NCBI GenBank assembly: GCA_027484165.1 | Contig: JAIXWH010000071.1 | Coordinates: forward strand, 41,366-105,365 | Reading direction: 5' to 3' | Length of the DNA stretch: 64,000 nt | DNA from: Chitinophagaceae bacterium | GTDB taxonomy: Bacteria > Bacteroidota > Bacteroidia > Chitinophagales > Chitinophagaceae | Shown: piece by piece, positions 1-64,000 of the stretch | How the letters are laid out: each line of letters starts with the position of its first letter | Position numbering within the stretch: position 1 is the stretch's first letter | Made by a program: the position numbers and the translations under genes | The notes under the pieces: model-generated | The model's database searches: none | Told to the model about the DNA's origin: nothing | What the model saw: the letters and a program-made list of their open reading frames with translations, nothing else

Positions 1-1391
1 TCAAGCTCGACAGCGCAAGGCAGGCCTGCATTTGTTTTTTTATCATAAACCTTTCCTTTGATCCAGGTGGTTTTTGAAGCGGCAATATCATTTCTTAAAT
101 TGAATGTGTAAATATCCAATCCACTTTTTAAACTACCTCTGTCGCTTGCATAATAAGCGGTGATTCCATCAGCGGTAACAAATAAAGACCCTTCGTCGTC
201 AATTGTATTTATTGGATAGCCGAGGTTTTCAGGTACTACCCATTTATTGGCGGTATCTTTTTTGGTAATAAATATATCAGCCATTCCATATCCCATCAGT
301 CCATTGCTATTAAAATAAAGGGTTTGATTGTCTGCATGAATAAAAGGGCAGGTTTCATCGGCAGAAGTATTGATTTTTGGTCCAAGGTTTTCAGGTGTTC
401 CCCATTTTCCATTTGAATTTTTGTGAGAAACCCAAATGTCTTTACCTCCAAATCCTCCGGTACGATTGCTCGAAAAATACAGATCTTTTTTATCGGGCGA
501 AAGTGTAGGAGTAGATTCCCATAAGTCAGTGTTGATAAGCGCTCCGAGATTTTCCGGTTCCGTCCAACTGCCTGATTTTGATTTATAGGATATGTATAAA
601 TCGCAGCTGCCCATTCCTTCAGGATAATTACATCCAGTAAAAATCAACCATTCTCCATCTTGTGATATCGTTTCGGCACCCTCATTCAAATTGGTATTTA
701 ATTTTCCTTCAGCAATTTTTGCAATGCTCCATTTCCCATCAATTAAATTGCTTTCAAAAAAATCTTCATCATTGTTAATCGTTCTACTGAAAATCATCGT
801 TTTTCCATCAATGGTCAATGTAGGAAAATATTCAAGCTCATCAGTATTGATTTCAGGGCCTAATTTTTGTAGTTTGAAATCATAATTTTCAGTAGGATGA
901 TTTTTTTTGTAGTCAAGAGCAAATTGGAAAGCCTTTTTTCTGTAAGTACCCGATCTTTTTGCCTGTTCATTTAGATTGGGATTATTCAGAAAAACATTAA
1001 TCTTATTCATTGCTTCCTCAAAGTTTCCAAGTCCGGCGAGAGATATGGAATAGGAGATTGCATAAGTGGCAGAAAAAAAACTATCTAATTCAAACGCTTT
1101 TTTGAAATCGTCTACAGATGCCTGATAGTTTTTTAAATCAGCAAAAATTCCTGCTCTTGATAAATAAGCTTCAACATATTTCGGTTCTATTTTTAAAGCT
1201 TCACCAATTGCCTCGATTGACTTTAAATAGTCGCCATGAGTAGCGAAATCGTATGCTGATTCATAAATTGCTGTTGCTTTTTTATTTACTTTTCCCGGAT
1301 CATACCATTGTGCATAAGAATGAGGTAAGCTAGCGCATAAAAAATATAGTATGAAAATAGCCCTAAGTTGTTTTATTATATTCCGATTCAT
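1..1391 (-). CDS. TPR + PD40 (WD40-like) repeat protein, PorE/OmpA-family type (partial; runs off the left edge)
   Basis: Not in the ORF track. Manual minus-strand translation from ATG 1391: MNRNIIKQLRAIFILYFLCASLPHSYAQWYDPGKVNKKA..., TPR-like EAYLSRAGIFADLKNYQ, then PD40 repeats (EYFPTLTIDGKTMIFSR; ESTPTLSPDKKDLYFSSNRTGGFGGKDIWVS; ETCPFIHADNQTLYFNSNG). The expected C-terminal OmpA domain lies outside the window. Confidence 0.88.
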   Translation of the reverse strand, partial: MNRNIIKQLRAIFILYFLCASLPHSYAQWYDPGKVNKKATAIYESAYDFATHGDYLKSIEAIGEALKIEPKYVEAYLSRAGIFADLKNYQASVDDFKKAFELDSFFSATYAISYSISLAGLGNFEEAMNKINVFLNNPNLNEQAKRSGTYRKKAFQFALDYKKNHPTENYDFKLQKLGPEINTDELEYFPTLTIDGKTMIFSRTINNDEDFFESNLIDGKWSIAKIAEGKLNTNLNEGAETISQDGEWLIFTGCNYPEGMGSCDLYISYKSKSGSWTEPENLGALINTDLWESTPTLSPDKKDLYFSSNRTGGFGGKDIWVSHKNSNGKWGTPENLGPKINTSADETCPFIHADNQTLYFNSNGLMGYGMADIFITKKDTANKWVVPENLGYPINTIDDEGSLFVTADGITAYYASDRGSLKSGLDIYTFNLRNDIAASKTTWIKGKVYDKKTNAGLPCAVEL

Positions 1392-1458
1392 ATTAAGGCT
1401 TAAATGTAGTAATTATTTATCTCACAAAAACACAATGATTGTTAATTGGGGAACTGAT

Positions 1459-2100
1459 TTAAGGTACGTTGATAAATTTATGTATTTGTAATGAAAGCTC
1501 CCATTGTGGATTGTTTTTAATGTATTCAACAATCCGTGGAGTGATTTCTGAAGCTTTGCTCCACTCAGGTTGTAAATACAATTTGCAGGTTTTATTCACC
1601 AAAGCTGCATGTTTTTCGGCCCATTCAAAATCAGATTTATTATACACGATTATTTTCAATTCATGGGCAACAGCAAAAATTTCCGGAAGTGGCCCTTTAA
1701 ATTTTTTGGGAGATAAACAAATCCAATCCCAGTTACCAGTTAAAGGATGTGATCCAGATGTTTCGATGTTGGTTTGAAAACCTTCTTGTTTTATTGCGGA
1801 GGTCAAAGCTTCTAAATTATGCATTAAAGGTTCTCCACCTGTAATGACTACTAATCCTTTGGGATTTTGGTTTACAATTTCTACGATGTTATTGACGTCT
1901 AATTTCGGATGGCTCTCCGCGTCCCAGCTTTCTTTCACATCACACCATACACAACCTACATCGCAGCCACCTAATCTGATAAAATAGGCAGCCTTTCCCT
2001 GATGGTAACCTTCCCCCTGAATGGTGTAAAAATGTTCCATTACGGGCAAAGCTTGGTTAGTCGAATGGTTCTTTTGCAATTGAATTTGATTTGTCTGCAA
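1459..2100 (-). CDS. queE: 7-carboxy-7-deazaguanine synthase (radical SAM)
   Basis: EHFYTIQGEG, FIRLGGCDVGCVWCD (CxxxCxxC), ITGGEP, IETSG, LSLQIHK. The true start is probably TTG 2079 or ATG 2040, because TTG 2100 lies inside a -7 promoter box. Confidence 0.93.
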   Translation of the reverse strand: MQTNQIQLQKNHSTNQALPVMEHFYTIQGEGYHQGKAAYFIRLGGCDVGCVWCDVKESWDAESHPKLDVNNIVEIVNQNPKGLVVITGGEPLMHNLEALTSAIKQEGFQTNIETSGSHPLTGNWDWICLSPKKFKGPLPEIFAVAHELKIIVYNKSDFEWAEKHAALVNKTCKLYLQPEWSKASEITPRIVEYIKNNPQWELSLQIHKFINVP

Positions 2101-2105
2101 AAATA
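2098..2105 (-). promoter_or_regulatory. Bacteroidota -7 promoter element (TATTTTTG) for queE
   Basis: Matches TAnnTTTG on the minus strand directly upstream of the queE coding region. Confidence 0.6.
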
Positions 2106-2228
2106 GTCATCTAATTCAAAAGATTTTACTTTTTAGAAATTGATTTATTCTGCATGTTTTAACAAGAAAAGCACTTTAAGTATAGGTTGATTATCCTTAG
2201 TAGGAATTTGTTTCCATTTTTAATTTGC

Positions 2229-3056
2229 ATGCATAAACGTACTCATTTGAAAACTTATTTTCTATTTTTTCTGCTGATAGGGTTTATCGGAAAAAGCCAG
2301 TCGCTGAAATTCCCATTAAATAATCGTGGCATTTGCATCTCTTCAAAATATCAAAATTCTGACAATCCATTTGTGATTTTTGAAAACCCATCAAACATGA
2401 CAAATGCTAAACAAAAATCATATGGTTTTTTGGGCGGGAATAAATATTTATTGAGAGAATTGTCTCATTTTTCGTTTTCATTTATATCTCCAACCTCATT
2501 AGGTTTTATTGGAATTGGACTGAATTATTTAGGAAATGCTGATTATAATGAGTCTAGTGTGATGTTTGATTATGCGCATAATTTGAATAATAGATCTGCC
2601 GTAGGAGTATTGTTTCAATCACAAATACATAAAACAAGAAACAGCTTATATCAATTTGCATTCGCTGGTGCAGTAGGTATGAATATAGAATTAAATGATA
2701 AAATATCAACAGGTATTTGTATCAAAAATCAGTTTGGTATTAATAAATCTGCAGATGCTTCTTTGGAAAATAAAATAGATGTGTTATCAGAATTGAAATA
2801 TGATGTAACAAAAGACTTTTTGATATCAACAGCAATCTATAAACAATTTAATCATGCGCCTAATGTCATTGTATCCTTAAAGTACCATTACAAAAAAAGA
2901 ATGTTTATTGATTACGGATTTATTGGCGGTATAAATCAAATGTATTTAGGTGTTGGTTTTTCATTTGATAAAATGAATCTTGAAGTCTTCAATTTTTTTC
3001 ATACAGATTTAGGGTATTCGCCTGCGTTACTATTTATACATAACAATGAAAAATGA
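2229..3056 (+). CDS. Putative outer-membrane beta-barrel protein, PorV/PorQ-like
   Basis: Signal-peptide-like N-terminus; FENPSNM motif resembling the NPA motif of PorV/PorQ/FadL-type barrels; alternating amphipathic strands. Start uncertain (2187 TTG, 2229 ATG or 2247 TTG). Stop overlaps the next start (ATGA). Confidence 0.6.
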   Translation: MHKRTHLKTYFLFFLLIGFIGKSQSLKFPLNNRGICISSKYQNSDNPFVIFENPSNMTNAKQKSYGFLGGNKYLLRELSHFSFSFISPTSLGFIGIGLNYLGNADYNESSVMFDYAHNLNNRSAVGVLFQSQIHKTRNSLYQFAFAGAVGMNIELNDKISTGICIKNQFGINKSADASLENKIDVLSELKYDVTKDFLISTAIYKQFNHAPNVIVSLKYHYKKRMFIDYGFIGGINQMYLGVGFSFDKMNLEVFNFFHTDLGYSPALLFIHNNEK

Positions 3057-5098
3057 AGAGCCATTTAATGATATTATTCATGATGATTCCAATGCTAGTT
3101 TTTTCTCAGGAGGAAGAAAATACAAATCAATCATTGATTAGTAATAATCTGGAACAAAATGAAGGGTATCAATCAGATAGTTATGATGCAACGGATAAAA
3201 CAATGCCAAATCAGTATTCAAAATTAGATTTAAATCAGGCCGATGCTGGTGTTTTTCAGGAATATTTCTTTTTGAATGCACTTGATATAGAATCTATTAT
3301 CAATTACAGAAAATCATTGGGTCTCTTTTTGGATATATATGAATTGCAATCAGTACCTAATCTGGATATTGAAAAAGCAAAAATGCTTAATCTCTATTTT
3401 AAAATTGGTCAACAGAGAATATTAGATGATTTAAAAAATAAAATTAAAAAGGGTAATCATTATTTACTTTTTAGTGTCAATCAATCCATGCAATTGGCTT
3501 CTGGATACAATAAGTCACTGATTTCGGAGTCAGGAAAGTATGAAGGCTCACCTCAAGCTATTTTAGTCAAATACAATTATAAATACAGAAATGAGATTTC
3601 TTATGGTTTTACTGCTGAAAAAGATCCAGGAGAGTCCTTCTTCAGAGGCAGTAATAGAAAAGGCTTTGATTTTTATTCAGCACATTTGTTTTTAAAAAAT
3701 AGAGGAATTTTAAAATCAATTGCTATTGGAGATTATACTATTAATTTAGGACAAGGGTTATTGCTTTGGCAGTCGTTTGCATTTAAAAAAGGAGCTGATG
3801 TTCTTCAAATCAAAAAACAGGGGGAAGTATTGAAATCCTATAAGTCATCCAATGAATATAATTTCATGAGAGGGGTTGGTTTTTCAATGAAGCTTAGAAG
3901 CATCGAGTCTACTTTTTTCGCTTCTTCATGCAAAAAAGATGCTAACGGAATTGTAGATACGTCAACGGGATTTATAAACATGGTATCGTCAGCCCTTGCC
4001 TCAGGATTACACAGAACAATTACAGAAATAGTTGATGAAAAAATACAGCATGAAACTATTCTTGGAATGAGATTTTCTCAAAAAAGGAACAAGCATTCTA
4101 TTGGATTAAATTATGTTAATTCAAATTTCAGCTTGACTAAAACAATCGAAATTAAACCCTATAATTTATTCTATTTTAAAGGCAATAATTTGAGCAATTA
4201 CAGTGTTGATTATGCGATTACTCAAAAAAATATCCATGTTTTTGGGGAGTTGGCAATGAGCAATAATAAATCTGCTGCTATGATTAATGGGATGTTGATT
4301 GCAGTCAATAAACATCTAGATTTTTCATTTTTGCTAAGAAAAATATCTCCACATTATCAATCATTATATTCAAATGCATTTTCTGAAAGTCATCTTGTCA
4401 ATAATGAAAATGGATTTTATACTGGAATAAATGCCAAAGGGTTGAATGGTTTTCAATTAAATGCCTTTATTGATTTGTATAAATTCCCCTGGTTAAAGTA
4501 TTCGGTTGATAAGCCAGCCAATGGAAGTGAATGGTATATAAAGATCAGTTATGCCATCAATAAAAAAAACAATCTTTTAGTGTCATGTAATCATAAGTAT
4601 GACTTTAAAAATATCAGCGAAGAAAATCAAGTCATGAAAAATATATCTCAACAGGAAAGATATCATTTCAGACTTCAGTATGATGTTGATTTAAAAGATA
4701 TCTTTTCCTTTTCAAATCGAATTGATTTAATGAAATATAAGATCGAAAATCAAAAATATTCAGAAGGGTTTCTGATTTATGTCAATTTTAAAATTAAAAA
4801 TATCTTAAAAAAAGTAAACACTGAATTCAGGCTTATGCTATTTGATACTGAGTCTTACAACAGTAGATTGTATGCATTTGAAAATGATTTATTGCAGAGC
4901 TTTGCAGTCAATAATTATTATGGGAAAGGAATGAGATATTTTTTGATATTAAAATACAAACAAAGTAAAAATCTCAGTTTTTTGGCAAAATGGTCAAACA
5001 CCAGACATTTTGATAAAGCTAGTATTGGAAGTTCTTACAATCAAGTATCAAATAACAAAATTTCCGAATTGAAATTACAGACCTTTATTACATTCTAA
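3053..5098 (+). CDS. ComEA-like helix-hairpin-helix domain protein fused to a predicted outer-membrane beta-barrel
   Basis: Signal peptide; HhH-like segment LDLNQADAGVFQEYFFLNALDIESIINYRKSLGLFLDIYELQSVPNLD; EKDPGE and GDYTINLGQGL motifs; C-terminal aromatic strand KLQTFITF. Confidence 0.8.
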   Translation: MKSHLMILFMMIPMLVFSQEEENTNQSLISNNLEQNEGYQSDSYDATDKTMPNQYSKLDLNQADAGVFQEYFFLNALDIESIINYRKSLGLFLDIYELQSVPNLDIEKAKMLNLYFKIGQQRILDDLKNKIKKGNHYLLFSVNQSMQLASGYNKSLISESGKYEGSPQAILVKYNYKYRNEISYGFTAEKDPGESFFRGSNRKGFDFYSAHLFLKNRGILKSIAIGDYTINLGQGLLLWQSFAFKKGADVLQIKKQGEVLKSYKSSNEYNFMRGVGFSMKLRSIESTFFASSCKKDANGIVDTSTGFINMVSSALASGLHRTITEIVDEKIQHETILGMRFSQKRNKHSIGLNYVNSNFSLTKTIEIKPYNLFYFKGNNLSNYSVDYAITQKNIHVFGELAMSNNKSAAMINGMLIAVNKHLDFSFLLRKISPHYQSLYSNAFSESHLVNNENGFYTGINAKGLNGFQLNAFIDLYKFPWLKYSVDKPANGSEWYIKISYAINKKNNLLVSCNHKYDFKNISEENQVMKNISQQERYHFRLQYDVDLKDIFSFSNRIDLMKYKIENQKYSEGFLIYVNFKIKNILKKVNTEFRLMLFDTESYNSRLYAFENDLLQSFAVNNYYGKGMRYFLILKYKQSKNLSFLAKWSNTRHFDKASIGSSYNQVSNNKISELKLQTFITF

Positions 5099-5130
5099 TT
5101 CAAAACTTTTTTCTGCAACAATCTTTATAT

Positions 5131-5138
5131 TAACTTCG
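5131..5138 (+). promoter_or_regulatory. Variant -7 promoter element (TAACTTCG)
   Basis: TAnnTTCG variant 36 nt upstream of the DUF3467 gene start; the same variant recurs before rplY, infA, pckA and the S1/P1 nuclease. Confidence 0.5.
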
Positions 5139-5174
5139 TCTTCCAATTTTATTTTTCAACCTTAAAACAACATT

Positions 5175-5489
5175 ATGTCTGATCAGCAAAATGCTCAAAA
5201 TCAAATAAATATCGAAATTTCCGAAGAGGTTGCCGAAGGTACTTATGCAAACCTTGCCATTATCACCCATAGTCATGCAGAATTTGTAATTGACTTTGTA
5301 AATGTAATGCCAGGAACGCCTAAGAGTAAAGTGAAAAACAGAATCATTCTTACTCCATTCCATGCAAAGCGGTTTATGAAAGCTATGATTGACAATGTAA
5401 AGAAATTCGAATCTGCAAATGGTGTCATTCAGGATATGGAAGCGGTTGAAATTCCATTTAATTTCAGCGGACCAGTTGGTCAGGCATAA
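5175..5489 (+). CDS. DUF3467 family protein
   Basis: INIEISEEVAEGTYANLAIITHSHAEFVIDF...RIILTPFHAKR is the characteristic DUF3467 pattern. Confidence 0.85.
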   Translation: MSDQQNAQNQINIEISEEVAEGTYANLAIITHSHAEFVIDFVNVMPGTPKSKVKNRIILTPFHAKRFMKAMIDNVKKFESANGVIQDMEAVEIPFNFSGPVGQA

Positions 5490-5492
5490 GTA

Positions 5493-6194
5493 TTAAAGTT
5501 TGCCCTCATCTAAAAAACTGTAGTATCCTTCCTCGCTAACGATGATGTGATCTAGAACTTGAATATCAATTAAAGCGGCTGCCTGTTTTATTTTTTGAGT
5601 AACATCTTCGTCTGCCTTACTAGGGTTCAAATTTCCGGAAGGATGATTATGACTAAGAATTAAACTTGTGGCTCCATGGCTTAAAGCAAGTTTTAGTATG
5701 ATTCTGGGATCCGCAACTGTACCAGTAATACCCCCTCGACTGATCACTTCAAAGTGTATAATTTTATTCGCACGATTTAATAAAACCACAGCAAAGACCT
5801 CATAACTGAGGTCTTTCATTTTTTCACTCAAAAAATTTGCGACTTCGTTACTGTTTTTTATTGATGTCCTTTTAAGGATGTCGGAACTGTTCCTTCGTCT
5901 TCCAATTTCAAGTGCTGCTGCAATAGATGCGGCTTTTGTAATACCAACCCCATTTACTTTTTGTAAATCTCTTATTGATAATTTTCCCAACTCATTAAGA
6001 TTGTTTTCACAGACTTTTAATATTTCCTGACTTAATTCCAGCGCTGATTTATTATTACACCCTGTTCTTAATAAGATAGCCATTAGTTCTGCATTGCTAA
6101 GATAAGTAGCCCCTTGAGATTTTATTTTTTCTCTGGGCTGATCATCTGTTGCCCAGTTTTTCATAGATGTGGAAGTCTTGTTAACATTTTTCAT
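5493..6194 (-). CDS. radC: RadC/JAB (MPN) domain protein
   Basis: DDQPREK, LSNAELMAILLRTG, GVGITKA HhH, HNHPSG and LDHIIV JAB motifs. Confidence 0.93.
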   Translation of the reverse strand: MKNVNKTSTSMKNWATDDQPREKIKSQGATYLSNAELMAILLRTGCNNKSALELSQEILKVCENNLNELGKLSIRDLQKVNGVGITKAASIAAALEIGRRRNSSDILKRTSIKNSNEVANFLSEKMKDLSYEVFAVVLLNRANKIIHFEVISRGGITGTVADPRIILKLALSHGATSLILSHNHPSGNLNPSKADEDVTQKIKQAAALIDIQVLDHIIVSEEGYYSFLDEGKL

Positions 6195-6262
6195 AAAGTT
6201 TCAGAATTAATAATCTAAACTAAATGTATTTTTGCTTAATAAATTTCACAAAAAAAAAACTT

Positions 6263-7219
6263 ATGGATTCAAATGCAAAAATCTTTTCGGGTAGGGGTTC
6301 AAAATATTTAGCAGAGAAAATTGCTGCGAAATTTGGTGAGCCTCTGGGAATTGTTAATGTGCAAGAATTCAGTGATGGTGAGATAGGGGTGGAATTTAAG
6401 GAAAGTATCAGGGGCAAATTCGTTTTTTTGGTTCAGAGTACATTTGCTCCTACTCACAATATAATGGAGTTGCTATTGATGATTGATGCAGCAAAAAGAG
6501 CATCAGCATATAAAGTAATTGCAGTTCTTCCTTACTATGGTTACGCTCGTCAGGATAGAAAAGACAAACCAAGGGTAGCAATTGGTTCTAAATTGGTTGC
6601 AAATATGCTTGTTGCTGCCGGAGCAGACAGAGTTGTTACAATGGATTTACATGCACCACAAATTCAGGGTTATTTTGACATACCAGTAGATCATCTTGAT
6701 TCTTCTGCAATTTTCATACCTTACATTGAAAGCCTTAATTTAAAGAATCTCACTTTTGCCGCACCTGATGTGGGTTCAGCAAACAGAATCAGAGAAATCG
6801 CTTCGTTTTTTGAGTGTGAAATGGTTATTTGTGATAAACACAGAAAAAGAGCAAACGAGATTGCCAGTATGGTTGTAATTGGTGATGTTACAGATAGGGA
6901 TATAGTGTTGATTGATGATATATGCGATACGGGAGGTACATTGGCAAAAAGTGCGGCTTTGATGATGGAAAAGGGAGCACGAAGTGTAAGAGCCTTGTGC
7001 ACGCATCCAGTCCTCAGTGGGAAGGCTTACGAAAATATTGAAAATAGTGTTTTGGATGAATTGGTTGTTTGCGACACCATCCCCTTGAAAAAATCTACTT
7101 CAAAAATAAAAGTTCTTTCAGTTGATGAATTATTTGCAGTTGCACTCAGAAATGCATTTGAGAACAAAAGTATAAACAGTCTTTTTATAAAATCAAGAGC
7201 ACCAAGAGTAAAGAGTTAA
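6263..7219 (+). CDS. prs: Ribose-phosphate pyrophosphokinase
   Basis: FSDGEI, YYGYARQDRK, MDLHAPQIQGYFD, LIDDICDTGGT. Start set at ATG 6263, downstream of the -7 box TATTTTTG (6227-6234). Confidence 0.96.
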   Translation: MDSNAKIFSGRGSKYLAEKIAAKFGEPLGIVNVQEFSDGEIGVEFKESIRGKFVFLVQSTFAPTHNIMELLLMIDAAKRASAYKVIAVLPYYGYARQDRKDKPRVAIGSKLVANMLVAAGADRVVTMDLHAPQIQGYFDIPVDHLDSSAIFIPYIESLNLKNLTFAAPDVGSANRIREIASFFECEMVICDKHRKRANEIASMVVIGDVTDRDIVLIDDICDTGGTLAKSAALMMEKGARSVRALCTHPVLSGKAYENIENSVLDELVVCDTIPLKKSTSKIKVLSVDELFAVALRNAFENKSINSLFIKSRAPRVKS

Positions 7220-7235
7220 TTAATAATTCTAATAT

Positions 7236-7278
7236 TATATACTAAGAAACCTCGTTTTACGAGGTTTCTTAGTATATA
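7236..7278. terminator. 20-bp perfect inverted repeat (terminator or hairpin) between prs and rplY
   Basis: TATATACTAAGAAACCTCGT-TTT-ACGAGGTTTCTTAGTATATA. Confidence 0.7.
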
Positions 7279-7325
7279 TAAGTGCCATTTTTTGATTTTA
7301 TTATAAATAATCTATAGAATTTACT

Positions 7326-7333
7326 TAACTTCG
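7326..7333 (+). promoter_or_regulatory. Variant -7 promoter element (TAACTTCG) for rplY
   Basis: 24 nt upstream of the rplY ATG, followed by CGCC and an A-rich leader. Confidence 0.55.
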
Positions 7334-7357
7334 CGCCTCACAAAAAAATAATTAAAA

Positions 7358-7984
7358 ATGAAATCAATTACAATCGAAGGACAACTGAGGACCGAAAGCG
7401 GAAAAAAAGCCACCCGCCAACTTCGCTCTCAGAAACTCGTGCCAGGTGTAATTTATGGTGGAAAATCTGAAATCAATTTTTCTGCTATGGCATCAGCATT
7501 CAAACCTATTGTTTACACCTCAGAATTTATGATTGCAAACGTGGTTGTGGATGGTAAAAGTTATTCATGTATTTTAAAAGATTTACAGTTCGACAAAGTA
7601 TCAGATGCGCTTATTCACGTTGATTTTTTAGAACTTGTAGACGATAAGAAAGTTATTGCTTCTTTGCCTCTAAAATATGTAGGAACTCCTGCAGGTGTTA
7701 AGGCCGGTGGTAAGTTAATTACTAAAATGAAAGCCATTAAAGTAAAAACATATCCTAAATACCTTAAAGAGTTTATAGAAGTTGATTTGTCTAATCTTCA
7801 ACTCAATGAAAATTTAAGAGTTGAAAATATTATTACTCAAAACATGGAAGTTATGAATTCACCAAGAATTCCCATTGCATCAATTGCAATGACTCGTCAA
7901 TTAAAACAAGAAGAAGCTGCAGCCCCTAAAGCTGCTGCAGGTGCTGCCAAGGCTCCTGCTGCTCCTGCTGCAGCTAAAAAATAA
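7358..7984 (+). CDS. rplY: 50S ribosomal protein L25/general stress protein Ctc
   Basis: GKKATRQLR, VPGVIYGG, ILKDLQFDKVSDALIHVDF, C-terminal Ctc domain and an Ala/Pro/Lys tail. Confidence 0.95.
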   Translation: MKSITIEGQLRTESGKKATRQLRSQKLVPGVIYGGKSEINFSAMASAFKPIVYTSEFMIANVVVDGKSYSCILKDLQFDKVSDALIHVDFLELVDDKKVIASLPLKYVGTPAGVKAGGKLITKMKAIKVKTYPKYLKEFIEVDLSNLQLNENLRVENIITQNMEVMNSPRIPIASIAMTRQLKQEEAAAPKAAAGAAKAPAAPAAAKK

Positions 7985-8002
7985 ATCATTGATTTTTATT
8001 TT

Positions 8003-8032
8003 AAAAAAGGCCCTTGAAAAAGGGCCTTTTTT
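8003..8032 (+). terminator. Intrinsic terminator after rplY
   Basis: AAAAAAGGCCCTT-GAAA-AAGGGCCTTTTTT. Confidence 0.85.
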
Positions 8033-8115
8033 AATGCTATTCGGCATCGCTTTTACGTTCTTCCACATTTAAATAATGTGATAAACTTATCAATAGAACT
8101 CTGATTGTGTTTATT

Positions 8116-8123
8116 TACCTTTG
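8116..8123 (+). promoter_or_regulatory. -7 promoter element (TACCTTTG) for yidC
   Basis: Canonical TAnnTTTG 20 nt upstream of the ATG. Confidence 0.7.
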
Positions 8124-8143
8124 CAATTCAAAATTTTTAAAAA

Positions 8144-9982
8144 ATGGGAATGGATAGAAATACATTGATTGGGTTTGTATTAATTGGAGCTTTGCTGATT
8201 ACAATGTTTGTAATTAATAGTAAAGATAGATTGGCTTATGAAGGTGAGCAAAAGCGAATTGCCGATTCAATAGCGAAAGTGCAGAAATCAAAAATAGATT
8301 CAACAGTTGTAAAAAAAGAGACAACTAAAATTGATTCAATCCAAAGGGCGTTGTCATCAGGAGGAATTCAATCAAATGATTTAACAGAAAAAAACATAAC
8401 AATAGAAAATGAGGTTATCAAAGTCACTTTTTCTAATAGGGGAGGACAACCTAAATCAGTTGAGTTAAAAGAATACAAAAAATTCAATCAATCTCCAGTT
8501 GTTCTTAATGAAAGCGAGTTCAATAAAATTTCATACAGGGTTAATTCCACTCCAACAAAGGCTGATGATATTGATAATATTTATTTCAAAACATTACCTA
8601 TAATAACCAATGCAGACAAAAGTAAGGAGATTTCGTTCGAAGCGGGGGATACATTGGGTAGAAAAATCATTCATCAATACATCATTAAACCAAATGATTA
8701 CATGATTGATTTCAATATTAAAATTTCGGGAGCTAATGATTTGTTTACTCAAAATACAATTCATTTTATTTGGCAATCAGAAGCTTCGCAAATTGAAAAA
8801 GACCATGAATACGAATTAACCCAAAGTCATGTTTGTTACATGGAAGGAGATAACTTTGATTTTGAATATTTAGGTAAGCAGGATAGTAAAAGTTTTACAA
8901 AAAATGTCAACTGGCTTGGGGTAAAACAGCAGTTTTTTGCAAGTGCGTTGGTTGCTAAAAACAAATTTTCTTCAGCATCTGCATCATGGAATATTGCTGC
9001 TGACACAAATAGTCATTATTTAGCAAGGGTTACATCTACAGCTCAATATAATTTACCATCAGGCTACAATGTTGAAGTGCCATTGGAGTTGTATTATGGA
9101 CCCAGCGATTATAATATCCTGAAAAAGTACAACAATGGCTTAGAATTTATTGTCCCTTATGGAAGTGGAATTTTTGCATTTGTGAAATATATCAATAGGC
9201 ATTTCCTTTTACCTGTTTTTGATTTTCTACAAAGGAATATAGCAAGCATGGGAATTGTGATTTTGCTTCTCACACTATTAATCAGATTAATTACCTCACC
9301 TATTTTATATAAAAGTTATTTAAGCGGCGCTAAAATGAAAGTTTTAAAGCCTGAGGTTGATGCTTTAAGAGAAAAATATAAAGACGATCAACAAGCCTTT
9401 GGTATGGAGCAAATGAAACTATGGAAAAGTGCAGGAGTAAGCCCTTTAGGTGGTTGCTTGCCTGCATTATTGCAGATTCCAATTTTCATGTCACTTTACT
9501 ATTTCTTTCAATCCAATATAGATTTGAGAGGTAAAAGCTTTTTATGGGCAAACGATTTGTCTGCCTATGATTCAATTGCTAAGATTCCATTTGAAATTCC
9601 ATTTTATGGAGATCATGTTAGTTTATTTACTTTAACGGCAGTTATCACTAGTTTATTGATTTCAATATATAGTATGAATAATATGCAGGATAATAGTAAT
9701 CCTATGATGAAGTATATGCCCTATATCTTTCCTGTTTTACTTTTGGGCGTTTTTAATAAACTACCATCAGCCTTAACATGGTATTATACGGTATCAAATA
9801 CCATTACTTTGATTTTGCAAATCGTGATTCAAAAATATATTATTGATCATGATAAAATTATGACAGAAATAAATGAAAACAGAAAGAAACCGGTAAAAAA
9901 ATCAAAAATGCAGGAGAGAATTGAAGCGATGCAGGAAAGTCAAAAAAAAATCCAAGAATTAAAGAATAAAAATAAAGGGTAA
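8144..9982 (+). CDS. yidC: Membrane protein insertase YidC
   Basis: MDRNTLIGFVLI N-terminal TM, FSNRGG, large periplasmic domain, SPLGGCLPALLQIPIF, LWANDLS, MKYMPYIFP. Confidence 0.96.
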   Translation: MGMDRNTLIGFVLIGALLITMFVINSKDRLAYEGEQKRIADSIAKVQKSKIDSTVVKKETTKIDSIQRALSSGGIQSNDLTEKNITIENEVIKVTFSNRGGQPKSVELKEYKKFNQSPVVLNESEFNKISYRVNSTPTKADDIDNIYFKTLPIITNADKSKEISFEAGDTLGRKIIHQYIIKPNDYMIDFNIKISGANDLFTQNTIHFIWQSEASQIEKDHEYELTQSHVCYMEGDNFDFEYLGKQDSKSFTKNVNWLGVKQQFFASALVAKNKFSSASASWNIAADTNSHYLARVTSTAQYNLPSGYNVEVPLELYYGPSDYNILKKYNNGLEFIVPYGSGIFAFVKYINRHFLLPVFDFLQRNIASMGIVILLLTLLIRLITSPILYKSYLSGAKMKVLKPEVDALREKYKDDQQAFGMEQMKLWKSAGVSPLGGCLPALLQIPIFMSLYYFFQSNIDLRGKSFLWANDLSAYDSIAKIPFEIPFYGDHVSLFTLTAVITSLLISIYSMNNMQDNSNPMMKYMPYIFPVLLLGVFNKLPSALTWYYTVSNTITLILQIVIQKYIIDHDKIMTEINENRKKPVKKSKMQERIEAMQESQKKIQELKNKNKG

Positions 9983-10001
9983 ATCCTGTTAACCAATTGG
10001 T

Positions 10002-10032
10002 AAAAAAGCTGCAATTTATTTGCAGTTTTTTT
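10002..10032 (+). terminator. Intrinsic terminator after yidC
   Basis: AAAAAAGCTGCAA...TTGCAGTTTTTTT. Confidence 0.75.
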
Positions 10033-10098
10033 ATGCATGATAATTAATGGTTTTTTAGTTTTTGTTTGTGTTATCTTTAATCCAATAATTCTATTTAT

Positions 10099-10761
10099 AT
10101 GTTTAGTAAAAAACAAACCATACTTGTATTTCTTGCTTTTCTCACTATAAAAATAAATGCACAGGAAATTATTTATGATGCAACATTGAATTACAAAGTG
10201 TCTGTGAATTCAGATAATGATAAAAATATTTCTAAAATGTTTGAGGGAGCATCATATAAAATATATTTGAAAGGATTGCTGAGTAAAACAGAGTTAAAAA
10301 CATCTCTAGGTTCTGAAACTTCAATTTATGATGGAAAAGAAAATAGAGGTGCGATATTGAAAGAGTACAGTAATCAAAAGTTAATGATTAATATGGATCA
10401 AGATAGTTGGAATAAAAAAAACAAATCTTCGCACCAACTTCAATTTAATGAAGTAAAAGATAAAATTGAAATCATTAATGGCATTTCATGTAAGAAGGCA
10501 ATAGCTCTTGATACCAAAGGGTCTACAATAGTGGTTTATTTTAATCCGGCATTAATCTTGTTTAATAGTGCATACAATAATTGTTTTTCAAGTATTAAAG
10601 GAATACCAATTAGATATGAACAACAATTAACTAATGGTACAAAATATATCTATTCTTTAGTCAATATAGATTACGAAATTATTTCTTCAAACAAATTTGA
10701 ATTGCCAAAATCTGGTTACAGAATAATAAATTACGAAGAAGCAAATAAAATTGAAAACTAA
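10099..10761 (+). CDS. Secreted hypothetical protein, GLPGLI/DUF4412-like
   Basis: Signal peptide; IEIINGISCKKAIA and IKGIPIRYE resemble the GLPGLI/DUF4412 core; C-terminal FELPKSGY. Confidence 0.6.
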   Translation: MFSKKQTILVFLAFLTIKINAQEIIYDATLNYKVSVNSDNDKNISKMFEGASYKIYLKGLLSKTELKTSLGSETSIYDGKENRGAILKEYSNQKLMINMDQDSWNKKNKSSHQLQFNEVKDKIEIINGISCKKAIALDTKGSTIVVYFNPALILFNSAYNNCFSSIKGIPIRYEQQLTNGTKYIYSLVNIDYEIISSNKFELPKSGYRIINYEEANKIEN

Positions 10762-10776
10762 GAGAGTGGAAACCAA

Positions 10777-11130
10777 TTATTTTTTTGGTCTGATAACCAA
10801 TTTCAAGCCAGTATATCCTTGTTTAACCTCAGGCACTAATATTTTATGTTTGTGAGGTACTAAATATAAAGTGTTCCCTTTTTGATAAGAATCTATTGAA
10901 ATGAATTGAAGGCTATTGGTTTTTTCAGGAGTGATGTTGATATGACTTACTCCATTGTATTTCATTCCATTTTTTAAGTTATAAGTAAGTCCACTTTTGA
11001 ATGTTTTTGTAGATGAAATATTAAGCATAACATTATTGCGGCTTTTTTTTCTTATACCCCTATCAGCGAAACAATCTAAAATATTGCTTAACAAAAGAAT
11101 TAATAATAATATGGTCTTTATATTTCTCAC
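10777..11130 (-). CDS. Small basic secreted hypothetical protein
   Basis: Track says +, but GTGAGAAATATAAAG (MRNIK) reads on the minus strand from 11130. Signal peptide ending CFA|DRG; Lys-rich mature part. Confidence 0.75.
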   Translation of the reverse strand: MRNIKTILLLILLLSNILDCFADRGIRKKSRNNVMLNISSTKTFKSGLTYNLKNGMKYNGVSHINITPEKTNSLQFISIDSYQKGNTLYLVPHKHKILVPEVKQGYTGLKLVIRPKK

Positions 11131-11268
11131 TTATAATAGTCTTAATATCTAAACAAATATAATGATAACTTTTTCAGAAAACAATTAATTTATTAGGATT
11201 TAATATACAATATCTCATTTTTTTTTATCGCTTGATATAGTTAAATTACAATATCATACATTCATATC

Positions 11269-12696
11269 ATGAGTAAAAATTCTTTCAAAGAAGACAAAGA
11301 CGGATTTAGTGAGCTTTTAGAAAGTTATCAAGCCTTTAAATTAGGCAACATTTCCATATATATTGATGAAGAAGGGTTTGAAGATATTATAGAATACTTT
11401 AATGAGAATGAGCGTTATACTGAAGCTTTAGAAGCAGCTGAATTTGCTGTAGCTCAATTCACCTATTCCTCAACGCTGTTGATATTAAAAGCGGATACTT
11501 TAGTATCTCTAAGAAGATTTGAAGAAGCATTGTTTATTTTAGATAAAGCAATTTTGTTTGATAGTCAAGATCCTGTTATTTATATAATAAAAACCGACGC
11601 ACTTTTAGCATTAAGCAGATTTGAAGAAGCTGATGAAGTTTTTGCTGAGGCAATGAAAAAATTTGACACAGATGAAAAAGTGAATCTGCTTTTTGAATTA
11701 GCGGATGTTTATGATGATTATGAAATTTTTGATAAGGTTTTTGACTGCTTGAAGATGATTTTGAAGTTAGATTCTGAAAACGAAGAGGCTTTATATAAAA
11801 TTTGTTTTTGGACCGATTATACTGGCAGGAATGAAGAAGGAATAAAACTCCATCAATTTCTCATTGAAAAAAATCCATACAATGAGCTTGCCTGGTTTAA
11901 CTTGGGGGCAGCCTATCAGGGATTAAAACTTTATGAAAAAGCGATTGACGCATATCAGTATGCTGTTGCAATCAATGAGAAATTTGATTATGCATTTAGA
12001 AATATGGGCGATGCATTTATCAAATTGAAAAAATATAAGGAAGCTATAGAGGTTTTGGAGCGAGTGTTAGAGTTGTCTATTCCGGAATCTGTTATATATG
12101 AGGCTATTGGTCATTGTTTATATAAATTAAATAAATTCCCTCAAGCCAGATTTAATTATAAAAAAGCAAGTCATCTTAATCAGGAAGATAGTCAGCTTCA
12201 TTATAAAATTGCTTGTACATATATGGGTGAGGAAAAATGGGAAAATGCAATTAAATCCCTACTCAATGCCTTGAAATTTCATATTATGCAACCTGAATAT
12301 AATTTAGCCATAGGAAAATGTTATTTCCAAACGGGTGATTATGATGAAGCTATTGTTCATCTGAGTAATGTAGTTAGAGTGCGACCTAAAAATACCAATG
12401 GTTGGATTGAATTGCTAAACTGTATGTATTTCTCAAAACAATCAGAAGATGGCTACGAATATGCATCTCATGCTTATGAGATTACAGGATCAAAACCAGT
12501 ATTTCTATTTTATAAAGTAGCATTTTTATTGGAATTGGGTAAATCGAAACAAGCCTTGTTGTATCTTGAACAAGCTTTATCTAATAACCCCAGTCAATTA
12601 AAAATTTTAATAGAAATTAATCCTTCAGTTTTACAAAATCAACAAATAGTTGATTTGATTGCTCGTTACAAAAAAAAATCGTCAAGGAGAAAGTAA
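11269..12696 (+). CDS. Tetratricopeptide repeat protein
   Basis: Multiple TPR units (AWFNLGAAYQGLKLYEKAIDAYQYAVAIN; AFRNMGDAFIKLKKYKEAIEVLERVLEL). Confidence 0.9.
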   Translation: MSKNSFKEDKDGFSELLESYQAFKLGNISIYIDEEGFEDIIEYFNENERYTEALEAAEFAVAQFTYSSTLLILKADTLVSLRRFEEALFILDKAILFDSQDPVIYIIKTDALLALSRFEEADEVFAEAMKKFDTDEKVNLLFELADVYDDYEIFDKVFDCLKMILKLDSENEEALYKICFWTDYTGRNEEGIKLHQFLIEKNPYNELAWFNLGAAYQGLKLYEKAIDAYQYAVAINEKFDYAFRNMGDAFIKLKKYKEAIEVLERVLELSIPESVIYEAIGHCLYKLNKFPQARFNYKKASHLNQEDSQLHYKIACTYMGEEKWENAIKSLLNALKFHIMQPEYNLAIGKCYFQTGDYDEAIVHLSNVVRVRPKNTNGWIELLNCMYFSKQSEDGYEYASHAYEITGSKPVFLFYKVAFLLELGKSKQALLYLEQALSNNPSQLKILIEINPSVLQNQQIVDLIARYKKKSSRRK

Positions 12697-12735
12697 GTCA
12701 ATCATTTAAGGCGACATATTTTCATAGCATTTAAA

Positions 12736-12743
12736 TATCTTTG
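12736..12743 (+). promoter_or_regulatory. -7 promoter element (TATCTTTG) for the comA-like gene
   Basis: Canonical box 17 nt upstream of ATG 12761. Confidence 0.6.
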
Positions 12744-12760
12744 CAAAAAAGCTATTCATT

Positions 12761-13525
12761 ATGAATTTTAATCTTTCACAAATTCCGGAAAGAACATTAA
12801 AACCCCGTAATCATGGAATTACAATGATTATGGACAAAGGATTAAGTATAGAAGAAGCTAGAAATTTAATGAGTGTTGGACATCCTCATATTGATATGGT
12901 CAAACTTGGATTTGGAACTTCTTTTGTTACACCTAATCTCAAAGACAAACTTGAGGTATATAAATCATACAATATGCCAGTATATTTTGGGGGTACTTTG
13001 TTTGAGGCTTTCTTAATTAGAAATCAATTTGAAGATTACATTAATGTTTGTAAGGATTTTGGTGTTAGTTACATGGAAGTAAGTGATGGGTCTATTTCAA
13101 TCCCTCATGCTGAAAAATGTGGATATATCGAAAAGCTTTCTAAACATGGTGTTGTTTTAAGTGAAGTGGGTAGTAAAGATGCAGCGCATATCATTCCTCC
13201 TTATAAATGGATAGAGCTTATGCGTTCTGAATTGAACGCCGGTTCTCTTTATGTAATAGCAGAAGCACGTGAAGCTGGAAATGTAGGTATTTACAGAGGT
13301 TCGGGTGAGGTAAGGGAAGGATTGGTTCAGGAAATATTAACTCAGATTCCTGCAGAAAAAATATTATGGGAAGCACCACAAAAAGCGCAACAACTCTATT
13401 TTCTTCAGCTTATTGGTTGTAATGTTAACTTAGGAAATATAGCTCCTTCAGAAATCATTGCTTTAGAAGCCATGAGAATTGGCTTGAGAGGAGATACCTT
13501 TGAAATGTATCTTGAAAAAAAATAA
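12761..13525 (+). CDS. comA: Phosphosulfolactate synthase (ComA family)
   Basis: KPRNHGITMIMDKG, VKLGFGT, FGGTLFE, EVSDGSI, SEVGSK, IAEAREAG, WEAPQKAQQ, VNLGNI, LRGDT match the ComA family pattern. Confidence 0.88.
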   Translation: MNFNLSQIPERTLKPRNHGITMIMDKGLSIEEARNLMSVGHPHIDMVKLGFGTSFVTPNLKDKLEVYKSYNMPVYFGGTLFEAFLIRNQFEDYINVCKDFGVSYMEVSDGSISIPHAEKCGYIEKLSKHGVVLSEVGSKDAAHIIPPYKWIELMRSELNAGSLYVIAEAREAGNVGIYRGSGEVREGLVQEILTQIPAEKILWEAPQKAQQLYFLQLIGCNVNLGNIAPSEIIALEAMRIGLRGDTFEMYLEKK

Positions 13526-13529
13526 TTGT

Positions 13530-14270
13530 ATGAAAATATATGGGCTGATTGGGTATCCTTTATCTCATTCATTTTCTCAACGTTATTTCAACCAAAAATT
13601 CCAAAAAGAAAGTATTTCAGATTGCAGATTCGATTTGTTGCCCATTGAACAAATTGAACAATTTCCTGTCTTGCTTAGAGATATTGCTGGAATAAAAGGA
13701 ATAGCAGTAACCATCCCATACAAAGAAGATATTATGCCCTATCTCTCAGAGCTCGATTCTAATGCGAGAGAAATACAAGCGGTTAATTGTATAACTATCA
13801 CTAGATTTGGATTGAAGGGATTTAATACCGATGTCATTGGATTTGAAAAATCAATTGCACCTTTAATAAAGCCACATCATAAAAAAGCATTAATCTTAGG
13901 TTCAGGCGGTTCATCAAAAGCTGTGGCATTTTTTCTGAAAAAATCAGGAATAGATTTTTTAATTGTATCACGAAACAAAAGCAATTTATCAAATCACATT
14001 ACTTACAGTGATATCGATGAATATTTAATGATGCAGTACAATCTGGTGATCAATTGTTCTCCTGTTGGCCAATTTCCTGATGTTGACAAACAGCCTGATA
14101 TTCCGTATCAATTTGTAACTCCCAAGCATTTATTTTTTGATTTGATTTATAATCCAGTTAAATCAAATTTTTTAGAGATGGCTGAGTTGAAAGGTGCAAT
14201 AATAAAAAATGGAAGAGAGATGCTTGAAATTCAAGCCGAAGAAAACTGGAAGCTATGGAATCAAAATTAG
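13530..14270 (+). CDS. aroE: Shikimate dehydrogenase
   Basis: GLIGYPLSHSFS, AVTIPYK, AVN, GFNTD, LILGSGG, DLIYNP, MLEIQA. Start at ATG 13530. Confidence 0.93.
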   Translation: MKIYGLIGYPLSHSFSQRYFNQKFQKESISDCRFDLLPIEQIEQFPVLLRDIAGIKGIAVTIPYKEDIMPYLSELDSNAREIQAVNCITITRFGLKGFNTDVIGFEKSIAPLIKPHHKKALILGSGGSSKAVAFFLKKSGIDFLIVSRNKSNLSNHITYSDIDEYLMMQYNLVINCSPVGQFPDVDKQPDIPYQFVTPKHLFFDLIYNPVKSNFLEMAELKGAIIKNGREMLEIQAEENWKLWNQN

Positions 14271-14701
14271 GATTGATTCATTTTTGATTTGAATTTTTGG
14301 GGAACCCCTGCAATTTTTTTGATTTCATAATTATAGAAAACAATTCCTGTTTTTGCTTTTGCAATTTGAATTTCCTTATCGTTTCTGTTTGTTGTAATAC
14401 TGTAATACAATTCAAATCCTGCAGAAGAAAAATCGCCTACTGCAAGTTTGATTTTTAAAATATCTCCATAAAAAGATTCGTTCGAATAACTTACAGCCAA
14501 ATCACTCATAATAATGCTTGTTCCTTCAATGTTTAATTCTGAATACCCCATTGACTTTAGCCAGCTCACCCTTGCCTCATGAATGATACTCACAACGGCA
14601 TCGTTGCCCAGATGATTTCCGTAGTTGATATCTGTAATTCTTACAGGCATTTCAACAACTCCAACCCAATTTTCAGGTATTTCAATTTTTATTCTTCCCA
14701 T
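14267..14701 (-). CDS. Acyl-CoA thioesterase (hotdog, 4HBT/YbgC-like)
   Basis: Track says +, but ATGGGAAGAATA reads on the minus strand from 14701. VRITDINYGNHLGND...HEAR motif. Confidence 0.88.
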   Translation of the reverse strand: MGRIKIEIPENWVGVVEMPVRITDINYGNHLGNDAVVSIIHEARVSWLKSMGYSELNIEGTSIIMSDLAVSYSNESFYGDILKIKLAVGDFSSAGFELYYSITTNRNDKEIQIAKAKTGIVFYNYEIKKIAGVPQKFKSKMNQS

Positions 14702-15273
14702 TAAATATTCATTAAAAAAGTGATCAATTGAGTAACTGCTTTTTTTCTATGACTGAATTTGTTTTTTTCATCCAATGACATTTCTGCAAAAGTTTTATCG
14801 CTTCCTTCAGGAATAAAAATGGCATCATATCCGAAACCGTTAGTGCCAATCTCTGATGCTGTAATTTGGCCTTTGCAGATTCCCTCAAATTGGTATTCTT
14901 TTTCTTCCAAAATTAATGAAATGATAGTCTTGAATTGCGCAGATCTGTTTTGAAAGCCATCCATTTTATTTAATACTTTTTCGATGTTGTTTTTATAGGC
15001 CGATTCATCCTCTGCATATCTTGCGCTTTTTACTCCTGGTTCTCCGTTTAATGCATCGATTTCTAAACCAGTATCCTCACTAAAACAATTTTTGTTTGTG
15101 ATATTGAAAATTGTTGCAGACTTCTCTCTTGCATTTTCTTCAAGGGTGTTGTGTGGTTCAGGAATTTCTATTTCAATTCCAGCTTCTTTCAAGCTTTTTA
15201 CTTCAATCAGTCCATTCAAAATGGAATTCATTTCATTTACTTTATTTTGATTATTGGTAGCGAATATTAACAT
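14701..15273 (-). CDS. rdgB: Non-canonical purine NTP pyrophosphatase (RdgB/HAM1)
   Basis: Track says +, but it is on the minus strand (ATG 15273). ATNNQNK, EDTGLEIDALNGEPGVKSARYA, FGYDAIF, KNKFSHR. Confidence 0.94.
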   Translation of the reverse strand: MLIFATNNQNKVNEMNSILNGLIEVKSLKEAGIEIEIPEPHNTLEENAREKSATIFNITNKNCFSEDTGLEIDALNGEPGVKSARYAEDESAYKNNIEKVLNKMDGFQNRSAQFKTIISLILEEKEYQFEGICKGQITASEIGTNGFGYDAIFIPEGSDKTFAEMSLDEKNKFSHRKKAVTQLITFLMNI

Positions 15274-15283
15274 GAGTGTACGA

Positions 15284-15787
15284 TTAAATGGAGAACATTG
15301 TTTTTAAACATCCCCATAATTTTTTCTTATCATCAATGTTGTTTGACACATAATTCAAAGTTGCTGAATTCAGCAATGGAGTTCCATTTATTTTAAGAAT
15401 TTCGTATTTGGTATTATTAATCTTTAATTCTGTGATTTCTGCCAAATTAAAGTCAAAACTAATTATTGCTTTCGGATTAAAATAGCTAAGTATTTTTTCC
15501 AAAGATGTGTTTGTGTTTCTATGCATATTAAGTATCGCAACATCGGCTATATTCAGTTTACATGCAGATAATATACCTGATAGAAAATTAAGATCAGGGT
15601 CATTTAAATGAACAGATTCACTGTCTTTTAATAGAATGAGGATATTTTTTAAATTATCTCCTAAAAAATTGAAGTTTTCTTCTTTTAAAGAATCGGTGTT
15701 TGATTGCTTCTCGTCTAACACTACGAGAGAATTTTTGTATAATTCTGACAACAAATGTGGGGGCAGTTGAAAATTGTCTAAACTCAT
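15284..15787 (-). CDS. Hypothetical protein with a degenerate uracil-DNA-glycosylase-like / DNA Pol III psi-like pattern
   Basis: Likely start ATG 15787 (MSLDNFQLPP); the track's upstream extension overlaps ilvE. FLSGILSACKLNIADVAILN, FNPKAIISF and DKKKLWGCL resemble UDG family 4 scaffold segments. Confidence 0.65.
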   Translation of the reverse strand: MSLDNFQLPPHLLSELYKNSLVVLDEKQSNTDSLKEENFNFLGDNLKNILILLKDSESVHLNDPDLNFLSGILSACKLNIADVAILNMHRNTNTSLEKILSYFNPKAIISFDFNLAEITELKINNTKYEILKINGTPLLNSATLNYVSNNIDDKKKLWGCLKTMFSI

Positions 15788-15842
15788 AAAATCAGGCTTT
15801 ACGCGTATATTTTTTTGTTTCTTTGCAGTAAAATTAATGAAT

Positions 15843-16910
15843 ATGATTGCAGCTGCCGATTTTAATATTACAAAAGTTGAAAGAAGTAAACTTGTTGATA
15901 TCAATCTTGAGAATATCCCTTTCGGAAAATATTTTACTGACCACATGCTCGAGGTTGATTTCGAAGATGGTGAATGGAAAACTCCGGAAATCAAACCTTA
16001 CCAACCTTTATTGATGGCGCCTTCATTGGCTGCAATTCATTATGGGCAGTCTATTTTTGAAGGGATTAAAGCTTACAAGAATAGTAATGGCGAAGCTTCA
16101 ATATTTAGACCACATGCAAATTTCAAAAGGTTCAATATTTCAGCAAAGCGTATGCAAATGCCTGAAATTCCTGAATTTATTTTCATGGAAGGGATGAAAA
16201 AGCTGATTGAAATGGATAAGAACTGGATTCCTAGTCAGGCAGATCATTCCTTATATATTCGTCCATTCATGTTTAGTTGCGATGATGCAATAGGAGTGAA
16301 GCCCAGCGAAAAATATAAATTCATGATTATCTTAAGTCCAACTGGTCCTTATTACAATAATCCTATGAGAATCTACGTGGAAGAAAAGTATGTTCGTGCA
16401 GTGCCCGGAGGTATTGGTTTTGCTAAAGCTGCAGGAAATTATGGTGCAGCCATGCACGCAACAGCTGAAGCAAAGAAAAATGGATACGATCAGGTTTTAT
16501 GGACTGATGCATTCGATCATCATCATGTTCAGGAATGTGGAACAATGAATGTGTTTTTTATCATAGGTAATACTGTAATTACACCCGATTTATCATCTGG
16601 CACTATCCTTGCAGGTGTCACGAGAGACAGTGTAATTACCTTACTCAAAGAAAAGGGATTTGATGTTCAGGAACGAGCTTTAAGTATCCATGAGGTGATT
16701 CAGGCTCACAAAGAAGGTACTTTAAGAGAAGTGTTTGGAACTGGAACAGCTGCCACCATTTCAGTAATTAAAGAATTAAGATACAAAGAATATATCATGG
16801 AGTTTGATATAGACAAATGGGATGTGACACCTGAAATAAAGACCAGACTTAATGCTATCAGATATGGAGTTGCTGAGGATAAATACGATTGGATGTATAA
16901 AATTCTCTAA
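15843..16910 (+). CDS. ilvE: Branched-chain amino acid aminotransferase
   Basis: FGKYFTDHM, HYGQSIFEGIKAY, LYIRPF, AKAAGNYG, QECGTMNVF, ILAGVTR, FGTGTAA. Start 15837 or 15843. Confidence 0.96.
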   Translation: MIAAADFNITKVERSKLVDINLENIPFGKYFTDHMLEVDFEDGEWKTPEIKPYQPLLMAPSLAAIHYGQSIFEGIKAYKNSNGEASIFRPHANFKRFNISAKRMQMPEIPEFIFMEGMKKLIEMDKNWIPSQADHSLYIRPFMFSCDDAIGVKPSEKYKFMIILSPTGPYYNNPMRIYVEEKYVRAVPGGIGFAKAAGNYGAAMHATAEAKKNGYDQVLWTDAFDHHHVQECGTMNVFFIIGNTVITPDLSSGTILAGVTRDSVITLLKEKGFDVQERALSIHEVIQAHKEGTLREVFGTGTAATISVIKELRYKEYIMEFDIDKWDVTPEIKTRLNAIRYGVAEDKYDWMYKIL

Positions 16911-16932
16911 TACGACTGATAAAATCTACTGT

Positions 16933-16956
16933 AAAACCGCCCCTAAAGGCGGTTTT
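16933..16956 (+). terminator. Intrinsic terminator after ilvE
   Basis: AAAACCGCC-CCTAAA-GGCGGTTTT. Confidence 0.8.
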
Positions 16957-17021
16957 CTGATTAATGTGAATAAATTTTCAATTTTTTAAACATATTTTTT
17001 TCATTTTTGAATGAATATGGT

Positions 17022-17029
17022 TACCTTTG
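17022..17029 (+). promoter_or_regulatory. -7 promoter element (TACCTTTG) for rpsL
   Basis: Canonical box 26 nt upstream of the rpsL ATG. Confidence 0.75.
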
Positions 17030-17055
17030 CCGTCCAAAAAATAAATGGTCAATAA

Positions 17056-17430
17056 ATGCCAACAATTCAACAGTTAGTAAGAAAAGGAAGAGAAATCATT
17101 AAAACTAAGAGTAAATCTAGGGCTTTGGATAGTTGTCCTCAGCGTAGAGGTGTGTGTACGAGAGTGTATACAACTACTCCTAAAAAACCAAATTCAGCTT
17201 TACGTAAAGTTGCAAAAGTGCGTTTGACAAATAAAATTGAGGTTATCGCCTACATTCCAGGTGAAGGACACAATTTGCAAGAGCACTCGATTGTATTGAT
17301 ACGTGGTGGAAGGGTGAAAGATTTACCAGGAGTACGTTATCATATTGTACGTGGTAGCTTGGATACTGCAGGTGTTAAAGACCGTAAACAAAGTCGTAGT
17401 AAATACGGAACTAAAAAAGCAAAAAAATAA
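17056..17430 (+). CDS. rpsL: 30S ribosomal protein S12
   Basis: [40 protein letters not shown]. Confidence 0.99.
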
Positions 17431-17470
17431 TTTAAATACCAAGTCAATTTTTTGACGAAAAATAAAAACA

Positions 17471-17938
17471 ATGCGTAAGTCACAACCGAAAAAGATTCCC
17501 TTAGCTCCAGATCCAAAATTCAACGATAAATTGGTTACAAGATTTGTAAACAATTTAATGTGGGAAGGAAAGAAGAGCGGTGCATTTATTATCTTCTATG
17601 ATTCTTTAGATAAAGTAGCTAAAATCACAGGAGAAGATGGATATGAAGTTTGGAAAAAAGCTTTAAACAACATTACTCCAGGTGTAGAAGTTCGTAGTCG
17701 CCGTATAGGTGGTGCAACCTTCCAAATTCCTTCTGAGGTTAGACCAGACAGAAAAATCTCTTTGAGTATCAAATGGATGATTCGTTACAGCCGTGAAAGA
17801 AACGGTCGTAGCATGGCAGATAAATTAGCTAATGAAATTGTTGCTGCAAGCAAAGGTGAAGGTGCTGCTTTCAAAAAGAAAGAAGACACACACCGTATGG
17901 CTGAGGCGAACAAAGCTTTTGCGCATTTCAAAGTATAA
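17471..17938 (+). CDS. rpsG: 30S ribosomal protein S7
   Basis: [36 protein letters not shown]. Confidence 0.99.
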
Positions 17939-17961
17939 TCTCCAAAAAATAAATTAACATT

Positions 17962-17992
17962 TAGGCTGTCTGAAAAGACGGCCTATTTTTTT
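17962..17992 (+). terminator. Intrinsic terminator after rpsG
   Basis: TAGGCTGTCT-GAAA-AGACGGCCTA followed by a T-tract. Confidence 0.85.
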
Positions 17993-18072
17993 GTGTGTAC
18001 TTTGGAATCATTCATCTATTGTTGTGACATTACACAGCTACAGATGAATGATCTCTTAATTTGAAATTAGAT

Positions 18073-19281
18073 TTATTTATGAGGATTTTGTAAGTTGCTA
18101 CTGTCGGAAACAGGAGTTTCGGGTGTTGTTATTATAGGATTACCACCTGAGGATTCTGAATTATTGGGTATTAGTGTTTCATCTGCCTTGGGTGCTTCCG
18201 GCTCGTTGTTTTTTGAATTTTTGTTGCGCTTCTGAGCAGCCTTTTTTTCTTCTCGTTCCTGTTTCTCTTTAAACTCTCTTTCTTTCTTTTCTTTTGCGGC
18301 AGCTTCTTTTCTCTCTTTTGCAGCTTTTTCCTGTTCGGCTTTTTCCTTGGCCGCATTTACTTTCTTATCTTCTTTTTCTTGCTTTCCTTTTAATTCTTTT
18401 TCTTTCTTTTCATTTGCTTTTTTGTCTTTTTCTTGCTTCTCCTTTTCTTTTTTTTCTTTCGCTTCTTTTTCCTTTGTCGCTTTGTCTTTCTTTTTAGAAT
18501 CAGTTTTTTTCTGTTCTTTTTCAGCAATCACTTCGGCTTCGTCATCATCTATTTTTTGTTTCGCATGCTGAATAACAAAGTAATAGTTAACGGTGGATTG
18601 GTCAGCAATGATAGTTTTAATGATTTCCATGAAGTCGCCATTCTTATTCCAGTCTGTATCTTTTTTTTCTATTTTGAAACCTACATTAGGAATAAAGTAT
18701 TCGCCATCTGCCAAACCCAATGAAAATATTGCGCTTTCAGGCGTTTTGCCTTTACCACTATAAATCATGGCTTCCATTATTTTGTCGTTTAGGGCCATAT
18801 AATAAATACCACTGTCTTGGTATAATACCGCGGAATCCATTATCAAATTTTTTTGAAATTCTTTTTTGCTAACCTGTTGATAGGCGAAAGAAATCTCTCT
18901 GAGTACCAATAAACTCAGCGGATGTGTTTGAAGATAAGGCCTTGCTTTATGAATAGCTTCCCTGCATTCTCCATTTTTATTGAAATCAAAAATTTCAATC
19001 TCTTTTTCCATGTCGTCCATTGGTTTGAAATGTGGATTTTTTGTGTATCCTATCATCAAGGCCAGCACTTCAGGGTTGGTTAAGCTGGAATCGTTATCTA
19101 AAAACCGCTTTATTAATTTTTGGTAATAAACAGGACTTGAACTTTCTTGTGTACTGTCAAATATCTGCTTAAAGTCTCTATGATAAATGAAAGGTGGTGG
19201 AGTTGTACCCTCTGATGTTTGCTCGTAAGACCTTGAACCTAAGAGAAATAGGCCAAAAAAAAGGATTATTTTGATCTTCAT
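18073..19281 (-). CDS. DUF4919-like protein with a long K/E-rich C-terminal tail
   Basis: Track says +, but ATGAAGATCAAAATA reads on the minus strand from 19281. Signal peptide; YYQKLIKRFLDNDSSLT...LALMIGY and SGKGKTPESAIF resemble DUF4919. Confidence 0.78.
   Translation of the reverse strand: MKIKIILFFGLFLLGSRSYEQTSEGTTPPPFIYHRDFKQIFDSTQESSSPVYYQKLIKRFLDNDSSLTNPEVLALMIGYTKNPHFKPMDDMEKEIEIFDFNKNGECREAIHKARPYLQTHPLSLLVLREISFAYQQVSKKEFQKNLIMDSAVLYQDSGIYYMALNDKIMEAMIYSGKGKTPESAIFSLGLADGEYFIPNVGFKIEKKDTDWNKNGDFMEIIKTIIADQSTVNYYFVIQHAKQKIDDDEAEVIAEKEQKKTDSKKKDKATKEKEAKEKKEKEKQEKDKKANEKKEKELKGKQEKEDKKVNAAKEKAEQEKAAKERKEAAAKEKKEREFKEKQEREEKKAAQKRNKNSKNNEPEAPKADETLIPNNSESSGGNPIITTPETPVSDSSNLQNPHK
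18235..18535 (-). repeat. Low-complexity Lys/Glu/Ala-rich coding tract (pyrimidine-rich on +)
   Basis: KEKEAKEKKEKEKQEKDKKANEKKEKE...KEKQEREEKKAAQKR. Imperfect, with no fixed nucleotide unit. Confidence 0.8.
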
Positions 19282-19382
19282 ATAAACGATTTGAGTTTGT
19301 AAGTTAATAAATAGAAATTATTTATTAGTTGAAGAAGGTATAAAAAAATGGATATTCGTTTTGTGTAGATAGTTTAATTTGT

Positions 19383-19390
19383 TACCTTTG
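19383..19390 (+). promoter_or_regulatory. -7 promoter element (TACCTTTG) giving fusA its own promoter
   Basis: Same box as the rpsL promoter; 169 nt upstream of the fusA ATG. Confidence 0.7.
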
Positions 19391-19559
19391 CGGCGCTAAA
19401 TACTTTACATTGGATTGTGGTAAAATTATTTAGCATCACATGAGATAGTAATTTATCATATCAAATAAGGAATCAGTTCGCTCTGATTTAACTCCAAGTG
19501 AGACTTTAAATAATAGTCTTCATTTTACTAAAAAAACTTAAAATTTAAAATAAAAAAAG

Positions 19560-21710
19560 ATGTCAGATTTACGTTATCAACGAAACTTTGGTATTGCAGC
19601 ACATATCGATGCTGGAAAGACCACTACCACCGAGCGTATATTATATTATACAGGTGTGAATCATAAAATCGGAGAAGTGCATGAAGGCGCTGCTACGATG
19701 GACTGGATGGCGCAAGAGCAAGAAAGAGGTATTACAATTACTTCAGCTGCAACAACTTGCTTTTGGAATTTTCCAACAGTACAAGGTGCTAAAATACCAG
19801 AGACAAAACAATTCAAATTTAATATCATTGATACTCCAGGTCACGTGGATTTTACCGTAGAGGTAGAACGTTCACTTCGTGTATTGGATGGTTTATTAGC
19901 ATTGTTCTGTGCTGTATCAGGTGTTGAACCTCAATCTGAAACTGTTTGGCGTCAGGCTAATCGTTATAAAGTTCCACGTATCGGATTCGTTAATAAAATG
20001 GATCGTAGTGGTGCTGATTTCTTGAATGTGGTTAAACAAGTAAAAGAAATGTTGGGAGCTAAAGCAGTTCCACTTCAATTGCCAATTGGTGCTGAAGATA
20101 ATTTCAAAGGTGTGGTAGATTTGATTACCATGAAAGGGATGGTTTGGGATGATTCAACTCAAGGTATGACCTTCCAGGAAGTGCCTATTCCTGCAGATAT
20201 GATTGATGAGGTTAACGAATGGAGACAACACCTTGTTGAAGCTGTTGCAGAATACGATGACAAATTATTGGAAAAATTCTTCGACGATCCTAATAGCATT
20301 ACTGAAAACGAAATGCATGAAGCTATTCGTAAAGCTGTGATTGATATTTCTATCATTCCGATGATGTGTGGTTCTTCTTTCAAAAACAAAGGAGTACAAA
20401 CAGCTTTGGATGCAATTTGCCGTTACTTGCCTGGTCCTTTGGATATTGAGGCGGTTACAGGTACAAATCCTGATAACGGACAAGAATTGACTCGTAAGGC
20501 TGATGCAAAAGAGCCATTTGCTGCTTTAGCATTTAAAATTATGACTGATCCTTTCGTAGGTCGTTTGGCATTCTTTAGAGCTTATAGCGGTCACTTAGAT
20601 GCTGGTTCTTATGTATTAAATACAAGAACTGGTAAGAAAGAGCGTATCAGTCGTATCATGCAGATGCATGCTAACAAACAAAACCCAATTGATTTCATCG
20701 AAGCTGGTGATATCGGTGCTGGTGTTGGTTTTAAAGATATCAAAACTGGAGATACTTTGTGTGATGAAAATCATCCCATTGTATTAGAAGCGATGACTTT
20801 CCCTGAGCCGGTAATCTCAATCGCTGTTGAACCAAAAACTCAGGCAGACGTAGATAAAATGGGTATGGCGATTGCTAAATTGGTAGAAGAAGATCCTACA
20901 TTACGTGTACGCACAGACGAAGAAACAGGACAAACCATTTTGAGTGGAATGGGAGAGTTGCACTTGGAAATCATCGTAGATAGAATGAAGCGTGAGTTTA
21001 AAGTAGAAATCAATCAGGGAGCTCCAATGGTTGCTTATAAAGAAGCATTCAGAGTTTCAATTGAACACAGAGAAACATACAAAAAACAAACGGGTGGTAG
21101 AGGTAAGTTCGGTGATATCGCTTTCGAGATCGGGCCAGCTGATGAAGATTGGTTGAAAGAAAATCCATTAGGTGGAATGCAATTTGTGAATGAAATCTTT
21201 GGAGGTAGTATTCCAAAAGAATTTATCGCTCCAATCATCAAAGGATTTACTACAAGTATGACCAATGGTGTATTAGCAGGTTATCCTATAGTAGATATGA
21301 AAGTGAGAGTTTTTGATGGTAGTTACCATGATGTGGATTCTGATGCGATCTCTTTTGAATTGTGTGCTAAGCAAGGTTTCCGTGAAGCAGGACGTAAAGC
21401 TAAGCCAGTATTACTTGAGCCAATCATGAAAGTAGAAGTATTGACTCCAGACCAATACATGGGTGATGTTACCGGTGATTTAAACCGTCGTCGCGGTATG
21501 TTGGAAGGAATGGACAGCAAGCATGGTGTTCAGGTAATCAAAGCAAAAGTGCCTTTGAGTGAAATGTTTGGTTATGTAACACAATTGCGTTCATTGTCAA
21601 GCGGACGTGCAACTTCAACAATGGAATTCAGTCATTACGCTCCAGCTCCAACCAACGTTGCTGAAGAAGTAATTGCTAAGTCAAAAGGTAAAATGAAAGT
21701 AGAAGAATAA
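19560..21710 (+). CDS. fusA: Elongation factor G
   Basis: [50 protein letters not shown]. Confidence 0.99.
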
Positions 21711-21733
21711 TCGTTTTCACTTCCAAAAATAAC

Positions 21734-21765
21734 AAGCGCCCTGTTCGAAAGAATGGGGCGCTTTT
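21734..21765. terminator. Terminator between convergent fusA and hydrolase genes
   Basis: AAGCGCCCTGTTC-GAAA-GAATGGGGCGCTTTT. Confidence 0.8.
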
Positions 21766-21835
21766 GTGTAGGTAAGATTTTTTTGAATTATGGGTTGACT
21801 TTTCTGTTAGTGTCAAACATGATCAGAGGCAAATA

Positions 21836-22789
21836 TTATTTTTTGATAAATGAAATCACTTTAGAAACAAACTCAGAAGAAATGGGTAATGAAGGATTGC
21901 TGTAACTTTTTATGTTTTCATCTTTTTCATCACCAATTATTTTCAAAACATGATTCATATTTTGGATAATTTCCAGTTGAGAGGATTTTTTTGCAAGTGA
22001 CAATAATTTTGCGTCATCAACAGAAACCTGAATGTCTTTATCTCCTTGAATTACCAAAATTGGAATGTTAAGTTTTTTTATTTCAGTTTGAGGATTGTAT
22101 TTGAACCAGCTTATCAAATAAGGTTGAACACTAGGCCTGAATAATGATGCTAACAACAAGTTGTTGTTATGTACAAGCATTCCCTTACTTAAACTATCTA
22201 ACATAGGAAATGCTACATTTTTAATTGCATCGGGCTGACTGTTTAGCTGAGTCTTGAGTGTTTCATTAGCAGGGTTTCCGGGTCCACTGATTGAGATATA
22301 TTTGTTTACATTGTTTAAAGAAGCTATCATTCCAATTAAGGAACCCTCACTATGACCTGCAACAATGATTTCAGTAAATCTATTATCTTTCTTTAAGTAG
22401 AGTATCCAGCTTTTTACATCATCGACAAAATCATCAAATCTGATATCCGATTCTTTAGTCATGGCTTTAGAGCTCTCTGCAATTCCTCTTTTATCAAATC
22501 GAAGTGAAGCGATGCCAGAGTCTGCTAAAGCAAATGCAAATTGCTTTAAGCTGTTATTCTTCATCATCGAATTGTTTCCATCTCTGTCTGTTGGTCCTGA
22601 ACCAGAAATGACCAAAACAATTTTTCCTTTTTTATAGGAGTTGGGTAAAGTTATGGTGCCAAAAATTTTGCCGGTTGAGGTTTCTAAAATGGCAGGATTC
22701 TGGTTGTATGCAGAATCGTTGTTATTGTGAGCCAATAAATTTATGGACGATACCAATAGCAAAAAAAAGAAACCAATTAACTTTTGCAT
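21836..22789 (-). CDS. Secreted alpha/beta hydrolase (serine aminopeptidase S33/esterase-like)
   Basis: Signal peptide; SGSGPTDRDGN, LRFDKRG, GHSEG nucleophile elbow, QGDKDIQV, MNHVLK. Confidence 0.88.
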   Translation of the reverse strand: MQKLIGFFFLLLVSSINLLAHNNNDSAYNQNPAILETSTGKIFGTITLPNSYKKGKIVLVISGSGPTDRDGNNSMMKNNSLKQFAFALADSGIASLRFDKRGIAESSKAMTKESDIRFDDFVDDVKSWILYLKKDNRFTEIIVAGHSEGSLIGMIASLNNVNKYISISGPGNPANETLKTQLNSQPDAIKNVAFPMLDSLSKGMLVHNNNLLLASLFRPSVQPYLISWFKYNPQTEIKKLNIPILVIQGDKDIQVSVDDAKLLSLAKKSSQLEIIQNMNHVLKIIGDEKDENIKSYSNPSLPISSEFVSKVISFIKK

Positions 22790-22822
22790 TCTGATTTAAT
22801 ATTAAATAGGAGGGTATTAAAA

Positions 22823-23614
22823 TTATCCTTTGTTGGCAGGATTGAATAGTTCGTTTAAAACACTTGCCAATCTGATACCTCCAATAACAAGTTGCCTTTT
22901 AATCACAGAAATATTATTGTCGATGTATTTTAAGTCCATATAGTTATTTTCAAGAGAATAAACTCTGTCAAGGTAAGAGCGTGACTCATACATCCATTTT
23001 AATTCATTTACTTTCCTGATTTCAGCAATTTCATCATCGGGCATATTTTTATAATAGTTCATGCATGTATCTAAATCAATTCTTTTGTATTCAAGAATTT
23101 GCGTATCCCAAATACTATGTAAATTTCCTGAGACATATGGAGAAGTAATTTCAATTGTGTTTCCTCCCTTGTCGATAGAATAGCCATTATGTAAGGGTTG
23201 ATGAATATCTCCTACCAAATGAAATATTAAGAGCAACCTGTTTTTTATTTCTTTTTTTGACATGTCTGTAGCTTTACGATTTCTCAATTCAACAATTGCA
23301 GAATGTAAAACTGACAAGATATTTTTTTCTGGCCCTGGAGTATATTTGGCTCCTTTATCAATATTGATATAGTGCCAGGGTCTCATGAAGTTGTAATAGC
23401 TGTTACTTCTCTCATTGTCCATCCAATTGGCAGCTTCTTCGATAGTTAAATTACCTAAATATTGTTTTACAATCTTTTGTGTGGAGTCGTCTAATAGTTT
23501 GAAGGCTACTTCAGCAACCAAAGAGTGACCTGTTTTACCCCAAGCCATTGATTTTTGTATACTTCCAACAAAAAATAAAATGGTAAGTACCGGTAAAATA
23601 AAAGTCTTTTTCAT
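22823..23614 (-). CDS. S1/P1 nuclease, secreted
   Basis: Signal peptide ending SMA|WGKTGH exposes the Trp1/His6 Zn ligands; NWMD, WHYINID, HLVGDIHQPLH, DKGGN, NLHSIWD. Start set at ATG 23614. Confidence 0.93.
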   Translation of the reverse strand: MKKTFILPVLTILFFVGSIQKSMAWGKTGHSLVAEVAFKLLDDSTQKIVKQYLGNLTIEEAANWMDNERSNSYYNFMRPWHYINIDKGAKYTPGPEKNILSVLHSAIVELRNRKATDMSKKEIKNRLLLIFHLVGDIHQPLHNGYSIDKGGNTIEITSPYVSGNLHSIWDTQILEYKRIDLDTCMNYYKNMPDDEIAEIRKVNELKWMYESRSYLDRVYSLENNYMDLKYIDNNISVIKRQLVIGGIRLASVLNELFNPANKG

Positions 23615-23629
23615 ACGAATAAATTTGCA

Positions 23630-23637
23630 CGAAACTA
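23630..23637 (-). promoter_or_regulatory. Variant -7 element (TAGTTTCG) for the S1/P1 nuclease; TTG at -33 (23658-23660), 20-nt spacer
   Basis: Read directly on the minus strand. Confidence 0.5.
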
Positions 23638-23650
23638 CAATATTTATATC

Positions 23651-23681
23651 CATATTTCAACATTACAATCAATGAAATATG
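23651..23681. promoter_or_regulatory. Candidate operator: 9-bp perfect inverted repeat with a 13-nt spacer
   Basis: CATATTTCA-N13-TGAAATATG between the divergent nuclease and transporter genes. Confidence 0.45.
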
Positions 23682-23762
23682 TTAAAAGCGAAAACATCCA
23701 ATTCTTTTTAGTTTATAAAGGATTAAAGCCTTAAATTACACCCTCTTAATTCAATAGCGGTT

Positions 23763-26342
23763 ATGATTAAATACAAACTTGGCTTACTTGGATTCTTGCT
23801 TGCTTTTGGAATTTATATTCCAACTTTTGCTCAAGAAAAAATTGTCACTCAAAATGTTGCTTCAGAGGATACTGCTCATGAAGAAATGAAAGATAATCTT
23901 TTAGACAATATTCCAATTGTATCATTAGAAGGCAATGATGATTTGGATGGAAGTGCTCAAAATATTTCAGGACAGCTCAACATTGGCAGAATTACTTTTA
24001 ATAGTGCAGCAGCTTTCAACTTTAATGTTGTTCGTTTTCGTACAAGAGGTTATGATGCAGATATGAATAGTACCTATATGAATGGGGCGCCCATGGAAAA
24101 TCTGGATAATGGTTTTACACCATTTGGATTGTGGGGGGGATTAAATGATGTTTTGCGTAACAGGCAAAATGCATACGGGCTACAATCAAATAAATTTGGA
24201 TTTGGTTCGATCGGTGGAGCTACATCTCTTGATACTAGAGCTTCAAAGCAAAGAAAACAAACAAGTATTGGATATTCTTTGTCTAATAGAAACTATGTTC
24301 ATCGTTTCAATTTCACTAAGTCAACTGGTTTTACCAAAAATGGTTGGGCATTCAGCTTTTCTGGCTCACGCAGATGGGCAGACGAAGGCTTTGCTGATGG
24401 TACTTTCTATAATGGATGGTCGGCATATTTTGGAGTAGATAAAAAAGTTAATGAACAACATTTGTTGTCATTAGTGTTTTTTGCAACTCCTACTGAGAAC
24501 GGACGTCAGGGTGCATCAGTTCAGGAGATGCAGGATTTGGCTGGAACCAATTATTATAATCCTTATTGGGGATATCAAAATGGAAGAAAGAGAAATGCCA
24601 GTATTGCTAAAACAGCTCAACCTATTACTATATTAACCCATGAGTGGAAGGTGGCTCCAAAAACTTCGGTTGTTACTGCTGCTTCATACATGTTTGGAGA
24701 CAGAAGTTTAACAGGATTAGATTGGTACAATGCACCTGACCCAAGACCAGATTATTACCGTTATTTACCAAGTTATCAGGAAGATCCAAATATCAGACAA
24801 CAGGTATACAACGCTATGGCAAACGATATTAATAGACGTCAAATCAACTGGGATGGCTTATATAATGCTAATTATGGCAATTACGAAACCACTCAAAATG
24901 TAAATGGGATTGCAGGTAATACCTATTCAGGAAGAAGATCACTTTACATTCTACAGGAAGCTGTAACCAACACCAAAAAATTTAACTTCAATACGACATT
25001 AAATACCGAAATTAATAAACACATCAGTTTAGTGGGAGGATTAAGCTACGAGAATCAAACCAATCAATATTACAGAAGAGTGAATGATTTATTAGGAGGT
25101 GATTATTTTGTTGATTTAAACCAGTTTGCTGAAAGAGATTTTCCGACCAATCCATTAGCTGCACAAAATAATATCGATAATCCAAATGCTATTCTAAAAG
25201 AGGGTAGTTATTATGGTTATAATTACAAAATCAACATACAAAAAGCAACCGGATGGATTCAAACCAATGTAAAATTACATGGGGTTGATTTCTTTGTAGG
25301 AGCTGAAGGGTCAACAACTAGTTTTTACAGAGAAGGATTAGTAAAATCAGGATTGTTTTTAGATAACTCCTTTGGGAAATCAACCAAATATTCTTTTAAT
25401 AATTATGCATTAAAAGGCGGATTTAGCTCAAAATTGGCTAAAATGAATTATGTATTTGCCAATGCGCGTTATGAAACAAGAGCACCTTATTTTGACAATG
25501 TTTATCTGTCTCCAAGAACTAGAAATACAGTTCAGGATAATTTAAAAAGTGAAACAATTTCATCTTATGAAGCTGGGTATGCTTTGATTGCTCCTACAGT
25601 GAAATTCAGAGCAACCTATTACTATACCGTTCTTTCGAATCAAATGAATGTGTTGACTTTCTATAATGATCAATTGAGGACTGTTGTTAATTATGCATTG
25701 AGTAATATTGGCAAAGTTCATCAGGGATTAGAATTGGGTTCTGAAGTGATTCTTTATAAAGGCTTAACATTGAATGCTGCAGCTGGTATTGGCAACTTCA
25801 AATACAATACCCGTCAATTGGCTACTGTTACTGCTGACAATACTTCAAATGTTTTAGAAAAAGATAAAGTAATTTATTCTTTGAATTATAATGTGCCTAC
25901 ACCTCAGAAAGCCTATAATATCGGAATTAATTACAGATCACCTCAATACTGGTATGTGAATTTGAACTTCAATTATTTTGATGATATGTGGTTGGATTTT
26001 AATCCGGTTAGAAGAACTGAAAGTGCTGTTGATGGCGTAACTCCTGGTTCTGAATTATGGGGTAATATTTTAGATCAGCAGAAACTTAAGCCACAATACA
26101 CTCTTGATTTCTTTGGCGGTTATTCATGGTTGATGAACAAGAGATATAAGTCGCTTGGAAAAAGAACTTTCCTTGTGATAAATATTGGTGTGAGTAATTT
26201 ACTTAACAACACAAATATTGTTTCAGGTGGATATGAGCAATTGAGATTTGATTATGCAGAAAAAAATATCGACAAGTTTCCTGCTAAGAAGTTTTATGCA
26301 TATGGAACCAACTTCTCTGCAAGTGTTGCTTTAAGATTTTAA
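23763..26342 (+). CDS. TonB-dependent receptor-type outer-membrane protein (non-SusC)
   Basis: Signal peptide; plug-like FRTRGYD...TYMNGAPMENLDNGFTPFGLWGGLNDVLR; long amphipathic barrel; C-terminal SVALRF. Confidence 0.88.
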   Translation: MIKYKLGLLGFLLAFGIYIPTFAQEKIVTQNVASEDTAHEEMKDNLLDNIPIVSLEGNDDLDGSAQNISGQLNIGRITFNSAAAFNFNVVRFRTRGYDADMNSTYMNGAPMENLDNGFTPFGLWGGLNDVLRNRQNAYGLQSNKFGFGSIGGATSLDTRASKQRKQTSIGYSLSNRNYVHRFNFTKSTGFTKNGWAFSFSGSRRWADEGFADGTFYNGWSAYFGVDKKVNEQHLLSLVFFATPTENGRQGASVQEMQDLAGTNYYNPYWGYQNGRKRNASIAKTAQPITILTHEWKVAPKTSVVTAASYMFGDRSLTGLDWYNAPDPRPDYYRYLPSYQEDPNIRQQVYNAMANDINRRQINWDGLYNANYGNYETTQNVNGIAGNTYSGRRSLYILQEAVTNTKKFNFNTTLNTEINKHISLVGGLSYENQTNQYYRRVNDLLGGDYFVDLNQFAERDFPTNPLAAQNNIDNPNAILKEGSYYGYNYKINIQKATGWIQTNVKLHGVDFFVGAEGSTTSFYREGLVKSGLFLDNSFGKSTKYSFNNYALKGGFSSKLAKMNYVFANARYETRAPYFDNVYLSPRTRNTVQDNLKSETISSYEAGYALIAPTVKFRATYYYTVLSNQMNVLTFYNDQLRTVVNYALSNIGKVHQGLELGSEVILYKGLTLNAAAGIGNFKYNTRQLATVTADNTSNVLEKDKVIYSLNYNVPTPQKAYNIGINYRSPQYWYVNLNFNYFDDMWLDFNPVRRTESAVDGVTPGSELWGNILDQQKLKPQYTLDFFGGYSWLMNKRYKSLGKRTFLVINIGVSNLLNNTNIVSGGYEQLRFDYAEKNIDKFPAKKFYAYGTNFSASVALRF

Positions 26343-26385
26343 TAATAACATTCAAAACAGATCCTAACTTTTTAAAATAAAAAAC

Positions 26386-27777
26386 ATGAACAAAATACAA
26401 CAAAAGTTAATCACCGCTACAATGCTAGTTGCAGTTGTAATTTTTACTGCTTGTAACAAATCATTTGATGCCCCTCCTGGTCCATCAGATCCAAATATTG
26501 TAGCTAACACTACAATACAGAATTTTAAAACATATCATGTTACACCTTCAGTGCTTGATGATATTACACAGGATGTGATTATTTCAGGTATTGTGGTTGC
26601 AAATGACCAAAGTGGTAATTTTTATAAACAACTGTTTATTCAGGATTCTACTGCCGCAATTCAACTATTGGTTGAAGCTACAGGTTTGTACGCTAGTTAT
26701 CCTGTTGGAAGAAGAGTTTATGTAAAATGCAAAGGATTGACTTTGAGTGATTATTATGGTACTATGCAACTAGGTGTTAAAGCTACTGTTGGTGGTGTAA
26801 CTTCTTTACAGGGTATTCCTGGTGCAGTTGTTTCTAACTATTTGATAGGTGGTTCATTGAATAATCCAGTTGTTCCAATTCCAGTGACTTTGTCTCAATT
26901 GGGTACTGCATTAAATGATAGATACTTAAATGCTTTAATTCAACTTCAAGACTATGAATTCATATCTGGAGATACTACAAAAACTTACTCTGATACCTCT
27001 GCTTACAGAAACACTCAAAATCGTACTATTTCTCAGGGATGTGGATCCTCAAGCACCGTAATCGTTCGTACAAGTGCATATTCTTACTTTACTGGATATG
27101 GTTTACCCAAAGGAAATGGTAGCATCAATGCGATTTATACAGTATACAAATCATTGACAGGAACTGCAACAAAACAGTTAGTGATTAGAGATACTTCAGA
27201 CGTTCATTTTTATAATGCTCGTTGTGGCGCGCCGCCTGCTGGAACAGTGGTTTTGCTAAATGAAGATTTCGAAACTCAAAATGCAACAACAGGAGCGCCA
27301 TACAATCCTATTGCTATCAATGGTTGGACAAACATTTCTGAAATCGGAGCTAGAACTTATTCTGGTAAAATATTCAGCAATAATAAATATGCTTATTTAT
27401 CTGCGTTTGGTTCAGGTAGTCAAGTTAAAACTTGGTTAGTAACCAAAGGGATAAATATGGATAATACAACTACTGAAACGTTGAGTTTTTCCACTCAACA
27501 GGATTACTCAAGTAATGGTTCATCTTCTTTAAAAGTTTTAATATCATCAGATTTCACCGGAACTGGTAATCCTTGGAGTGCAACATGGACGGACATCACA
27601 TCTTTGGCTACTTTGTGTCCACCAAGTGCATCTAACTTCCCGGGTTATGTATCATCAGGCAACATAAATTTAAGTAGTTATACAGGTACTATTTACATCG
27701 CTTTTGTTTATGATGGAACAGATCCTGGCACATCATCTACATGGGAAATAGACAACATTAAAGTTTTTGGTCTCTAA
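26386..27777 (+). CDS. Lipoprotein with a DUF5689 domain and a C-terminal DUF5017/choice-of-anchor-J-like domain
   Basis: Lipobox FTA-C23; IISGIVVANDQSGNFYKQLFIQDSTAAI...YPVGRRVYVKCKGL (DUF5689); LLNEDFE...WLVT...LKVLISSDF...WEIDNIKV (adhesin-like beta-sandwich). Confidence 0.85.
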   Translation: MNKIQQKLITATMLVAVVIFTACNKSFDAPPGPSDPNIVANTTIQNFKTYHVTPSVLDDITQDVIISGIVVANDQSGNFYKQLFIQDSTAAIQLLVEATGLYASYPVGRRVYVKCKGLTLSDYYGTMQLGVKATVGGVTSLQGIPGAVVSNYLIGGSLNNPVVPIPVTLSQLGTALNDRYLNALIQLQDYEFISGDTTKTYSDTSAYRNTQNRTISQGCGSSSTVIVRTSAYSYFTGYGLPKGNGSINAIYTVYKSLTGTATKQLVIRDTSDVHFYNARCGAPPAGTVVLLNEDFETQNATTGAPYNPIAINGWTNISEIGARTYSGKIFSNNKYAYLSAFGSGSQVKTWLVTKGINMDNTTTETLSFSTQQDYSSNGSSSLKVLISSDFTGTGNPWSATWTDITSLATLCPPSASNFPGYVSSGNINLSSYTGTIYIAFVYDGTDPGTSSTWEIDNIKVFGL

Positions 27778-27793
27778 TAAAATAATCATACTC

Positions 27794-27826
27794 ATAAAGA
27801 GCCATCTTTAAAAGGTGGCTCTTTAT
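27794..27826. terminator. Hairpin between the DUF5689 lipoprotein and T9SS cargo genes
   Basis: ATAAAGAGCCATCTTT-AA-AAGGTGGCTCTTTAT; short U-tract. Confidence 0.6.
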
Positions 27827-27854
27827 TCAAATACTAGTTTTAAAAATTTCATTT

Positions 27855-30800
27855 ATGAAAAAAATATTTACTTTTCTTTTTATTCTTGTTTCCTTTTCTA
27901 CCTATTCGCAAATTTTATTTACTGAACAATTTAATTATACTCCAGATGCTGCACTTGGTTTAGCTAATCAAAGTTTAGGAGTTTGGTCAAAAGTAAATAC
28001 TGGAGATTCAATTTTGGTATCTAGTGGAAACCTTTCCTATACTGGTTTAGCAGCTTCTGCGGGGAATAAAATTATTTATGGCGGAAGTGGTACAGATTAT
28101 TTCCGTGGATTTACAAGTCAAACTAGTGGAACGGTTTATTGTTCTTTTTTACTTAATGTAACTTCACTAGGAACTCTTAATGCAAATGGAGGAGGATATA
28201 CTATAGCACTAACCGATAATACAACAGGCTATGGCTCTACCTTATGGATAAGATCAGCAGGGGCATCGAATTTCAATATTGGATTAAACCCAAGAACGAC
28301 TATTGCTAATACGTCTTGGCTTTCTAATTCATTAAGTTTGAATACTAGTTATTTGGTAGTAATTGCACTTGAATCGGTTTCAGGAGCAGCAAACGATATT
28401 AGCAAGATTTGGTTAAACCCTACTAGTTTTGGGGGGACAGAACCTGCGGCTGATGTTTCTGTAACTAATACAGGTACAGATTTGGCCTCAATTCAAAGGG
28501 TTTTATTAAGACAGCATTTAGATACCACAACACCTGCTTCATTAGAAGTAGATGAAATGAGAGTAGGTTTAACATGGGCAGATGTTACTCCAACCGGAGC
28601 TGTTGTGTCAAGCCCAACTCTTTCTGCAGGGACATTAACAAGTTTTGGAAATGTATGCGTAAATTCTACAGTTGGACCCAATTCATTTACAGTTAGTGGT
28701 ACTGATTTAACTTCAGGCGCTATAACAGTTGGACCATTAAGTGGGTATGCATTTTCGTTAACATCAGGCGGTACTTACACCAGCACCGTAACAATATCCC
28801 AAGCAGGAGGCACATTGGCAGCGACTTCAGTTTTTGTAAAATTTACACCAATCGCAGCTCAGTCGTATAGTGGTAATATTTCAATATCTGGTGGCGGTGC
28901 AACTGCAATAAATGTTGCAGCATCCGGAAGCGGAGTGAGTGCAACAAGTGTTACAACAGGATCTGCAACTGCAATCAGCACAAGCGGAGCAACTATAAAT
29001 GGAACATTAGTACAGGGTTGTTCAGTAACAACTGCTTATGGAGTTGAATATAGTACATCTTCAACTTTTACTCCAGGTACTGGAACTGCAATAGCGTCTA
29101 CAAATTTATCAGGTTCTTCATTCACAGTTGTATTGAGCGGGTTAAGTACTTCAACAACATACTACTATGTTGTTTATGTAACTACAGCAAATGGAACAAC
29201 TTATGGAACAATTCAATCATTTACTACTCAAACCCCTTCAACGGGAGGAAGTGGAATCGTGATTAGTCAGGTATACGGTGCCGGTGGAAATCTAAATGCA
29301 TTATATAAGTCAGATTATGTTGAATTGCATAATAAATCAAATACATCAGAAACACTATCTGGCTGTTCAATTCAATATGCATCTGTTAGTCAAACAGGAA
29401 ATTGGACCAGTAAATCATTGCTTCCAACACTTACTATCCCTGCTGGTGGATATTATCTTATTAGAATGACTGCTGATACAAGTTCTTTTGGAGTGGCACT
29501 TGTTGCAGATTTTGTTGTAACGCCATTCATATTGTTGTCAGCTAAAAATGGTAGAGTTGCATTAGTAAGTGATACAACTTTACTTAGTGGATGCCCTTCG
29601 ACATCAAATATCATTGATTTAGTAGGATATGGTCCAGCTACAGTTTGTTCTGAAACAGCTCCTACAGATACATTAAGTATTTCAAGAGCTGCATTCCGTA
29701 ATAATAACGGTTGCGATGACACGAATAATAACTTGGCTGATTTTACAATCGCTTCACCAAGCCCTAGAAACAGCGCAAGTCCAGTTTATTTGTGCGGTAC
29801 AGTAATAACAACACCAACATTAACAGCAAGTTCTTTAACTGCCTTTGGAAATATATGTATCAATGCTACAGGAGGACCTAATTCATTTACAGTTAGCGGT
29901 ACTGATTTAACAGCTGGTGATATTTCTGTTGGCCCATTAAGCGGGTTCACATTCTCATCTGCAACAGGCGGAACATACACGAGTACGTTGACTATTTCGC
30001 AATCAGGAGGAACATTGTCTGCAACAACAGTTTATGTAAAATTTAATCCTACAGCCGTGCAATCTTATAATGGAAATATACCTGTTTCAGGAGGTGGAGC
30101 AACTGCTGTAAATGTTGCTGCTTCTGGTAGTGGTAGTGGTTCTGTAACGCCTGCATTTAATCAAGTTGCTCCTGTTTGTGTAGGAACTCAATTTAGTTTA
30201 CCAACAACTTCAACAAACGGAGTAATCGGTTCATGGTTGCCAGTGATTAATAATCAAACCACTACAACCTATACATTCACACCAAATGTAAGTCAATGTG
30301 CAACCAATACAACAATGACAGTAGTGGTGAATCCTTCTTCATCAGTTAGTGCAACCCCTGTGAGTACTTGTGGTAGTTATACTTGGAATGGGGTTACTTA
30401 CACAAACAGTGGTACGAAAACATGGACAGGTGTAAATGTTAATGGATGTGATTCTGTAGTTACCATAAATCTAACGATTACACAATCTGTTAATCCATCA
30501 TTCAATCAAGTTTCACCTATATGCACCGGTGGAACCTTCACATTACCTACAACCTCAATAAACGGAATTACAGGTTCATGGTTGCCTGCGATAGACAATC
30601 AAAACACAACTACTTATACATTTACACCCGATGCAGGTCAATGTGCTGTTACTGCAAGTATGACTGTAGTAGTTTCATCTGTTACAACTGCAACAACAGG
30701 TTCAGCAACAGCAATCAGTTCAAGCGGAGCAACGGTGAATGGCACATTGCTTCAGGGATGTGCGGCTGCAACCGGATATGGAATTGAGTATGGTACAACA

Positions 30801-32492
30801 TCATTCACTCCAGGAACAGGAACTCAGGTTGCATCTACTAATTTATCGGGTACTTCTTTCTCAGTTGTATTGAGCGGATTGAGTGCATCAACAACTTACT
30901 ATTATGTTGTTTATGTAACTACATCAAATGGAACCGTTTTTGGAACCATACAAACTTTCACTACACAAACCCCATCAACTGGTGGTAGCGGTGTTGTAAT
31001 CAGTCAGGTTTATGGTGGTGGCGGAGGCGCTACCGGTACTTTCAAGTCAGATTATGTTGAATTGCATAATAATAGCGGAACAGCCCAAGATATTTCAGGC
31101 TATAAAATAATTTATGGATCTTCAGCTGGAACTTTAGGTTCTGTAAATACAAACAACTTTACTTTCCCTTCAAATGTGATAATACCTCCAGGAGGATATT
31201 TATTAGTTGCATCAGCTCCAGGTACAGGATTAGCTAATCTCCCCGTTTCTCCTGATTTTACTTTTACATTGAATATGAGTGGAACCAATGGTAAAATTGC
31301 TTTTGGAACAGGATCTTTGCAATCAAATACATCTTATGCAAGTCAACCAGCAGGTTCAGTTTTGGATTTCGTTGGATATGGAACAGCATCTGAATATGAA
31401 ACAGCAGCTACAGGAGCGTTGAGTTCAACCTCTGCAGCTTTTAGAAATGATTTTGGTTGTCAGGATACAGATGATAATCTTGCAAATTTCACCATCAATC
31501 CTCCATTGCCAAGAAACAGTGCAAGTCCTGTTAGTTTATGTGGTCCAATTGTTGGCGTACCTCGTTTGGTGGTATCATCATTAGATGGCTTCGCTGATGT
31601 TTGTCCTAATGCAACTGCAGGCCCAAACACCTTTACAATTAGTGGAACAGACTTAACTACAGCAGATATAAATGTAGGCCCATTGAATGGCTATGCATTT
31701 TCTTTAACCTCAGGCGGACCATACACAAGTACAATAACTGTTAGTCAAACAGGAGGTACTCTTTCTGGAACTACGGTATATGTTCAGTTTACACCAACAT
31801 TAACACAATCATACAATGGAAATATACCAGTTGTTGGCGGTGGAGCAAATACTGTAAATGTTTCGGCAACGGGAAGCGGTGCGATAACTCCCCCAACCGT
31901 ATTAACTGCTGATTCAATTGCTATCAATTCAAATACTGCAATACTAAGAGGAAAAATTACAGGGGTAGGTTGTGATGGTAATTTTAGTTCAATCTTAACC
32001 TATGGAATTGAATACAGTGGGTTACAAAATTTCCCTGTTGGATCAGGAATCAAAGTTAGATCTATTCTTCGTTATGCATCGGACTCAACTTTCTACAGCA
32101 CAATTAATAATTTGGTTCAAAACACCGCTTATTATTACAGATCATATGTTACAACAGCTGATACCATAATTTATGGACAGCAAAAACTATATATAACTCC
32201 TGCAATTCAGGCCGGACTTGTTATTTATGGAACTCCATTACATGCTGGCGAGCCGGTTCATTTCAGCGTAAGTAATGTTAAGACTGATCAATATGGTGTT
32301 AGAATGTTTGATATGACAGGTAGATTGGTTTGCGAAAAGAATTTTTATTTAAATGCAGATGGATTTATCGATAATGGCGGAATCAGTACTCGCGATCAAT
32401 TTATATTACCTGGCCATATTGCTGCAGGAGTATATTCCTTCCAGGTTTCTAGCCCTAATTTCAAAATTCAAAAATTAGTTGTTGTTCAATAA
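27855..32492 (+). CDS. Large T9SS type-A cargo protein with two lamin-tail domains, FN3-like and Ig-like repeats
   Basis: Signal peptide; LTD signatures IVISQVYGAGGN...SDYVELHN and VVISQVYGGGGG...SDYVELHN; FN3-like TYYYVVYVTT; CTD YGVRMFDMTGRLV...AAGVYSFQV...QKLVVVQ. Confidence 0.88.
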   Translation: MKKIFTFLFILVSFSTYSQILFTEQFNYTPDAALGLANQSLGVWSKVNTGDSILVSSGNLSYTGLAASAGNKIIYGGSGTDYFRGFTSQTSGTVYCSFLLNVTSLGTLNANGGGYTIALTDNTTGYGSTLWIRSAGASNFNIGLNPRTTIANTSWLSNSLSLNTSYLVVIALESVSGAANDISKIWLNPTSFGGTEPAADVSVTNTGTDLASIQRVLLRQHLDTTTPASLEVDEMRVGLTWADVTPTGAVVSSPTLSAGTLTSFGNVCVNSTVGPNSFTVSGTDLTSGAITVGPLSGYAFSLTSGGTYTSTVTISQAGGTLAATSVFVKFTPIAAQSYSGNISISGGGATAINVAASGSGVSATSVTTGSATAISTSGATINGTLVQGCSVTTAYGVEYSTSSTFTPGTGTAIASTNLSGSSFTVVLSGLSTSTTYYYVVYVTTANGTTYGTIQSFTTQTPSTGGSGIVISQVYGAGGNLNALYKSDYVELHNKSNTSETLSGCSIQYASVSQTGNWTSKSLLPTLTIPAGGYYLIRMTADTSSFGVALVADFVVTPFILLSAKNGRVALVSDTTLLSGCPSTSNIIDLVGYGPATVCSETAPTDTLSISRAAFRNNNGCDDTNNNLADFTIASPSPRNSASPVYLCGTVITTPTLTASSLTAFGNICINATGGPNSFTVSGTDLTAGDISVGPLSGFTFSSATGGTYTSTLTISQSGGTLSATTVYVKFNPTAVQSYNGNIPVSGGGATAVNVAASGSGSGSVTPAFNQVAPVCVGTQFSLPTTSTNGVIGSWLPVINNQTTTTYTFTPNVSQCATNTTMTVVVNPSSSVSATPVSTCGSYTWNGVTYTNSGTKTWTGVNVNGCDSVVTINLTITQSVNPSFNQVSPICTGGTFTLPTTSINGITGSWLPAIDNQNTTTYTFTPDAGQCAVTASMTVVVSSVTTATTGSATAISSSGATVNGTLLQGCAAATGYGIEYGTTSFTPGTGTQVASTNLSGTSFSVVLSGLSASTTYYYVVYVTTSNGTVFGTIQTFTTQTPSTGGSGVVISQVYGGGGGATGTFKSDYVELHNNSGTAQDISGYKIIYGSSAGTLGSVNTNNFTFPSNVIIPPGGYLLVASAPGTGLANLPVSPDFTFTLNMSGTNGKIAFGTGSLQSNTSYASQPAGSVLDFVGYGTASEYETAATGALSSTSAAFRNDFGCQDTDDNLANFTINPPLPRNSASPVSLCGPIVGVPRLVVSSLDGFADVCPNATAGPNTFTISGTDLTTADINVGPLNGYAFSLTSGGPYTSTITVSQTGGTLSGTTVYVQFTPTLTQSYNGNIPVVGGGANTVNVSATGSGAITPPTVLTADSIAINSNTAILRGKITGVGCDGNFSSILTYGIEYSGLQNFPVGSGIKVRSILRYASDSTFYSTINNLVQNTAYYYRSYVTTADTIIYGQQKLYITPAIQAGLVIYGTPLHAGEPVHFSVSNVKTDQYGVRMFDMTGRLVCEKNFYLNADGFIDNGGISTRDQFILPGHIAAGVYSFQVSSPNFKIQKLVVVQ
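28614..31880 (+). repeat. Intragenic domain repeats: unit A x3 (~28614-28934, ~29814-30137, ~31560-31880), FN3-like B (~28935-29255, ~30680-30990, divergent third copy ~31890-32200), LTD x2, unit D x2
   Basis: AATTCATTTACAGTTAG(T/C)GGTACTGATTTAAC occurs at 28680 and 29880, exactly 1200 nt apart; protein repeats GPNSFTVSGTDLT...GGGATA.NV and FNQV.P.C.G..F.LPTTS.NG..GSWLP. Confidence 0.85.
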
Positions 32493-32509
32493 TAATAAAC
32501 TATTTTTTC

Positions 32510-32543
32510 AAAAGGGTGCTGCAATTTGTAGCACCCTTTTTTT
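32510..32543 (+). terminator. Intrinsic terminator after the T9SS cargo gene
   Basis: AAAAGGGTGCTGCAA-T-TTGTAGCACCCTTTTTTT. Confidence 0.85.
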
Positions 32544-32625
32544 ATACAAAATGACAATATAATGATGTCAAGCTGTCATAATTTGAGTTGTGGTATTGTA
32601 TTTGATTTTATAAGAGTCAAAATAA

Positions 32626-34449
32626 ATGAATATGCAAAAAGGTAATATTAGAGTTCAAACGGAAAATATTTTCCCGATTATTAAGAAGTTTTTATATAGT
32701 GAACATGACATTTTTATCAGAGAGTTGGTAAGTAATGCCGTTGATGCAAGTCAAAAAATCAAGACGCTTTCATCAATAGGAGAAATGAAAGGGGATTTGG
32801 GAGACATGAGAATTGATATCCTAATTGATAAAGATAAAAAAACACTGAGTATTGCAGACAGAGGAATTGGTATGACAGCGGAAGAGGTGGATAAGTATCT
32901 GAATCAGGTTGCATTTAGTGGTGCTGAAGAGTTTTTGGAAAAATACAAAGGGCAAAATGAAGCAAGCATTATTGGACATTTTGGATTAGGGTTTTATAGC
33001 TCTTTCATGGTGAGCAGTAAAGTTGAGGTAATTACAAAAAGTTTTAAAGAAAATGAAAATGCGGTAAGATGGGAATGTGATGGAAGTCCAGAATTTATAT
33101 TGGAAGAAGCAACAAGAGAGGGAAGGGGGACAACTATTGTAATGCATCTTAATGATGAAAGTCTGGAATTTTTAGAGCCTGCAAGAATAAATACAGTGCT
33201 GGAAAAATTCTGTAAATTTTTACCGGTTCCCATTTTTTTTGAAGACAAACAAATCAATAATCCAGTTCCAGCTTGGACGAAAAAACCTTCAGAATTAACT
33301 ACAGAAGATTATCAGAATTTTTATAAAGAATTGTATCCATTTGGCGAACCTCCTTTGTTCTGGATTCATCTAAATGTTGATTATCCTTTTAATCTTACTG
33401 GTATTTTGTATTTCCCGAAAATCAAACAGAGCTATGAGATTCAAAAAGATAAAATCCAATTGTATTCCAATCAGGTTTTTGTTACAGATGAAGTTAAAGA
33501 TATTGTACCGGAATTTTTGATGTTGTTACATGGAGTGATTGACAGTCCTGATATTCCTTTAAATGTAAGCAGAAGTTATTTACAAGGAGATCCGAATGTC
33601 AAAAAAATAAATGCTCATATAACAAAGAAGGTTGCCGATAAATTAGAGGAGATATTTAATAATGACAGAAAATCTTTCGAAGAAAAATGGGAGAGTCTCG
33701 GTTTATTTGTTAAGTATGGCATGATGACTGACGATAAGTTTTTAGATAAGGCCAATAAGTTTTTTGTTATGGAAGATACTTCAGGTAATTTTCATACGCT
33801 TGAAGAATATAAAATGGCCACTGCAACTTTGCAAAAGAACAAAGAAGGGAAACAGGTGTTGCTTTATACCACTAATCCTATACAGCAAGATGCTTTTATT
33901 CAGCAAGCTACAGCAAAAGGTTATGTTGTTGCAAAAATGGAAACCTTGGTTGATGCTGCATTTATTAATAATGTTGAAATGAAATGGGATAACACCCTTT
34001 TTGTTAGAGTTGATTCTGATATTGTTGATAACTTAATTGATAAAACTGATGGTGCTGAAAGTGTGTTGAGTAAAGAAGAATCAGAAAAAGTTAAAACCAT
34101 ATTTGATAAACCTATTGAGGGGCTTAATGTTACGGTTGAGGTGAAAGGGTTAAGTAAAGATACAGTGCCAGTTACGGCTACAAGGCCTGAGTTAATGAGA
34201 AGAATGAAAGACATGGCTTCTATGGGAGGCGGAATGGCTGCTTGGTATGCTCAGATGCCAGATGAAGTAAACTTGACTGTGAATGGCAATCATCCAATTT
34301 TAAAAACAATTTTAGATGAGAAAGATGAAGTGAAGCAAGAAAAGTTAGCAAAAAATTTGACAGATTTAGCTTTATTATCACAAGGGTTATTAACAGGAAA
34401 TAACCTAACGAATTTTATTTCAAGAAGTGTGGAATTGATGAAAGCTTAA
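32626..34449 (+). CDS. htpG: Molecular chaperone HtpG (Hsp90)
   Basis: FIRELVSNAVDA, IADRGIGMT, IIGHFGLGFYS, PLNVSRSYLQ. Confidence 0.97.
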   Translation: MNMQKGNIRVQTENIFPIIKKFLYSEHDIFIRELVSNAVDASQKIKTLSSIGEMKGDLGDMRIDILIDKDKKTLSIADRGIGMTAEEVDKYLNQVAFSGAEEFLEKYKGQNEASIIGHFGLGFYSSFMVSSKVEVITKSFKENENAVRWECDGSPEFILEEATREGRGTTIVMHLNDESLEFLEPARINTVLEKFCKFLPVPIFFEDKQINNPVPAWTKKPSELTTEDYQNFYKELYPFGEPPLFWIHLNVDYPFNLTGILYFPKIKQSYEIQKDKIQLYSNQVFVTDEVKDIVPEFLMLLHGVIDSPDIPLNVSRSYLQGDPNVKKINAHITKKVADKLEEIFNNDRKSFEEKWESLGLFVKYGMMTDDKFLDKANKFFVMEDTSGNFHTLEEYKMATATLQKNKEGKQVLLYTTNPIQQDAFIQQATAKGYVVAKMETLVDAAFINNVEMKWDNTLFVRVDSDIVDNLIDKTDGAESVLSKEESEKVKTIFDKPIEGLNVTVEVKGLSKDTVPVTATRPELMRRMKDMASMGGGMAAWYAQMPDEVNLTVNGNHPILKTILDEKDEVKQEKLAKNLTDLALLSQGLLTGNNLTNFISRSVELMKA

Positions 34450-34473
34450 TCATTTATTTAAACAGAAATTTAA

Positions 34474-36180
34474 TCAGGAACTGAGTCTGCAATCCACAAC
34501 CATCAGTTGAAGTCTTTTATTGCCATTCCATTCGTTTTCATCCATCGTGAAAACAATGTCGAATGGCTTTCCTGATTTTACGATATCCAATTTATCTGGC
34601 ATTTTAAAACCAATGCCAGATAAAATGTTATTGTTTTGTTTGACGTTGAATCTGATATGCTGTTCTTTCAGTAAATCTGAATGGCCAGTGTCTTCTACTT
34701 TCTCGGCTATAAATACAGGCCTCATGTTATCAGGCCCAAAGGGTTCCATTTGATTGATGATGTTGTAGAAGCTTTGATTGATGTCTTGAAAGTTGATTTT
34801 TGTATCAATGACAATCTCTGGAATTAATAAATCATCTGTAATTGAATTACTAACCACCTCTTCAAATTTCTTAATGAATGCATCTACGTTTTCTGGCAAC
34901 ATTGATAATCCTGCTGCAGCAAAGTGTCCTCCAAAAACAGTAAGTAAATCTTTACATTCATATATAGCTTCGTATAAATTAAAACCTTTCACACTTCTGG
35001 CACTGCCTGTTACAATGCCATCACTTTTGGTTAAAACTATGGTTGGTTTATAATGGTGCTCAATGATTCTTGAGGCAACTATACCAACCACTCCTTTATG
35101 CCAATGCTCACGGTAAACCACACACGATTTTCTATTAAGCATCTCTTGACTTTCATTAATAATTTCCAATGCTTCTTGTGTGATACTTGTGTCGGCTTCT
35201 TTTCTGTCTGTGTTATCTGATTGTAATTCTTCGCCAAAAGACGCTGCTAAGTGAGGATCAGTTTCGATAAAAAGTTGTACAGCTTTTTTCGCATCATCCA
35301 TTCTTCCAGCGGCATTTATTCGTGGAGCAATCACAAATACCACATTGTGTATATTTAATTTTTTCTCTAGTTTTCCAATATTGATTAGTGTCTTTATTCC
35401 CAGAGATGGATCTTCATTGATTTTTTTCATCCCGTAATAGGCAAGAATTCTGTTTTCGCCAACCATGGGTACAATATCAGCGGCAATTGCAATCGCAACT
35501 AGATCCAGATATTTAAGATAGCTTGATGCATCTTTTTTTAATTGATCTGAAATAGCCATCATTAATTTAAATCCTATGCCACATCCGCAAAGATCTTTGA
35601 AAGGGTAGTTACAATCTAGTTGTTTTGGGTTTAAAATTGCGTAAGCATCAGGTAATGTAATTCCTGGAAGATGGTGATCGCAAATCACAAAATCAATACC
35701 TAGAGTTTTTGCGTAGGAAATGAGTTCCACCGATTTAATACCACAATCCAAACAAACGATTAGTGAAAAATCATGTTCTGCAGCAAAATTGATACCAGCT
35801 TTACTCACGCCATAACCTTCTCTGTATCTATGAGGAATGTAGAAATCAATTTTATCTTTAGTATAGATGTCTGATAAAAATTGAAAAAAAGAGGCAACTG
35901 CTGTTGTGCCATCAACATCGTAATCGCCAAAAACCAAAATTTTTTCATTGTTGTGTTTTGCAGATAAAATTCTTTCTACAGCTTTGTCCATGTCTTTCAT
36001 CAACCATGGGTCATGCAAGTCGCTTATTAATGGGCGAAAATATTTTTTTGCGTTATCAAAATCATCGTAACCCCTTTGAGCAAGTATGCGGCATAAAGGC
36101 TCACTGATTTTTAAAGCATTAGTAAGTTTTTGAGTTTCCGAATTATATTCAGGAAGTATATTCCATCTTTTTTGTACCAT
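34474..36180 (-). CDS. recJ: Single-stranded-DNA-specific exonuclease RecJ
   Basis: FGDYDVDG, YIPHRYREGYG, CLDCG, CDHH, PRINAAGR, GSARS, FGGHFAAAG, EPFGPDN. ATG 36180 overlaps the upstream stop (TGATG). Confidence 0.97.
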   Translation of the reverse strand: MVQKRWNILPEYNSETQKLTNALKISEPLCRILAQRGYDDFDNAKKYFRPLISDLHDPWLMKDMDKAVERILSAKHNNEKILVFGDYDVDGTTAVASFFQFLSDIYTKDKIDFYIPHRYREGYGVSKAGINFAAEHDFSLIVCLDCGIKSVELISYAKTLGIDFVICDHHLPGITLPDAYAILNPKQLDCNYPFKDLCGCGIGFKLMMAISDQLKKDASSYLKYLDLVAIAIAADIVPMVGENRILAYYGMKKINEDPSLGIKTLINIGKLEKKLNIHNVVFVIAPRINAAGRMDDAKKAVQLFIETDPHLAASFGEELQSDNTDRKEADTSITQEALEIINESQEMLNRKSCVVYREHWHKGVVGIVASRIIEHHYKPTIVLTKSDGIVTGSARSVKGFNLYEAIYECKDLLTVFGGHFAAAGLSMLPENVDAFIKKFEEVVSNSITDDLLIPEIVIDTKINFQDINQSFYNIINQMEPFGPDNMRPVFIAEKVEDTGHSDLLKEQHIRFNVKQNNNILSGIGFKMPDKLDIVKSGKPFDIVFTMDENEWNGNKRLQLMVVDCRLSS

Positions 36181-37142
36181 CAAAATTTTCTGTCTGTTGT
36201 AAATCTAACTAATTCTTCCATAGATTTTTTTACGGGTGAATCATCAAAATGATTCAATATCTCTAACGATTTATCGCGATATTTATTCATTTGTGTTGTA
36301 GCGTACTCGATACCGCCAGATTTTATTACGCAATCAATTACAAATTTAATTTTCTCATTGTTTCTATTCTTGTTTTTCAAGATGTATAATAACTCCTTTC
36401 TGGTGGTTTTATCAACTTTGTTGATGGTGTATATCAACGGTAAAGTCAGTTTTTTCTCTTTAATGTCATTACCTGTTGGCTTGCCTATCTGAGATGACCC
36501 GTAGTCCAGTAAATCATCTTTGATTTGAAAAGCTATTCCAACAAATTCGCCAAATTTTTTCATGAGTTCAGACTTTTCATGGCTATTGGTTGTACTGTAT
36601 GCTCCGATTGCACATGCAGAAGCCAAAAGTGATGCAGTTTTGTTTTTTACAATTTCAAAATATACTTCTTCGCTAAGATTCAGATTTCTTGATTTTTCCA
36701 TTTGTAATAATTCTCCCTCACTCATTTTTTTTACAGCATCAGAAAGAATATGTAAATGCTGAAAGTCTTCATTTGCAGTAGATAATAAAAGGCCTCTCGA
36801 AAGCAGATAGTCGCCAACTAATACAGCAATCTTATTTTTCCAAATGGCATTTATTGAAAAATAACCTCTTCTTTCAAATGATTCATCAACAACATCATCA
36901 TGAACAAGTGTGGCGGTATGTAAAAGCTCCACCAATGTTGCTGCCCTGTATGTCCCTTCATTGACTTCTCCATTCAATTTAGCACATAAAAAAACAAACA
37001 TAGGTCTGATTTGCTTTCCTTTTCGCTTGATGATATATTTCATAACACGATCCAGTAGAGGGGTGTTACTTTTCATAGATAAGGCAAACTTTTTTTCAAA
37101 AATGCTTAATTCTTCTTGTATGCAGGTAATATTTGGCTTCAT
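36180..37142 (-). CDS. ispB: Polyprenyl diphosphate synthase (octaprenyl-type)
   Basis: GKQIRP, LVHDDVVD (FARM), KTASL, FQIKDDLLD (SARM), GNDIKEKK. Confidence 0.88.
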   Translation of the reverse strand: MKPNITCIQEELSIFEKKFALSMKSNTPLLDRVMKYIIKRKGKQIRPMFVFLCAKLNGEVNEGTYRAATLVELLHTATLVHDDVVDESFERRGYFSINAIWKNKIAVLVGDYLLSRGLLLSTANEDFQHLHILSDAVKKMSEGELLQMEKSRNLNLSEEVYFEIVKNKTASLLASACAIGAYSTTNSHEKSELMKKFGEFVGIAFQIKDDLLDYGSSQIGKPTGNDIKEKKLTLPLIYTINKVDKTTRKELLYILKNKNRNNEKIKFVIDCVIKSGGIEYATTQMNKYRDKSLEILNHFDDSPVKKSMEELVRFTTDRKF

Positions 37143-37307
37143 TTATACACGGCAAGTTAATAAAGCTTATCTCCTGTTCAAAGAAAACTTAATGATTGTG
37201 TATGAAGTTGTTATGTTTTAGTGTCAAATCTCACTAGTTATAAGTCACCTATTATTAATTTATCTTAATTATTAGTGTTTTTTTTTGGTGATTGTTTTAT
37301 TCTATAA

Positions 37308-37315
37308 TAGATTTG
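37308..37315 (+). promoter_or_regulatory. -7 promoter element (TAGATTTG) with TTG at -33 (37285-37287)
   Basis: Canonical bipartite Bacteroidota promoter, 20-nt spacer, upstream of the OmpA gene. Confidence 0.65.
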
Positions 37316-37360
37316 CGGTATCAATTGAATAATTTAGCAAACTAATAACCACTAAAGAAT

Positions 37361-38944
37361 ATGCAAACTAAAAAGTTTCTTCTACTTCTGATTCTTACCA
37401 TTACAACAGTTTTGTCAAGTTTCGCGCAACAGCCATCGAGTGGCTATAGTGTTTACGATTCTACAGTAATTACTCGTAAGCGCCAACCCCAACAAAATGA
37501 GTTCTTGAACAACTCTTATAATTTTCCTGCAAAACCTCGTAATATGTGGGAAGTAGGGGTGTCAGGTGGACTTTTTAATGTTTCAGGAGACGTTTCTACA
37601 GTGTTGCCAACATTTGGGTTTTCCGCACATGTAAGAAAGGCAATTGGTTATGTTTTCTCGTTGAGAATGCAGTATTTGTATGGTAACGCTAAAGGCTTAA
37701 ATTGGAAGTCAACCTCATCATTTAAAAATAATGATGCATGGATGAACACTGGTTATGACACTGCAAGATTGATATTCGCTAACTACAAAACTCAAACTCA
37801 GGATTTAAGTTTATTGGGAATATTCTCTATTAATAATATCAGATTTCACAAGAACAGAACCAAATTTGTTGTGTATTTAGGTGCTGGTATAGGTGCAAGT
37901 GCATATCAGACTAAGATAAATGCTTTGAATGAGTCTACAGGTGACAATTATTCAGCTTTATTCAATCAGGTTTACAATAATTACGAAAAGAAGTATTCAA
38001 GTAGAAAAGACATAGTTAATGCCCTAAATGAAGGGATGGATGACACTTATGAAACTGATGCTGAATCAAATATCAACAAGAAGCCTAGAATTGGAAACAG
38101 TACTTTGGTATTCTCTACCACAGTTTTGTGTGGAGTGAGTTACAGATTGGCTAAGAGAATTAATCTATCATTAGAAAATCGTCACACTTTTGTGAAAGAT
38201 GACTTACTTGATGGTCAACAATGGCAAGAACATCCAGGTACAGACCCTGCATTGACTGGGAACTGGGATTCTTACAACTATTTTTCTGTTGGACTTAACT
38301 TTAATTTAGGATCAAAAGCTGTAGAACCATTATGGTGGCTCAATCCTTTGGATTATGTATATGGCGAATTAAATAACCCAAGACATACTAAATTCCCTAA
38401 GCCAGTTTACGAAGATGCTGATGGAGATGGCGTTTTAGATCAATTAGATCGCGAACCAAATACACCTGCAGGTGCTTCGGTTGATACACATGGTGTTGCT
38501 TCAGATAGCGATGGAGATGGAGTTCCTGATTATAAGGATAAGCAATTGATTACACCAACAGAATGTCAACCAGTTGATGCTGATGGAGTTGGAAAGTGCC
38601 CAGAACCAGAATGTTGTAAAAACATGAAGCCAGTTGAAGTAGTAAACCCTTGTCCTTCAGATTATCCAAGCTTAACTTTTGCCGGTTTAAATTCAAAGCT
38701 TACTAAGGACTTAAAGAAAATGGTTTCTTCTGTAGCTGCAAAAATGAAAGAAAATCCAACTTGCAATATCGTAATTAATGGATATCCAGAAGCTTCTAAA
38801 GGTTCTCAAGCTTTATGCCAACAAAGAGTAGATGCTATAAAGGTGCAACTAGTTCAAAAAGAAGGTATTAGCGCCGACAGAATTTCTACGAAATGTGAAG
38901 TTGGAGCTGGTGATTCTAAAACAGTAGATATAAAATCGAACTAA
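37361..38944 (+). CDS. OmpA-family outer-membrane protein (beta-barrel + TSP3-like DxDGDG repeats + OmpA-like C-domain)
   Basis: Signal peptide; barrel ending SVGLNFNLG; DADGDGVLD and DSDGDGVPD repeats; Cys-rich linker; C-terminal INGY...QQRVDAIK...GISADRI. Confidence 0.85.
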   Translation: MQTKKFLLLLILTITTVLSSFAQQPSSGYSVYDSTVITRKRQPQQNEFLNNSYNFPAKPRNMWEVGVSGGLFNVSGDVSTVLPTFGFSAHVRKAIGYVFSLRMQYLYGNAKGLNWKSTSSFKNNDAWMNTGYDTARLIFANYKTQTQDLSLLGIFSINNIRFHKNRTKFVVYLGAGIGASAYQTKINALNESTGDNYSALFNQVYNNYEKKYSSRKDIVNALNEGMDDTYETDAESNINKKPRIGNSTLVFSTTVLCGVSYRLAKRINLSLENRHTFVKDDLLDGQQWQEHPGTDPALTGNWDSYNYFSVGLNFNLGSKAVEPLWWLNPLDYVYGELNNPRHTKFPKPVYEDADGDGVLDQLDREPNTPAGASVDTHGVASDSDGDGVPDYKDKQLITPTECQPVDADGVGKCPEPECCKNMKPVEVVNPCPSDYPSLTFAGLNSKLTKDLKKMVSSVAAKMKENPTCNIVINGYPEASKGSQALCQQRVDAIKVQLVQKEGISADRISTKCEVGAGDSKTVDIKSN

Positions 38945-38962
38945 TATATTAACGTATTCGTT

Positions 38963-38997
38963 AAAAATAAGCCCTCCCACGTGGAGGGCTTATTTTT
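38963..38997 (+). terminator. Intrinsic terminator after the OmpA gene
   Basis: AAAAATAAGCCCTCC-CACGT-GGAGGGCTTATTTTT. Confidence 0.85.
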
Positions 38998-39039
38998 TCT
39001 TAAATTTTAAAAAAATATTCATTAGATTTGCACCTCTTT

Positions 39040-39864
39040 ATGCGATATTTATATATTCTATTGTCAATATTGACTTTTGCTACATCTTCTTGTAACAAAT
39101 TTGGCAAAATTCAAAAAAGCAAAGACTATGAATATAAATTGAGCAAAGCGAATGAGTATTACGATAATAAGAAGTACAAATTTGCACAGCAATTATATGA
39201 AGAATTGTTCCCTATTTTCAAGGGGTCTGACAAATTTGAATCATTGTATTATAAATATGCTTATTGTTTTTATCGTGAAGGAATGTACAGAGAGGCTGAG
39301 AACTTATTTAAAGGATATTTGGAGGTTTTTCCCAATAATACTCATGCAGAGGAATTGGATTTTATGAGAGGTTACTGTTTTTATAAGCAATCTCCTAAAA
39401 TTGAATTAGATCAAACAAATACATTGAAAGCGATGAATATGATGCAGAATTTTATCAGTATTCATCCAGGTTCTGATAAAATTAGAGAAGCTACTGAAAC
39501 TATTGATAAATGCAGAGCAAAATTAGAACAAAAAGATTTTAGATCCTCTCAATTGTATTTTAATGTAGGTGAATACAGGGCTGCAGCAATAGCTTTTTCT
39601 AACTTAATTAATAATTATCCTGAATCAAATTCAGGTGAAAATTATAAGTTAATGGTAGTGAAATCTTATTTTAGGTTCGCAAAAATGAGTATTTCTTCAA
39701 AACAGGAAGAACGATATATAAAAGTGATTTCAGAATACGAGGATTTTGTGGATCGTTACCCTGAAAGTAAATTATTGAAAGTTGCAGAAACTTATAGAAA
39801 CCAAAGTCAAAATCAAATTAAATTAATACAAAATGAGCAAACTTCGTCGTCAACTAAGCGCTAA
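39040..39864 (+). CDS. bamD: Outer-membrane protein assembly factor BamD
   Basis: Lipobox TSS-C; TPRs; YKQSPKIELDQTNT, FISIHPGS, YRAAAIAF, FVDRYPES. Start ATG 39040, after the -7 box TAGATTTG (39023-39030). Confidence 0.9.
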   Translation: MRYLYILLSILTFATSSCNKFGKIQKSKDYEYKLSKANEYYDNKKYKFAQQLYEELFPIFKGSDKFESLYYKYAYCFYREGMYREAENLFKGYLEVFPNNTHAEELDFMRGYCFYKQSPKIELDQTNTLKAMNMMQNFISIHPGSDKIREATETIDKCRAKLEQKDFRSSQLYFNVGEYRAAAIAFSNLINNYPESNSGENYKLMVVKSYFRFAKMSISSKQEERYIKVISEYEDFVDRYPESKLLKVAETYRNQSQNQIKLIQNEQTSSSTKR

Positions 39865-40174
39865 TACAAGTAGTTCAGTTGAACCCAAAAAATTGGCTGA
39901 TTTGAAAGAGAAATCTGGAAACCTTTATGAATCTATTGCCGTAATAGCAAAAAGAGCTAATCAAATCAATATCACGATAAAAGAAGAGTTACATAACAAA
40001 TTAGAAGAGTTTGCTAGTCATACCGATAGTCTTGAAGAAATTCACGAAAATAAAGAACAAATTGAAATTTCTAGAGCATATGAAAGAATGCCAAACCCAT
40101 CTCTATTGGCTACAACTGAATTTTTAGAAGATAAAGTATATTTCCGCAGAAACGAGGAGAATTTATTTAGCTAG
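39833..40174 (+). CDS. rpoZ: DNA-directed RNA polymerase subunit omega
   Basis: GNLYESIAVIAKRANQI, ENKEQIEISRAYERMPNP: Bacteroidota omega pattern in the usual bamD-rpoZ-coaBC context. Confidence 0.9.
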   Translation: MSKLRRQLSANTSSSVEPKKLADLKEKSGNLYESIAVIAKRANQINITIKEELHNKLEEFASHTDSLEEIHENKEQIEISRAYERMPNPSLLATTEFLEDKVYFRRNEENLFS

Positions 40175-40234
40175 TTTTTATACTTTGAATTAAATAGAAG
40201 TTATAAATTTAACCCCGCAATAGCGGGGTATTTT

Positions 40235-41416
40235 ATGTTAAAAGGAAAAAAAATATTATTAGGCATCACCGCAAGTATCGCAGCTTATAAGTCTGCGGTA
40301 TTAGTAAGATTATTGAAGAAAGCAGGAGCAGATGTGAAAGTAATCATGACTCCTTCTACAAGAGATTTTATTGCTCCACTCACATTATCCACTCTATCTA
40401 AAAATCCAGTTCACATTGATTTGTTTGACAATGACACCTGGGCTAATCATGTTATGCTTGGAAGGTGGGCAGACCTCATGGTGATTGCACCATTGAGTTG
40501 TAATAGTTTATCAAAAATGGCTAATGGAATATGTGATAACATGTTGTTGGCTGTTTACTTGTCAGCAACATGTCCTGTAGTTGTTGCTCCTGCAATGGAT
40601 GAGGATATGTGGTGTCACCCTTCAACGCAAAATAATTTAAATAAGATTCAGTCATACGGTAATTTTATTATTCCAGTAGATAATGGAGAATTGGCTAGCG
40701 GTCTTGTTGGTCCGGGAAGAATGGCTGAACCTGAAAATATTTTAAAATGGCTTGAATGCTATTTCAATAAATCTCAGGATTTAAAAGGTAAGAAAGTAAT
40801 CATCACAGCAGGTCCAACACAAGAATCAATTGACCCGGTAAGATTTATTAGTAATCATTCTTCGGGTAAAATGGGGATTGCATTGGCTGAAGAATGTTTG
40901 AAAAGAGGAGCAGAAGTGACTATGATTTGTGGGCCAATATCTAGTGTGATTGACAAGAAAATCAAAATAATAAAAATTAAATCAGCTGCAGAGATGTTTG
41001 ATAGCTGTATTCAAGAATTCAAGAATGCAGACATTGCAATTCTCAGTGCAGCGGTTGCTGATTATACAGTTGAAAGTCCATCAATAAAGAAAATAAAAAA
41101 ATCAGAACAGGAACTTGTTTTGAAACTTTCAAAAACTAAAGATATTTTAAAGAGATTAGGTGAAATGAAAAGTTCGAATCAACTAGTGGTTGGATTTGCT
41201 TTGGAAACTGATCATGAAAAAGAAAATGCCCTATTGAAATTAAAGTCAAAAAATGCCGATTTCATTGTGCTTAATTCTTTGAATGAGGAAGGTGTTGGAT
41301 TTGGACTTGACACTAACAAAATTACTATTTTTGACAAAACAGGAAAAGAGTACCCCTTCAATACTAAATCAAAAAATGAAGTTGCTGTTGATATTATTAA
41401 TACTATAATTAATTAA
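40235..41416 (+). CDS. coaBC: Bifunctional phosphopantothenoylcysteine decarboxylase/ligase
   Basis: GITASIAAYK, HVMLGRWAD, APAMDEDM, GPGRMAEP, TAGPTQESIDPVRFISNHSSGKMG, VGFALET. Confidence 0.97.
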   Translation: MLKGKKILLGITASIAAYKSAVLVRLLKKAGADVKVIMTPSTRDFIAPLTLSTLSKNPVHIDLFDNDTWANHVMLGRWADLMVIAPLSCNSLSKMANGICDNMLLAVYLSATCPVVVAPAMDEDMWCHPSTQNNLNKIQSYGNFIIPVDNGELASGLVGPGRMAEPENILKWLECYFNKSQDLKGKKVIITAGPTQESIDPVRFISNHSSGKMGIALAEECLKRGAEVTMICGPISSVIDKKIKIIKIKSAAEMFDSCIQEFKNADIAILSAAVADYTVESPSIKKIKKSEQELVLKLSKTKDILKRLGEMKSSNQLVVGFALETDHEKENALLKLKSKNADFIVLNSLNEEGVGFGLDTNKITIFDKTGKEYPFNTKSKNEVAVDIINTIIN

Positions 41417-41420
41417 AAAT

Positions 41421-42338
41421 ATGCGTAAAATAATTTTAACGGTATTGTTTTCTTTTTTTTGTGTGATCGTTTTTTCACAAGAGCTTAAAGCAACTATTAA
41501 TTTAGTAACTAATCAAGTAGGAAATAATGTTAACAGAAATACATTTCAAACTTTGAAGACATCACTTGTCAATTTTTTAAATAACAGGAAATGGAGTTCG
41601 GAAACTTACGCACAGAATGAAAGAATAGAGTGTACTTTTTTATTAACTATTGAGTCTACAGAGGAAATTAATGTTTATTCTGCATCGCTCACTATCCAGT
41701 CTGCACGGCCCGTTTATAATTCATCATATCTTTCTCCAATTATTAATTATAAAGATGACAAGATAAAATTCAAGTATCAGGAATTTCAACAACTCGATTT
41801 TAATGAAAACAGGGTAGCAGGAAACGATGCATTGACTTCAAATCTTACTGCTGTTTTTGCATATTATGCATATATGATTATTGGCTTTGACGCTTCATCT
41901 TTTTCAAAAAATGGAGGTGATATTTACTTTCAAAAAGCACAAAACATCGTAAACAATGCTCCAGATGGAAATGATATTTCGGGTTGGAGAGCTTTTGATG
42001 GTGTGAGAAACAGATATTGGCTTGTTGAAAATGTATTAAATTCAAGGTATTCAGTTTTTAATGAGATTTACTATAATTATTACAGAATGGTTTTGGATAA
42101 AATGTACGAAGACGAAAAGGCTGGAAGACAAGAATTGATAAAGGTTTTGGAACAAATTGGAACTTTTAATACAGACAATCCCAACACCATGATTAATCAG
42201 TTTTTCTTTCAAGGCAAATCAAACGAAATTGTAAAAATACTTTCTAAAGCAACTCCACCAGAAAAAGCAAGATGCATAGAAATTTTATCTAAAGTTGATG
42301 TCACTAATTTGAGGAAATATAAAGACGAATTAAAATGA
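41421..42338 (+). CDS. porD: DUF4835 family protein (T9SS PorD-like)
   Basis: QELKATINL, FLNNRKW, IQSARPVYNSSY, NLTAVFAYYAY, NRYWLVE; located after coaBC. Confidence 0.82.
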   Translation: MRKIILTVLFSFFCVIVFSQELKATINLVTNQVGNNVNRNTFQTLKTSLVNFLNNRKWSSETYAQNERIECTFLLTIESTEEINVYSASLTIQSARPVYNSSYLSPIINYKDDKIKFKYQEFQQLDFNENRVAGNDALTSNLTAVFAYYAYMIIGFDASSFSKNGGDIYFQKAQNIVNNAPDGNDISGWRAFDGVRNRYWLVENVLNSRYSVFNEIYYNYYRMVLDKMYEDEKAGRQELIKVLEQIGTFNTDNPNTMINQFFFQGKSNEIVKILSKATPPEKARCIEILSKVDVTNLRKYKDELK

Positions 42339-42703
42339 GATTGACTATTTTACTTTTATTTGTGATTTTGTTTTTATCATGCAGAGAAAACAATCAGAAG
42401 ACTGAAGATATCATTTCCTCTGTAAAAATGGAGCCTATTTTCATTGATTATATTAATGCCGAAGCCTATGCCAAAGAGCTATGCAGAATGGACAGCTCTA
42501 AAAATGACACCATCGAAAGTATCAGGTTGCAAAATCAGGTTTTTAAAAAGCATAAAATCACTAGATCTGTATTTTACAAAAATTTCGATTATTATAACAA
42601 TCATCCTGAGTTGATGATGGGTTTATTAGACAGTATCATAGCTCATCATTCCAAGAATGAAAAAGAAATCCGCAAACGTTTATTTTTTAAAGATTATGAA
42701 TAA
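42335..42703 (+). CDS. DUF4296-like small lipoprotein
   Basis: Lipobox FLS-C; MEPIFIDYINAEA, VFKKHKITRSVFYKNFDYYNNHPE. Confidence 0.72.
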   Translation: MRLTILLLFVILFLSCRENNQKTEDIISSVKMEPIFIDYINAEAYAKELCRMDSSKNDTIESIRLQNQVFKKHKITRSVFYKNFDYYNNHPELMMGLLDSIIAHHSKNEKEIRKRLFFKDYE

Positions 42704-43388
42704 GATATTTAAAAATGCAAAAGAAGCTACAGCTGATATTAAAGAAGGTGTTACCATCATGTTTGGAGGTTTTGGATTGTGTGGTATTCCTGAAAATTGC
42801 ATTGCGTCTTTAGTAGAGATGAAGGTTTCAAATTTAACCTGTATATCAAATAATGCTGGAGTTGATGATTTTGGAATTGGTTTGATGTTGCACCAAAAGC
42901 AGGTTAAAAAAATGATTTCTTCTTATGTGGGTGAAAATGCAGAATTTGAAAGACAGCTTTTGAGTGGAGAATTGGAAGTCGAATTGATTCCGCAGGGAAC
43001 ACTTGCAACCCGATGTATGGCTGCAGGTTACGGATTGCCTGCAATATATACACCTGCAGGAGTTGGTACAGAAGTAGCCAATGGCAAAGAGATTAGAAGT
43101 TTTAATGGGAAAGATTATTTGTTGGAAATGGCATTTGATGCTGATTTTGCTTTGGTTAAAGCATGGAAAGGTGACACCCTGGGTAATTTGATTTTTAAAG
43201 GTACTGCAAGAAACTTCAATCCTTTAATGGCAATGGCTGGCAAAATAACAATCGCAGAAGTTGAAGAATTGTTACCTGCCGGAGAATTAGATCCTAATGA
43301 AATACACACTCCAGGTATTTATGTGAATAGAATTTTTAAGGGAGAAAACTATGAGAAAAGAATTGAAAACTTGACATTAAGTAAGTAA
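42696..43388 (+). CDS. scoA: 3-oxoacid CoA-transferase subunit A
   Basis: GGFGLCGIPE, ISNNAG, SSYVGEN, PQGTLA, ARNFNP, IHTPGIYV. Start ATG 42696. Confidence 0.93.
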   Translation: MNKIFKNAKEATADIKEGVTIMFGGFGLCGIPENCIASLVEMKVSNLTCISNNAGVDDFGIGLMLHQKQVKKMISSYVGENAEFERQLLSGELEVELIPQGTLATRCMAAGYGLPAIYTPAGVGTEVANGKEIRSFNGKDYLLEMAFDADFALVKAWKGDTLGNLIFKGTARNFNPLMAMAGKITIAEVEELLPAGELDPNEIHTPGIYVNRIFKGENYEKRIENLTLSK

Positions 43389-43398
43389 AACAATCACC

Positions 43399-44055
43399 AT
43401 GGCACTTGATAAATTTCAAATAGCTAAAAGAATAGCAAAAGAATTGAAAGACGGATATTATGTTAATCTTGGAATTGGGATTCCAACTTTAGTAGCCAAC
43501 TATATTCCTGAAGGAATGAATGTTGTGTTGCAAAGTGAAAATGGATTATTGGGGATGGGACCTTTTCCTAAAGAAGGAATGCAGGATCCTGATTTAATCA
43601 ATGCCGGCAAACAAACGATTACCACATTGCCAGGTTCCGTTTTTTTTGATAGTGCCATGAGTTTTGGGATGATTAGATCAGGCAAAGTTAATTTGACTGT
43701 TTTGGGTGCGATGGAGGTGAGTGAAAAAGGAGATATTGCGAATTGGAAAATTCCAGGGAAAATGGTAAAAGGGATGGGGGGTGCAATGGATTTGGTAGCC
43801 AGTGCAAAAAATATTATTGTTGCCATGATGCATACCAATCCCAAAGGAGAGAGTAAATTATTAACTCAATGTGCTTTGCCATTAACAGGGGTGAGTTGTG
43901 TAAAAAAGATTGTAAGCGATCTTGCTGTTTTAGATGTAACTGAAAAAGGATTCAAATTATTGGAGCGTGCACCTGGCGTTACTGTTGATGAAATTATTAG
44001 TAAAACTCAGGGGAATTTAATTGTTGAAGGAGAAATCCCTGAAATGATTTTATAA
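43399..44055 (+). CDS. scoB: 3-oxoacid CoA-transferase subunit B
   Basis: VNLGIGIPT, QSENG (catalytic Glu), NAGKQT, GMGGAMDL. Confidence 0.94.
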   Translation: MALDKFQIAKRIAKELKDGYYVNLGIGIPTLVANYIPEGMNVVLQSENGLLGMGPFPKEGMQDPDLINAGKQTITTLPGSVFFDSAMSFGMIRSGKVNLTVLGAMEVSEKGDIANWKIPGKMVKGMGGAMDLVASAKNIIVAMMHTNPKGESKLLTQCALPLTGVSCVKKIVSDLAVLDVTEKGFKLLERAPGVTVDEIISKTQGNLIVEGEIPEMIL

Positions 44056-44056
44056 A

Positions 44057-44087
44057 AAAAGTCTGCATATACAACAAGCAGACTTTT
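44057..44087. terminator. Bidirectional terminator between scoB and pckA
   Basis: AAAAGTCTGC-N11-GCAGACTTTT. Confidence 0.75.
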
Positions 44088-44111
44088 ATAAAAAACAACA
44101 AGCCTTTATTA

Positions 44112-45716
44112 TTATAATTTAGGAGCTGCATCTAGCGTTTCTTGATTCACACCATTTGCATATTTTTCAAAATTCTTCACAAATTGTTTAGCTAATTCAG
44201 AAGCTTTGATATCATAAGCACTTTTATCTGTCCATGTATTTCTTGGATTTAATATTTCCGAAGGAACATCGGGGCAAGATTTTGGCATCAACATTCCAAA
44301 TACTGGGTGAGCTTCGTACTCGACATCGTTTAATTTCCCCTCGAGTGCAGCAGTAATCATGGCTCTTGTGTATGATAATTTCATACGATGTCCAATTCCA
44401 TATGGACCGCCACTCCAGCCCGTATTGATCATCCATACATTAACGCTATGTTCTTTCATTTTTTTACCTAACATTTCTGCATAAAATCCAGGATGAAGCG
44501 GCATAAATGGTGCTCCAAAGCATGCGCTGAAAGTAGATTTAGGTTCAGTAACACCAGCCTCAGTTCCTGCAACTTTTGCGGTGTAGCCACTGATGAATTG
44601 ATACATGGCTTGTCCAGCGTTTAACTTGCTTACAGGAGGCAATATTCCATATGCATCTGCAGTAAGAAAGAAAATATTTTTTGGTAATTTTCCTATAGAG
44701 GGTTCGATTGCATTACTAATGTAATTCAAAGGGTAACTTACTCTTGTGTTTTCAGTGATCTCTTTGCTTGAAAAATCAATAAGGTTGGTTCCTGGGAAGA
44801 AGGTTATATTTTCAACCAATGCTCCGGGTTTGATTGCATGATAAATTTCAGGTTCTTTCTCTTCGCTTAAATCAATGGTTTTTGCGTAACAACCTCCTTC
44901 AAAATTGAAAACAGAATTTTCGGTCCATCCATGTTCATCGTCACCTATAAGAATTCTGTTAGGGTCGGCGCTCAATGTGGTTTTACCTGTTCCGCTCAAA
45001 CCAAAGAAAATGGCAGTGTCTCCAGCCTTACCGATATTAGCTGAACAATGCATGCTTAATACATTTTTGTCCATCGGTAAGATGTAATTCAAAATGGTAA
45101 AGATGCCCTTTTTCATCTCTCCTGTATATCCTGTTCCGCCAATTAAAATTACTTTCTTGGTGAAGTTCACCATTGCGAAATTATGCTGACGGGTACCATC
45201 GGTTTTGGGATCTGCGTGAAAGCTGGGAGCTTGAATAATGTGCCAATCAGCTTTAAATTCATCAAGTTCATTGTCCTCTGGTTTGATAAACATGTTAAAA
45301 GCAAACAAGTTGCTCCATGGATTTTCATTTATCACTCTAATGCGTAAACGATAATTTTTATCTGCACAAGCATATGCATCTCTTACCCATATCTCCTTTT
45401 CTGATAAATGCTTCATCATTTTTTCATAAACAAGATCAAAATAAGAGGAGTCAATAGGGATATTAAAATCATTCCAATTCACTGTATTTTCAGTAATTGA
45501 ATCCTTAACAATAAATTTATCTTTTGGGCTTCTGCCTGTGAATTCTCCTGTCTTTATGATAAGAGCGCCAGTATTATTAAGTTCACCTTCTTTTCTGATT
45601 AAAGTTTGGTTGGTTAATTCTTCGGGAGTATTTTGATAATGAATCTCTTTTGTAGTGTTTATACCGATTTTAGACAATGCTGAAACCGGAGCTTCTGGGA
45701 TTGTAATTGTTGACAT
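44112..45716 (-). CDS. pckA: Phosphoenolpyruvate carboxykinase (ATP)
   Basis: TGRSPKDK, YTGEMKKG, SMHCSAN, FFGLSGTGKTTLS, IGDDEHGW, FEGGCYAK, ENTRVSYP. Start ATG 45716, after the variant box TACTTTCG (45736-45743). Confidence 0.98.
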   Translation of the reverse strand: MSTITIPEAPVSALSKIGINTTKEIHYQNTPEELTNQTLIRKEGELNNTGALIIKTGEFTGRSPKDKFIVKDSITENTVNWNDFNIPIDSSYFDLVYEKMMKHLSEKEIWVRDAYACADKNYRLRIRVINENPWSNLFAFNMFIKPEDNELDEFKADWHIIQAPSFHADPKTDGTRQHNFAMVNFTKKVILIGGTGYTGEMKKGIFTILNYILPMDKNVLSMHCSANIGKAGDTAIFFGLSGTGKTTLSADPNRILIGDDEHGWTENSVFNFEGGCYAKTIDLSEEKEPEIYHAIKPGALVENITFFPGTNLIDFSSKEITENTRVSYPLNYISNAIEPSIGKLPKNIFFLTADAYGILPPVSKLNAGQAMYQFISGYTAKVAGTEAGVTEPKSTFSACFGAPFMPLHPGFYAEMLGKKMKEHSVNVWMINTGWSGGPYGIGHRMKLSYTRAMITAALEGKLNDVEYEAHPVFGMLMPKSCPDVPSEILNPRNTWTDKSAYDIKASELAKQFVKNFEKYANGVNQETLDAAPKL

Positions 45717-46008
45717 GGCAATCGTTTTATTTTGACGAAAGTACGGCATCGATTTCGTAAATAAAATTCATTAAAATTGATTCAAATTGAAATATATCTA
45801 AAATGATGTTAAATAATTTGACTATAATTAAAAAATATCAATTTTTGCTTATCGCCTTTTTATTAAAATGAATGGAATATTGAACACAGATTATTTCTTA
45901 AAAAATTATCCACTTTTCTGTAATCAATTTTCAATGTATGATTATGGTGTATATTGTAAAATAATTGTGATCATACGAATCATTGATAGTATCATAAAAG
46001 CAATAAAA

Positions 46009-47301
46009 ATGAAATATCCAACTTTAAAAAATGAAATCTTTGTCACTAATCGCAGAAGATTTGTAGAAAAAATGACCTCTCATTCCCTTGCAATATTTAA
46101 CAGTAATGATGAATTGCCGGCGAATGGAGATCAGCTTCATACTTTTAAACAAAATGCAGATTTAATATGGCTTACTGGTATTGAACAGGAAGATTCAATG
46201 CTTATTTTGTTTCCAGATAATCCAGATCCAAAATACAGAGAGGTATTGGTTTTGGTTAGGCCCAACGAAATGAAGGAAAAATGGGATGGGTATAGATTAA
46301 GAAAACAACAGGCTCATGAGATTTCAGGTATTGAAACAATTATTTGGTTGGATATGCTTGATGGAATGTTGCAGCCATGGGTTCATTTAGCAGATACGAT
46401 TTATCTCAATACAAATGAAAATGACAGGAAATCTAATGTACTTGAAGTCAGAGATTATCGATATGCAAAAATGATGCGTGAACGCTATCCTTTACATCGT
46501 TTTGAAAGAAGTGCTAAAATATTGAAAGAATTAAGGTCTATCAAAACTCCAATGGAAATAGAAGTGATGCAAAAAGCCATTGATATTACCGATCAAACCT
46601 TCAGAAGATTGTTGAAATTCATAAAGCCAGGAGTTATGGAGTATGAAATCGAAGCCGAAATATGGCATTCTTTTTTATCTCAAAGGGCAACCCGTCCGGC
46701 ATACGGATCAATCATTGCAAGTGGAGACAATGCAAGAGTTTTACATTATGTTGAAAACAACAAAGAATGTAAAGACGGAGATCTGATACTCATGGATTTT
46801 GGAGCAGAATATGGTAATTATTGTGCAGATCTGACACGAACTATTCCTGTTAATGGTAAGTTTACACGTCGTCAAAAAACTGTGTATAATGCCTGTTTGC
46901 ATTTGCATCAATATGCTGCAAGTATCCTGAAACCGGGAATCAGTATTATTGATTACACTGCTAAAGTAGGGGATGAGGCCACTGTTGTGTTTCAGAAAAT
47001 TGGTTTATTGCGCAAGTCTGATATTAAAAACGAAGACCCTAACAATAGAGCCTACACGAAATATTTATATCATGGCATTTCACATCACTTAGGAATTGAT
47101 GTTCATGATTTGGGAACCAGGATTTCTCCAATAAAAGCGGGAATGGTATTTACAATTGAGCCCGGAATCTATATTCAGGAAGAACAGATGGGAATCAGAA
47201 TTGAAAATAATTTCTGGATTACAAAGACAGGTAATAAGGATCTGATGAAGAATATTCCAATCACTGTTGAGGATATTGAGGCGTTTATGAAGAACAAATA
47301 A
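46009..47301 (+). CDS. pepP: Xaa-Pro aminopeptidase (M24B)
   Basis: LHYVEN, LILMDFGAEY...ADLTRT, HGISHHLGIDVHD, TIEPGIY, GIRIEN. Start ATG 46009. Confidence 0.9.
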   Translation: MKYPTLKNEIFVTNRRRFVEKMTSHSLAIFNSNDELPANGDQLHTFKQNADLIWLTGIEQEDSMLILFPDNPDPKYREVLVLVRPNEMKEKWDGYRLRKQQAHEISGIETIIWLDMLDGMLQPWVHLADTIYLNTNENDRKSNVLEVRDYRYAKMMRERYPLHRFERSAKILKELRSIKTPMEIEVMQKAIDITDQTFRRLLKFIKPGVMEYEIEAEIWHSFLSQRATRPAYGSIIASGDNARVLHYVENNKECKDGDLILMDFGAEYGNYCADLTRTIPVNGKFTRRQKTVYNACLHLHQYAASILKPGISIIDYTAKVGDEATVVFQKIGLLRKSDIKNEDPNNRAYTKYLYHGISHHLGIDVHDLGTRISPIKAGMVFTIEPGIYIQEEQMGIRIENNFWITKTGNKDLMKNIPITVEDIEAFMKNK

Positions 47302-47366
47302 TGCAATGTTGTATTTCATCTAATAATTGGAATTAAATTTTTAACTGCTGAGAACCCTTAATATAA

Positions 47367-48131
47367 ATGAAACAAATACCGAATCTTTTCACATTGCTTA
47401 ACCTGATATTTGGATGTTTTGCGATTGTGTATATTTTGCAAAATGGAATTGTACTGCAATATACTGCTGAGGGAAGTCAGGTTATTGAAATGCCAGAAAA
47501 GATTGTATGGGCTTCTGTTTTTATTGGCTTGGCAGCTGTTGTGGATTTTTTAGATGGTTTCATTGCCAGGCTATTCAAAGCCACTTCTGAAATGGGTAAG
47601 CAATTAGACTCATTAGCTGATGTTGTAAGTTTTGGAGTAGCCCCTTCAATGATTTTATTTCAATTGTTAAGATTAAGTTATGCATCTAGTGAAGATGGCA
47701 TGAATACATCGGTTCTTTTATTGGCCCCTGTTTTTGTTCTTGCTGCATGTGCTGCATATCGGTTAGCTAAATTTAATCTCGATCAAACACAGCAAACTAC
47801 TTTCAAAGGGGTGCCAACGCCAGCAGTTGGACTTGTTGTAGCTTCATTACCATTAATTTATTGGTATACAGAATATACTTTTGTTTATGATTTGATTTTA
47901 AATAAATGGGTGATTTATGGCTTTATTTTATTTTCAGGATATATGATGGTAAGTAATTTTCCGATGATGTCACTTAAACTCAAATCCAAAAAATTAAATG
48001 AAAATTTACCTCAAATTTTATTGATTGTTGCTGGGTTGCTACTGGCATTGTTTTTTCACTGGCTGGCAATTCCACTGATATTTATAATCTATATTATTTT
48101 ATCTCTAGTTTTTAAAAATCAATTGAAGTAA
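47367..48131 (+). CDS. pssA: CDP-alcohol phosphatidyltransferase (phosphatidylserine synthase type)
   Basis: IPNLFTLLNL, DFLDGFIAR...GKQLDSLADVVSFG, RLAKFN, FKGVPTP. Confidence 0.88.
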   Translation: MKQIPNLFTLLNLIFGCFAIVYILQNGIVLQYTAEGSQVIEMPEKIVWASVFIGLAAVVDFLDGFIARLFKATSEMGKQLDSLADVVSFGVAPSMILFQLLRLSYASSEDGMNTSVLLLAPVFVLAACAAYRLAKFNLDQTQQTTFKGVPTPAVGLVVASLPLIYWYTEYTFVYDLILNKWVIYGFILFSGYMMVSNFPMMSLKLKSKKLNENLPQILLIVAGLLLALFFHWLAIPLIFIIYIILSLVFKNQLK

Positions 48132-48161
48132 TTAACAGATTTAGTTGATTAAAATTCTATT

Positions 48162-48830
48162 ATGCTTTACATCGTTCCTTCGCCCATTGGCAATTTAGCC
48201 GACATCACAATAAGGGCTTTAGAAATTTTAAAGTCGGTTGATTTGATTTTAGCTGAAGATACCAGGACTTCATCTGTATTGCTCAATCATTATCAAATCA
48301 ATAAACCAATTACCCCATATCATCAACATAATGAACATAAAGTAGTGGCTCATTTAACAGATCAGCTCATTGCAGGAAAATCTATTGCATTGCTTACTGA
48401 TGCAGGAACTCCTGGGATAAGCGATCCTGCATACCTATTGGTGAAATCCTGTGTTCAAAACAATGTCGAAGTGAATTGTTTGCCTGGTGCTACTGCATTT
48501 GTTCCAGCATTGGTAAATAGCGGATTGCCCTTATCCAGTTTTTGTTTTGAAGGGTTTCTCCCTCTTAAAAAAGGCCGACAAACATTTTTAAAGAAAATGG
48601 CAATAGAGGAAAGAACAATGATTTTTTATGAAAGTCCGATGAGATTGTTGAAAACACTGACAAATTTTATAGAGTATTTTGGCCCTGATAGAAAATGTTG
48701 TGTAAGCAGAGAGTTGACTAAAAAATTTGAAGAGAATAAAAGAGGCACATTGCAAGAAGTTTATGATTATTTTAATTCAAAACCAGTTAAAGGAGAGATT
48801 GTTATTGTGGTGGAAGGAGTAGGAGGTTGA
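48162..48830 (+). CDS. rsmI: 16S rRNA (cytidine(1402)-2'-O)-methyltransferase
   Basis: LYIVPSPIGNLADIT, AEDTR, TDAGTPGISDP, FEGFLP, YESP, RELTKKFEE, KGEIV. Confidence 0.97.
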   Translation: MLYIVPSPIGNLADITIRALEILKSVDLILAEDTRTSSVLLNHYQINKPITPYHQHNEHKVVAHLTDQLIAGKSIALLTDAGTPGISDPAYLLVKSCVQNNVEVNCLPGATAFVPALVNSGLPLSSFCFEGFLPLKKGRQTFLKKMAIEERTMIFYESPMRLLKTLTNFIEYFGPDRKCCVSRELTKKFEENKRGTLQEVYDYFNSKPVKGEIVIVVEGVGG

Positions 48831-48899
48831 ATGGTTGAATGATTGATTAGTTGATTAGTTATTTTTATAGTTCAATAATTAGATGTTTAATAATTTAAT

Positions 48900-50831
48900 A
48901 TGAGAAAAATATTTTTACTTTTTACTATTTACTTTTCACTTTTTATTAAAGCAGATGCTCAATCTGAAAGATGGCAGCAATCTGTTAAATACACAATGGT
49001 GGTAGATGTAGATACGCTATCCAACAAACTTTTTGGAAAACAAAAATTAGTTTATCAGAATAACTCAACTGACAAGCTAGATAAAGTGTTTTATCATTTG
49101 TACTGGAATGCATTTCAGCCTAACAGTTCGATGGATGTGAGGAGCAGAGAGTTAGGCAAACAAATGATTAATGGAAGGCCAGACTGGGATGGACGTGTAA
49201 AGGATAGGATTTTGAATTTGCAGCCGAATGAAATCGGGTATCAAAAAATCATTTCATTGAAAATGAATGGAGTTTCGCAAAACTTCAAATACCATGAAAC
49301 AATATTAGAAGTTGATTTAAAAACTCCAATAATGCCTAAAACTGCGGTAGTTTTTGAAATGGAATTTGAAGCACAGGTTCCTTTACAAGTAAGAAGAAGT
49401 GGAAGAGATAATCCTAAGACAGGAGTAAAGTATAGTATGAGTCAATGGTATCCTAAAATGTGCGAATACGATTATGAGGGCTGGCACCCAACACCGTATG
49501 TTGCCAGAGAGTTTTATGGGGTTTGGGGAGATTTTGATGTTACTATTAATATCGCAAGCAATTATAAATTGGGAGGCACTGGTGTTTTAGTGAACGCCTC
49601 AGAAATTGGTTGGGGATATGATAAAACTTTGGATTCATTGAAAAGTATCAATACGAAAAAAAGGACATGGCATTTTGTTGGAAAGAATATTCATGATTTT
49701 GTTTGGGCTGCGGATCCTGACTTTAAACATTTGGTAAGAAATGTAACTAATGGTCCTGTGTTACATGTGATCTATAATGATCAACCTAATAATCCAGCTA
49801 ACGATACTGCATGGGCGAAAGTTGCTGACGCTGCATACAAGACTTTACCTTTCATAGAAAAAAACTTTGGAAAGTATCCATATCCTCAATACTCTTTTAT
49901 TCAGGGTGGAGATGGCGGTATGGAATATCCAATGGCTACTTTAATCAGTGGGCCTTCTTTAGGAACAGTTTTTCATGAATGGATGCACAGTTGGTATCAG
50001 ATGATGCTCGCTACAAATGAAAGTATGTATGCCTGGCTGGATGAAGGATTTACTTCTTTTGCTGAAGATTTAGTAAGTAAGTTTTACAACAATTTTTCAT
50101 CAAATAAGGAATATGTTGACGCATTAAAAGATGATCCCAATAATGAAGGATTAAAAAAACTGGTTGCTTCTTTACCTGAAGACCATGCAGGATCATACGC
50201 AAGTTATTTTTCATTGGTTAGAAGTGGTTTGGAAGAGCCTATGTCTACTCATGCTGATCACTACAATAATAATTTTGCTTATAGTGTGGATGCTTATTCC
50301 AAAGGAGAGGTTTTTTTGGAACAGTTAGGTTACATAATCGGTGCAAAAACAAGAGATAAGGTTTTGATAGATTATTATAATCAATGGAAATATAAACATC
50401 CTAATGCGCAGGACTTCATCAATGTTGCAGAAAAAAGAAGTGGTATGAAATTAGATTGGTATAAAGAATACTGGACTCAAACCACCAAGACCATTGATTA
50501 TAGTATAGATAGTTTATGGGAAGATAATGGTGAAAGTAAAATCAGAATAAAAAGAATGGGTCAATTGCCGATGCCAATAGATTTGAAAATAACATTTAAA
50601 GATGGTTCTACTGAAATGCATATTATGCCACTTAATTTGATGTTCGGAAATAAAGTGCAAGAAGATTCATTAACTCCAACCATAACTGAAGAGGAGTGGA
50701 GATGGACACATCCAACTTATATTGTGACTTTCAAAAAAAGACTGACTGATTTAAAGGTAGCAGAAATTGACCCTTCGAAAAGAATGGCAGATGTTAACAG
50801 AAGTAATAATTTGATTGAGTTGAACTGGTAG
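48900..50831 (+). CDS. M1 family aminopeptidase, secreted
   Basis: Signal peptide; GGMEYP, HEWMHSW (HExxH), WLDEG, AYSKG. Confidence 0.92.
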   Translation: MRKIFLLFTIYFSLFIKADAQSERWQQSVKYTMVVDVDTLSNKLFGKQKLVYQNNSTDKLDKVFYHLYWNAFQPNSSMDVRSRELGKQMINGRPDWDGRVKDRILNLQPNEIGYQKIISLKMNGVSQNFKYHETILEVDLKTPIMPKTAVVFEMEFEAQVPLQVRRSGRDNPKTGVKYSMSQWYPKMCEYDYEGWHPTPYVAREFYGVWGDFDVTINIASNYKLGGTGVLVNASEIGWGYDKTLDSLKSINTKKRTWHFVGKNIHDFVWAADPDFKHLVRNVTNGPVLHVIYNDQPNNPANDTAWAKVADAAYKTLPFIEKNFGKYPYPQYSFIQGGDGGMEYPMATLISGPSLGTVFHEWMHSWYQMMLATNESMYAWLDEGFTSFAEDLVSKFYNNFSSNKEYVDALKDDPNNEGLKKLVASLPEDHAGSYASYFSLVRSGLEEPMSTHADHYNNNFAYSVDAYSKGEVFLEQLGYIIGAKTRDKVLIDYYNQWKYKHPNAQDFINVAEKRSGMKLDWYKEYWTQTTKTIDYSIDSLWEDNGESKIRIKRMGQLPMPIDLKITFKDGSTEMHIMPLNLMFGNKVQEDSLTPTITEEEWRWTHPTYIVTFKKRLTDLKVAEIDPSKRMADVNRSNNLIELNW

Positions 50832-50840
50832 CATTAAGGA

Positions 50841-51473
50841 TTATTTCAAAGGCTGATAGATCAAAAACTTTTCTTTAAAATATTCCTCGTTAAATATTTT
50901 ATCCATTTCCCATACAAAGGGTTTGCATCCACTTTCCTGAATTTCCAAAGTTAAATCTCCTCCTTTCAAACATATTAGTCCGTTGGGAGTATTTTCATTG
51001 GTCATTGGAGATTTTTTTATCAATGGTTTGCTCCATTTCCATAAGTCCTTCAAAGGAGCTACAGCTCTTGAAACTACAGTGTCGAATTTTTGATTCTTGA
51101 TATCTTCGACTCGTGTATGTTTTACCGTTATATTCTTCAGGTTAATAGCATCTGCTATTTCAATCACCACTTTTAATTTTTTGTTGATACTATCAACCAT
51201 TAAAAAATTGGTTTCTGGAAACAAAATAGCAAGCGGAACTCCTGGAAATCCTCCGCCACAACCTAAGTCCATGATGTTTGTATTGGGTTGAAATTCAAAT
51301 TGAGTAGCAATGCTTAAAGAATGTAATACATGATGGAGGTAAAAATTATCCATATCCTTTCTACTGATTACATTGATCTTTTGATTCCATTCAAAATATA
51401 ATTCCTTTAATTGTCTTAGTTGCTCTAGCTGAGTGTCAGTAAAATCTGAAAAATATTGTTCTATGATTTCCAT
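50841..51473 (-). CDS. rsmG: 16S rRNA (guanine(527)-N7)-methyltransferase
   Basis: WNQKINVISR, HVLHSL, DLGCGGGFPG, VSRAVA, LKGG. Confidence 0.96.
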   Translation of the reverse strand: MEIIEQYFSDFTDTQLEQLRQLKELYFEWNQKINVISRKDMDNFYLHHVLHSLSIATQFEFQPNTNIMDLGCGGGFPGVPLAILFPETNFLMVDSINKKLKVVIEIADAINLKNITVKHTRVEDIKNQKFDTVVSRAVAPLKDLWKWSKPLIKKSPMTNENTPNGLICLKGGDLTLEIQESGCKPFVWEMDKIFNEEYFKEKFLIYQPLK

Positions 51474-51607
51474 GCTGCAAGTTTAAAAAGTTGTTTCAGA
51501 ATTTGATGGTTTGAAATTTTGAAGATTCAAGAAAATCCGATTGTTTCGTACTTGTTATTTTTATATTTTAATTTTTTTTCATTGCGCACTTTACATGAAA
51601 TTATTGT

Positions 51608-52744
51608 TTATTTCCATGAAGGTTTTGCTTTTCGGATTAATGCAGTAGAAAATATTAAATAATAAAAGAACATCCAGATGTCAAAAAATAAAACAAAAGG
51701 AAGTAGACCTTTCTCATTTAGTTTCTTTAAGGCAAAAGCAAATACAATCATTTGAATGAAAAATCGGATACCGAAAGCCATCAATGTAATTTTCCATTCA
51801 AAAGTTATACAACTTAAAACAAGTAATGGGTAGAATAAAAAATGAGTTAAAGCATAAATTCCTAATAATAATTTGTGTCCCGTTTTATAATATTTGCTTG
51901 TAGAGTAATGTCTATTTTTTTGTATCATCCATTGTTTAAAAGATTGTGCAGGTTTGCTTAAAGTAAAAGAATCCGGATTCAAATTGACTTTAGTATTTTT
52001 TTTGTTTGCCGCCATATTTACAAATAAATCATCATCGCCACCGGGAATATTGTTGTGTGATGAAAATCCTTTGTGTCTGAAAAACACAGCTTTTTTATAA
52101 CTCAGGTTTCTGCCAACACCCATGTAAGGGATTCCTGCCATTGCGTAACTTAAATATTGTATAGCAGAGTGAAAGGTTTCCCATCTTATTAATTTATTAA
52201 GCAAGGTTTTTTGTTTGTGATAGGGGCTGTATCCCAATACAATTTCTGTTTTTTCATCGGCAAAAGCGCTTTGCATACTTTGAATCCAAAATTCTGAAGC
52301 AGGAATACAATCAGCATCTGTTAGCAAAACAATCTCATGTTTTGCTGATTTGATGCCAACAGCGAGTGGGTATTTTTTACCGGGAATTAGTTTAGCTTCT
52401 TGAGTAAGTTCTATTACATTCAGTTGTTTAAAAGTTCTTTTCAATTCTTCCAACAGGTATTTACTGTCGTCATAAGAATTGTCGTTTAAAACAATAACTT
52501 CATGTGTTGTTTTGTAATCCTGTACAAGCACTCCAGGGAGATTGGTCGCTAAATTACCTGCTTCATCCCTTGCGCAAATCACAACGCTAACAGGATGAGT
52601 TTGACTTGTTTCTATTTTTTTTTGTTTGTGAAATGCCAATCTGCTGAAAAAGAAAAGATAATAAAAAATTTGTAGAAAGGCTGTTGTTGCAAAAGCTATA
52701 AAAATGAGGAGTCTCCAATTTTCAATAAAAAATGTCATGTTCAT
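51608..52744 (-). CDS. Glycosyltransferase family 2, membrane-bound
   Basis: N-terminal TM; VSVVICARDE, LNDNSYD, GKKYPL, LLTDADC, GVGRNL, GGDDDLF, QKNRH; C-terminal TMs. Confidence 0.92.
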   Translation of the reverse strand: MNMTFFIENWRLLIFIAFATTAFLQIFYYLFFFSRLAFHKQKKIETSQTHPVSVVICARDEAGNLATNLPGVLVQDYKTTHEVIVLNDNSYDDSKYLLEELKRTFKQLNVIELTQEAKLIPGKKYPLAVGIKSAKHEIVLLTDADCIPASEFWIQSMQSAFADEKTEIVLGYSPYHKQKTLLNKLIRWETFHSAIQYLSYAMAGIPYMGVGRNLSYKKAVFFRHKGFSSHNNIPGGDDDLFVNMAANKKNTKVNLNPDSFTLSKPAQSFKQWMIQKNRHYSTSKYYKTGHKLLLGIYALTHFLFYPLLVLSCITFEWKITLMAFGIRFFIQMIVFAFALKKLNEKGLLPFVLFFDIWMFFYYLIFSTALIRKAKPSWK

Positions 52745-52787
52745 TGCTGCAAAAATAAGATAAGATGAGGAAGCACTTTTAAAAAAT

Positions 52788-52795
52788 TATATTTG
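52788..52795 (+). promoter_or_regulatory. -7 promoter element (TATATTTG) for tgt, back-to-back with the GT2 promoter TATTTTTG (52750-52757, minus)
   Basis: Two canonical boxes in a 74-nt divergent spacer. Confidence 0.65.
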
Positions 52796-52818
52796 CATTT
52801 CAAACAATCAATTTATGT

Positions 52819-53958
52819 ATGGCGGTTTTGAAATTTGGTTTAGAAATCACTGATAAAAATTCAAATGCTCGAACTGGAAAAATTACTACAGATCATGGCA
52901 TAATTGAGACGCCCATATTTATGCCCGTTGGTACTGTTGGTAGCGTGAAGGCCATATCGCAACAGCAATTGAAGCAAGATGTTGGAGCTCAAATAATACT
53001 AGGCAATACCTATCATTTGTATCTGAGGCCGGGGTTAAAAACCCTTGAAAAGGCAGGGGGCTTGCATCAATTCAATGGATGGGATAGACCTATACTTACT
53101 GATAGTGGCGGGTTTCAGGTTTTCTCATTAGCAAAGAGTAGAAAAATTACTGAAGAAGGTGTGGTGTTCCAGTCGCATATTGATGGAAGTAAACATTTAT
53201 TTACTCCGGAAAATGTAATGGATACTCAAAGAATTATAGGCGGTGATATCATAATGGCATTTGACGAATGTCCACCCGGCGGAAGTGAATATGGGTATGC
53301 GAAAAAATCTATGGAATTAACCCATCGTTGGTTGGATAGGTGTCTGGATAGATTTAGCAACACTCAGGATAAATATGCCTACACACAAAATCTGTTTCCA
53401 ATTGTACAGGGAGGCATTCATCATGATTTGCGTAAAGCATCTTGTGAATATATTTCAAGTAAAAATGCACCTGGCAATGCCATTGGAGGGTTAAGTGTTG
53501 GAGAGCCCATTGATAAAATGTATGAAATCTGTGCCTTGTGTTGCGATCATTTACCCAAAGATAAACCCAGGTATCTTATGGGGGTTGGAACTCCTTGGAA
53601 TATATTGGAGGCAATAGAAATGGGTGTAGATATGTTTGATTGCGTGATGCCTACTCGAAACGGAAGAAACGCCATGTTGTTTACCGCAAATGGTATTATC
53701 AATATCGACAATAAAAAATGGGAACATGATTTTTCACCCATTGATGAAACCATTGGTTGTGATATGAGTGCCTATTATTCAAAAGCATATCTAAAACATT
53801 TATTAAAAGCAAAAGAATTTTTGGGGCTTACCATTGCAAGTGTTCATAATCTGGCTTTTTACTTGTGGTTGGTTAAAGAAGCAAGAAAGCATATTATTGT
53901 TGGAGATTTTGTGTCCTGGAAAAAGGAGATTGTAAAACAAATGCAACAAAAGTTATAA
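52819..53958 (+). CDS. tgt: Queuine tRNA-ribosyltransferase
   Basis: TPIFMPVGT, GNTYHL, LTDSGGFQVFSL, MAFDEC, AIGGLSVGE, YLMGVG, FDCVMPTRNGR, CDMS...H Zn-site region. Confidence 0.98.
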   Translation: MAVLKFGLEITDKNSNARTGKITTDHGIIETPIFMPVGTVGSVKAISQQQLKQDVGAQIILGNTYHLYLRPGLKTLEKAGGLHQFNGWDRPILTDSGGFQVFSLAKSRKITEEGVVFQSHIDGSKHLFTPENVMDTQRIIGGDIIMAFDECPPGGSEYGYAKKSMELTHRWLDRCLDRFSNTQDKYAYTQNLFPIVQGGIHHDLRKASCEYISSKNAPGNAIGGLSVGEPIDKMYEICALCCDHLPKDKPRYLMGVGTPWNILEAIEMGVDMFDCVMPTRNGRNAMLFTANGIINIDNKKWEHDFSPIDETIGCDMSAYYSKAYLKHLLKAKEFLGLTIASVHNLAFYLWLVKEARKHIIVGDFVSWKKEIVKQMQQKL

Positions 53959-53982
53959 ATTGCATTATTAAATAGTACTAAA

Positions 53983-54690
53983 ATGAAATTTGAAAAGGTT
54001 ACTTTATTTTTTAGTTTTTTATTTTTGATTTTTTTGTCAGTAACAGCACAAACATCGAACAGTAATTCCCCAAAAGATGCTAAAGTAGAAGTGACAATGC
54101 TTGACTTTAAATCTGTTCCTGTTCCGCACGAAATCATGATTTTTAAGAGTAAGAATTTTCAGAAAGAGTATCAGGGGTTATCAGATTCTTTAGGCAGATT
54201 CAGTTTGCGCTTACCTGCGGGAGATGTCTATCAGTATTATACATTGAACACAACAGATTCTACTTTGTATAAAGAGTTGGAAATTCCTGCACTGAAAGAA
54301 AATTTTTCTTACAAAGCTCCATTTGTTATTACTTTTTATCTTGATGCCCCTAAGAATTTTATTCTTGAAGGATTAAATTTTGATAATGGTAAATATTCCT
54401 TTCAGCCATCAGCTTATCCTGTTATGGATGATTTGGTGGAGTATATGAAAAGAAAAGAGGATGATAGAATTGAAATTGGTGGACACACAGATAATGTGGG
54501 GAATGCAAAAAGTAACTTAAAGCTATCTGAAGACAGAGCTAATGCCGTAAAAGAATATCTTGTTGCCCATGGAATAGATTCTTCAAGGCTTCTTACGAAA
54601 GGTTATGGAAGTTCAAAGCCTATAGAATCAAATAATACTCCAGCCGGTAGAGCTGAAAACCGAAGAACAGAAGTTACCATACTAGAATAA
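53983..54690 (+). CDS. OmpA-family peptidoglycan-binding protein
   Basis: Signal peptide; LNFDNGK, IEIGGHTDNVG, NLKLSEDRA, GYGSSKP, NRRTE. Confidence 0.92.
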   Translation: MKFEKVTLFFSFLFLIFLSVTAQTSNSNSPKDAKVEVTMLDFKSVPVPHEIMIFKSKNFQKEYQGLSDSLGRFSLRLPAGDVYQYYTLNTTDSTLYKELEIPALKENFSYKAPFVITFYLDAPKNFILEGLNFDNGKYSFQPSAYPVMDDLVEYMKRKEDDRIEIGGHTDNVGNAKSNLKLSEDRANAVKEYLVAHGIDSSRLLTKGYGSSKPIESNNTPAGRAENRRTEVTILE

Positions 54691-54719
54691 AAAAAGAGCG
54701 AGAATTTCTCGCTCTTTTT
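54691..54719. terminator. Bidirectional terminator
   Basis: AAAAAGAGCGAGA-ATT-TCTCGCTCTTTTT between convergent genes. Confidence 0.85.
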
Positions 54720-54740
54720 AATTATTTAAGGTTACCCAAT

Positions 54741-55517
54741 TTAAAAATTCGTTGAGGTCAATGTTGTTGTCTTGTTTGTGTTTGTTAATTGAATATCACC
54801 AGCTGGGATTGTAATTCCAAGAGTATTTTGAAGTATAGTCGACAATATTGAACTTATCGTGACACTTATTGTCAATTCTCGCTCTCTTTTGACTAGTCCG
54901 TACTTCGGAGCATAATAACTATAAATATCTTGTACAATGTTGGTTGGAAGATTTCCTATTAGGGGTAAACTAACATTTGCATTGACAATCTCTGATTTAA
55001 CCTTGTATAAATTCGAATAGGTTACATTATTTATGTTTAGCGTACTTCCTTTTTCTACGATAGTATTTACAATATTTGCTGTGATAGTGGCTGCAGTCGT
55101 CCCACTTCCTATTGTTGCAGTGTAAGGCATTGTCCAAGTTGTACCTACTGGGGCATCACCAATTAGATATTTTTCTTTAAATCCAGGCAATTGAGGACTT
55201 AATATTGTGTATTGGAAATACTCATTTCCTATAAGGTTATAGAAACTCGAGTCAATATTGTTTGTTATATGGTTTGAGTCTAAAAAAACATGATATTGAT
55301 TGGATTCTTTAATAATTAACGCATCAGTGCAGGTTCTTGTAAAAGAGGTATCACCATTGCTTGTATTGTCGCGTTCATTATAAACCCACGCTTTTCCTGA
55401 ATCAAAGCTAAAGAACTGATCAGGAGTAGTGTTGTTCGTTACTGGATTTGAGACATCTTTTTTACAAGAAATAGCAAAAAAGCTTAATAAAAGAGCTAAA
55501 AAGAGTGTATTTTTCAT
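54741..55517 (-). CDS. Hypothetical lipoprotein
   Basis: Lipobox AIS-C-KKD; FDSGKAWVY, APVGTTW, YYAPKYGLVK suggest a beta-rich Bacteroidota lipoprotein family. Confidence 0.8.
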   Translation of the reverse strand: MKNTLFLALLLSFFAISCKKDVSNPVTNNTTPDQFFSFDSGKAWVYNERDNTSNGDTSFTRTCTDALIIKESNQYHVFLDSNHITNNIDSSFYNLIGNEYFQYTILSPQLPGFKEKYLIGDAPVGTTWTMPYTATIGSGTTAATITANIVNTIVEKGSTLNINNVTYSNLYKVKSEIVNANVSLPLIGNLPTNIVQDIYSYYAPKYGLVKRERELTISVTISSILSTILQNTLGITIPAGDIQLTNTNKTTTLTSTNF

Positions 55518-55578
55518 GATTTTGTGTTTTTAAAAAGTAATATTACTACTTTTTCTTTAAAAGTTAATTTTTTTCTCC

Positions 55579-55586
55579 TATCTTCG
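55579..55586 (+). promoter_or_regulatory. Variant -7 promoter element (TATCTTCG) for infA
   Basis: 13 nt upstream of the infA ATG; the upstream gene is divergent, so a promoter is required here. Confidence 0.65.
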
Positions 55587-55599
55587 CGCTCCCAATTTT

Positions 55600-55818
55600 A
55601 TGGCTAAGCAAGCACTAATTAAACAAGACGGAACAATTATAGAGGCATTGAGCAATGCTATGTTTAAGGTTAAATTAGAAAATGGTCACGAAATTTTGGC
55701 TACTATTTCTGGCAAGATGAGGATGCATTACATCCGTATTCTACCAGGTGATAAAGTAGGTGTAGAGATGAGTCCATACGATTTGACAAGGGGTCGAATC
55801 ATATTTAGATATAAATAA
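55600..55818 (+). CDS. infA: Translation initiation factor IF-1
   Basis: [36 protein letters not shown]. Confidence 0.99.
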
Positions 55819-55866
55819 AACAAGCTGATTTATCAGTAATTATCAAATAGATAAAACTTAAAAAAA

Positions 55867-55983
55867 ATGAAGGTAAGAGCTTCAATTAAAAAGCGCAGCG
55901 TTGATTGCAAAATCGTTAGAAGAAAAGGACGTTTGTATGTTATCAACAAAAAGAATCCACGTTTTAAGCAAAAACAAGGATAA
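55867..55983 (+). CDS. rpmJ: 50S ribosomal protein L36
   Basis: Below the track's length cutoff. Manual translation: [38 protein letters not shown]. Confidence 0.98.
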
Positions 55984-56021
55984 TCAATTTTTATTTTAAA
56001 AACTATAAATAAACAAATTCT

Positions 56022-56399
56022 ATGGCACGTATTGCCGGTATAGATTTACCAAAGAACAAAAGAGGCGAAATAGGACTTACCTATATCTATGGTATTGGAC
56101 GCTCAACTGCGAAGTATATTTTGACCAAATCAGGAATTGATTTGAATAAAAAAGTAAACCAGTGGAATGACGATGAGCAAACAGCTATTCGTAATGTAAT
56201 CAACAATGAATTCAAAACAGAAGGTGCTTTACGTAGTGAAACACAAATGAACATCAAGCGTTTGCTTGATATCGCTTGTTATCGTGGGTTACGTCATCGT
56301 AAAGGATTGCCTCTACGTGGGCAACGTACTCGTACTAATAGCCGTACCAGAAAAGGTAAGCGTAAGACAGTTGCAGGTAAGAAGAAAGTAACTAAGTAA
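56022..56399 (+). CDS. rpsM: 30S ribosomal protein S13
   Basis: [35 protein letters not shown]. Confidence 0.99.
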
Positions 56400-56541
56400 T
56401 CATTACTCTCCTAAAAGGAGTGGTTTATAAAAGACTTATTATATTTTGAATCAACGCTGGATCGCTTTGTAAGTCGGCAGGAGGGTTGTTTCAACTTCAA
56501 GAAATTGAAGAAATTATTTAAGATCACCTATTTTAAAAAAA

Positions 56542-56952
56542 ATGGCAAAAGCACAACAAAAAGCACAAAGCGCAAAAGCAGCAGCTAAAAAGCGTGTAGT
56601 AAAAGTGGATAGCTATGGAGATGCTCATATCTCAGCTACCTTCAACAACATCATCATCAGTTTAACCAACAAAAATGGTCAGGTTATTTCTTGGTCGTCA
56701 GCTGGTAAAATGGGTTTCAAAGGAAGTAAGAAAAATACTCCTTACGCAGCTCAAATGGCCGCTGCTGATGCATCAAAAACAGCAATTGATGCTGGTTTAA
56801 AAAGAGTTGACGTTTTCGTTAAGGGCCCAGGTAGTGGTCGTGAAGGAGCAATTCGTTCTCTTTCTCAATCAGGATTGGAAGTTTCAATGATCAAAGACGT
56901 TACACCAATGCCACACAATGGTTGTCGTCCTCCAAAGAAAAGAAGAGTATAG
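56542..56952 (+). CDS. rpsK: 30S ribosomal protein S11
   Basis: [47 protein letters not shown]. Confidence 0.99.
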
Positions 56953-56973
56953 TCTAAACAATATTTCATAACG

Positions 56974-57027
56974 GGTACATCATCTATTTTAAAGACCTTT
57001 ACGATGATGTATCGACACTAAAAGGTC
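56974..57027 (+). ncRNA. Candidate cis-regulatory H-type pseudoknot upstream of rpsD
   Basis: Stem 1 GGTACATCATC (56974-84) / GATGATGTATC (57003-13); stem 2 GACCTTT (56994-57000) / AAAGGTC (57021-27). Confidence 0.55.
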
Positions 57028-57039
57028 ACAATAAATACT

Positions 57040-57645
57040 ATGGCACGTTATACAGGCCCCAAAACAAAAATCTCTCGTCGTTTCGGCGAACCTATCACAG
57101 GTAATGGTAAATGGTTAACAAAAAACAGTAACCCTCCAGGACAACACGGTGCAAACAAAAAGCGTAAAACTTTAAGTGAGTATGGTGTTCAGTTAAAAGA
57201 AAAGCAAAAAGCAAAGTACACTTATGGTTTGTTGGAAAAACAATTCCGTAAAACTTTTGAAGAAGCTGGTCGTAGAAAAGGTGTTACCGGTGAAAATCTA
57301 ATCAAATTATTAGAAGCTCGTTTAGACAACACAGTTTTCAGATTAGGAATCGCTCCAAGTCGTCAAGCTGCTCGTCAAATGGTAAGTCATAAGCACGTTA
57401 CAGTTAATGGTGAAATTGTAAACATTCCATCATACAGCTGTAAGCCAGGAGATATCATAGGTATAAAAATCAAGAGTGCTGCAAATGTTTCTATCACTTC
57501 AGTTGTACGTGGAAAAAATCCAAAGTTCAGCTGGTTGGATTGGAATGAAAAGGATATGAAAGGTACATTCATTACCTATCCTGAAAGAGAAAGCGTTCCT
57601 GAGAATATTAAAGAACAGCTTATTGTGGAATTGTACAGTAAGTAA
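57040..57645 (+). CDS. rpsD: 30S ribosomal protein S4
   Basis: [46 protein letters not shown]. Confidence 0.99.
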
Positions 57646-57718
57646 TAAGTATCTTTTAAAAATATCAATCGCCTTTAAAAAGGCACATTAAATCACAACA
57701 AAAAACAACAAAATACAA

Positions 57719-58714
57719 ATGGCCATTTTTAATTTTGTTAAACCAGATAAAATAGTTCTACAAAAAGCAAATGATTTTGAAGCCCAATTTGAGTTTCGTC
57801 CTTTGGAGCCAGGATATGGTGTAACCATTGGTAATGCACTTCGTAGAGTATTATTAAATTCTCTTGAAGGATATGCCATCATTGGAATCAACATTGCCGG
57901 AGCAGATCACGAATTCGCAACTCTTAAGGGAGTTACTGAAGACGTTACTGAAATGATTTTGAATTTGAAACAAGTTCGTTTTAAATCAAAAATTGAAGGT
58001 GATGTAAGTACTGAAAAAGTGACATTGTCTATCAAAAACAAAACTGAATTCAATGCTGGTATGATCGGAGAAGCTTCTCCATCATTTGAAGTAATGAATC
58101 CTGAGTTGATGATTTGTACTTTAGATAATAGTGCAAAATTAGATATCGAAATAACTATCGGAAAAGGACGTGGATATGTTCCTGCAGAAGAGCAAAAAGA
58201 AAAAAGCTCACACTTCGGATATATTCCTGTTGATGCAATTTACACTCCAATCAAAAACGTAAAGTATTTGATCGAAAACACAAGGGTAGAGCAACGTACA
58301 GATTTCGAAAAATTAATCATGGAAGTGGTAACTGATGGTACTATTCATCCAGAAGAAGCAGTGAAGCAAGCAAGTCGTATTTTGATTCAACATTTGATGA
58401 TCATTACTGATGAAAATATCACATTTGATACCAAAGAAGATAAGAAAGAAGATTTGGTTGACGAACAAACTTTACAACTGCGTAAAATGTTGAAGACTCC
58501 ATTGGAAGATTTGGATTTATCAGTTCGTGCATTCAATTGCTTGAAAGCTGCTAAAATCAATTCTTTAAGTGAGTTGGTACAATATGAGCAAGAAGACTTG
58601 ATGAAATTCAGAAACTTCGGACAAAAATCTCTAAGTGAAATCGATCAGGTTTTACATGAAAGAGGTTTGAGCTTCGGAATGGATTTAAGTAAATTAAAAT
58701 TAGACGACGAGTAG
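57719..58714 (+). CDS. rpoA: DNA-directed RNA polymerase subunit alpha
   Basis: PLEPGYGVTIGNALRRVLL, GKGRGYVPA, LSVRAFNCLK, RNFGQKSL. Confidence 0.99.
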   Translation: MAIFNFVKPDKIVLQKANDFEAQFEFRPLEPGYGVTIGNALRRVLLNSLEGYAIIGINIAGADHEFATLKGVTEDVTEMILNLKQVRFKSKIEGDVSTEKVTLSIKNKTEFNAGMIGEASPSFEVMNPELMICTLDNSAKLDIEITIGKGRGYVPAEEQKEKSSHFGYIPVDAIYTPIKNVKYLIENTRVEQRTDFEKLIMEVVTDGTIHPEEAVKQASRILIQHLMIITDENITFDTKEDKKEDLVDEQTLQLRKMLKTPLEDLDLSVRAFNCLKAAKINSLSELVQYEQEDLMKFRNFGQKSLSEIDQVLHERGLSFGMDLSKLKLDDE

Positions 58715-58788
58715 TCTATAGAATAGAGTTAATATTTTAAACAAACGCTGTAATTCCTGACACGGTACAGTGTAAAAAACAAAAAGTC

Positions 58789-59310
58789 ATGCGTCACGGT
58801 AACAAAAACAACAATTTAAGCAGAACAGCCTCTCACAGAAAGGCATTGCTTATGAATTTAAGTTGTCAGTTGATTGCTCATAAGAGAATCACTACAACAG
58901 TAGCTAAGGCTAAAGCATTACGTACTTTCATTGAGCCTTTGATTACAAAAACCAAGGCTACATCAAGTAAGGAAGTAATCATGCACAATCACAGAATCGT
59001 TTTCAGTTATTTAAATGATAAAGAAGCGGTAAAAGAATTATTCACAGTTGTTGCTCCTAAAATTGCTGATCGTCCAGGTGGTTACACTCGTATCATCAAA
59101 TTAGGTGCTCGTACTGGTGATAATGCAGAAATGGCTATGATTGAATTGGTAGATTTCAATGAGATCTATGGTAAAGGAACGGATCAAGCTACAGAAACAG
59201 TTAAGAAAACTCGTCGTTCTGGAGGTAAGAAAAAAGCAAGTGCTGATGTTGCTGAAGAAGGTACTTCAACTGAAGCAACTGATTCAACTGAGGAAACTAC
59301 AGAAGCTTAA
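58789..59310 (+). CDS. rplQ: 50S ribosomal protein L17
   Basis: [35 protein letters not shown]; acidic C-terminal tail. Confidence 0.99.
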
Positions 59311-59332
59311 TCAGACTGTAAAATAAAGTTCG

Positions 59333-59364
59333 AAAGCCCTAAATCATTGATTTGGGGCTTTTTT
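59333..59364 (+). terminator. Intrinsic terminator after rplQ
   Basis: AAAGCCCTAAATCA...TGATTTGGGGCTTTTTT. Confidence 0.85.
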
Positions 59365-59492
59365 ATTTCATCACCAATATCTTTTTTGTTGGGCAGTATT
59401 AGACACATTGTCTAATCGTAGGAATAACTCTTGATTAATAAAACAATTTCAGATTAATAGAACTGATGTATTTTTGCCAGTAAACAATAATC

Positions 59493-59909
59493 ATGAAAAT
59501 TGCAATCATTAACGGCCCAAATTTGAATTTGCTTGGTACAAGAGAAACTGAAATCTATGGCTATCAAAACTTTGATGATTATTTCAAGTCACTTAAAGCT
59601 AAATATCCAGGGATTGATTTTAGTTATTTTCAAAGTAATATAGAAGGCGAACTGATTAATGAACTACAGAGAGTGGGGTTTGAGTTTCATGGAATTATTT
59701 TAAATCCCGGGGGATATACTCATACCTCTGTTGCAATCGGAGATGCTATCGCAGCAATTTCAGCAAAAGTGATAGAAGTACATATTTCAAATATTTTTGG
59801 AAGAGAAGACTTTCGGAAAATCTCACATGTATCGGCTAAATCTAAAGCTATAATAAGTGGAATGGGCTTGAGGGGTTACGAATTAGCGCTACAGTATTTT
59901 ATCGACTAG
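59493..59909 (+). CDS. aroQ: Type II 3-dehydroquinate dehydratase
   Basis: INGPNLNLLGTRE...YG, QSNIEGELI, LNPGGYTHTS, EVHISN...RE; -7 box TATTTTTG at 59469-59476. Confidence 0.96.
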   Translation: MKIAIINGPNLNLLGTRETEIYGYQNFDDYFKSLKAKYPGIDFSYFQSNIEGELINELQRVGFEFHGIILNPGGYTHTSVAIGDAIAAISAKVIEVHISNIFGREDFRKISHVSAKSKAIISGMGLRGYELALQYFID

Positions 59910-59917
59910 TCAATCTT

Positions 59918-62038
59918 TTATAATTTCATTTTTTTGATTAGAGCCAAAGTGTCTTTTTTCGTTTTTTCGAATTGATTTTTTTGGTCGATAATGAAACTAT
60001 TCTCTTCAAGTTTTCCAATTACATTTTCCATCTCTTTTTTATTAGTGTAAACCATGCTTCTAAATGGATTGGTATAGTCCTTCTCTCTCGATAAAAAGAT
60101 ATTATCATTCATCCATTCTTTGGTTGCAATCATTTGAAGCAGCACTTTTTTTAATTGGAAAGCATTGAAATCTATATTTGATATTCCTAAAACATGGAGA
60201 AGGCATGCGTAAGCATGATTCCTTTTATTTTTTTCGTATTGTATGCTTTGAGATTTATAAAACTGATGTACTTCCTCCCATTTTTTAATTTTATTCTTTT
60301 TTATCTTCTCTTTTAAAACGTCAATTTCTTTTGTTGGTATTAATTGGCCACCAACATTCATCCAACTCAACAAATGCGAATCAATCTTCAATGATTTTTT
60401 TAGTGTTTCGAAATCCTGAATTTTATTTTGAGAAATATGCTTCAATAATTCAGTGCTTGCATATAGTTGTATGATTTCTTTAAAAACGGCTATTGCCTTT
60501 TTTACTTTTATGATTTTTACTTTTCTTTTGCTATGTTCCCACCCATTTAAATAAGCTTCATCGTTTTTGTTTACTTCTAAATTTTCTAGCAAACTAATAG
60601 ATTCTGTAATTTCATTTATCGTATCAGGAGCCAGATAATCAAAGTCGATATGTTGTACTTTGTAAACTCTTTTATCTCTGGTATGGTATTTTGAAGAATT
60701 TCTTGCAAGAGCATACATGTTATACATAAACCAATATGCAGGCATTACTACCAGTTCATCCTTTGAAGTGTCATTGCTTATTAGACAAAAGGGGATAGGT
60801 ATATTCAATTCAGAAGGGTAATCGCCTTTTGCAATCATTGTATATGATGCAAATTTAGAGTTGTGTTTTAAGCTTACACACAAACCAGGCCAGAATCCTC
60901 TACCGGCAATAATTTCTCCATCAGCAGCTCTGCTATTATGATTGCTTCCTATTGTTGCACCGGCAGCAATGTTGCTTTGCCCCATGATTAAAGATGCACA
61001 TAAAAACGAATTGTTATGATGCTGTTCATGTGAAGGAAATATAAGTGAGTTTAAAACTTCACAACAAGATATTGTTGAATTGTTTCCTAAATAAGAATTG
61101 ATTAATCTAGCACCATACTTGAGTTGCGAGTGCGCTGCTGTGATAAATCTTACCGCTTTCACACCATAAAATATTCTACAACCATAACCAATGATTCCAT
61201 TCACCAATTCGCAGCCTTCACCAATTTGCGATTTTCTTTCTGCATCGCTATTAATGGTCAGGTTCTTTAATTTATTCGCACCTTTGATGTAAGCATCTTC
61301 ACCAATATTAGTGTCTTTAATAATTCCACAATTTTTTATTACCGTTCGTTTGCCAATTTTTCCATAGAAACCTCTTTGCTTATCAAATTTCCTTTCTGTG
61401 AGTTGTTTGAATTTATCAATAAGTACTTTGTCATCTCTAAATTTACTCCACATGAAAGCATCACCAGCAAGCATGCCATCAAAAGGTATAATACTTCTTC
61501 CTCCATTTTCATTACAGACTTCAATAATCATTCGTTGCTTCTCATCTGTCTCTCCATCTTTTAAAATCCCATTTCCAAATCTAGCTTTATCTGTGGTTGC
61601 TAATTCATTTATGTTGGTTAGGATTACCTCATCTGAAATGATGTAATGACTTAAATAACTTACATTTTCTATGCAAATATGATTGCCGATGTCGCTACTT
61701 ATTATCGTACTATTATAAATTCCTTCTGGTATTTTGAAATCATGAAATTCATGATATAAAGGAGACAAATCGCCAATTCGTACTAATCCATAGAATTTAG
61801 TTTTTTTTACCAATTCAGGATTGAATTTTCTGGAAACTAAGATATTTTTCCAATCGTCAGCTGTGTTTTGATTTTTTATTAAGATGTCAATTTGTACAGC
61901 TGTTAAGGGCTTGTAGCTTAAACAAGTTGGATTTTGCTTGTTTCTTAGATGGTATTCGTTTTTTCCTTTAGGAAGATAATTAGAATCAATAAAGTTGAAA
62001 CCAAGGTTATTTATTGAAGACTTTTTGATAAGATTCAT
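59918..62038 (-). CDS. DUF4954 family protein (left-handed beta-helix region)
   Basis: Track says +, but ATGAATCTTATC reads on the minus strand from 62038. EVCNENGGR, KGANKLKN, KYGARLINS, ISCCEVLNSLIFP, HHNNSFL, AAGATIGSNHNSR. Confidence 0.85.
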   Translation of the reverse strand: MNLIKKSSINNLGFNFIDSNYLPKGKNEYHLRNKQNPTCLSYKPLTAVQIDILIKNQNTADDWKNILVSRKFNPELVKKTKFYGLVRIGDLSPLYHEFHDFKIPEGIYNSTIISSDIGNHICIENVSYLSHYIISDEVILTNINELATTDKARFGNGILKDGETDEKQRMIIEVCNENGGRSIIPFDGMLAGDAFMWSKFRDDKVLIDKFKQLTERKFDKQRGFYGKIGKRTVIKNCGIIKDTNIGEDAYIKGANKLKNLTINSDAERKSQIGEGCELVNGIIGYGCRIFYGVKAVRFITAAHSQLKYGARLINSYLGNNSTISCCEVLNSLIFPSHEQHHNNSFLCASLIMGQSNIAAGATIGSNHNSRAADGEIIAGRGFWPGLCVSLKHNSKFASYTMIAKGDYPSELNIPIPFCLISNDTSKDELVVMPAYWFMYNMYALARNSSKYHTRDKRVYKVQHIDFDYLAPDTINEITESISLLENLEVNKNDEAYLNGWEHSKRKVKIIKVKKAIAVFKEIIQLYASTELLKHISQNKIQDFETLKKSLKIDSHLLSWMNVGGQLIPTKEIDVLKEKIKKNKIKKWEEVHQFYKSQSIQYEKNKRNHAYACLLHVLGISNIDFNAFQLKKVLLQMIATKEWMNDNIFLSREKDYTNPFRSMVYTNKKEMENVIGKLEENSFIIDQKNQFEKTKKDTLALIKKMKL

Positions 62039-62153
62039 TCTTGAAATTTAAAATTCAAATATTGTTATAAATCTTTTTATACAAACAAAAGTTTATAATT
62101 CACTTAATTTTAAAGTTAATGAATTTTGATTATTGAACAATAGTTCATTCAGA

Positions 62154-63992
62154 TTATTCCACCGTTACCGACTTCGCCAAATTTCTTGGCTTGTCAACAT
62201 CGATGCCTTTTAATGTTCCTACATAATAAGAGAGCAGTTGTAAAGGAATTACGGTAAGTATAGGGGCTACTATTTCATCAGCCATAGGAATTTCAAAATA
62301 ATCATTACTTATTGTTGGACTAACTTTGTCTCCTTCAGTGATGATAGAAATTATTTTTCCTTTCCTTGCTTTGATTTCCTGCATGTTGCTTACAATCTTT
62401 TCATGGTAAGGGTCATTTGTAGCAATAAAAACAACAGGCAGATTTTCGTCAACGAGCGCAATAGGACCATGTTTCATTTCAGCTGCTGGATAACCTTCAG
62501 CATGTATGTAGGAAATTTCTTTTAATTTCAAAGCACCTTCCAATGCAATAGGGAAATTGTATCCTCTGCCGAGAAATAAAAAATCAGTCGCATCTTTATA
62601 TTTTTCAGCAATCTTTTTAATTTCTTCTGCATTTTTCAAAATGCTGTCAACTTTTTCAGGAATTTGTTCTAATTCTACAAGTAGTTGATTGTAACGGTCA
62701 TTAGTGATGGTTCCCTTGTGTTTTGCAATATTTAAAGCCATCATCATTAGTACTGCCAGCTGTCCAGTAAAGGCTTTTGTAGATGCTACGCCAATTTCCG
62801 GACCAGCGTGTGTGTATGCGCCAGCATTTGAGATACGGGCTATAGAAGAGCCAACAGCATTCACAACCCCAAAGATAAAAGCTCCATTTTCTTTTGCTTT
62901 TTCCAATGCAACCAGTGTGTCCGCAGTTTCGCCGCTTTGAGAAATGGCAATGATTACATCTCCTTTGTTTACAATTGGGTTTCTGTATCTGAATTCAGAT
63001 GCATATTCCACTTCTACAGGAATTCTGCAAAGTTCTTCTATGATGTATTCTGCAATTAATCCCGCATGCCAGCTTGTTCCGCAAGCAACTATCATAATGC
63101 GATTTGCATTCAGCAATTGTTCTGTATGCAAATCAATGCCACTCATTTTGATGTAGCCTTCTTTGGCGTCTAATCTTCCACGTAAGCAATCATAAATGGT
63201 ACTAGGTTGTTCAAAAATTTCTTTTATCATGAAATGGTCATATCCCCCTTTTTCAATTGCAGCCAACTCCATGTCAAGCTTTGTGATGTATGGAGTTACT
63301 TTTTCATTTCCAAGATTTTTTAAAATCAATTCATCTGGCTTAACAATTGCCAACTCGTAATCGTTAACATAAACCACTTCTTTAGTATACTCAATAATAG
63401 GAGAGGCGTCGCTAGCCAAAAAATGTTCTCCTTTTCCAATTCCAATAACCAGAGGACTTCCTTTTCTTGCTGCAATGATGGTGTCTGGATTGTCTTCTTC
63501 AATCAAGAGGATACAATAAGCCCCACTAACTCTTTTCAATGCTATTCTTATTGCTTCTTCTAATTTACAGTCATTATTGTTTTTGATATCTTCTATGAAA
63601 TTCAAAAGTACTTCAGTATCTGTATCACTTTTGAATTGATATCCTTTATTTAAAAGCTCTTGTTTGATAAGGGCATAATTTTCAATGATACCATTGTGTA
63701 TCATGCTTATTTTTCCATTAGAGGATAAATGAGGGTGCGCATTTCTGTCGCTAGGCTCACCGTGAGTAGCCCATCTTGTATGACCAATTCCAATCTGGGC
63801 ATCCAGGTTTATTCCCACTAGAGATTCTTCTAATTCTGCCACCTTACCCTTTTTCTTATATACGTTTAATTCTCCATTGTTGAGTAAAGCAACACCACTA
63901 CTGTCATATCCTCTGTATTCCAATCTCTTTAAACCCTTCAAGATGATTGGGTAAGCTTGTTTAGTTCCGGTGTATCCAACTATTCCACACAT
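62154..63992 (-). CDS. glmS: Glutamine--fructose-6-phosphate transaminase (isomerizing)
   Basis: MCGIVG (Cys1), EYRGYDS, GHTRWATHG, SQSGETAD, VASTKAF, ALKLKEISYIHAE, KPRNLAKSVTVE. Confidence 0.99.
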   Translation of the reverse strand: MCGIVGYTGTKQAYPIILKGLKRLEYRGYDSSGVALLNNGELNVYKKKGKVAELEESLVGINLDAQIGIGHTRWATHGEPSDRNAHPHLSSNGKISMIHNGIIENYALIKQELLNKGYQFKSDTDTEVLLNFIEDIKNNNDCKLEEAIRIALKRVSGAYCILLIEEDNPDTIIAARKGSPLVIGIGKGEHFLASDASPIIEYTKEVVYVNDYELAIVKPDELILKNLGNEKVTPYITKLDMELAAIEKGGYDHFMIKEIFEQPSTIYDCLRGRLDAKEGYIKMSGIDLHTEQLLNANRIMIVACGTSWHAGLIAEYIIEELCRIPVEVEYASEFRYRNPIVNKGDVIIAISQSGETADTLVALEKAKENGAFIFGVVNAVGSSIARISNAGAYTHAGPEIGVASTKAFTGQLAVLMMMALNIAKHKGTITNDRYNQLLVELEQIPEKVDSILKNAEEIKKIAEKYKDATDFLFLGRGYNFPIALEGALKLKEISYIHAEGYPAAEMKHGPIALVDENLPVVFIATNDPYHEKIVSNMQEIKARKGKIISIITEGDKVSPTISNDYFEIPMADEIVAPILTVIPLQLLSYYVGTLKGIDVDKPRNLAKSVTVE

Positions 63993-64000
63993 GATAAAAA

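Follow-up and report, generated by a model that had tools for sequence, protein, structure and literature searches.

The locus described here lies in a 64,000-nt stretch of DNA (hereafter the window) from a free-living freshwater Chitinophagaceae bacterium and consists of four genes, encoding an S1/P1 nuclease, a TonB-dependent-type barrel, a DUF5689 lipoprotein and a large T9SS cargo protein. ORF checking confirmed the genes and coordinates given in a preliminary description (Table 1), whose overall reading as a nucleic-acid utilisation locus is essentially right, with four corrections. The same four genes are present in a 90%-identical relative. Housekeeping genes flank the locus (S12, S7 and EF-G; HtpG, RecJ, BamD, RpoZ and CoaBC), and the module keeps a constant position across the family, between the str operon and htpG-recJ, with recJ two genes downstream in conserved synteny. 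As first described, no SusD or glycoside hydrolase was found in the window ORFs scanned on both sides or in the gene calls from the neighbourhoods of close relatives; the same ORFs and genes contain no nucleotidase, phosphatase or nucleoside transporter, and no ComEC, ComF, DprA or ComEA-like genes. No extracellular nuclease is encoded at the locus.

Table 1. Features of the locus (window positions; aa, residues of the encoded protein)
Feature	Position	Strand	Basis
S1/P1 nuclease gene	ORF 22823..23653; probable gene 22823..23614	-	PF02265
Divergent intergenic region, 148 nt	23615..23762	.	sequence and homologous spacers
Outer-membrane barrel, 859 aa, DdbC / RA0C_RS04915 type	23763..26342	+	PF00593 (weak), Foldseek
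Lipoprotein, 463 aa	26386..27777	+	PF18942 and PF16409
Stem-loop, 15-bp, between lipoprotein and large-protein genes	27794..27826	+	
T9SS cargo (large protein), 1,545 aa	27855..32492	+	PF00932, TIGR04183
Large protein: beta-rich N-terminal domain	aa 20-250		
Large protein: three Ig-like, three fn3-like modules, two Cys-rich repeats			
Large protein: lamin-tail domain 1	aa ~468-612 = 29256-29690	+	PF00932
Large protein: lamin-tail domain 2	aa ~1042-1178 = 30978-31388	+	PF00932
Large protein: type A sorting domain	aa 1454-1545 = 32214-32489	+	TIGR04183

Protein and promoter features

In profile searches the nuclease matched PF02265 with an E-value of 5.6e-49 (167.7 bits, cut-off 29.5). Its PDB matches, i.e., AtENDO2 (4cxo, 7.5e-25), a bacterial S1/P1 enzyme (8qjl), S1 (5fb9) and P1 (1ak0), all start from W25, the residue that pairs with position 1 of each mature S1/P1 enzyme of solved structure. 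The full set of nine Zn ligands is there (W25, H30, D66, H81, H132, D136, H142, H166 and D170, precursor numbering), and the motifs are intact as had been noted. Enzymes of the S1/P1 family convert ssDNA, RNA and oligonucleotides to 5'-mononucleotides; their preferred substrates are RNA and nucleic acid in single-stranded form, and they also act as 3'-nucleotidases. Translation is likelier to start at Met14 (23614) than at the 5' end of the ORF (23653), because the longer ORF contains a TAnnTT-type -7 box and a normal signal peptide begins at Met14; the spacer of 148 nt reported previously is correct for this start and not for the full ORF. The predicted type-I signal peptide would be cleaved between SMA and W, so that the mature enzyme starts at the catalytic Trp, and the sequence contains neither a lipobox nor a T9SS tail.

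Each transcription unit has a Bacteroidota-type -7 box in the divergent spacer: TAAATTAC on the barrel side, ~30 nt ahead of the barrel ATG, and TAGTTTCG on the minus strand, ahead of the nuclease ATG. The mid-spacer sequence ATATGTTAA (23676-23684) is similar to a TGTTA/TGTTAACA motif seen repeatedly in homologous spacers. When sets of 33 and 38 homologous spacers were compared, CAAAGGTA/TACCTTTG was observed in 13 sequences (0.2 expected), and the TGTTA motif had no significance family-wide.

The barrel, for which 4,927 database relatives were found at E<=1e-5, gave only a weak match to PF00593 (E 3.7e-7), and Plug was not matched by Pfam even at E<=10; a SusC signature (Pfam/NCBIfam) and CarboxypepD_reg are likewise absent. 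CarboxypepD_reg was found in the relatives L040, L046, L050 and L058 and not in L043, and from these sequences it is a lineage-variable trait, not a universal one in the barrel family. The AlphaFold2 (AF2) model has a mean pLDDT of 67, with aa 19-102 below 50. Its top 50 Foldseek matches are all TonB-dependent transporters (TBDTs; E 1e-20 to 6e-17, target TM 0.55-0.68), among them the classical transporters PqqU, Fiu, FecA and YncD (E 1e-20 to 1e-19), and none is a SusC, which bears out the original assignment to a non-SusC TonB-dependent-type barrel. The model thus points to the 22-strand TonB-dependent transporter fold, at moderate model confidence. The N-terminal plug-like region is divergent, yet conservation within the barrel family is strongest there; it includes a TonB-box-like stretch (DNIPIVSL, aa 48-55) and the stretch FRTRGYDAD..YMNGAPMEN (aa 92-113), and the segments of relatives aligned to it score marginally for Plug (21.5-25.7 bits, cut-off 23.9).

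The lipoprotein gene follows the barrel gene on the same strand after a gap of 43 nt. The protein, in which Cys23 is invariant, matches PF18942 (DUF5689, E 6.2e-55), PF16409 (DUF5017, E 1.8e-13) and NF038128 (choice-of-anchor J, about 5e-18). It also aligns over residues 8-460 with positions 7-456 of 457 of NF052645, the "M949_1556 family lipoprotein" (241 bits, E 2e-71, below the cut-off of 475); judged by this profile, it shares the NF052645 architecture but falls outside the curated subfamily. In the AF2 model (mean pLDDT 85.7), the N-terminal DUF5689 part forms two OB-like beta-barrels and the C-terminal domain is the DUF5017 / choice-of-anchor J jelly roll, to which the Foldseek matches are confined (CBM, MAM and adhesin jelly rolls).

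The spacer between the lipoprotein and large-protein genes folds as RNA at -20.6 kcal/mol (z = -6.7, 0/200 shuffles equally stable). Its stem-loop could act as a terminator/attenuator or stabilise the transcript, and the large gene may therefore have its own promoter, for which TAGTTTTA at 27835-27842 is a candidate. The large protein starts with a signal peptide, the N-terminal MKKIFTFLFILVSFSTYSQ being visible in the sequence. PF00932 matches it in two stretches (E 1.9e-22), both bearing the SQVYG...DYVELHN signature (aa 471/487 and 1050/1066), and TIGR04183 matches its C-terminal 92 aa with 25.6 bits, above the cut-off of 23 (25.6-29.6 bits in homologues); PF18962 stays below its cut-off (17 bits vs 27). 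With both a sorting domain and a signal peptide, the protein is predicted to be a T9SS type A cargo, in keeping with the two lamin-tail domains (LTDs) and T9SS export assigned to it earlier. Domain scanning found no catalytic domain in it, and among 25 syntenic homologues fn3 occurs in 18 and LTD in 17, with no nuclease or phosphatase catalytic family in any, which suggests a binding or scaffolding role for it, not a catalytic one.

Nuclease exchange beside the barrel and lipoprotein genes

A lack of nuclease enrichment beside transporter/DUF5689 pairs had been named beforehand among the outcomes that would count against the utilisation reading, and the neighbourhoods showed the reverse. In a census of 38 barrel+lipoprotein loci ascertained through the lipoprotein, a signal-peptide nuclease gene lies directly upstream of the barrel in 37, encoding an EEP nuclease (PF19580, E 1e-111 to 4e-129) in 30 and an S1/P1 enzyme in seven. 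The association was also seen from the nuclease side. All 45 Chitinophagaceae S1/P1 genes with at least 48% identity to that of the window are head-to-head with a barrel+lipoprotein pair, as against none of 35 more distant S1/P1 genes, and 21 of 26 assessable EEP relatives adjoin such a pair. At one distant locus (L050) a protease-like T9SS protein stands where the nuclease would be, and a CBM_4_9 T9SS cargo is encoded at some of the distant loci.

In a large Chitinophagaceae lineage that comprises at least 45 species-level genomes besides the window, the S1/P1 gene occupies the same divergent slot. In the barrel tree all outgroups have the EEP state, and the Chitinophagaceae barrels split into a clade of EEP-type loci and a second one with all S1/P1-type loci but one. 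From these sequences, S1/P1 has displaced the ancestral, DdbB-like EEP nuclease, a case of non-orthologous displacement within a conserved functional slot. The barrel and lipoprotein are 58-63% identical to those of the window at EEP-type loci and 70-81% at S1/P1-type loci, in a continuous tree. An S1/P1 nuclease, singled out earlier as distinctive, is so in comparison with the published loci; it is the standard arrangement in the whole Chitinophagaceae lineage. Both nuclease types belong to the identical export class, having a type-I signal peptide only, like DdbB of the Bacteroides ddb locus (see below), and for this reason, by the rules that hold in Bacteroidota, both are probably periplasmic; the window enzyme, at first described as secreted, would thus not be extracellular. 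The lack of a catalytic domain in the large LTD/T9SS protein, the other feature called distinctive, is upheld, but its gene is missing from five S1/P1-type loci, so that it is by its distribution a frequent yet dispensable accessory.

Relation to known systems

Part of the locus is known, i.e., the barrel + DUF5689 lipoprotein DNA-import module seen earlier in Bacteroides DNA catabolism and Riemerella transformation; the S1/P1 nuclease in place of the usual nuclease and the large lamin-tail surface protein set this version apart. The gut Bacteroides locus of transporter, DUF5689 protein and nuclease that the preliminary description mentioned is indeed ddbABCDEF, the DNA-utilisation locus of Bacteroides thetaiotaomicron, whose deletion abolishes DNA depletion (Sharan et al., bioRxiv 10.1101/2025.03.18.642099 / PMC12478041). 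As the only supply of C, N or P, DNA served this species poorly (Sharan et al., PMC12478041), so that growth by scavenging would be conjectural even for the type locus. In Riemerella anatipestifer, RA0C_RS04915 and RA0C_RS04920 are each essential for natural transformation, which is abolished by deletion (Huang et al. 2021, PMC8459023). RS04920 carries DUF5689+DUF5017 / choice-of-anchor J domains, and a DdbB-like nuclease flanks the Riemerella genes as well. The window pair would be of the DdbC/DdbD and RA0C_RS04915/04920 type, to which it is likened by gene order and Pfam/NCBIfam signatures, not by direct alignment. The link to RS04915 is drawn through shared families, through Flavobacterium barrels to which the window barrel is 32-33% identical, and through the 59.6% identity between RS04915 and its homologue in the genus Flavobacterium (PMC8459023), the two percentages possibly concerning different Flavobacterium barrels.

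With ddb the window locus has in common a TonB-dependent-type barrel (DdbC) followed by a DUF5689 lipoprotein (DdbD), an adjoining (periplasmic) nuclease with a type-I signal peptide, an extra surface protein, and a PUL-like logic without SusD or glycoside hydrolases. It differs in that two of the three ddb nucleases are surface lipoproteins, whereas its own sole nuclease is an S1/P1 enzyme and none is extracellular; the periplasmic nuclease is S1/P1 instead of the DdbB type, the lipoprotein has the additional DUF5017/choice-of-anchor J domain, the accessory is an LTD T9SS cargo of 1,545 aa instead of the SPII lipoprotein DdbE, and the host is free-living in freshwater.

The Riemerella genes resemble those of the window in a barrel adjoining a DUF5689+DUF5017 "choice-of-anchor J" protein, the C-terminal domain of that type being found in the window lipoprotein, with a nuclease gene beside the pair, and in the adjacency and wide conservation of the pair in Bacteroidota. 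Unlike the window barrel, the Riemerella barrel has an N-terminal CarboxypepD_reg, as do the scanned Flavobacteriales and Bacteroidales relatives; comEC and recA lie within a few genes of its pair, judging from the locus tags (PMC8459023), whereas the scanned parts of the window have no com gene; its nuclease is of another family, and its shown function is transformation, not catabolism.

SusC/SusD PULs likewise combine a barrel, a surface lipoprotein lid, surface capture proteins and a periplasmic hydrolase in a divergent or co-directional operon. At the present locus, by contrast, a SusD-family protein and the SusC signature are lacking, the barrel fold is classical-TBDT-like and the hydrolase is a nuclease. 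A true PUL was rejected, there being no SusD/SusC family match and no SusC in the top fold matches; the locus is PUL-like in working, not a PUL.

Lamin-tail domains are also found on secreted proteins tied to extracellular DNA, such as ExeM of Shewanella, whose in vitro activity falls on LTD deletion (PMC6085458), and Fjoh_4721/4723 of Flavobacterium johnsoniae. The latter are extracellular nucleases induced by phosphate starvation, in which fn3+LTD modules, the mix seen in the window protein, accompany Endonuclease_1 (PMC8115612). The window protein and 25/25 scanned syntenic homologues differ in having no recognisable nuclease domain, and with LTD present twice and the nuclease domain absent, also in the 25 homologues, an ExeM/NucH/EndA-type nuclease was rejected.

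Proposed function and alternatives

We consider it fairly probable that the locus is a cell-envelope module through which nucleic acid from outside the cell is taken up, a Chitinophagaceae form of the DdbCD-type DNA transporter, and its most likely function is capture, TonB-powered import and periplasmic digestion of that nucleic acid. The T9SS-displayed lamin-tail/fn3/Ig protein would retain polymeric DNA or RNA on the cell surface. The lipoprotein, presumed by analogy to be a nucleic-acid-binding lid, would bind it through the tandem OB-like domains and close the barrel as SusD does SusC, a step modelled on homology and on the published DdbC-DdbD model. The barrel would bring DNA or oligonucleotides into the periplasm, where the S1/P1 enzyme, predicted to reside there from its signal peptide, would cut imported ssDNA, RNA and oligonucleotides to 5'-mononucleotides, from which enzymes encoded elsewhere would supply phosphate and nucleoside salvage. 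Domain content, the TBDT fold and a lipoprotein whose architecture is the one published for RA0C_RS04920 and DdbD support uptake, and so do the deletion phenotypes of the homologues, both censuses, the barrel tree, the shared export class, the constant syntenic place and the link of LTDs to nucleases. Against it speak the plug region unrecognised by Pfam and its low model confidence, the poor value of DNA as a sole nutrient source in B. thetaiotaomicron, the absence of nucleotidase, phosphatase and nucleoside-transporter genes from the scanned ORFs and gene calls, the lack of an extracellular nuclease at the locus to cut polymeric DNA before import, and the coverage of the locus in one lake metatranscriptome, which was at trace level.

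The main rival, left out of the preliminary description, is natural transformation, for which the same-type pair is essential in Riemerella (PMC8459023), each gene being required. The pair would carry intact DNA across the outer membrane to ComEC/DprA/RecA, and the nuclease would merely trim it or convert it to a form fit for inner-membrane transport. The window lipoprotein has the Riemerella-type architecture and aligns at full length to an NCBIfam model named for a Riemerella gene, and a nuclease gene, DdbB-like, flanks the Riemerella pair too. The nearby recJ could be added, but its synteny is probably incidental because htpG and other housekeeping genes share it. A single-strand-specific periplasmic nuclease yielding mononucleotides would, however, destroy rather than preserve transforming DNA, and competence genes are absent from the scanned ORFs and from around close relatives. 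No competence is known in Chitinophagaceae, F. johnsoniae holds all the homologues yet was non-transformable under the conditions tested, and gut Bacteroidales bearing ddb loci show no consistent DNA uptake for transformation. We regard transformation as possible though unlikely; it is not exclusive of catabolic use, with which it may coexist.

The change from EEP DNase to S1/P1 could instead reflect a substrate shift to extracellular RNA or ssDNA, which we think quite improbable. RNA is abundant in lakes following viral lysis, and the module of this lineage would therefore be chiefly an RNA/oligoribonucleotide importer. The preference of the S1/P1 family for single strands and RNA, its 3'-nucleotidase activity, the stability of the swap over at least 45 species-level genomes and the aquatic metagenomes, freshwater ones included, from which the window and its relatives derive are consistent with such a shift. 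But the barrel and lipoprotein show no obvious break between EEP-type and S1/P1-type loci, the specificity of the window enzyme is a family-level prediction, and S1/P1 would equally digest ssDNA and oligodeoxynucleotides delivered by threaded import.

That the pair imports another substrate, e.g., a glycan or peptide, beside an unrelated nuclease and LTD protein is very improbable and already disfavoured: the resemblance of the lipoprotein C-terminal domain to carbohydrate-binding modules and to MAM and adhesin jelly rolls, the protease-like protein at L050 and the distant CBM_4_9 cargo are outweighed by nuclease adjacency in 37/38 independently ascertained loci, in several families and with two unrelated nuclease folds, and by published genetics linking the pair to DNA in two species.

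Returning to uptake, the swap of a general EEP DNase for a strictly single-strand-specific S1/P1 enzyme might show that this transporter family delivers single-stranded DNA or RNA to the periplasm, threaded through the TonB-opened barrel, and the lamin-tail/T9SS protein might be a surface DNA-capture device, in the role that the competence pilus has in Proteobacteria, a proposal that we hold to be doubtful. If the proposal were true, the variant found in Chitinophagaceae would amount to a natural experiment that opens the import of polymers by a TonB-dependent transporter to direct study, and lamin-tail domains would gain a function as bacterial nucleic-acid receptors.

Gene products of the locus

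Four long ORFs lie within positions 22823-32492 of the window, coding for an S1/P1 nuclease and, divergent from it, an outer-membrane barrel, a lipoprotein and a large protein with lamin-tail domains (LTD) and a T9SS domain. For the nuclease, translation from Met14 (23614) is preferred because the Bacteroidota-type -7 box falls within the longer ORF and Met14 is the first residue of a standard signal peptide; its cleavage is predicted between SMA and W, which exposes Trp25. In the alignment with AtENDO2 (7.5e-25), the bacterial S1/P1 enzyme 8qjl, nuclease S1 and nuclease P1, Trp25 corresponds to residue 1 of all solved mature S1/P1 enzymes. The 148-nt head-to-head spacer given in the preliminary description is correct with this start, and the zinc-ligand motifs noted there are indeed intact (9/9 ligands conserved). 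Since neither a lipobox nor a T9SS tail was found in it, the nuclease is probably retained in the periplasm by the usual Bacteroidota sorting rules; the locus contains no extracellular nuclease.

Predicted features in the window
Feature	Coordinates	Strand	Basis
S1/P1 nuclease	22823..23614 (if start is Met14)	-	PF02265, E 5.6e-49
TGTTA/TGTTAACA-like element	23676-23684		near middle of nuclease-barrel spacer
Outer-membrane barrel, 859 aa	23763..26342	+	weak PF00593 match
Lipoprotein, 463 aa	26386..27777	+	DUF5689 (6e-55), then DUF5017/choice-of-anchor J
15-bp stem-loop	27794-27826		between lipoprotein and large-protein genes
Large protein, 1,545 aa	27855..32492	+	signal peptide, LTDs, T9SS type A domain
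recJ	34474-36183
radC	5493-6194
PRPP synthetase	6224-7219
ORF, 289 aa	2187-3056		no Pfam match at E<=1e-5
ORF, 681 aa	3053-5098		no Pfam match at E<=1e-5
ORF, 220 aa	10099-10761		no Pfam match at E<=1e-5
Phosphosulfolactate synthase (ComA)	12761-13525		PF02679, 2.4e-88

The family profile scan of the barrel detected no Plug, CarboxypepD_reg or SusC signature. The PDB structures nearest to its AlphaFold model (42 homologues as input, mean pLDDT 67) are the classical TonB-dependent transporters PqqU, Fiu, FecA, YncD and OprC (E ~1e-20), and SusC is not among the top 50 PDB matches, in agreement with the earlier assignment to a non-SusC TonB-dependent type. The first ~140 mature residues are poorly modelled, yet they are the best-conserved stretch of the family. 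This region contains a TonB-box-like DNIPIVSL and a FRxRGYDAD...YMNGxPMEN block, aligns to segments with marginal Plug scores in distant relatives, and may be a divergent plug.

Cys23 of the lipoprotein is invariant. In the predicted structure (mean pLDDT 85.7), the DUF5689 part is modelled as two OB-like beta-barrels and the C-terminus as a jelly roll. Foldseek with the whole model matched the jelly roll alone and a profile search of PDB sequences gave no match, so that neither search recovered the likeness to HIN/p202 published for DUF5689; the OB-type reading is backed by the two OB-like strand arrangements of the model and by one relative with a weak Pfam match to an OB fold. Three loci from marine Flavobacteriales MAGs (L051, L056, L057) encode proteins with only the choice-of-anchor J C-terminal domain in common, next to a canonical TonB-dependent transporter with a strong Plug match and just 22% identity to the barrel of the window; they appear to represent another transporter family, in which the same lipoprotein domain has been reused.

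The large protein is composed of an unassigned N-terminal domain, three Ig-like, three fn3-like and two lamin-tail domains, both of the latter bearing the SQVYG...DYVELHN signature, and a C-terminal T9SS type A domain that clears the NCBIfam cut-off when scanned alone. It had been described as a non-catalytic cargo, and a catalytic domain is absent from it and from 24/24 syntenic homologues (829-2,150 aa); fn3 is present in 18 and LTD in 17 of these 25 proteins. Length ranges from 829 to 2,150 aa among close relatives (L004, L023, L025, L061), as Ig, fn3 and LTD modules are gained and lost; the protein of the relative with 90% identity has 1,788 aa, and the N-terminal 250-aa domain is common to only some homologues.

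Comparative census and exchange of the nuclease

The lipoprotein search, with one genome per species, yielded 60 loci. The relatives of the window are freshwater Ferruginibacter-like Chitinophagaceae MAGs (48-75% identity), and the window sequence itself is present in aquatic metagenomes. The position of the module in Chitinophagaceae is fixed, with the S12-S7-EF-G operon on one side and htpG-recJ on the other. A neighbourhood survey for nucleases beside homologous transporters, as proposed in the preliminary description, was based on the 38 loci in which a family barrel is present and the upstream DNA is long enough, and a signal-peptide nuclease lies immediately upstream of the barrel in 37 of them. 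Thirty of these nucleases are ~346-aa EEP enzymes (PF19580, E 1e-111 to 4e-129), from 20 Chitinophagaceae and 10 Flavobacteriales, Crocinitomicaceae or Bacteroidales; the other seven are S1/P1. When the search was reversed, 45/45 Chitinophagaceae S1/P1 genes with 48% or more identity to that of the window were head-to-head with a barrel and lipoprotein, and 0/35 of those at greater distance (from Flavobacterium, Proteobacteria, Legionella, others) were; among EEP relatives, 21 of the 26 assessable genes adjoin such a pair.

In the barrel tree all outgroups have EEP, and within Chitinophagaceae the EEP-type loci form one clade and the S1/P1-type loci, all but one, another. No S1/P1-type locus retains an EEP gene near S1/P1, and an EEP homologue is also absent within the 64-kb window. 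A pattern-based scan for EEP elsewhere in S1/P1-type genomes returned 27 loci, none drawn from those genomes, and is uninformative on EEP retention. Judged from the tree and the gene neighbourhoods, the periplasmic nuclease at this position has been displaced by a non-orthologous one, S1/P1. Such a displacement would be difficult to account for if nuclease and transporter did not act together, and the keeping of the nuclease slot beside the barrel despite the exchange of enzyme family argues strongly that they cooperate.

Lamin-tail T9SS proteins are recurrent candidate partners of the barrel/lipoprotein module. Their gene comes after the lipoprotein gene in almost every Chitinophagaceae locus; five S1/P1-type loci lack it and have htpG next, and distant Flavobacteriales loci instead encode a CBM-like T9SS cargo together with a second lipoprotein of the DUF5689 type. 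Some S1/P1-type loci have a second LTD+T9SS gene directly behind the nuclease (L080:7876-10968, L098:7909-11010), coding for ~1,030 aa with an N-terminal LTD, a T9SS tail and ~800 central residues without family match. A predicted cytoplasmic 3'-5' exonuclease (PF10108, PolB-exo-like, ~245 aa, no signal peptide; L004:5402-6139) is encoded next to the periplasmic nuclease in most (~25) Chitinophagaceae loci, EEP-type and S1/P1-type alike. It is missing in the window and in the 90%-identical relative L061, and by this comparison the gene has been lost from both. In Flavobacterium johnsoniae, phosphate depletion induces the extracellular nucleases Fjoh_4721/4723 (fn3+LTD+Endonuclease_1; PMC8115612 Table 1) and also a 120-kDa TonB-dependent transporter, Fjoh_3841, with a CarboxypepD_reg match only (PMC8115612). 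Membership of Fjoh_3841 in the DdbC family is doubtful, given its size and its other neighbours, and it is not used as evidence.

Published DNA-uptake systems and proposed function

Natural transformation of Riemerella anatipestifer requires both the outer-membrane barrel RA0C_RS04915 and its neighbour RA0C_RS04920 (DUF5689+DUF5017, choice-of-anchor J), neither of which is dispensable (Huang et al. 2021, PMC8459023). DdbC (TonB-dependent transporter) and DdbD (DUF5689), encoded by the ddbABCDEF locus of Bacteroides thetaiotaomicron, are homologues of the Riemerella pair; the ddb locus is PUL-like in layout, DdbB is a nuclease with a type-I signal peptide assigned to the periplasm, and DNA is a poor sole nutrient for this organism (Sharan et al., PMC12478041). 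This is the Bacteroides transporter, DUF5689 and nuclease locus for DNA catabolism to which the preliminary description had correctly referred. The window barrel and lipoprotein, compared at the level of families, agree with both pairs in gene order and in Pfam/NCBIfam families. The lipoprotein matches an NCBIfam model named for a Riemerella gene over its full length at 241 bits, below the cut-off of 475, and the barrel is 32-33% identical to barrels of Flavobacterium loci. Because of these shared families and matches, we assign the window pair to the family described in 2021 and 2025. A Flavobacterium homologue of RS04915 is reported to have 59.6% identity (PMC8459023) and may be among the Flavobacterium barrels aligned here. 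The Chitinophagaceae variant differs in that S1/P1 replaces EEP, the barrel is without CarboxypepD_reg, and the module has a large lamin-tail T9SS protein with no catalytic domain as a partner. This variant and the neighbourhood statistics linking nuclease and transporter are new here.

We propose, as the best-supported reading, that the locus encodes a pathway by which extracellular nucleic acid is captured, imported and digested. Nucleic acid would be bound at the surface by the LTD protein and the DUF5689 lipoprotein, TonB-energised transit through the barrel would follow, the S1/P1 enzyme would hydrolyse the material to 5'-nucleotides in the periplasm, and the nucleotides would be salvaged by enzymes encoded elsewhere. 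The earlier nucleic-acid-utilisation reading is essentially right. This analysis itself establishes homology (from domain content and fold), gene order, the types of signal and the comparative linkage; where the proteins reside, that they bind DNA, what the LTD protein does and what purpose the system has in physiology are our inferences. The genetic requirement of homologous pairs in DNA depletion and transformation comes from the literature (PMC12478041, PMC8459023).

The chief alternative is that the locus takes up DNA for natural transformation, which may operate as in Riemerella and need not be exclusive. As the main function it is less well suited than catabolism to a periplasmic single-strand-specific nuclease yielding mononucleotides; no competence gene was found among the scanned parts of the window, and F. 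johnsoniae and gut Bacteroidales with homologues are not demonstrably transformable. A narrower variant, in which the S1/P1 swap marks a shift to RNA or single-stranded substrates, is possible.

Extracellular DNA and RNA are major organic phosphorus and nitrogen pools of lakes, and Bacteroidota are suspected to be key consumers of them. To our knowledge, the import route has been described only for a Bacteroides of the gut and for a pathogen of birds, in the latter as a competence system. The barrel/lipoprotein module is a conserved, syntenic component of freshwater Chitinophagaceae genomes; the locus supplies candidates with which environmental DNA/RNA turnover can be tested, and bears on whether the machinery serves feeding, gene transfer or both.

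Spacers, transcription and flanking genes

The TGTTA/TGTTAACA-like element recurs irrespective of nuclease type at about mid-spacer in other loci (L004, L012, L020, L026-28, L035, L043, L049, L077-83, L106) and is a clear palindrome in Crocinitomicaceae and some Chitinophagaceae loci. TATGTTAA occurs in 8 sequences versus 1.1 expected, an enrichment that falls short of the family-wise null; the element may be a shared operator and is kept as a lead. The stem-loop behind the lipoprotein gene (spacer fold -20.6 kcal/mol, z = -6.7) may serve as a terminator/attenuator or mark a site of processing, and with so stable a hairpin between the genes the large gene may be transcribed partly on its own. 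Rfam over the whole 64-kb window gave no family at gathering score and no known riboswitch in the spacer. A sigma-70 promoter and terminator scan gave fewer matches than shuffles and is uninformative for Bacteroidota, and TAnnTTTG is not enriched across the whole window. One lake metatranscriptome contained trace contigs only, on the barrel and the large gene.

Three DNA- or nucleotide-related housekeeping genes, recJ, radC and that for PRPP synthetase, are found nearby, and recJ lies two genes downstream of the locus in conserved synteny. They were rejected as parts of the system because their synteny extends to many housekeeping genes; the arrangement is judged incidental, being shared by htpG, polyprenyl synthetase, bamD and rpoZ. 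The window also carries the three ORFs without Pfam match listed in the table, and a ComA gene with a possible role in the metabolism of sulfonolipids or sulfonates.

What the first reader, a model, noticed from the sequence alone, without database searches (positions are those of the whole stretch)
59918..62153. DUF4954 gene downstream of glmS carries a GlmU-like acyltransferase signature
Seen: 115 nt downstream of glmS, same strand, no GC-rich terminator between them. It has a hexapeptide-like left-handed beta-helix (~60860-61370). The segment SFLCASLIMGQSNIAAG aligns without gaps to the GlmU acetyltransferase segment TYLGDAEIGDNVNIGAG (recalled E. coli sequence), is preceded by His residues (QHHNN) and followed by TIGSNHNSR (cf. 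TITCNYDG). Established: GlmS makes GlcN-6-P, and the GlmU C-domain acetylates GlcN-1-P using a His in this position. Inference: DUF4954 is an uncharacterised amino-sugar acyltransferase or LbH enzyme in UDP-GlcNAc supply or recycling. Bacteroidota often encode a separate alternative GlmU, so the role may be different.
Basis: partly seen in the sequence, partly recalled or inferred. Interest (0 to 1): 0.6.

Follow-up and report, generated by a model that had tools for sequence, protein, structure and literature searches.

The report
GlmU-like acetyltransferase gene behind glmS
The unnamed gene behind glmS encodes a distant, rebuilt relative of the enzyme half that acetylates glucosamine phosphate for cell-wall synthesis, and across Bacteroidota it is found mostly in genomes that lack the usual version, so it is a testable candidate for a missing step.

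Summary
A 706-aa DUF4954+DUF6819 gene (59918-62038, minus strand) lies 115 nt behind glmS with no terminator-like site between them.

A confident AF2 model (pLDDT 93.8) has a left-handed beta-helix closest to QdtC and the GlmU acetyltransferase domain (Z 17-18). Profile alignments chained through the 'alternative bacterial GlmU' (TIGR03991) place invariant E327, H341, F345, N356 and A359 on E. coli GlmU E349, H363, Y366, N377 and A380. A modelled trimer of the helix puts these residues at subunit interfaces.

- **glmS linkage:** glmS is the upstream neighbour in 67 of 74 informative Chitinophagaceae loci. Elsewhere the link is sporadic, but the neighbours are still glmS, nagB or NagC-like genes.
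- **Canonical GlmU:** no bifunctional copy was found in 251 sampled Bacteroidota.
- **Alternative GlmU:** DUF4954 is present in 17 of 19 (order sample) and 9 of 13 (phylum sample) genomes lacking TIGR03991, against 10 of 82 and 16 of 238 with it.
- **This genome:** it keeps a diverged alt-GlmU and has no nagA or nagB.

Best reading (0.6): an anabolic glucosamine-phosphate N-acetyltransferase feeding UDP-GlcNAc. Substrate and acyl donor are unproven. The scan has flagged DUF4954 on other DNA before. No paper in the searched library assigns it a function.

The parts
62154..63992 (-). glmS, glutamine--fructose-6-phosphate aminotransferase (612 aa), which makes GlcN-6-P
   Evidence: Pfam GATase_6/7 plus two SIS domains. 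74-91% identical glmS lies upstream of DUF4954 in relatives.
62039..62153 (-). 115-nt AT-rich spacer between glmS and the DUF4954 gene
   Evidence: Sequence read. No terminator-like hairpin on the minus strand. In relatives the same spacer shrinks to 6-9 nt. An internal Bacteroidota-type promoter was not tested.
59918..62038 (-). DUF4954/DUF6819 gene (706 aa plus stop), candidate glucosamine-phosphate N-acetyltransferase
   Evidence: AF2 model pLDDT 93.8, pTM 0.93.
61637..61861 (-). N-terminal coils of the left-handed beta-helix (residues ~60-134)
   Evidence: Short strands in the model. GlmU alignments start at model residues 108-129 and the YdcK alignment spans 31-503.
61364..61636 (-). Insertion that interrupts the helix (residues ~135-225). 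It carries invariant E177 and R181.
   Evidence: Model secondary structure. E177 and R181 are invariant in both subfamilies.
60749..61363 (-). Main left-handed beta-helix (residues 226-430), the GlmU/QdtC-like acyltransferase core
   Evidence: VIA-align: QdtC 3fs8 Z 18.0, rmsd 2.4 over 219 residues; E. coli GlmU 2oi6 Z 17.1, rmsd 1.9 over 188 residues, 21% identity.
60929..61060 (-). Catalytic-motif stretch (residues 327-370): E327, H337, H340, H341, F345, N356, A359, S365-N368, R370
   Evidence: Invariant or nearly invariant columns. Aligned to GlmU E349, H363, Y366, N377 and A380 through alt-GlmU. These residues lie in the modelled trimer interface.
59921..60745 (-). C-terminal helical domain (residues 432-706, including DUF6819). 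Invariant R446, K450 and R454 sit on its first long helix.
   Evidence: Domain model pLDDT 96.3. No solved relative: best Z 6.6, generic helical hairpins only. Conservation.

Best explanation
The gene encodes an active, highly derived relative of the GlmU-type left-handed beta-helix N-acetyltransferase. It is probably transcribed with glmS.

Proposed role: GlmS makes glucosamine-6-phosphate. The DUF4954 protein transfers an acetyl group from acetyl-CoA (or, in some lineages, an acetyl carrier protein) onto the amino group of glucosamine phosphate. I favour GlcN-6-P over GlcN-1-P at roughly 55:35. A mutase and a uridylyltransferase then give UDP-GlcNAc.

Proposed chemistry (inferred): H341, oriented by E327, acts as the base. 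N356 and the N-I-A-A-G turn hold the sugar and the thioester. The sites lie between subunits of a trimer. The inserted segment (E177, R181) and the first C-terminal helix (R446, K450, R454) probably close the site or bind the phosphates of the donor.

In this genome the enzyme works beside a diverged alternative GlmU. In many Bacteroidales and some other Bacteroidota it appears to have replaced that enzyme's acetyltransferase.

Shown here: fold, conserved residues, gene linkage and phyletic pattern. Inferred: activity, substrate, acyl donor and direction.
For: **Family and model.** Pfam DUF4954 plus DUF6819. AF2 model pLDDT 93.8.

**Fold.** Closest solved folds are QdtC (Z 18.0) and about 30 GlmU entries (Z 16-17, rmsd ~2 A, 188-200 residues, 17-21% identity), ahead of LpxD and LpxA (Z ~15).

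**Catalytic residues.** DUF4954 helix against the alt-GlmU family: prob 96.4, E 1.1e-9. Alt-GlmU against E. coli GlmU: prob 96.1, E 2.9e-9. Chained, they give E327=E349, H341=H363, F345=Y366, N356=N377 and A359=A380. The E. coli residue numbers were checked on the real sequence. E327, H340, H341, N356, R380, E177, R181, R446, K450 and R454 are kept in both deep subfamilies, which are only 22-25% identical.

**Trimer model.** Residues 226-500 in three copies scored 0.87 against a best control of 0.00. That mark was reached by 20 of 30 proteins solved as pairs of one chain and 1 of 23 solved as single chains. Runs agree in at least 78% of contacts and partner pLDDT is at least 69. The interface holds 311, 325-329, 340-345 and 358-366.

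**Gene linkage.**
- glmS lies directly upstream on the same strand in 67 of 74 informative Chitinophagaceae loci, with gaps down to 6 nt, and also in G226 of another family.
- The order is reversed (DUF4954 then glmS, 42 nt apart) in G242, in the other subfamily.
- glmS is divergent from a 32%-identical relative.
- nagB is beside DUF4954 in 5 of 5 loci of family f22.
- NagC-like ROK genes are divergent from two further relatives.

**Phyletic pattern.**
- 0 of 251 sampled Bacteroidota have a bifunctional GlmU.
- TIGR03991 is present in 238 of 251. Of the 13 without it, 9 have DUF4954, against 16 of the 238 with it.
- In a one-genome-per-family sample of the order of G030: 17 of 19 without TIGR03991 have DUF4954, against 10 of 82 with it. 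Odds ratio 61.
- Two genomes without TIGR03991 (G180, G338) carry only the window's subfamily.
- Where both genes occur, alt-GlmU scores lower (median E-value exponent -116.5 against -132.5).
- The B. thetaiotaomicron control has DUF4954 but neither GlmU nor TIGR03991.

**This genome.** It has no nagA or nagB, so the gene cannot serve GlcNAc breakdown here.
Against: - No enzymatic data exist for any family member.
- This genome keeps an alt-GlmU whose acetyltransferase motif is intact, so the gene is not needed to fill a gap here.
- GlmU's phosphate-binding K351 is not kept (L329) and S405 has no counterpart.
- R311 and R370, near GlmU R333 and K392, are kept only in the window's subfamily.
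- Linkage to glmS is absent in many lineages. In G030 the neighbours are HflX and fumarase.
- The phyletic association rests on few independent events, because related families share history.
- Six genomes lack both genes (G118, G005, G111, G193, G290, G342).
- TIGR03991 is itself only a 'hypothetical equivalog'.
- The trimer was modelled on a truncated piece and may reflect memory of solved LbH trimers. Whether the full-length protein can trimerise was not testable.
Confidence: 0.6

Rival explanations
1. It catalyses the same chemistry but mainly in the opposite direction. It would move the acetyl group of GlcNAc-6-P onto CoA or a carrier protein, replacing the deacetylase NagA in amino-sugar breakdown or recycling of cell-wall GlcNAc.
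For: In other lineages DUF4954 sits between nagB genes with an ACP, an ADP-forming acyl-CoA synthetase-like gene and an HMGL-like synthase. Two such genomes (G152, G188) lack NagA. Earlier scan notes report the same pattern.
Against: This genome has neither nagA nor nagB, and the gene follows the biosynthetic glmS. Amide-to-thioester transfer is energetically uphill (established thermodynamics). Three of the five nagB-linked genomes do have NagA, and all five have glmS. The clusters fit an anabolic reading (NagB run towards GlcN-6-P) equally well.
Confidence: 0.1
2. It is an LbH acyltransferase with a different acceptor, for example a nucleotide-linked amino sugar (like QdtC or LpxD) or a hydroxyl group of a hexosamine. 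It would be linked to glmS only because both feed envelope glycan synthesis.
For: The best structural match is QdtC, a dTDP-amino-sugar N-acetyltransferase (Z 18.0), and LpxD and LpxA score Z ~15. GlmU's K351 and S405 are not conserved. Many extra invariant Arg and Lys residues could bind a nucleotide.
Against: The sequence motif (E...H...[FY]L...N-x-G-A-G) matches the GlmU/alt-GlmU lineage specifically. The neighbours are enzymes of free GlcN-6-P (glmS, nagB), not sugar-nucleotide or lipid A genes. The gene is enriched exactly where the GlmU-type acetyltransferase is missing. The Z scores of QdtC and GlmU differ by about 1 or less, which is a tie.
Confidence: 0.15
3. It is a non-catalytic beta-helix protein, as in GlgC or eIF2B-epsilon, that senses a hexosamine metabolite and regulates GlmS or hexosamine flux.
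For: Weak Pfam and NCBIfam hits are to the non-catalytic LbH domains of eIF2B and GlgC. The large helical C-terminal domain has no enzymatic relative. The gene is adjacent to glmS.
Against: Polar residues typical of catalysis (Glu, two His, Asn, several Arg) are invariant across subfamilies only 22-25% identical, and they align with the GlmU active site. A regulator would not explain why the gene is found where the alt-GlmU acetyltransferase is missing.
Confidence: 0.07

Closest known systems
GlmU C-terminal domain, glucosamine-1-phosphate N-acetyltransferase (EC 2.3.1.157; E. coli 2oi6, 1hv9)
   Same: Left-handed beta-helix that superposes at Z ~17 and rmsd ~2 A over 188 residues. The Glu-His dyad, the aromatic residue after the His, and the N-x-G-A-G turn are aligned. 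The active-site residues lie at a modelled trimer interface. It is a genomic partner of glmS, as in the E. coli glmUS operon.
   Different: It has no uridylyltransferase domain. The helix is split by a ~90-residue insertion and followed by a 275-residue helical domain. K351 and S405 are not kept. It has no detectable match to TIGR01173. The substrate may be GlcN-6-P rather than GlcN-1-P.
'Alternative bacterial GlmU', NCBIfam TIGR03991 (hypothetical equivalog), and archaeal GlmU, TIGR03992 (ST0452/MJ1101 type)
   Same: Nearest sequence family by profile comparison (prob 96.4, E 1.1e-9), with the same catalytic register. The two show a near-complementary distribution in Bacteroidota.
   Different: TIGR03991 proteins are ~400 aa with an N-terminal nucleotidyltransferase-like domain. 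DUF4954 has none and is 650-790 aa. P0001 does not score against TIGR03991. In this genome both are present.
QdtC, dTDP-3-amino-3,6-dideoxy-glucose N-acetyltransferase (3fs8)
   Same: Top structural match (Z 18.0, rmsd 2.4 A, 219 residues, model 226-467), including the segment just after the helix.
   Different: 16% identity. QdtC acts on a nucleotide sugar. No gene context here points to dTDP-sugar synthesis.
GNA1, eukaryotic glucosamine-6-phosphate N-acetyltransferase (EC 2.3.1.4)
   Same: Possibly the same reaction and pathway position (acetylation at the 6-phosphate stage, directly after the GlmS step). This is inference from the glmS and nagB neighbourhoods.
   Different: GNA1 is a GNAT-fold enzyme, with an unrelated fold and no homology.
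YdcK (Salmonella 2pig/2f9c), an uncharacterised LbH protein
   Same: The longest structural overlap with the model (residues 31-503, 267 aligned, Z 17.2). It therefore shares the extended helix including the N-terminal coils.
   Different: 9% identity, rmsd 3.8 A. Its function is unknown, so it adds no functional information.

Membership tests
Pfam DUF4954 (PF16314) with DUF6819 (PF20683) | Score above the curated gathering thresholds of both models | tested here: met
   188.3 bits against a cut-off of 26.2, and 32.7 bits against 23.5. This is the low-scoring 'A' subfamily; the Bacteroides-type 'B' subfamily scores 500-790 bits.
GlmU-type GlcN-1-P N-acetyltransferase (EC 2.3.1.157) | Left-handed beta-helix fold superposable on the GlmU C-domain | tested here: met
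   Z 16-17, rmsd 1.9-2.9 A, 188-202 aligned residues for about 30 GlmU entries.
GlmU-type GlcN-1-P N-acetyltransferase (EC 2.3.1.157) | Catalytic His363 with Glu349, plus Tyr366, Asn377 and Ala380 | tested here: met
   H341, E327, F345, N356 and A359, by chained profile alignments. All are invariant or at least 90% conserved. The register was not checked on coordinates.
GlmU-type GlcN-1-P N-acetyltransferase (EC 2.3.1.157) | Phosphate-binding Arg333, Lys351 and Lys392, and Ser405 | tested here: inconclusive
   K351 aligns with L329. S405 has no counterpart. R311 and R370 lie within 2 residues of R333 and K392, but only in the window's subfamily.
GlmU-type GlcN-1-P N-acetyltransferase (EC 2.3.1.157) | Homotrimer with active sites at the subunit interfaces | tested here: inconclusive
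   The fragment 226-500 in three copies scored 0.87 against a best control of 0.00, and the motif residues lie in the interface. The construct is truncated, the result may reflect memory of LbH trimers, and the full length was too large to model.
GlmU (bifunctional, TIGR01173) | Fused N-terminal uridylyltransferase domain and a score above 366.85 bits | tested here: not met
   P0001 has no NTP_transferase domain and no TIGR01173 hit. It is therefore not a GlmU orthologue.
alt_bact_glmU (TIGR03991) | Score above 225.3 bits, with an NTP_transf_4 domain followed by LbH | tested here: not met
   P0001 gives no hit. The genome's true member is L006:1225-2268 at 325 bits. Only remote homology of the helix is seen.
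GlcN-phosphate N-acetyltransferase (by function) | Acetyl transfer to GlcN-6-P or GlcN-1-P in vitro or by complementation | not testable with these tools
   No experimental data were found. Only two incidental mentions of DUF4954 exist in the searched library.

The most novel reading that the evidence does not exclude
DUF4954 is a reversible glucosamine-6-phosphate transacetylase that uses CoA or a dedicated acyl carrier protein. In one direction it replaces the acetyltransferase half of GlmU or alt-GlmU for UDP-GlcNAc synthesis, as behind glmS here. In the other it replaces the hydrolytic deacetylase NagA, keeping the acetyl group as a thioester that is turned into ATP or citrate, as in the ACP-synthetase-nagB clusters. 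This would be a new, energy-conserving branch of amino-sugar metabolism, and an essential enzyme in Bacteroides and possibly Treponema pallidum.
Probability: 0.2. Interest if true: 0.85.

Novelty: new variant of a known kind. Interest (0 to 1): 0.62.

Why it matters
**An open gap.** Renzi et al. 2015 (PMC4358021) found that most Bacteroidetes have only a monofunctional GlmU-like uridylyltransferase. They concluded that most of the phylum might be unable to make GlcNAc. In the 251 genomes sampled here, none has a bifunctional GlmU. Most have the untested 'alternative GlmU'. The genomes with neither are mostly the ones that carry DUF4954, and the B. thetaiotaomicron control shows the same pattern.

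**What follows if the function holds.** If DUF4954 is the glucosamine-phosphate acetyltransferase, it closes a gap in an essential cell-wall pathway of major gut bacteria. It would probably be an essential gene there. The family is also listed in the small T. pallidum genome (PMC6953169).

**A new form of a classic fold.** It would add a third architecture, after GlmU and GNA1, for this step. The question becomes directly testable with standard assays and existing mutant systems.

Tried and rejected
- **phmmer of P0001 against PDB sequences:** no hit even at E 10.
- **hhalign of the family alignment against the single E. coli GlmU sequence:** the alignment was about two and a half coils out of register (offset 64). 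It treated the HEQHH stretch as an insertion. I rejected it as a repeat artefact, because the structural ranges and the alt-GlmU profile agree on an offset of about 21-22.
- **Idea that DUF4954 complements absence of canonical GlmU:** rejected. Canonical GlmU is missing from all 251 genomes sampled, whether or not they have DUF4954.
- **Idea that alt-GlmU has lost its catalytic motif in genomes with DUF4954:** not so. The KAH...NLGAG motif is intact. Only the N-terminal domain is shortened, in genus g1.
- **Search of five alt-GlmU-less genomes with one alt-GlmU helix sequence:** nothing found. The TIGR01173 family search there found only small generic LbH proteins, LpxA/LpxD-sized frames and small nucleotidyltransferases.
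- **C-terminal domain folded alone and compared with 48,161 chains:** best Z 6.6, generic helical hairpins only, so no assignment.
- **Sigma-70 promoter scan of the spacer:** uninformative. There were fewer sites than in shuffles, and Bacteroidota promoters differ from that consensus.
- **Literature searches** for DUF4954, DUF6819, TIGR03991 and B. thetaiotaomicron with GlmU found no functional study.
Full report
**What is there.** The finding covers a 706-aa ORF on the minus strand (59918-62038) and the 115-nt spacer (62039-62153) that separates it from glmS (62154-63992, minus strand).
- Pfam assigns DUF4954 (residues 42-487, E 2.6e-55) and DUF6819 (555-702). glmS has the expected amidotransferase and two SIS domains.
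- NCBIfam has no model for the protein, and no PDB sequence matches it.
- No terminator-like hairpin lies on the minus strand in the spacer.
- Upstream of glmS on the same strand is mgtE. Downstream, aroQ converges on the gene. glmS and DUF4954 therefore form a two-gene unit.
- The closest named relatives are Ferruginibacter and other Chitinophagaceae.
The recalled E. coli GlmU segment is correct when checked against NC_000913.3.

**Structure.** An alignment of 55 diverse homologues (A1) gave an AlphaFold2 model with pLDDT 93.8 and pTM 0.93.
- The model is a left-handed beta-helix: coils at ~60-134, a ~90-residue insertion, then the main helix at 226-430. A 275-residue helical domain follows.
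- Re-alignment of Foldseek's candidates gives QdtC (Z 18.0, rmsd 2.4 A, 219 residues) and about 30 GlmU entries (Z 16-17, rmsd ~2 A, 188-200 residues, 17-21% identity). YdcK follows at Z 17.2 and LpxD/LpxA at Z ~15.
- The C-terminal domain, folded alone (pLDDT 96.3), has no solved relative. The best Z is 6.6, from generic helical hairpins.

**Active site.** In a repeat fold the register matters.
- A profile against the single E. coli sequence slid about two and a half coils out of register, and pairwise diagonals are weak.
- A profile of the DUF4954 helix against an alignment of 'alternative bacterial GlmU' (TIGR03991) proteins gave prob 96.4, E 1.1e-9 over 120 columns.
- That family in turn aligns to E. 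coli GlmU with prob 96.1, E 2.9e-9.
- Chained, the two alignments give E327=E349, H341=H363, F345=Y366, N356=N377 and A359=A380.
- These residues are invariant or nearly so in A1.
- E327, H340, H341, N356, R380, E177, R181, R446, K450 and R454 are also kept in a second deep subfamily that is only 22-25% identical.
- Not kept: K351 (L329) and S405. R311 and R370, near R333 and K392, are kept only in the window's subfamily.
- A model of three copies of residues 226-500 scored 0.87 against a best control of 0.00. That mark was reached by 20 of 30 proteins solved as pairs of one chain and by 1 of 23 solved as single chains. The runs agree in at least 78% of contacts, and partner pLDDT is at least 69. 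Residues 311, 325-329, 340-345 and 358-366 lie in the interface, as in GlmU.
- This trimer result may reflect memory of solved LbH trimers, and it used a truncated piece.

**Gene neighbourhoods.**
- Among 80 Chitinophagaceae loci, glmS is the upstream same-strand neighbour in 67 of the 74 with enough upstream sequence. Gaps run from 6 to 901 nt.
- Outside that family the link is sporadic but recurs in different arrangements. It is the same order in G226 of another family. It is reversed (DUF4954 then glmS, 42 nt apart) in G242 of the other subfamily. It is divergent beside a 32%-identical relative.
- In five of five loci of family f22, nagB is beside DUF4954.
- One of those loci reads ACP, ADP-forming acyl-CoA synthetase-like, NagB, DUF4954, HMGL-like synthase, NagB.
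- NagC-like ROK genes are divergent from two more relatives.
- Other loci show unrelated neighbours: HflX and fumarase in G030, and others.
- The common theme is GlcN-6-P, the product of GlmS and the substrate or product of NagB.

**Phyletic pattern.**
- This genome (2.5 Mb, 100% complete) has no bifunctional GlmU.
- It does have a TIGR03991 member (L006, 325 bits). Its acetyltransferase motif is intact, but its N-terminal domain is shortened.
- It also has a 356-aa nucleotidyltransferase with a short helix.
- In 251 sampled Bacteroidota genomes, none has a GlmU over the cut-off, and 102 have only a stand-alone N-terminal half.
- TIGR03991 is present in 238 of the 251. DUF4954 is present in 25.
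- Of the 13 genomes without TIGR03991, 9 have DUF4954, against 16 of the 238 with it.
- In a second sample, one genome per family of the order of G030, 17 of 19 genomes without TIGR03991 have DUF4954, against 10 of 82 with it. The odds ratios are 61 and 31. Relatedness means far fewer independent events than genomes.
- G180 and G338 lack TIGR03991 and carry only the window's subfamily.
- Where both genes coexist, the alt-GlmU scores lower: median E-value exponent -116.5 against -132.5. Within families f1 and f6 the medians are -95 against -128.
- The B. thetaiotaomicron control has DUF4954 but neither GlmU nor TIGR03991.
- Five alt-GlmU-less genomes show no other GlmU-like helix beyond small generic acetyltransferases and LpxA/LpxD-sized frames.

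**Direction of the reaction.** This genome has neither nagA nor nagB, and its only GlmM-like mutase is divergent at 193 bits. A catabolic role is therefore excluded here, and the glmS pairing points to synthesis. In f22, the two genomes lacking TIGR03991 also lack NagA, while the three with one have the other. All five have glmS elsewhere. That leaves open that the enzyme runs both ways in other lineages.

**Reading.**
- Best (0.6): an active glucosamine-phosphate N-acetyltransferase derived from the GlmU/alt-GlmU lineage. Here it works with GlmS towards UDP-GlcNAc and is partly redundant with a diverged alt-GlmU. Elsewhere it is the replacement for that enzyme.
- GlcN-6-P is favoured over GlcN-1-P on neighbourhood grounds only.
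- Rivals: a mainly reverse, NagA-like role (0.1), another acceptor such as a nucleotide amino sugar (0.15), and a non-catalytic regulator (0.07).

**Known or new.**
- The library holds only incidental mentions of DUF4954 and nothing on DUF6819 or TIGR03991.
- Renzi et al. 2015 documented the missing acetyltransferase problem in Bacteroidetes.
- This scan has flagged DUF4954 before on other DNA: 124 notes, reporting nagB partnership, GlmS fusions and ACP clusters. I re-tested the nagB and ACP claims here. I did not test the fusion claim.
- It is a new variant of a known kind, the LbH acetyltransferases, with a new architecture.

Noticed in passing
L006:1225-2268 (+) (G000:C107, outside the window); L143 (G182): This genome's alternative GlmU (TIGR03991, 325 bits) lacks about 45 residues of the N-terminal nucleotidyltransferase-like domain, as does its congener G182. 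The LbH catalytic motif is intact. Its uridylyltransferase half may be degenerate in this genus.
   Followed up: partly
phylum sample, (e.g. G093:C1:42996-43736): 102 of 251 Bacteroidota genomes carry a stand-alone ~250-280 aa homologue of only the uridylyltransferase half of GlmU (TIGR01173 positions 2-240, E 1e-66 to 1e-86). Nearly all of them also have TIGR03991 (for example family f19: 51 of 51 and 50 of 51). This raises the question of whether TIGR03991 is really bifunctional.
   Followed up: no
L002:787-3459 (-) (G000:C107): A complete GDP-D-glycero-alpha-D-manno-heptose cluster (HddA-like kinase, GmhA, HddC-like guanylyltransferase, GmhB) lies about 4 kb from the alt-GlmU gene.
   Followed up: no
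L124:2589-10302 (+) (G152): A tight six-gene row: ACP, ADP-forming acyl-CoA synthetase-like, NagB, DUF4954, HMGL-like (citrate or isopropylmalate synthase-like), NagB. It lies in a genome that lacks both NagA and TIGR03991.
   Followed up: partly
L089 (CAJCIQ010000145.1): A contig deposited as 'Beijerinckiaceae bacterium' carries a Chitinophagaceae-type glmS-DUF4954 pair (57% and 77% identity to the window's proteins, 15-nt gap). It is probably a mis-binned contig.
   Followed up: no
L119:6744-12426 (+) (G030): In a Bacteroides-type genome, DUF4954 sits in a tight row HflX GTPase, DUF4954, class I fumarate hydratase, ABC ATPase (gaps 3-18 nt), with no amino-sugar gene nearby.
   Followed up: no
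L136 (G000:C22:6642-7976): The only GlmM-like phosphohexomutase scores 193 bits against a GlmM cut-off of 447. The B. thetaiotaomicron control may likewise fall below that cut-off. Its real substrate (GlcN-6-P or GlcNAc-6-P) would decide at which stage acetylation occurs.
   Followed up: no
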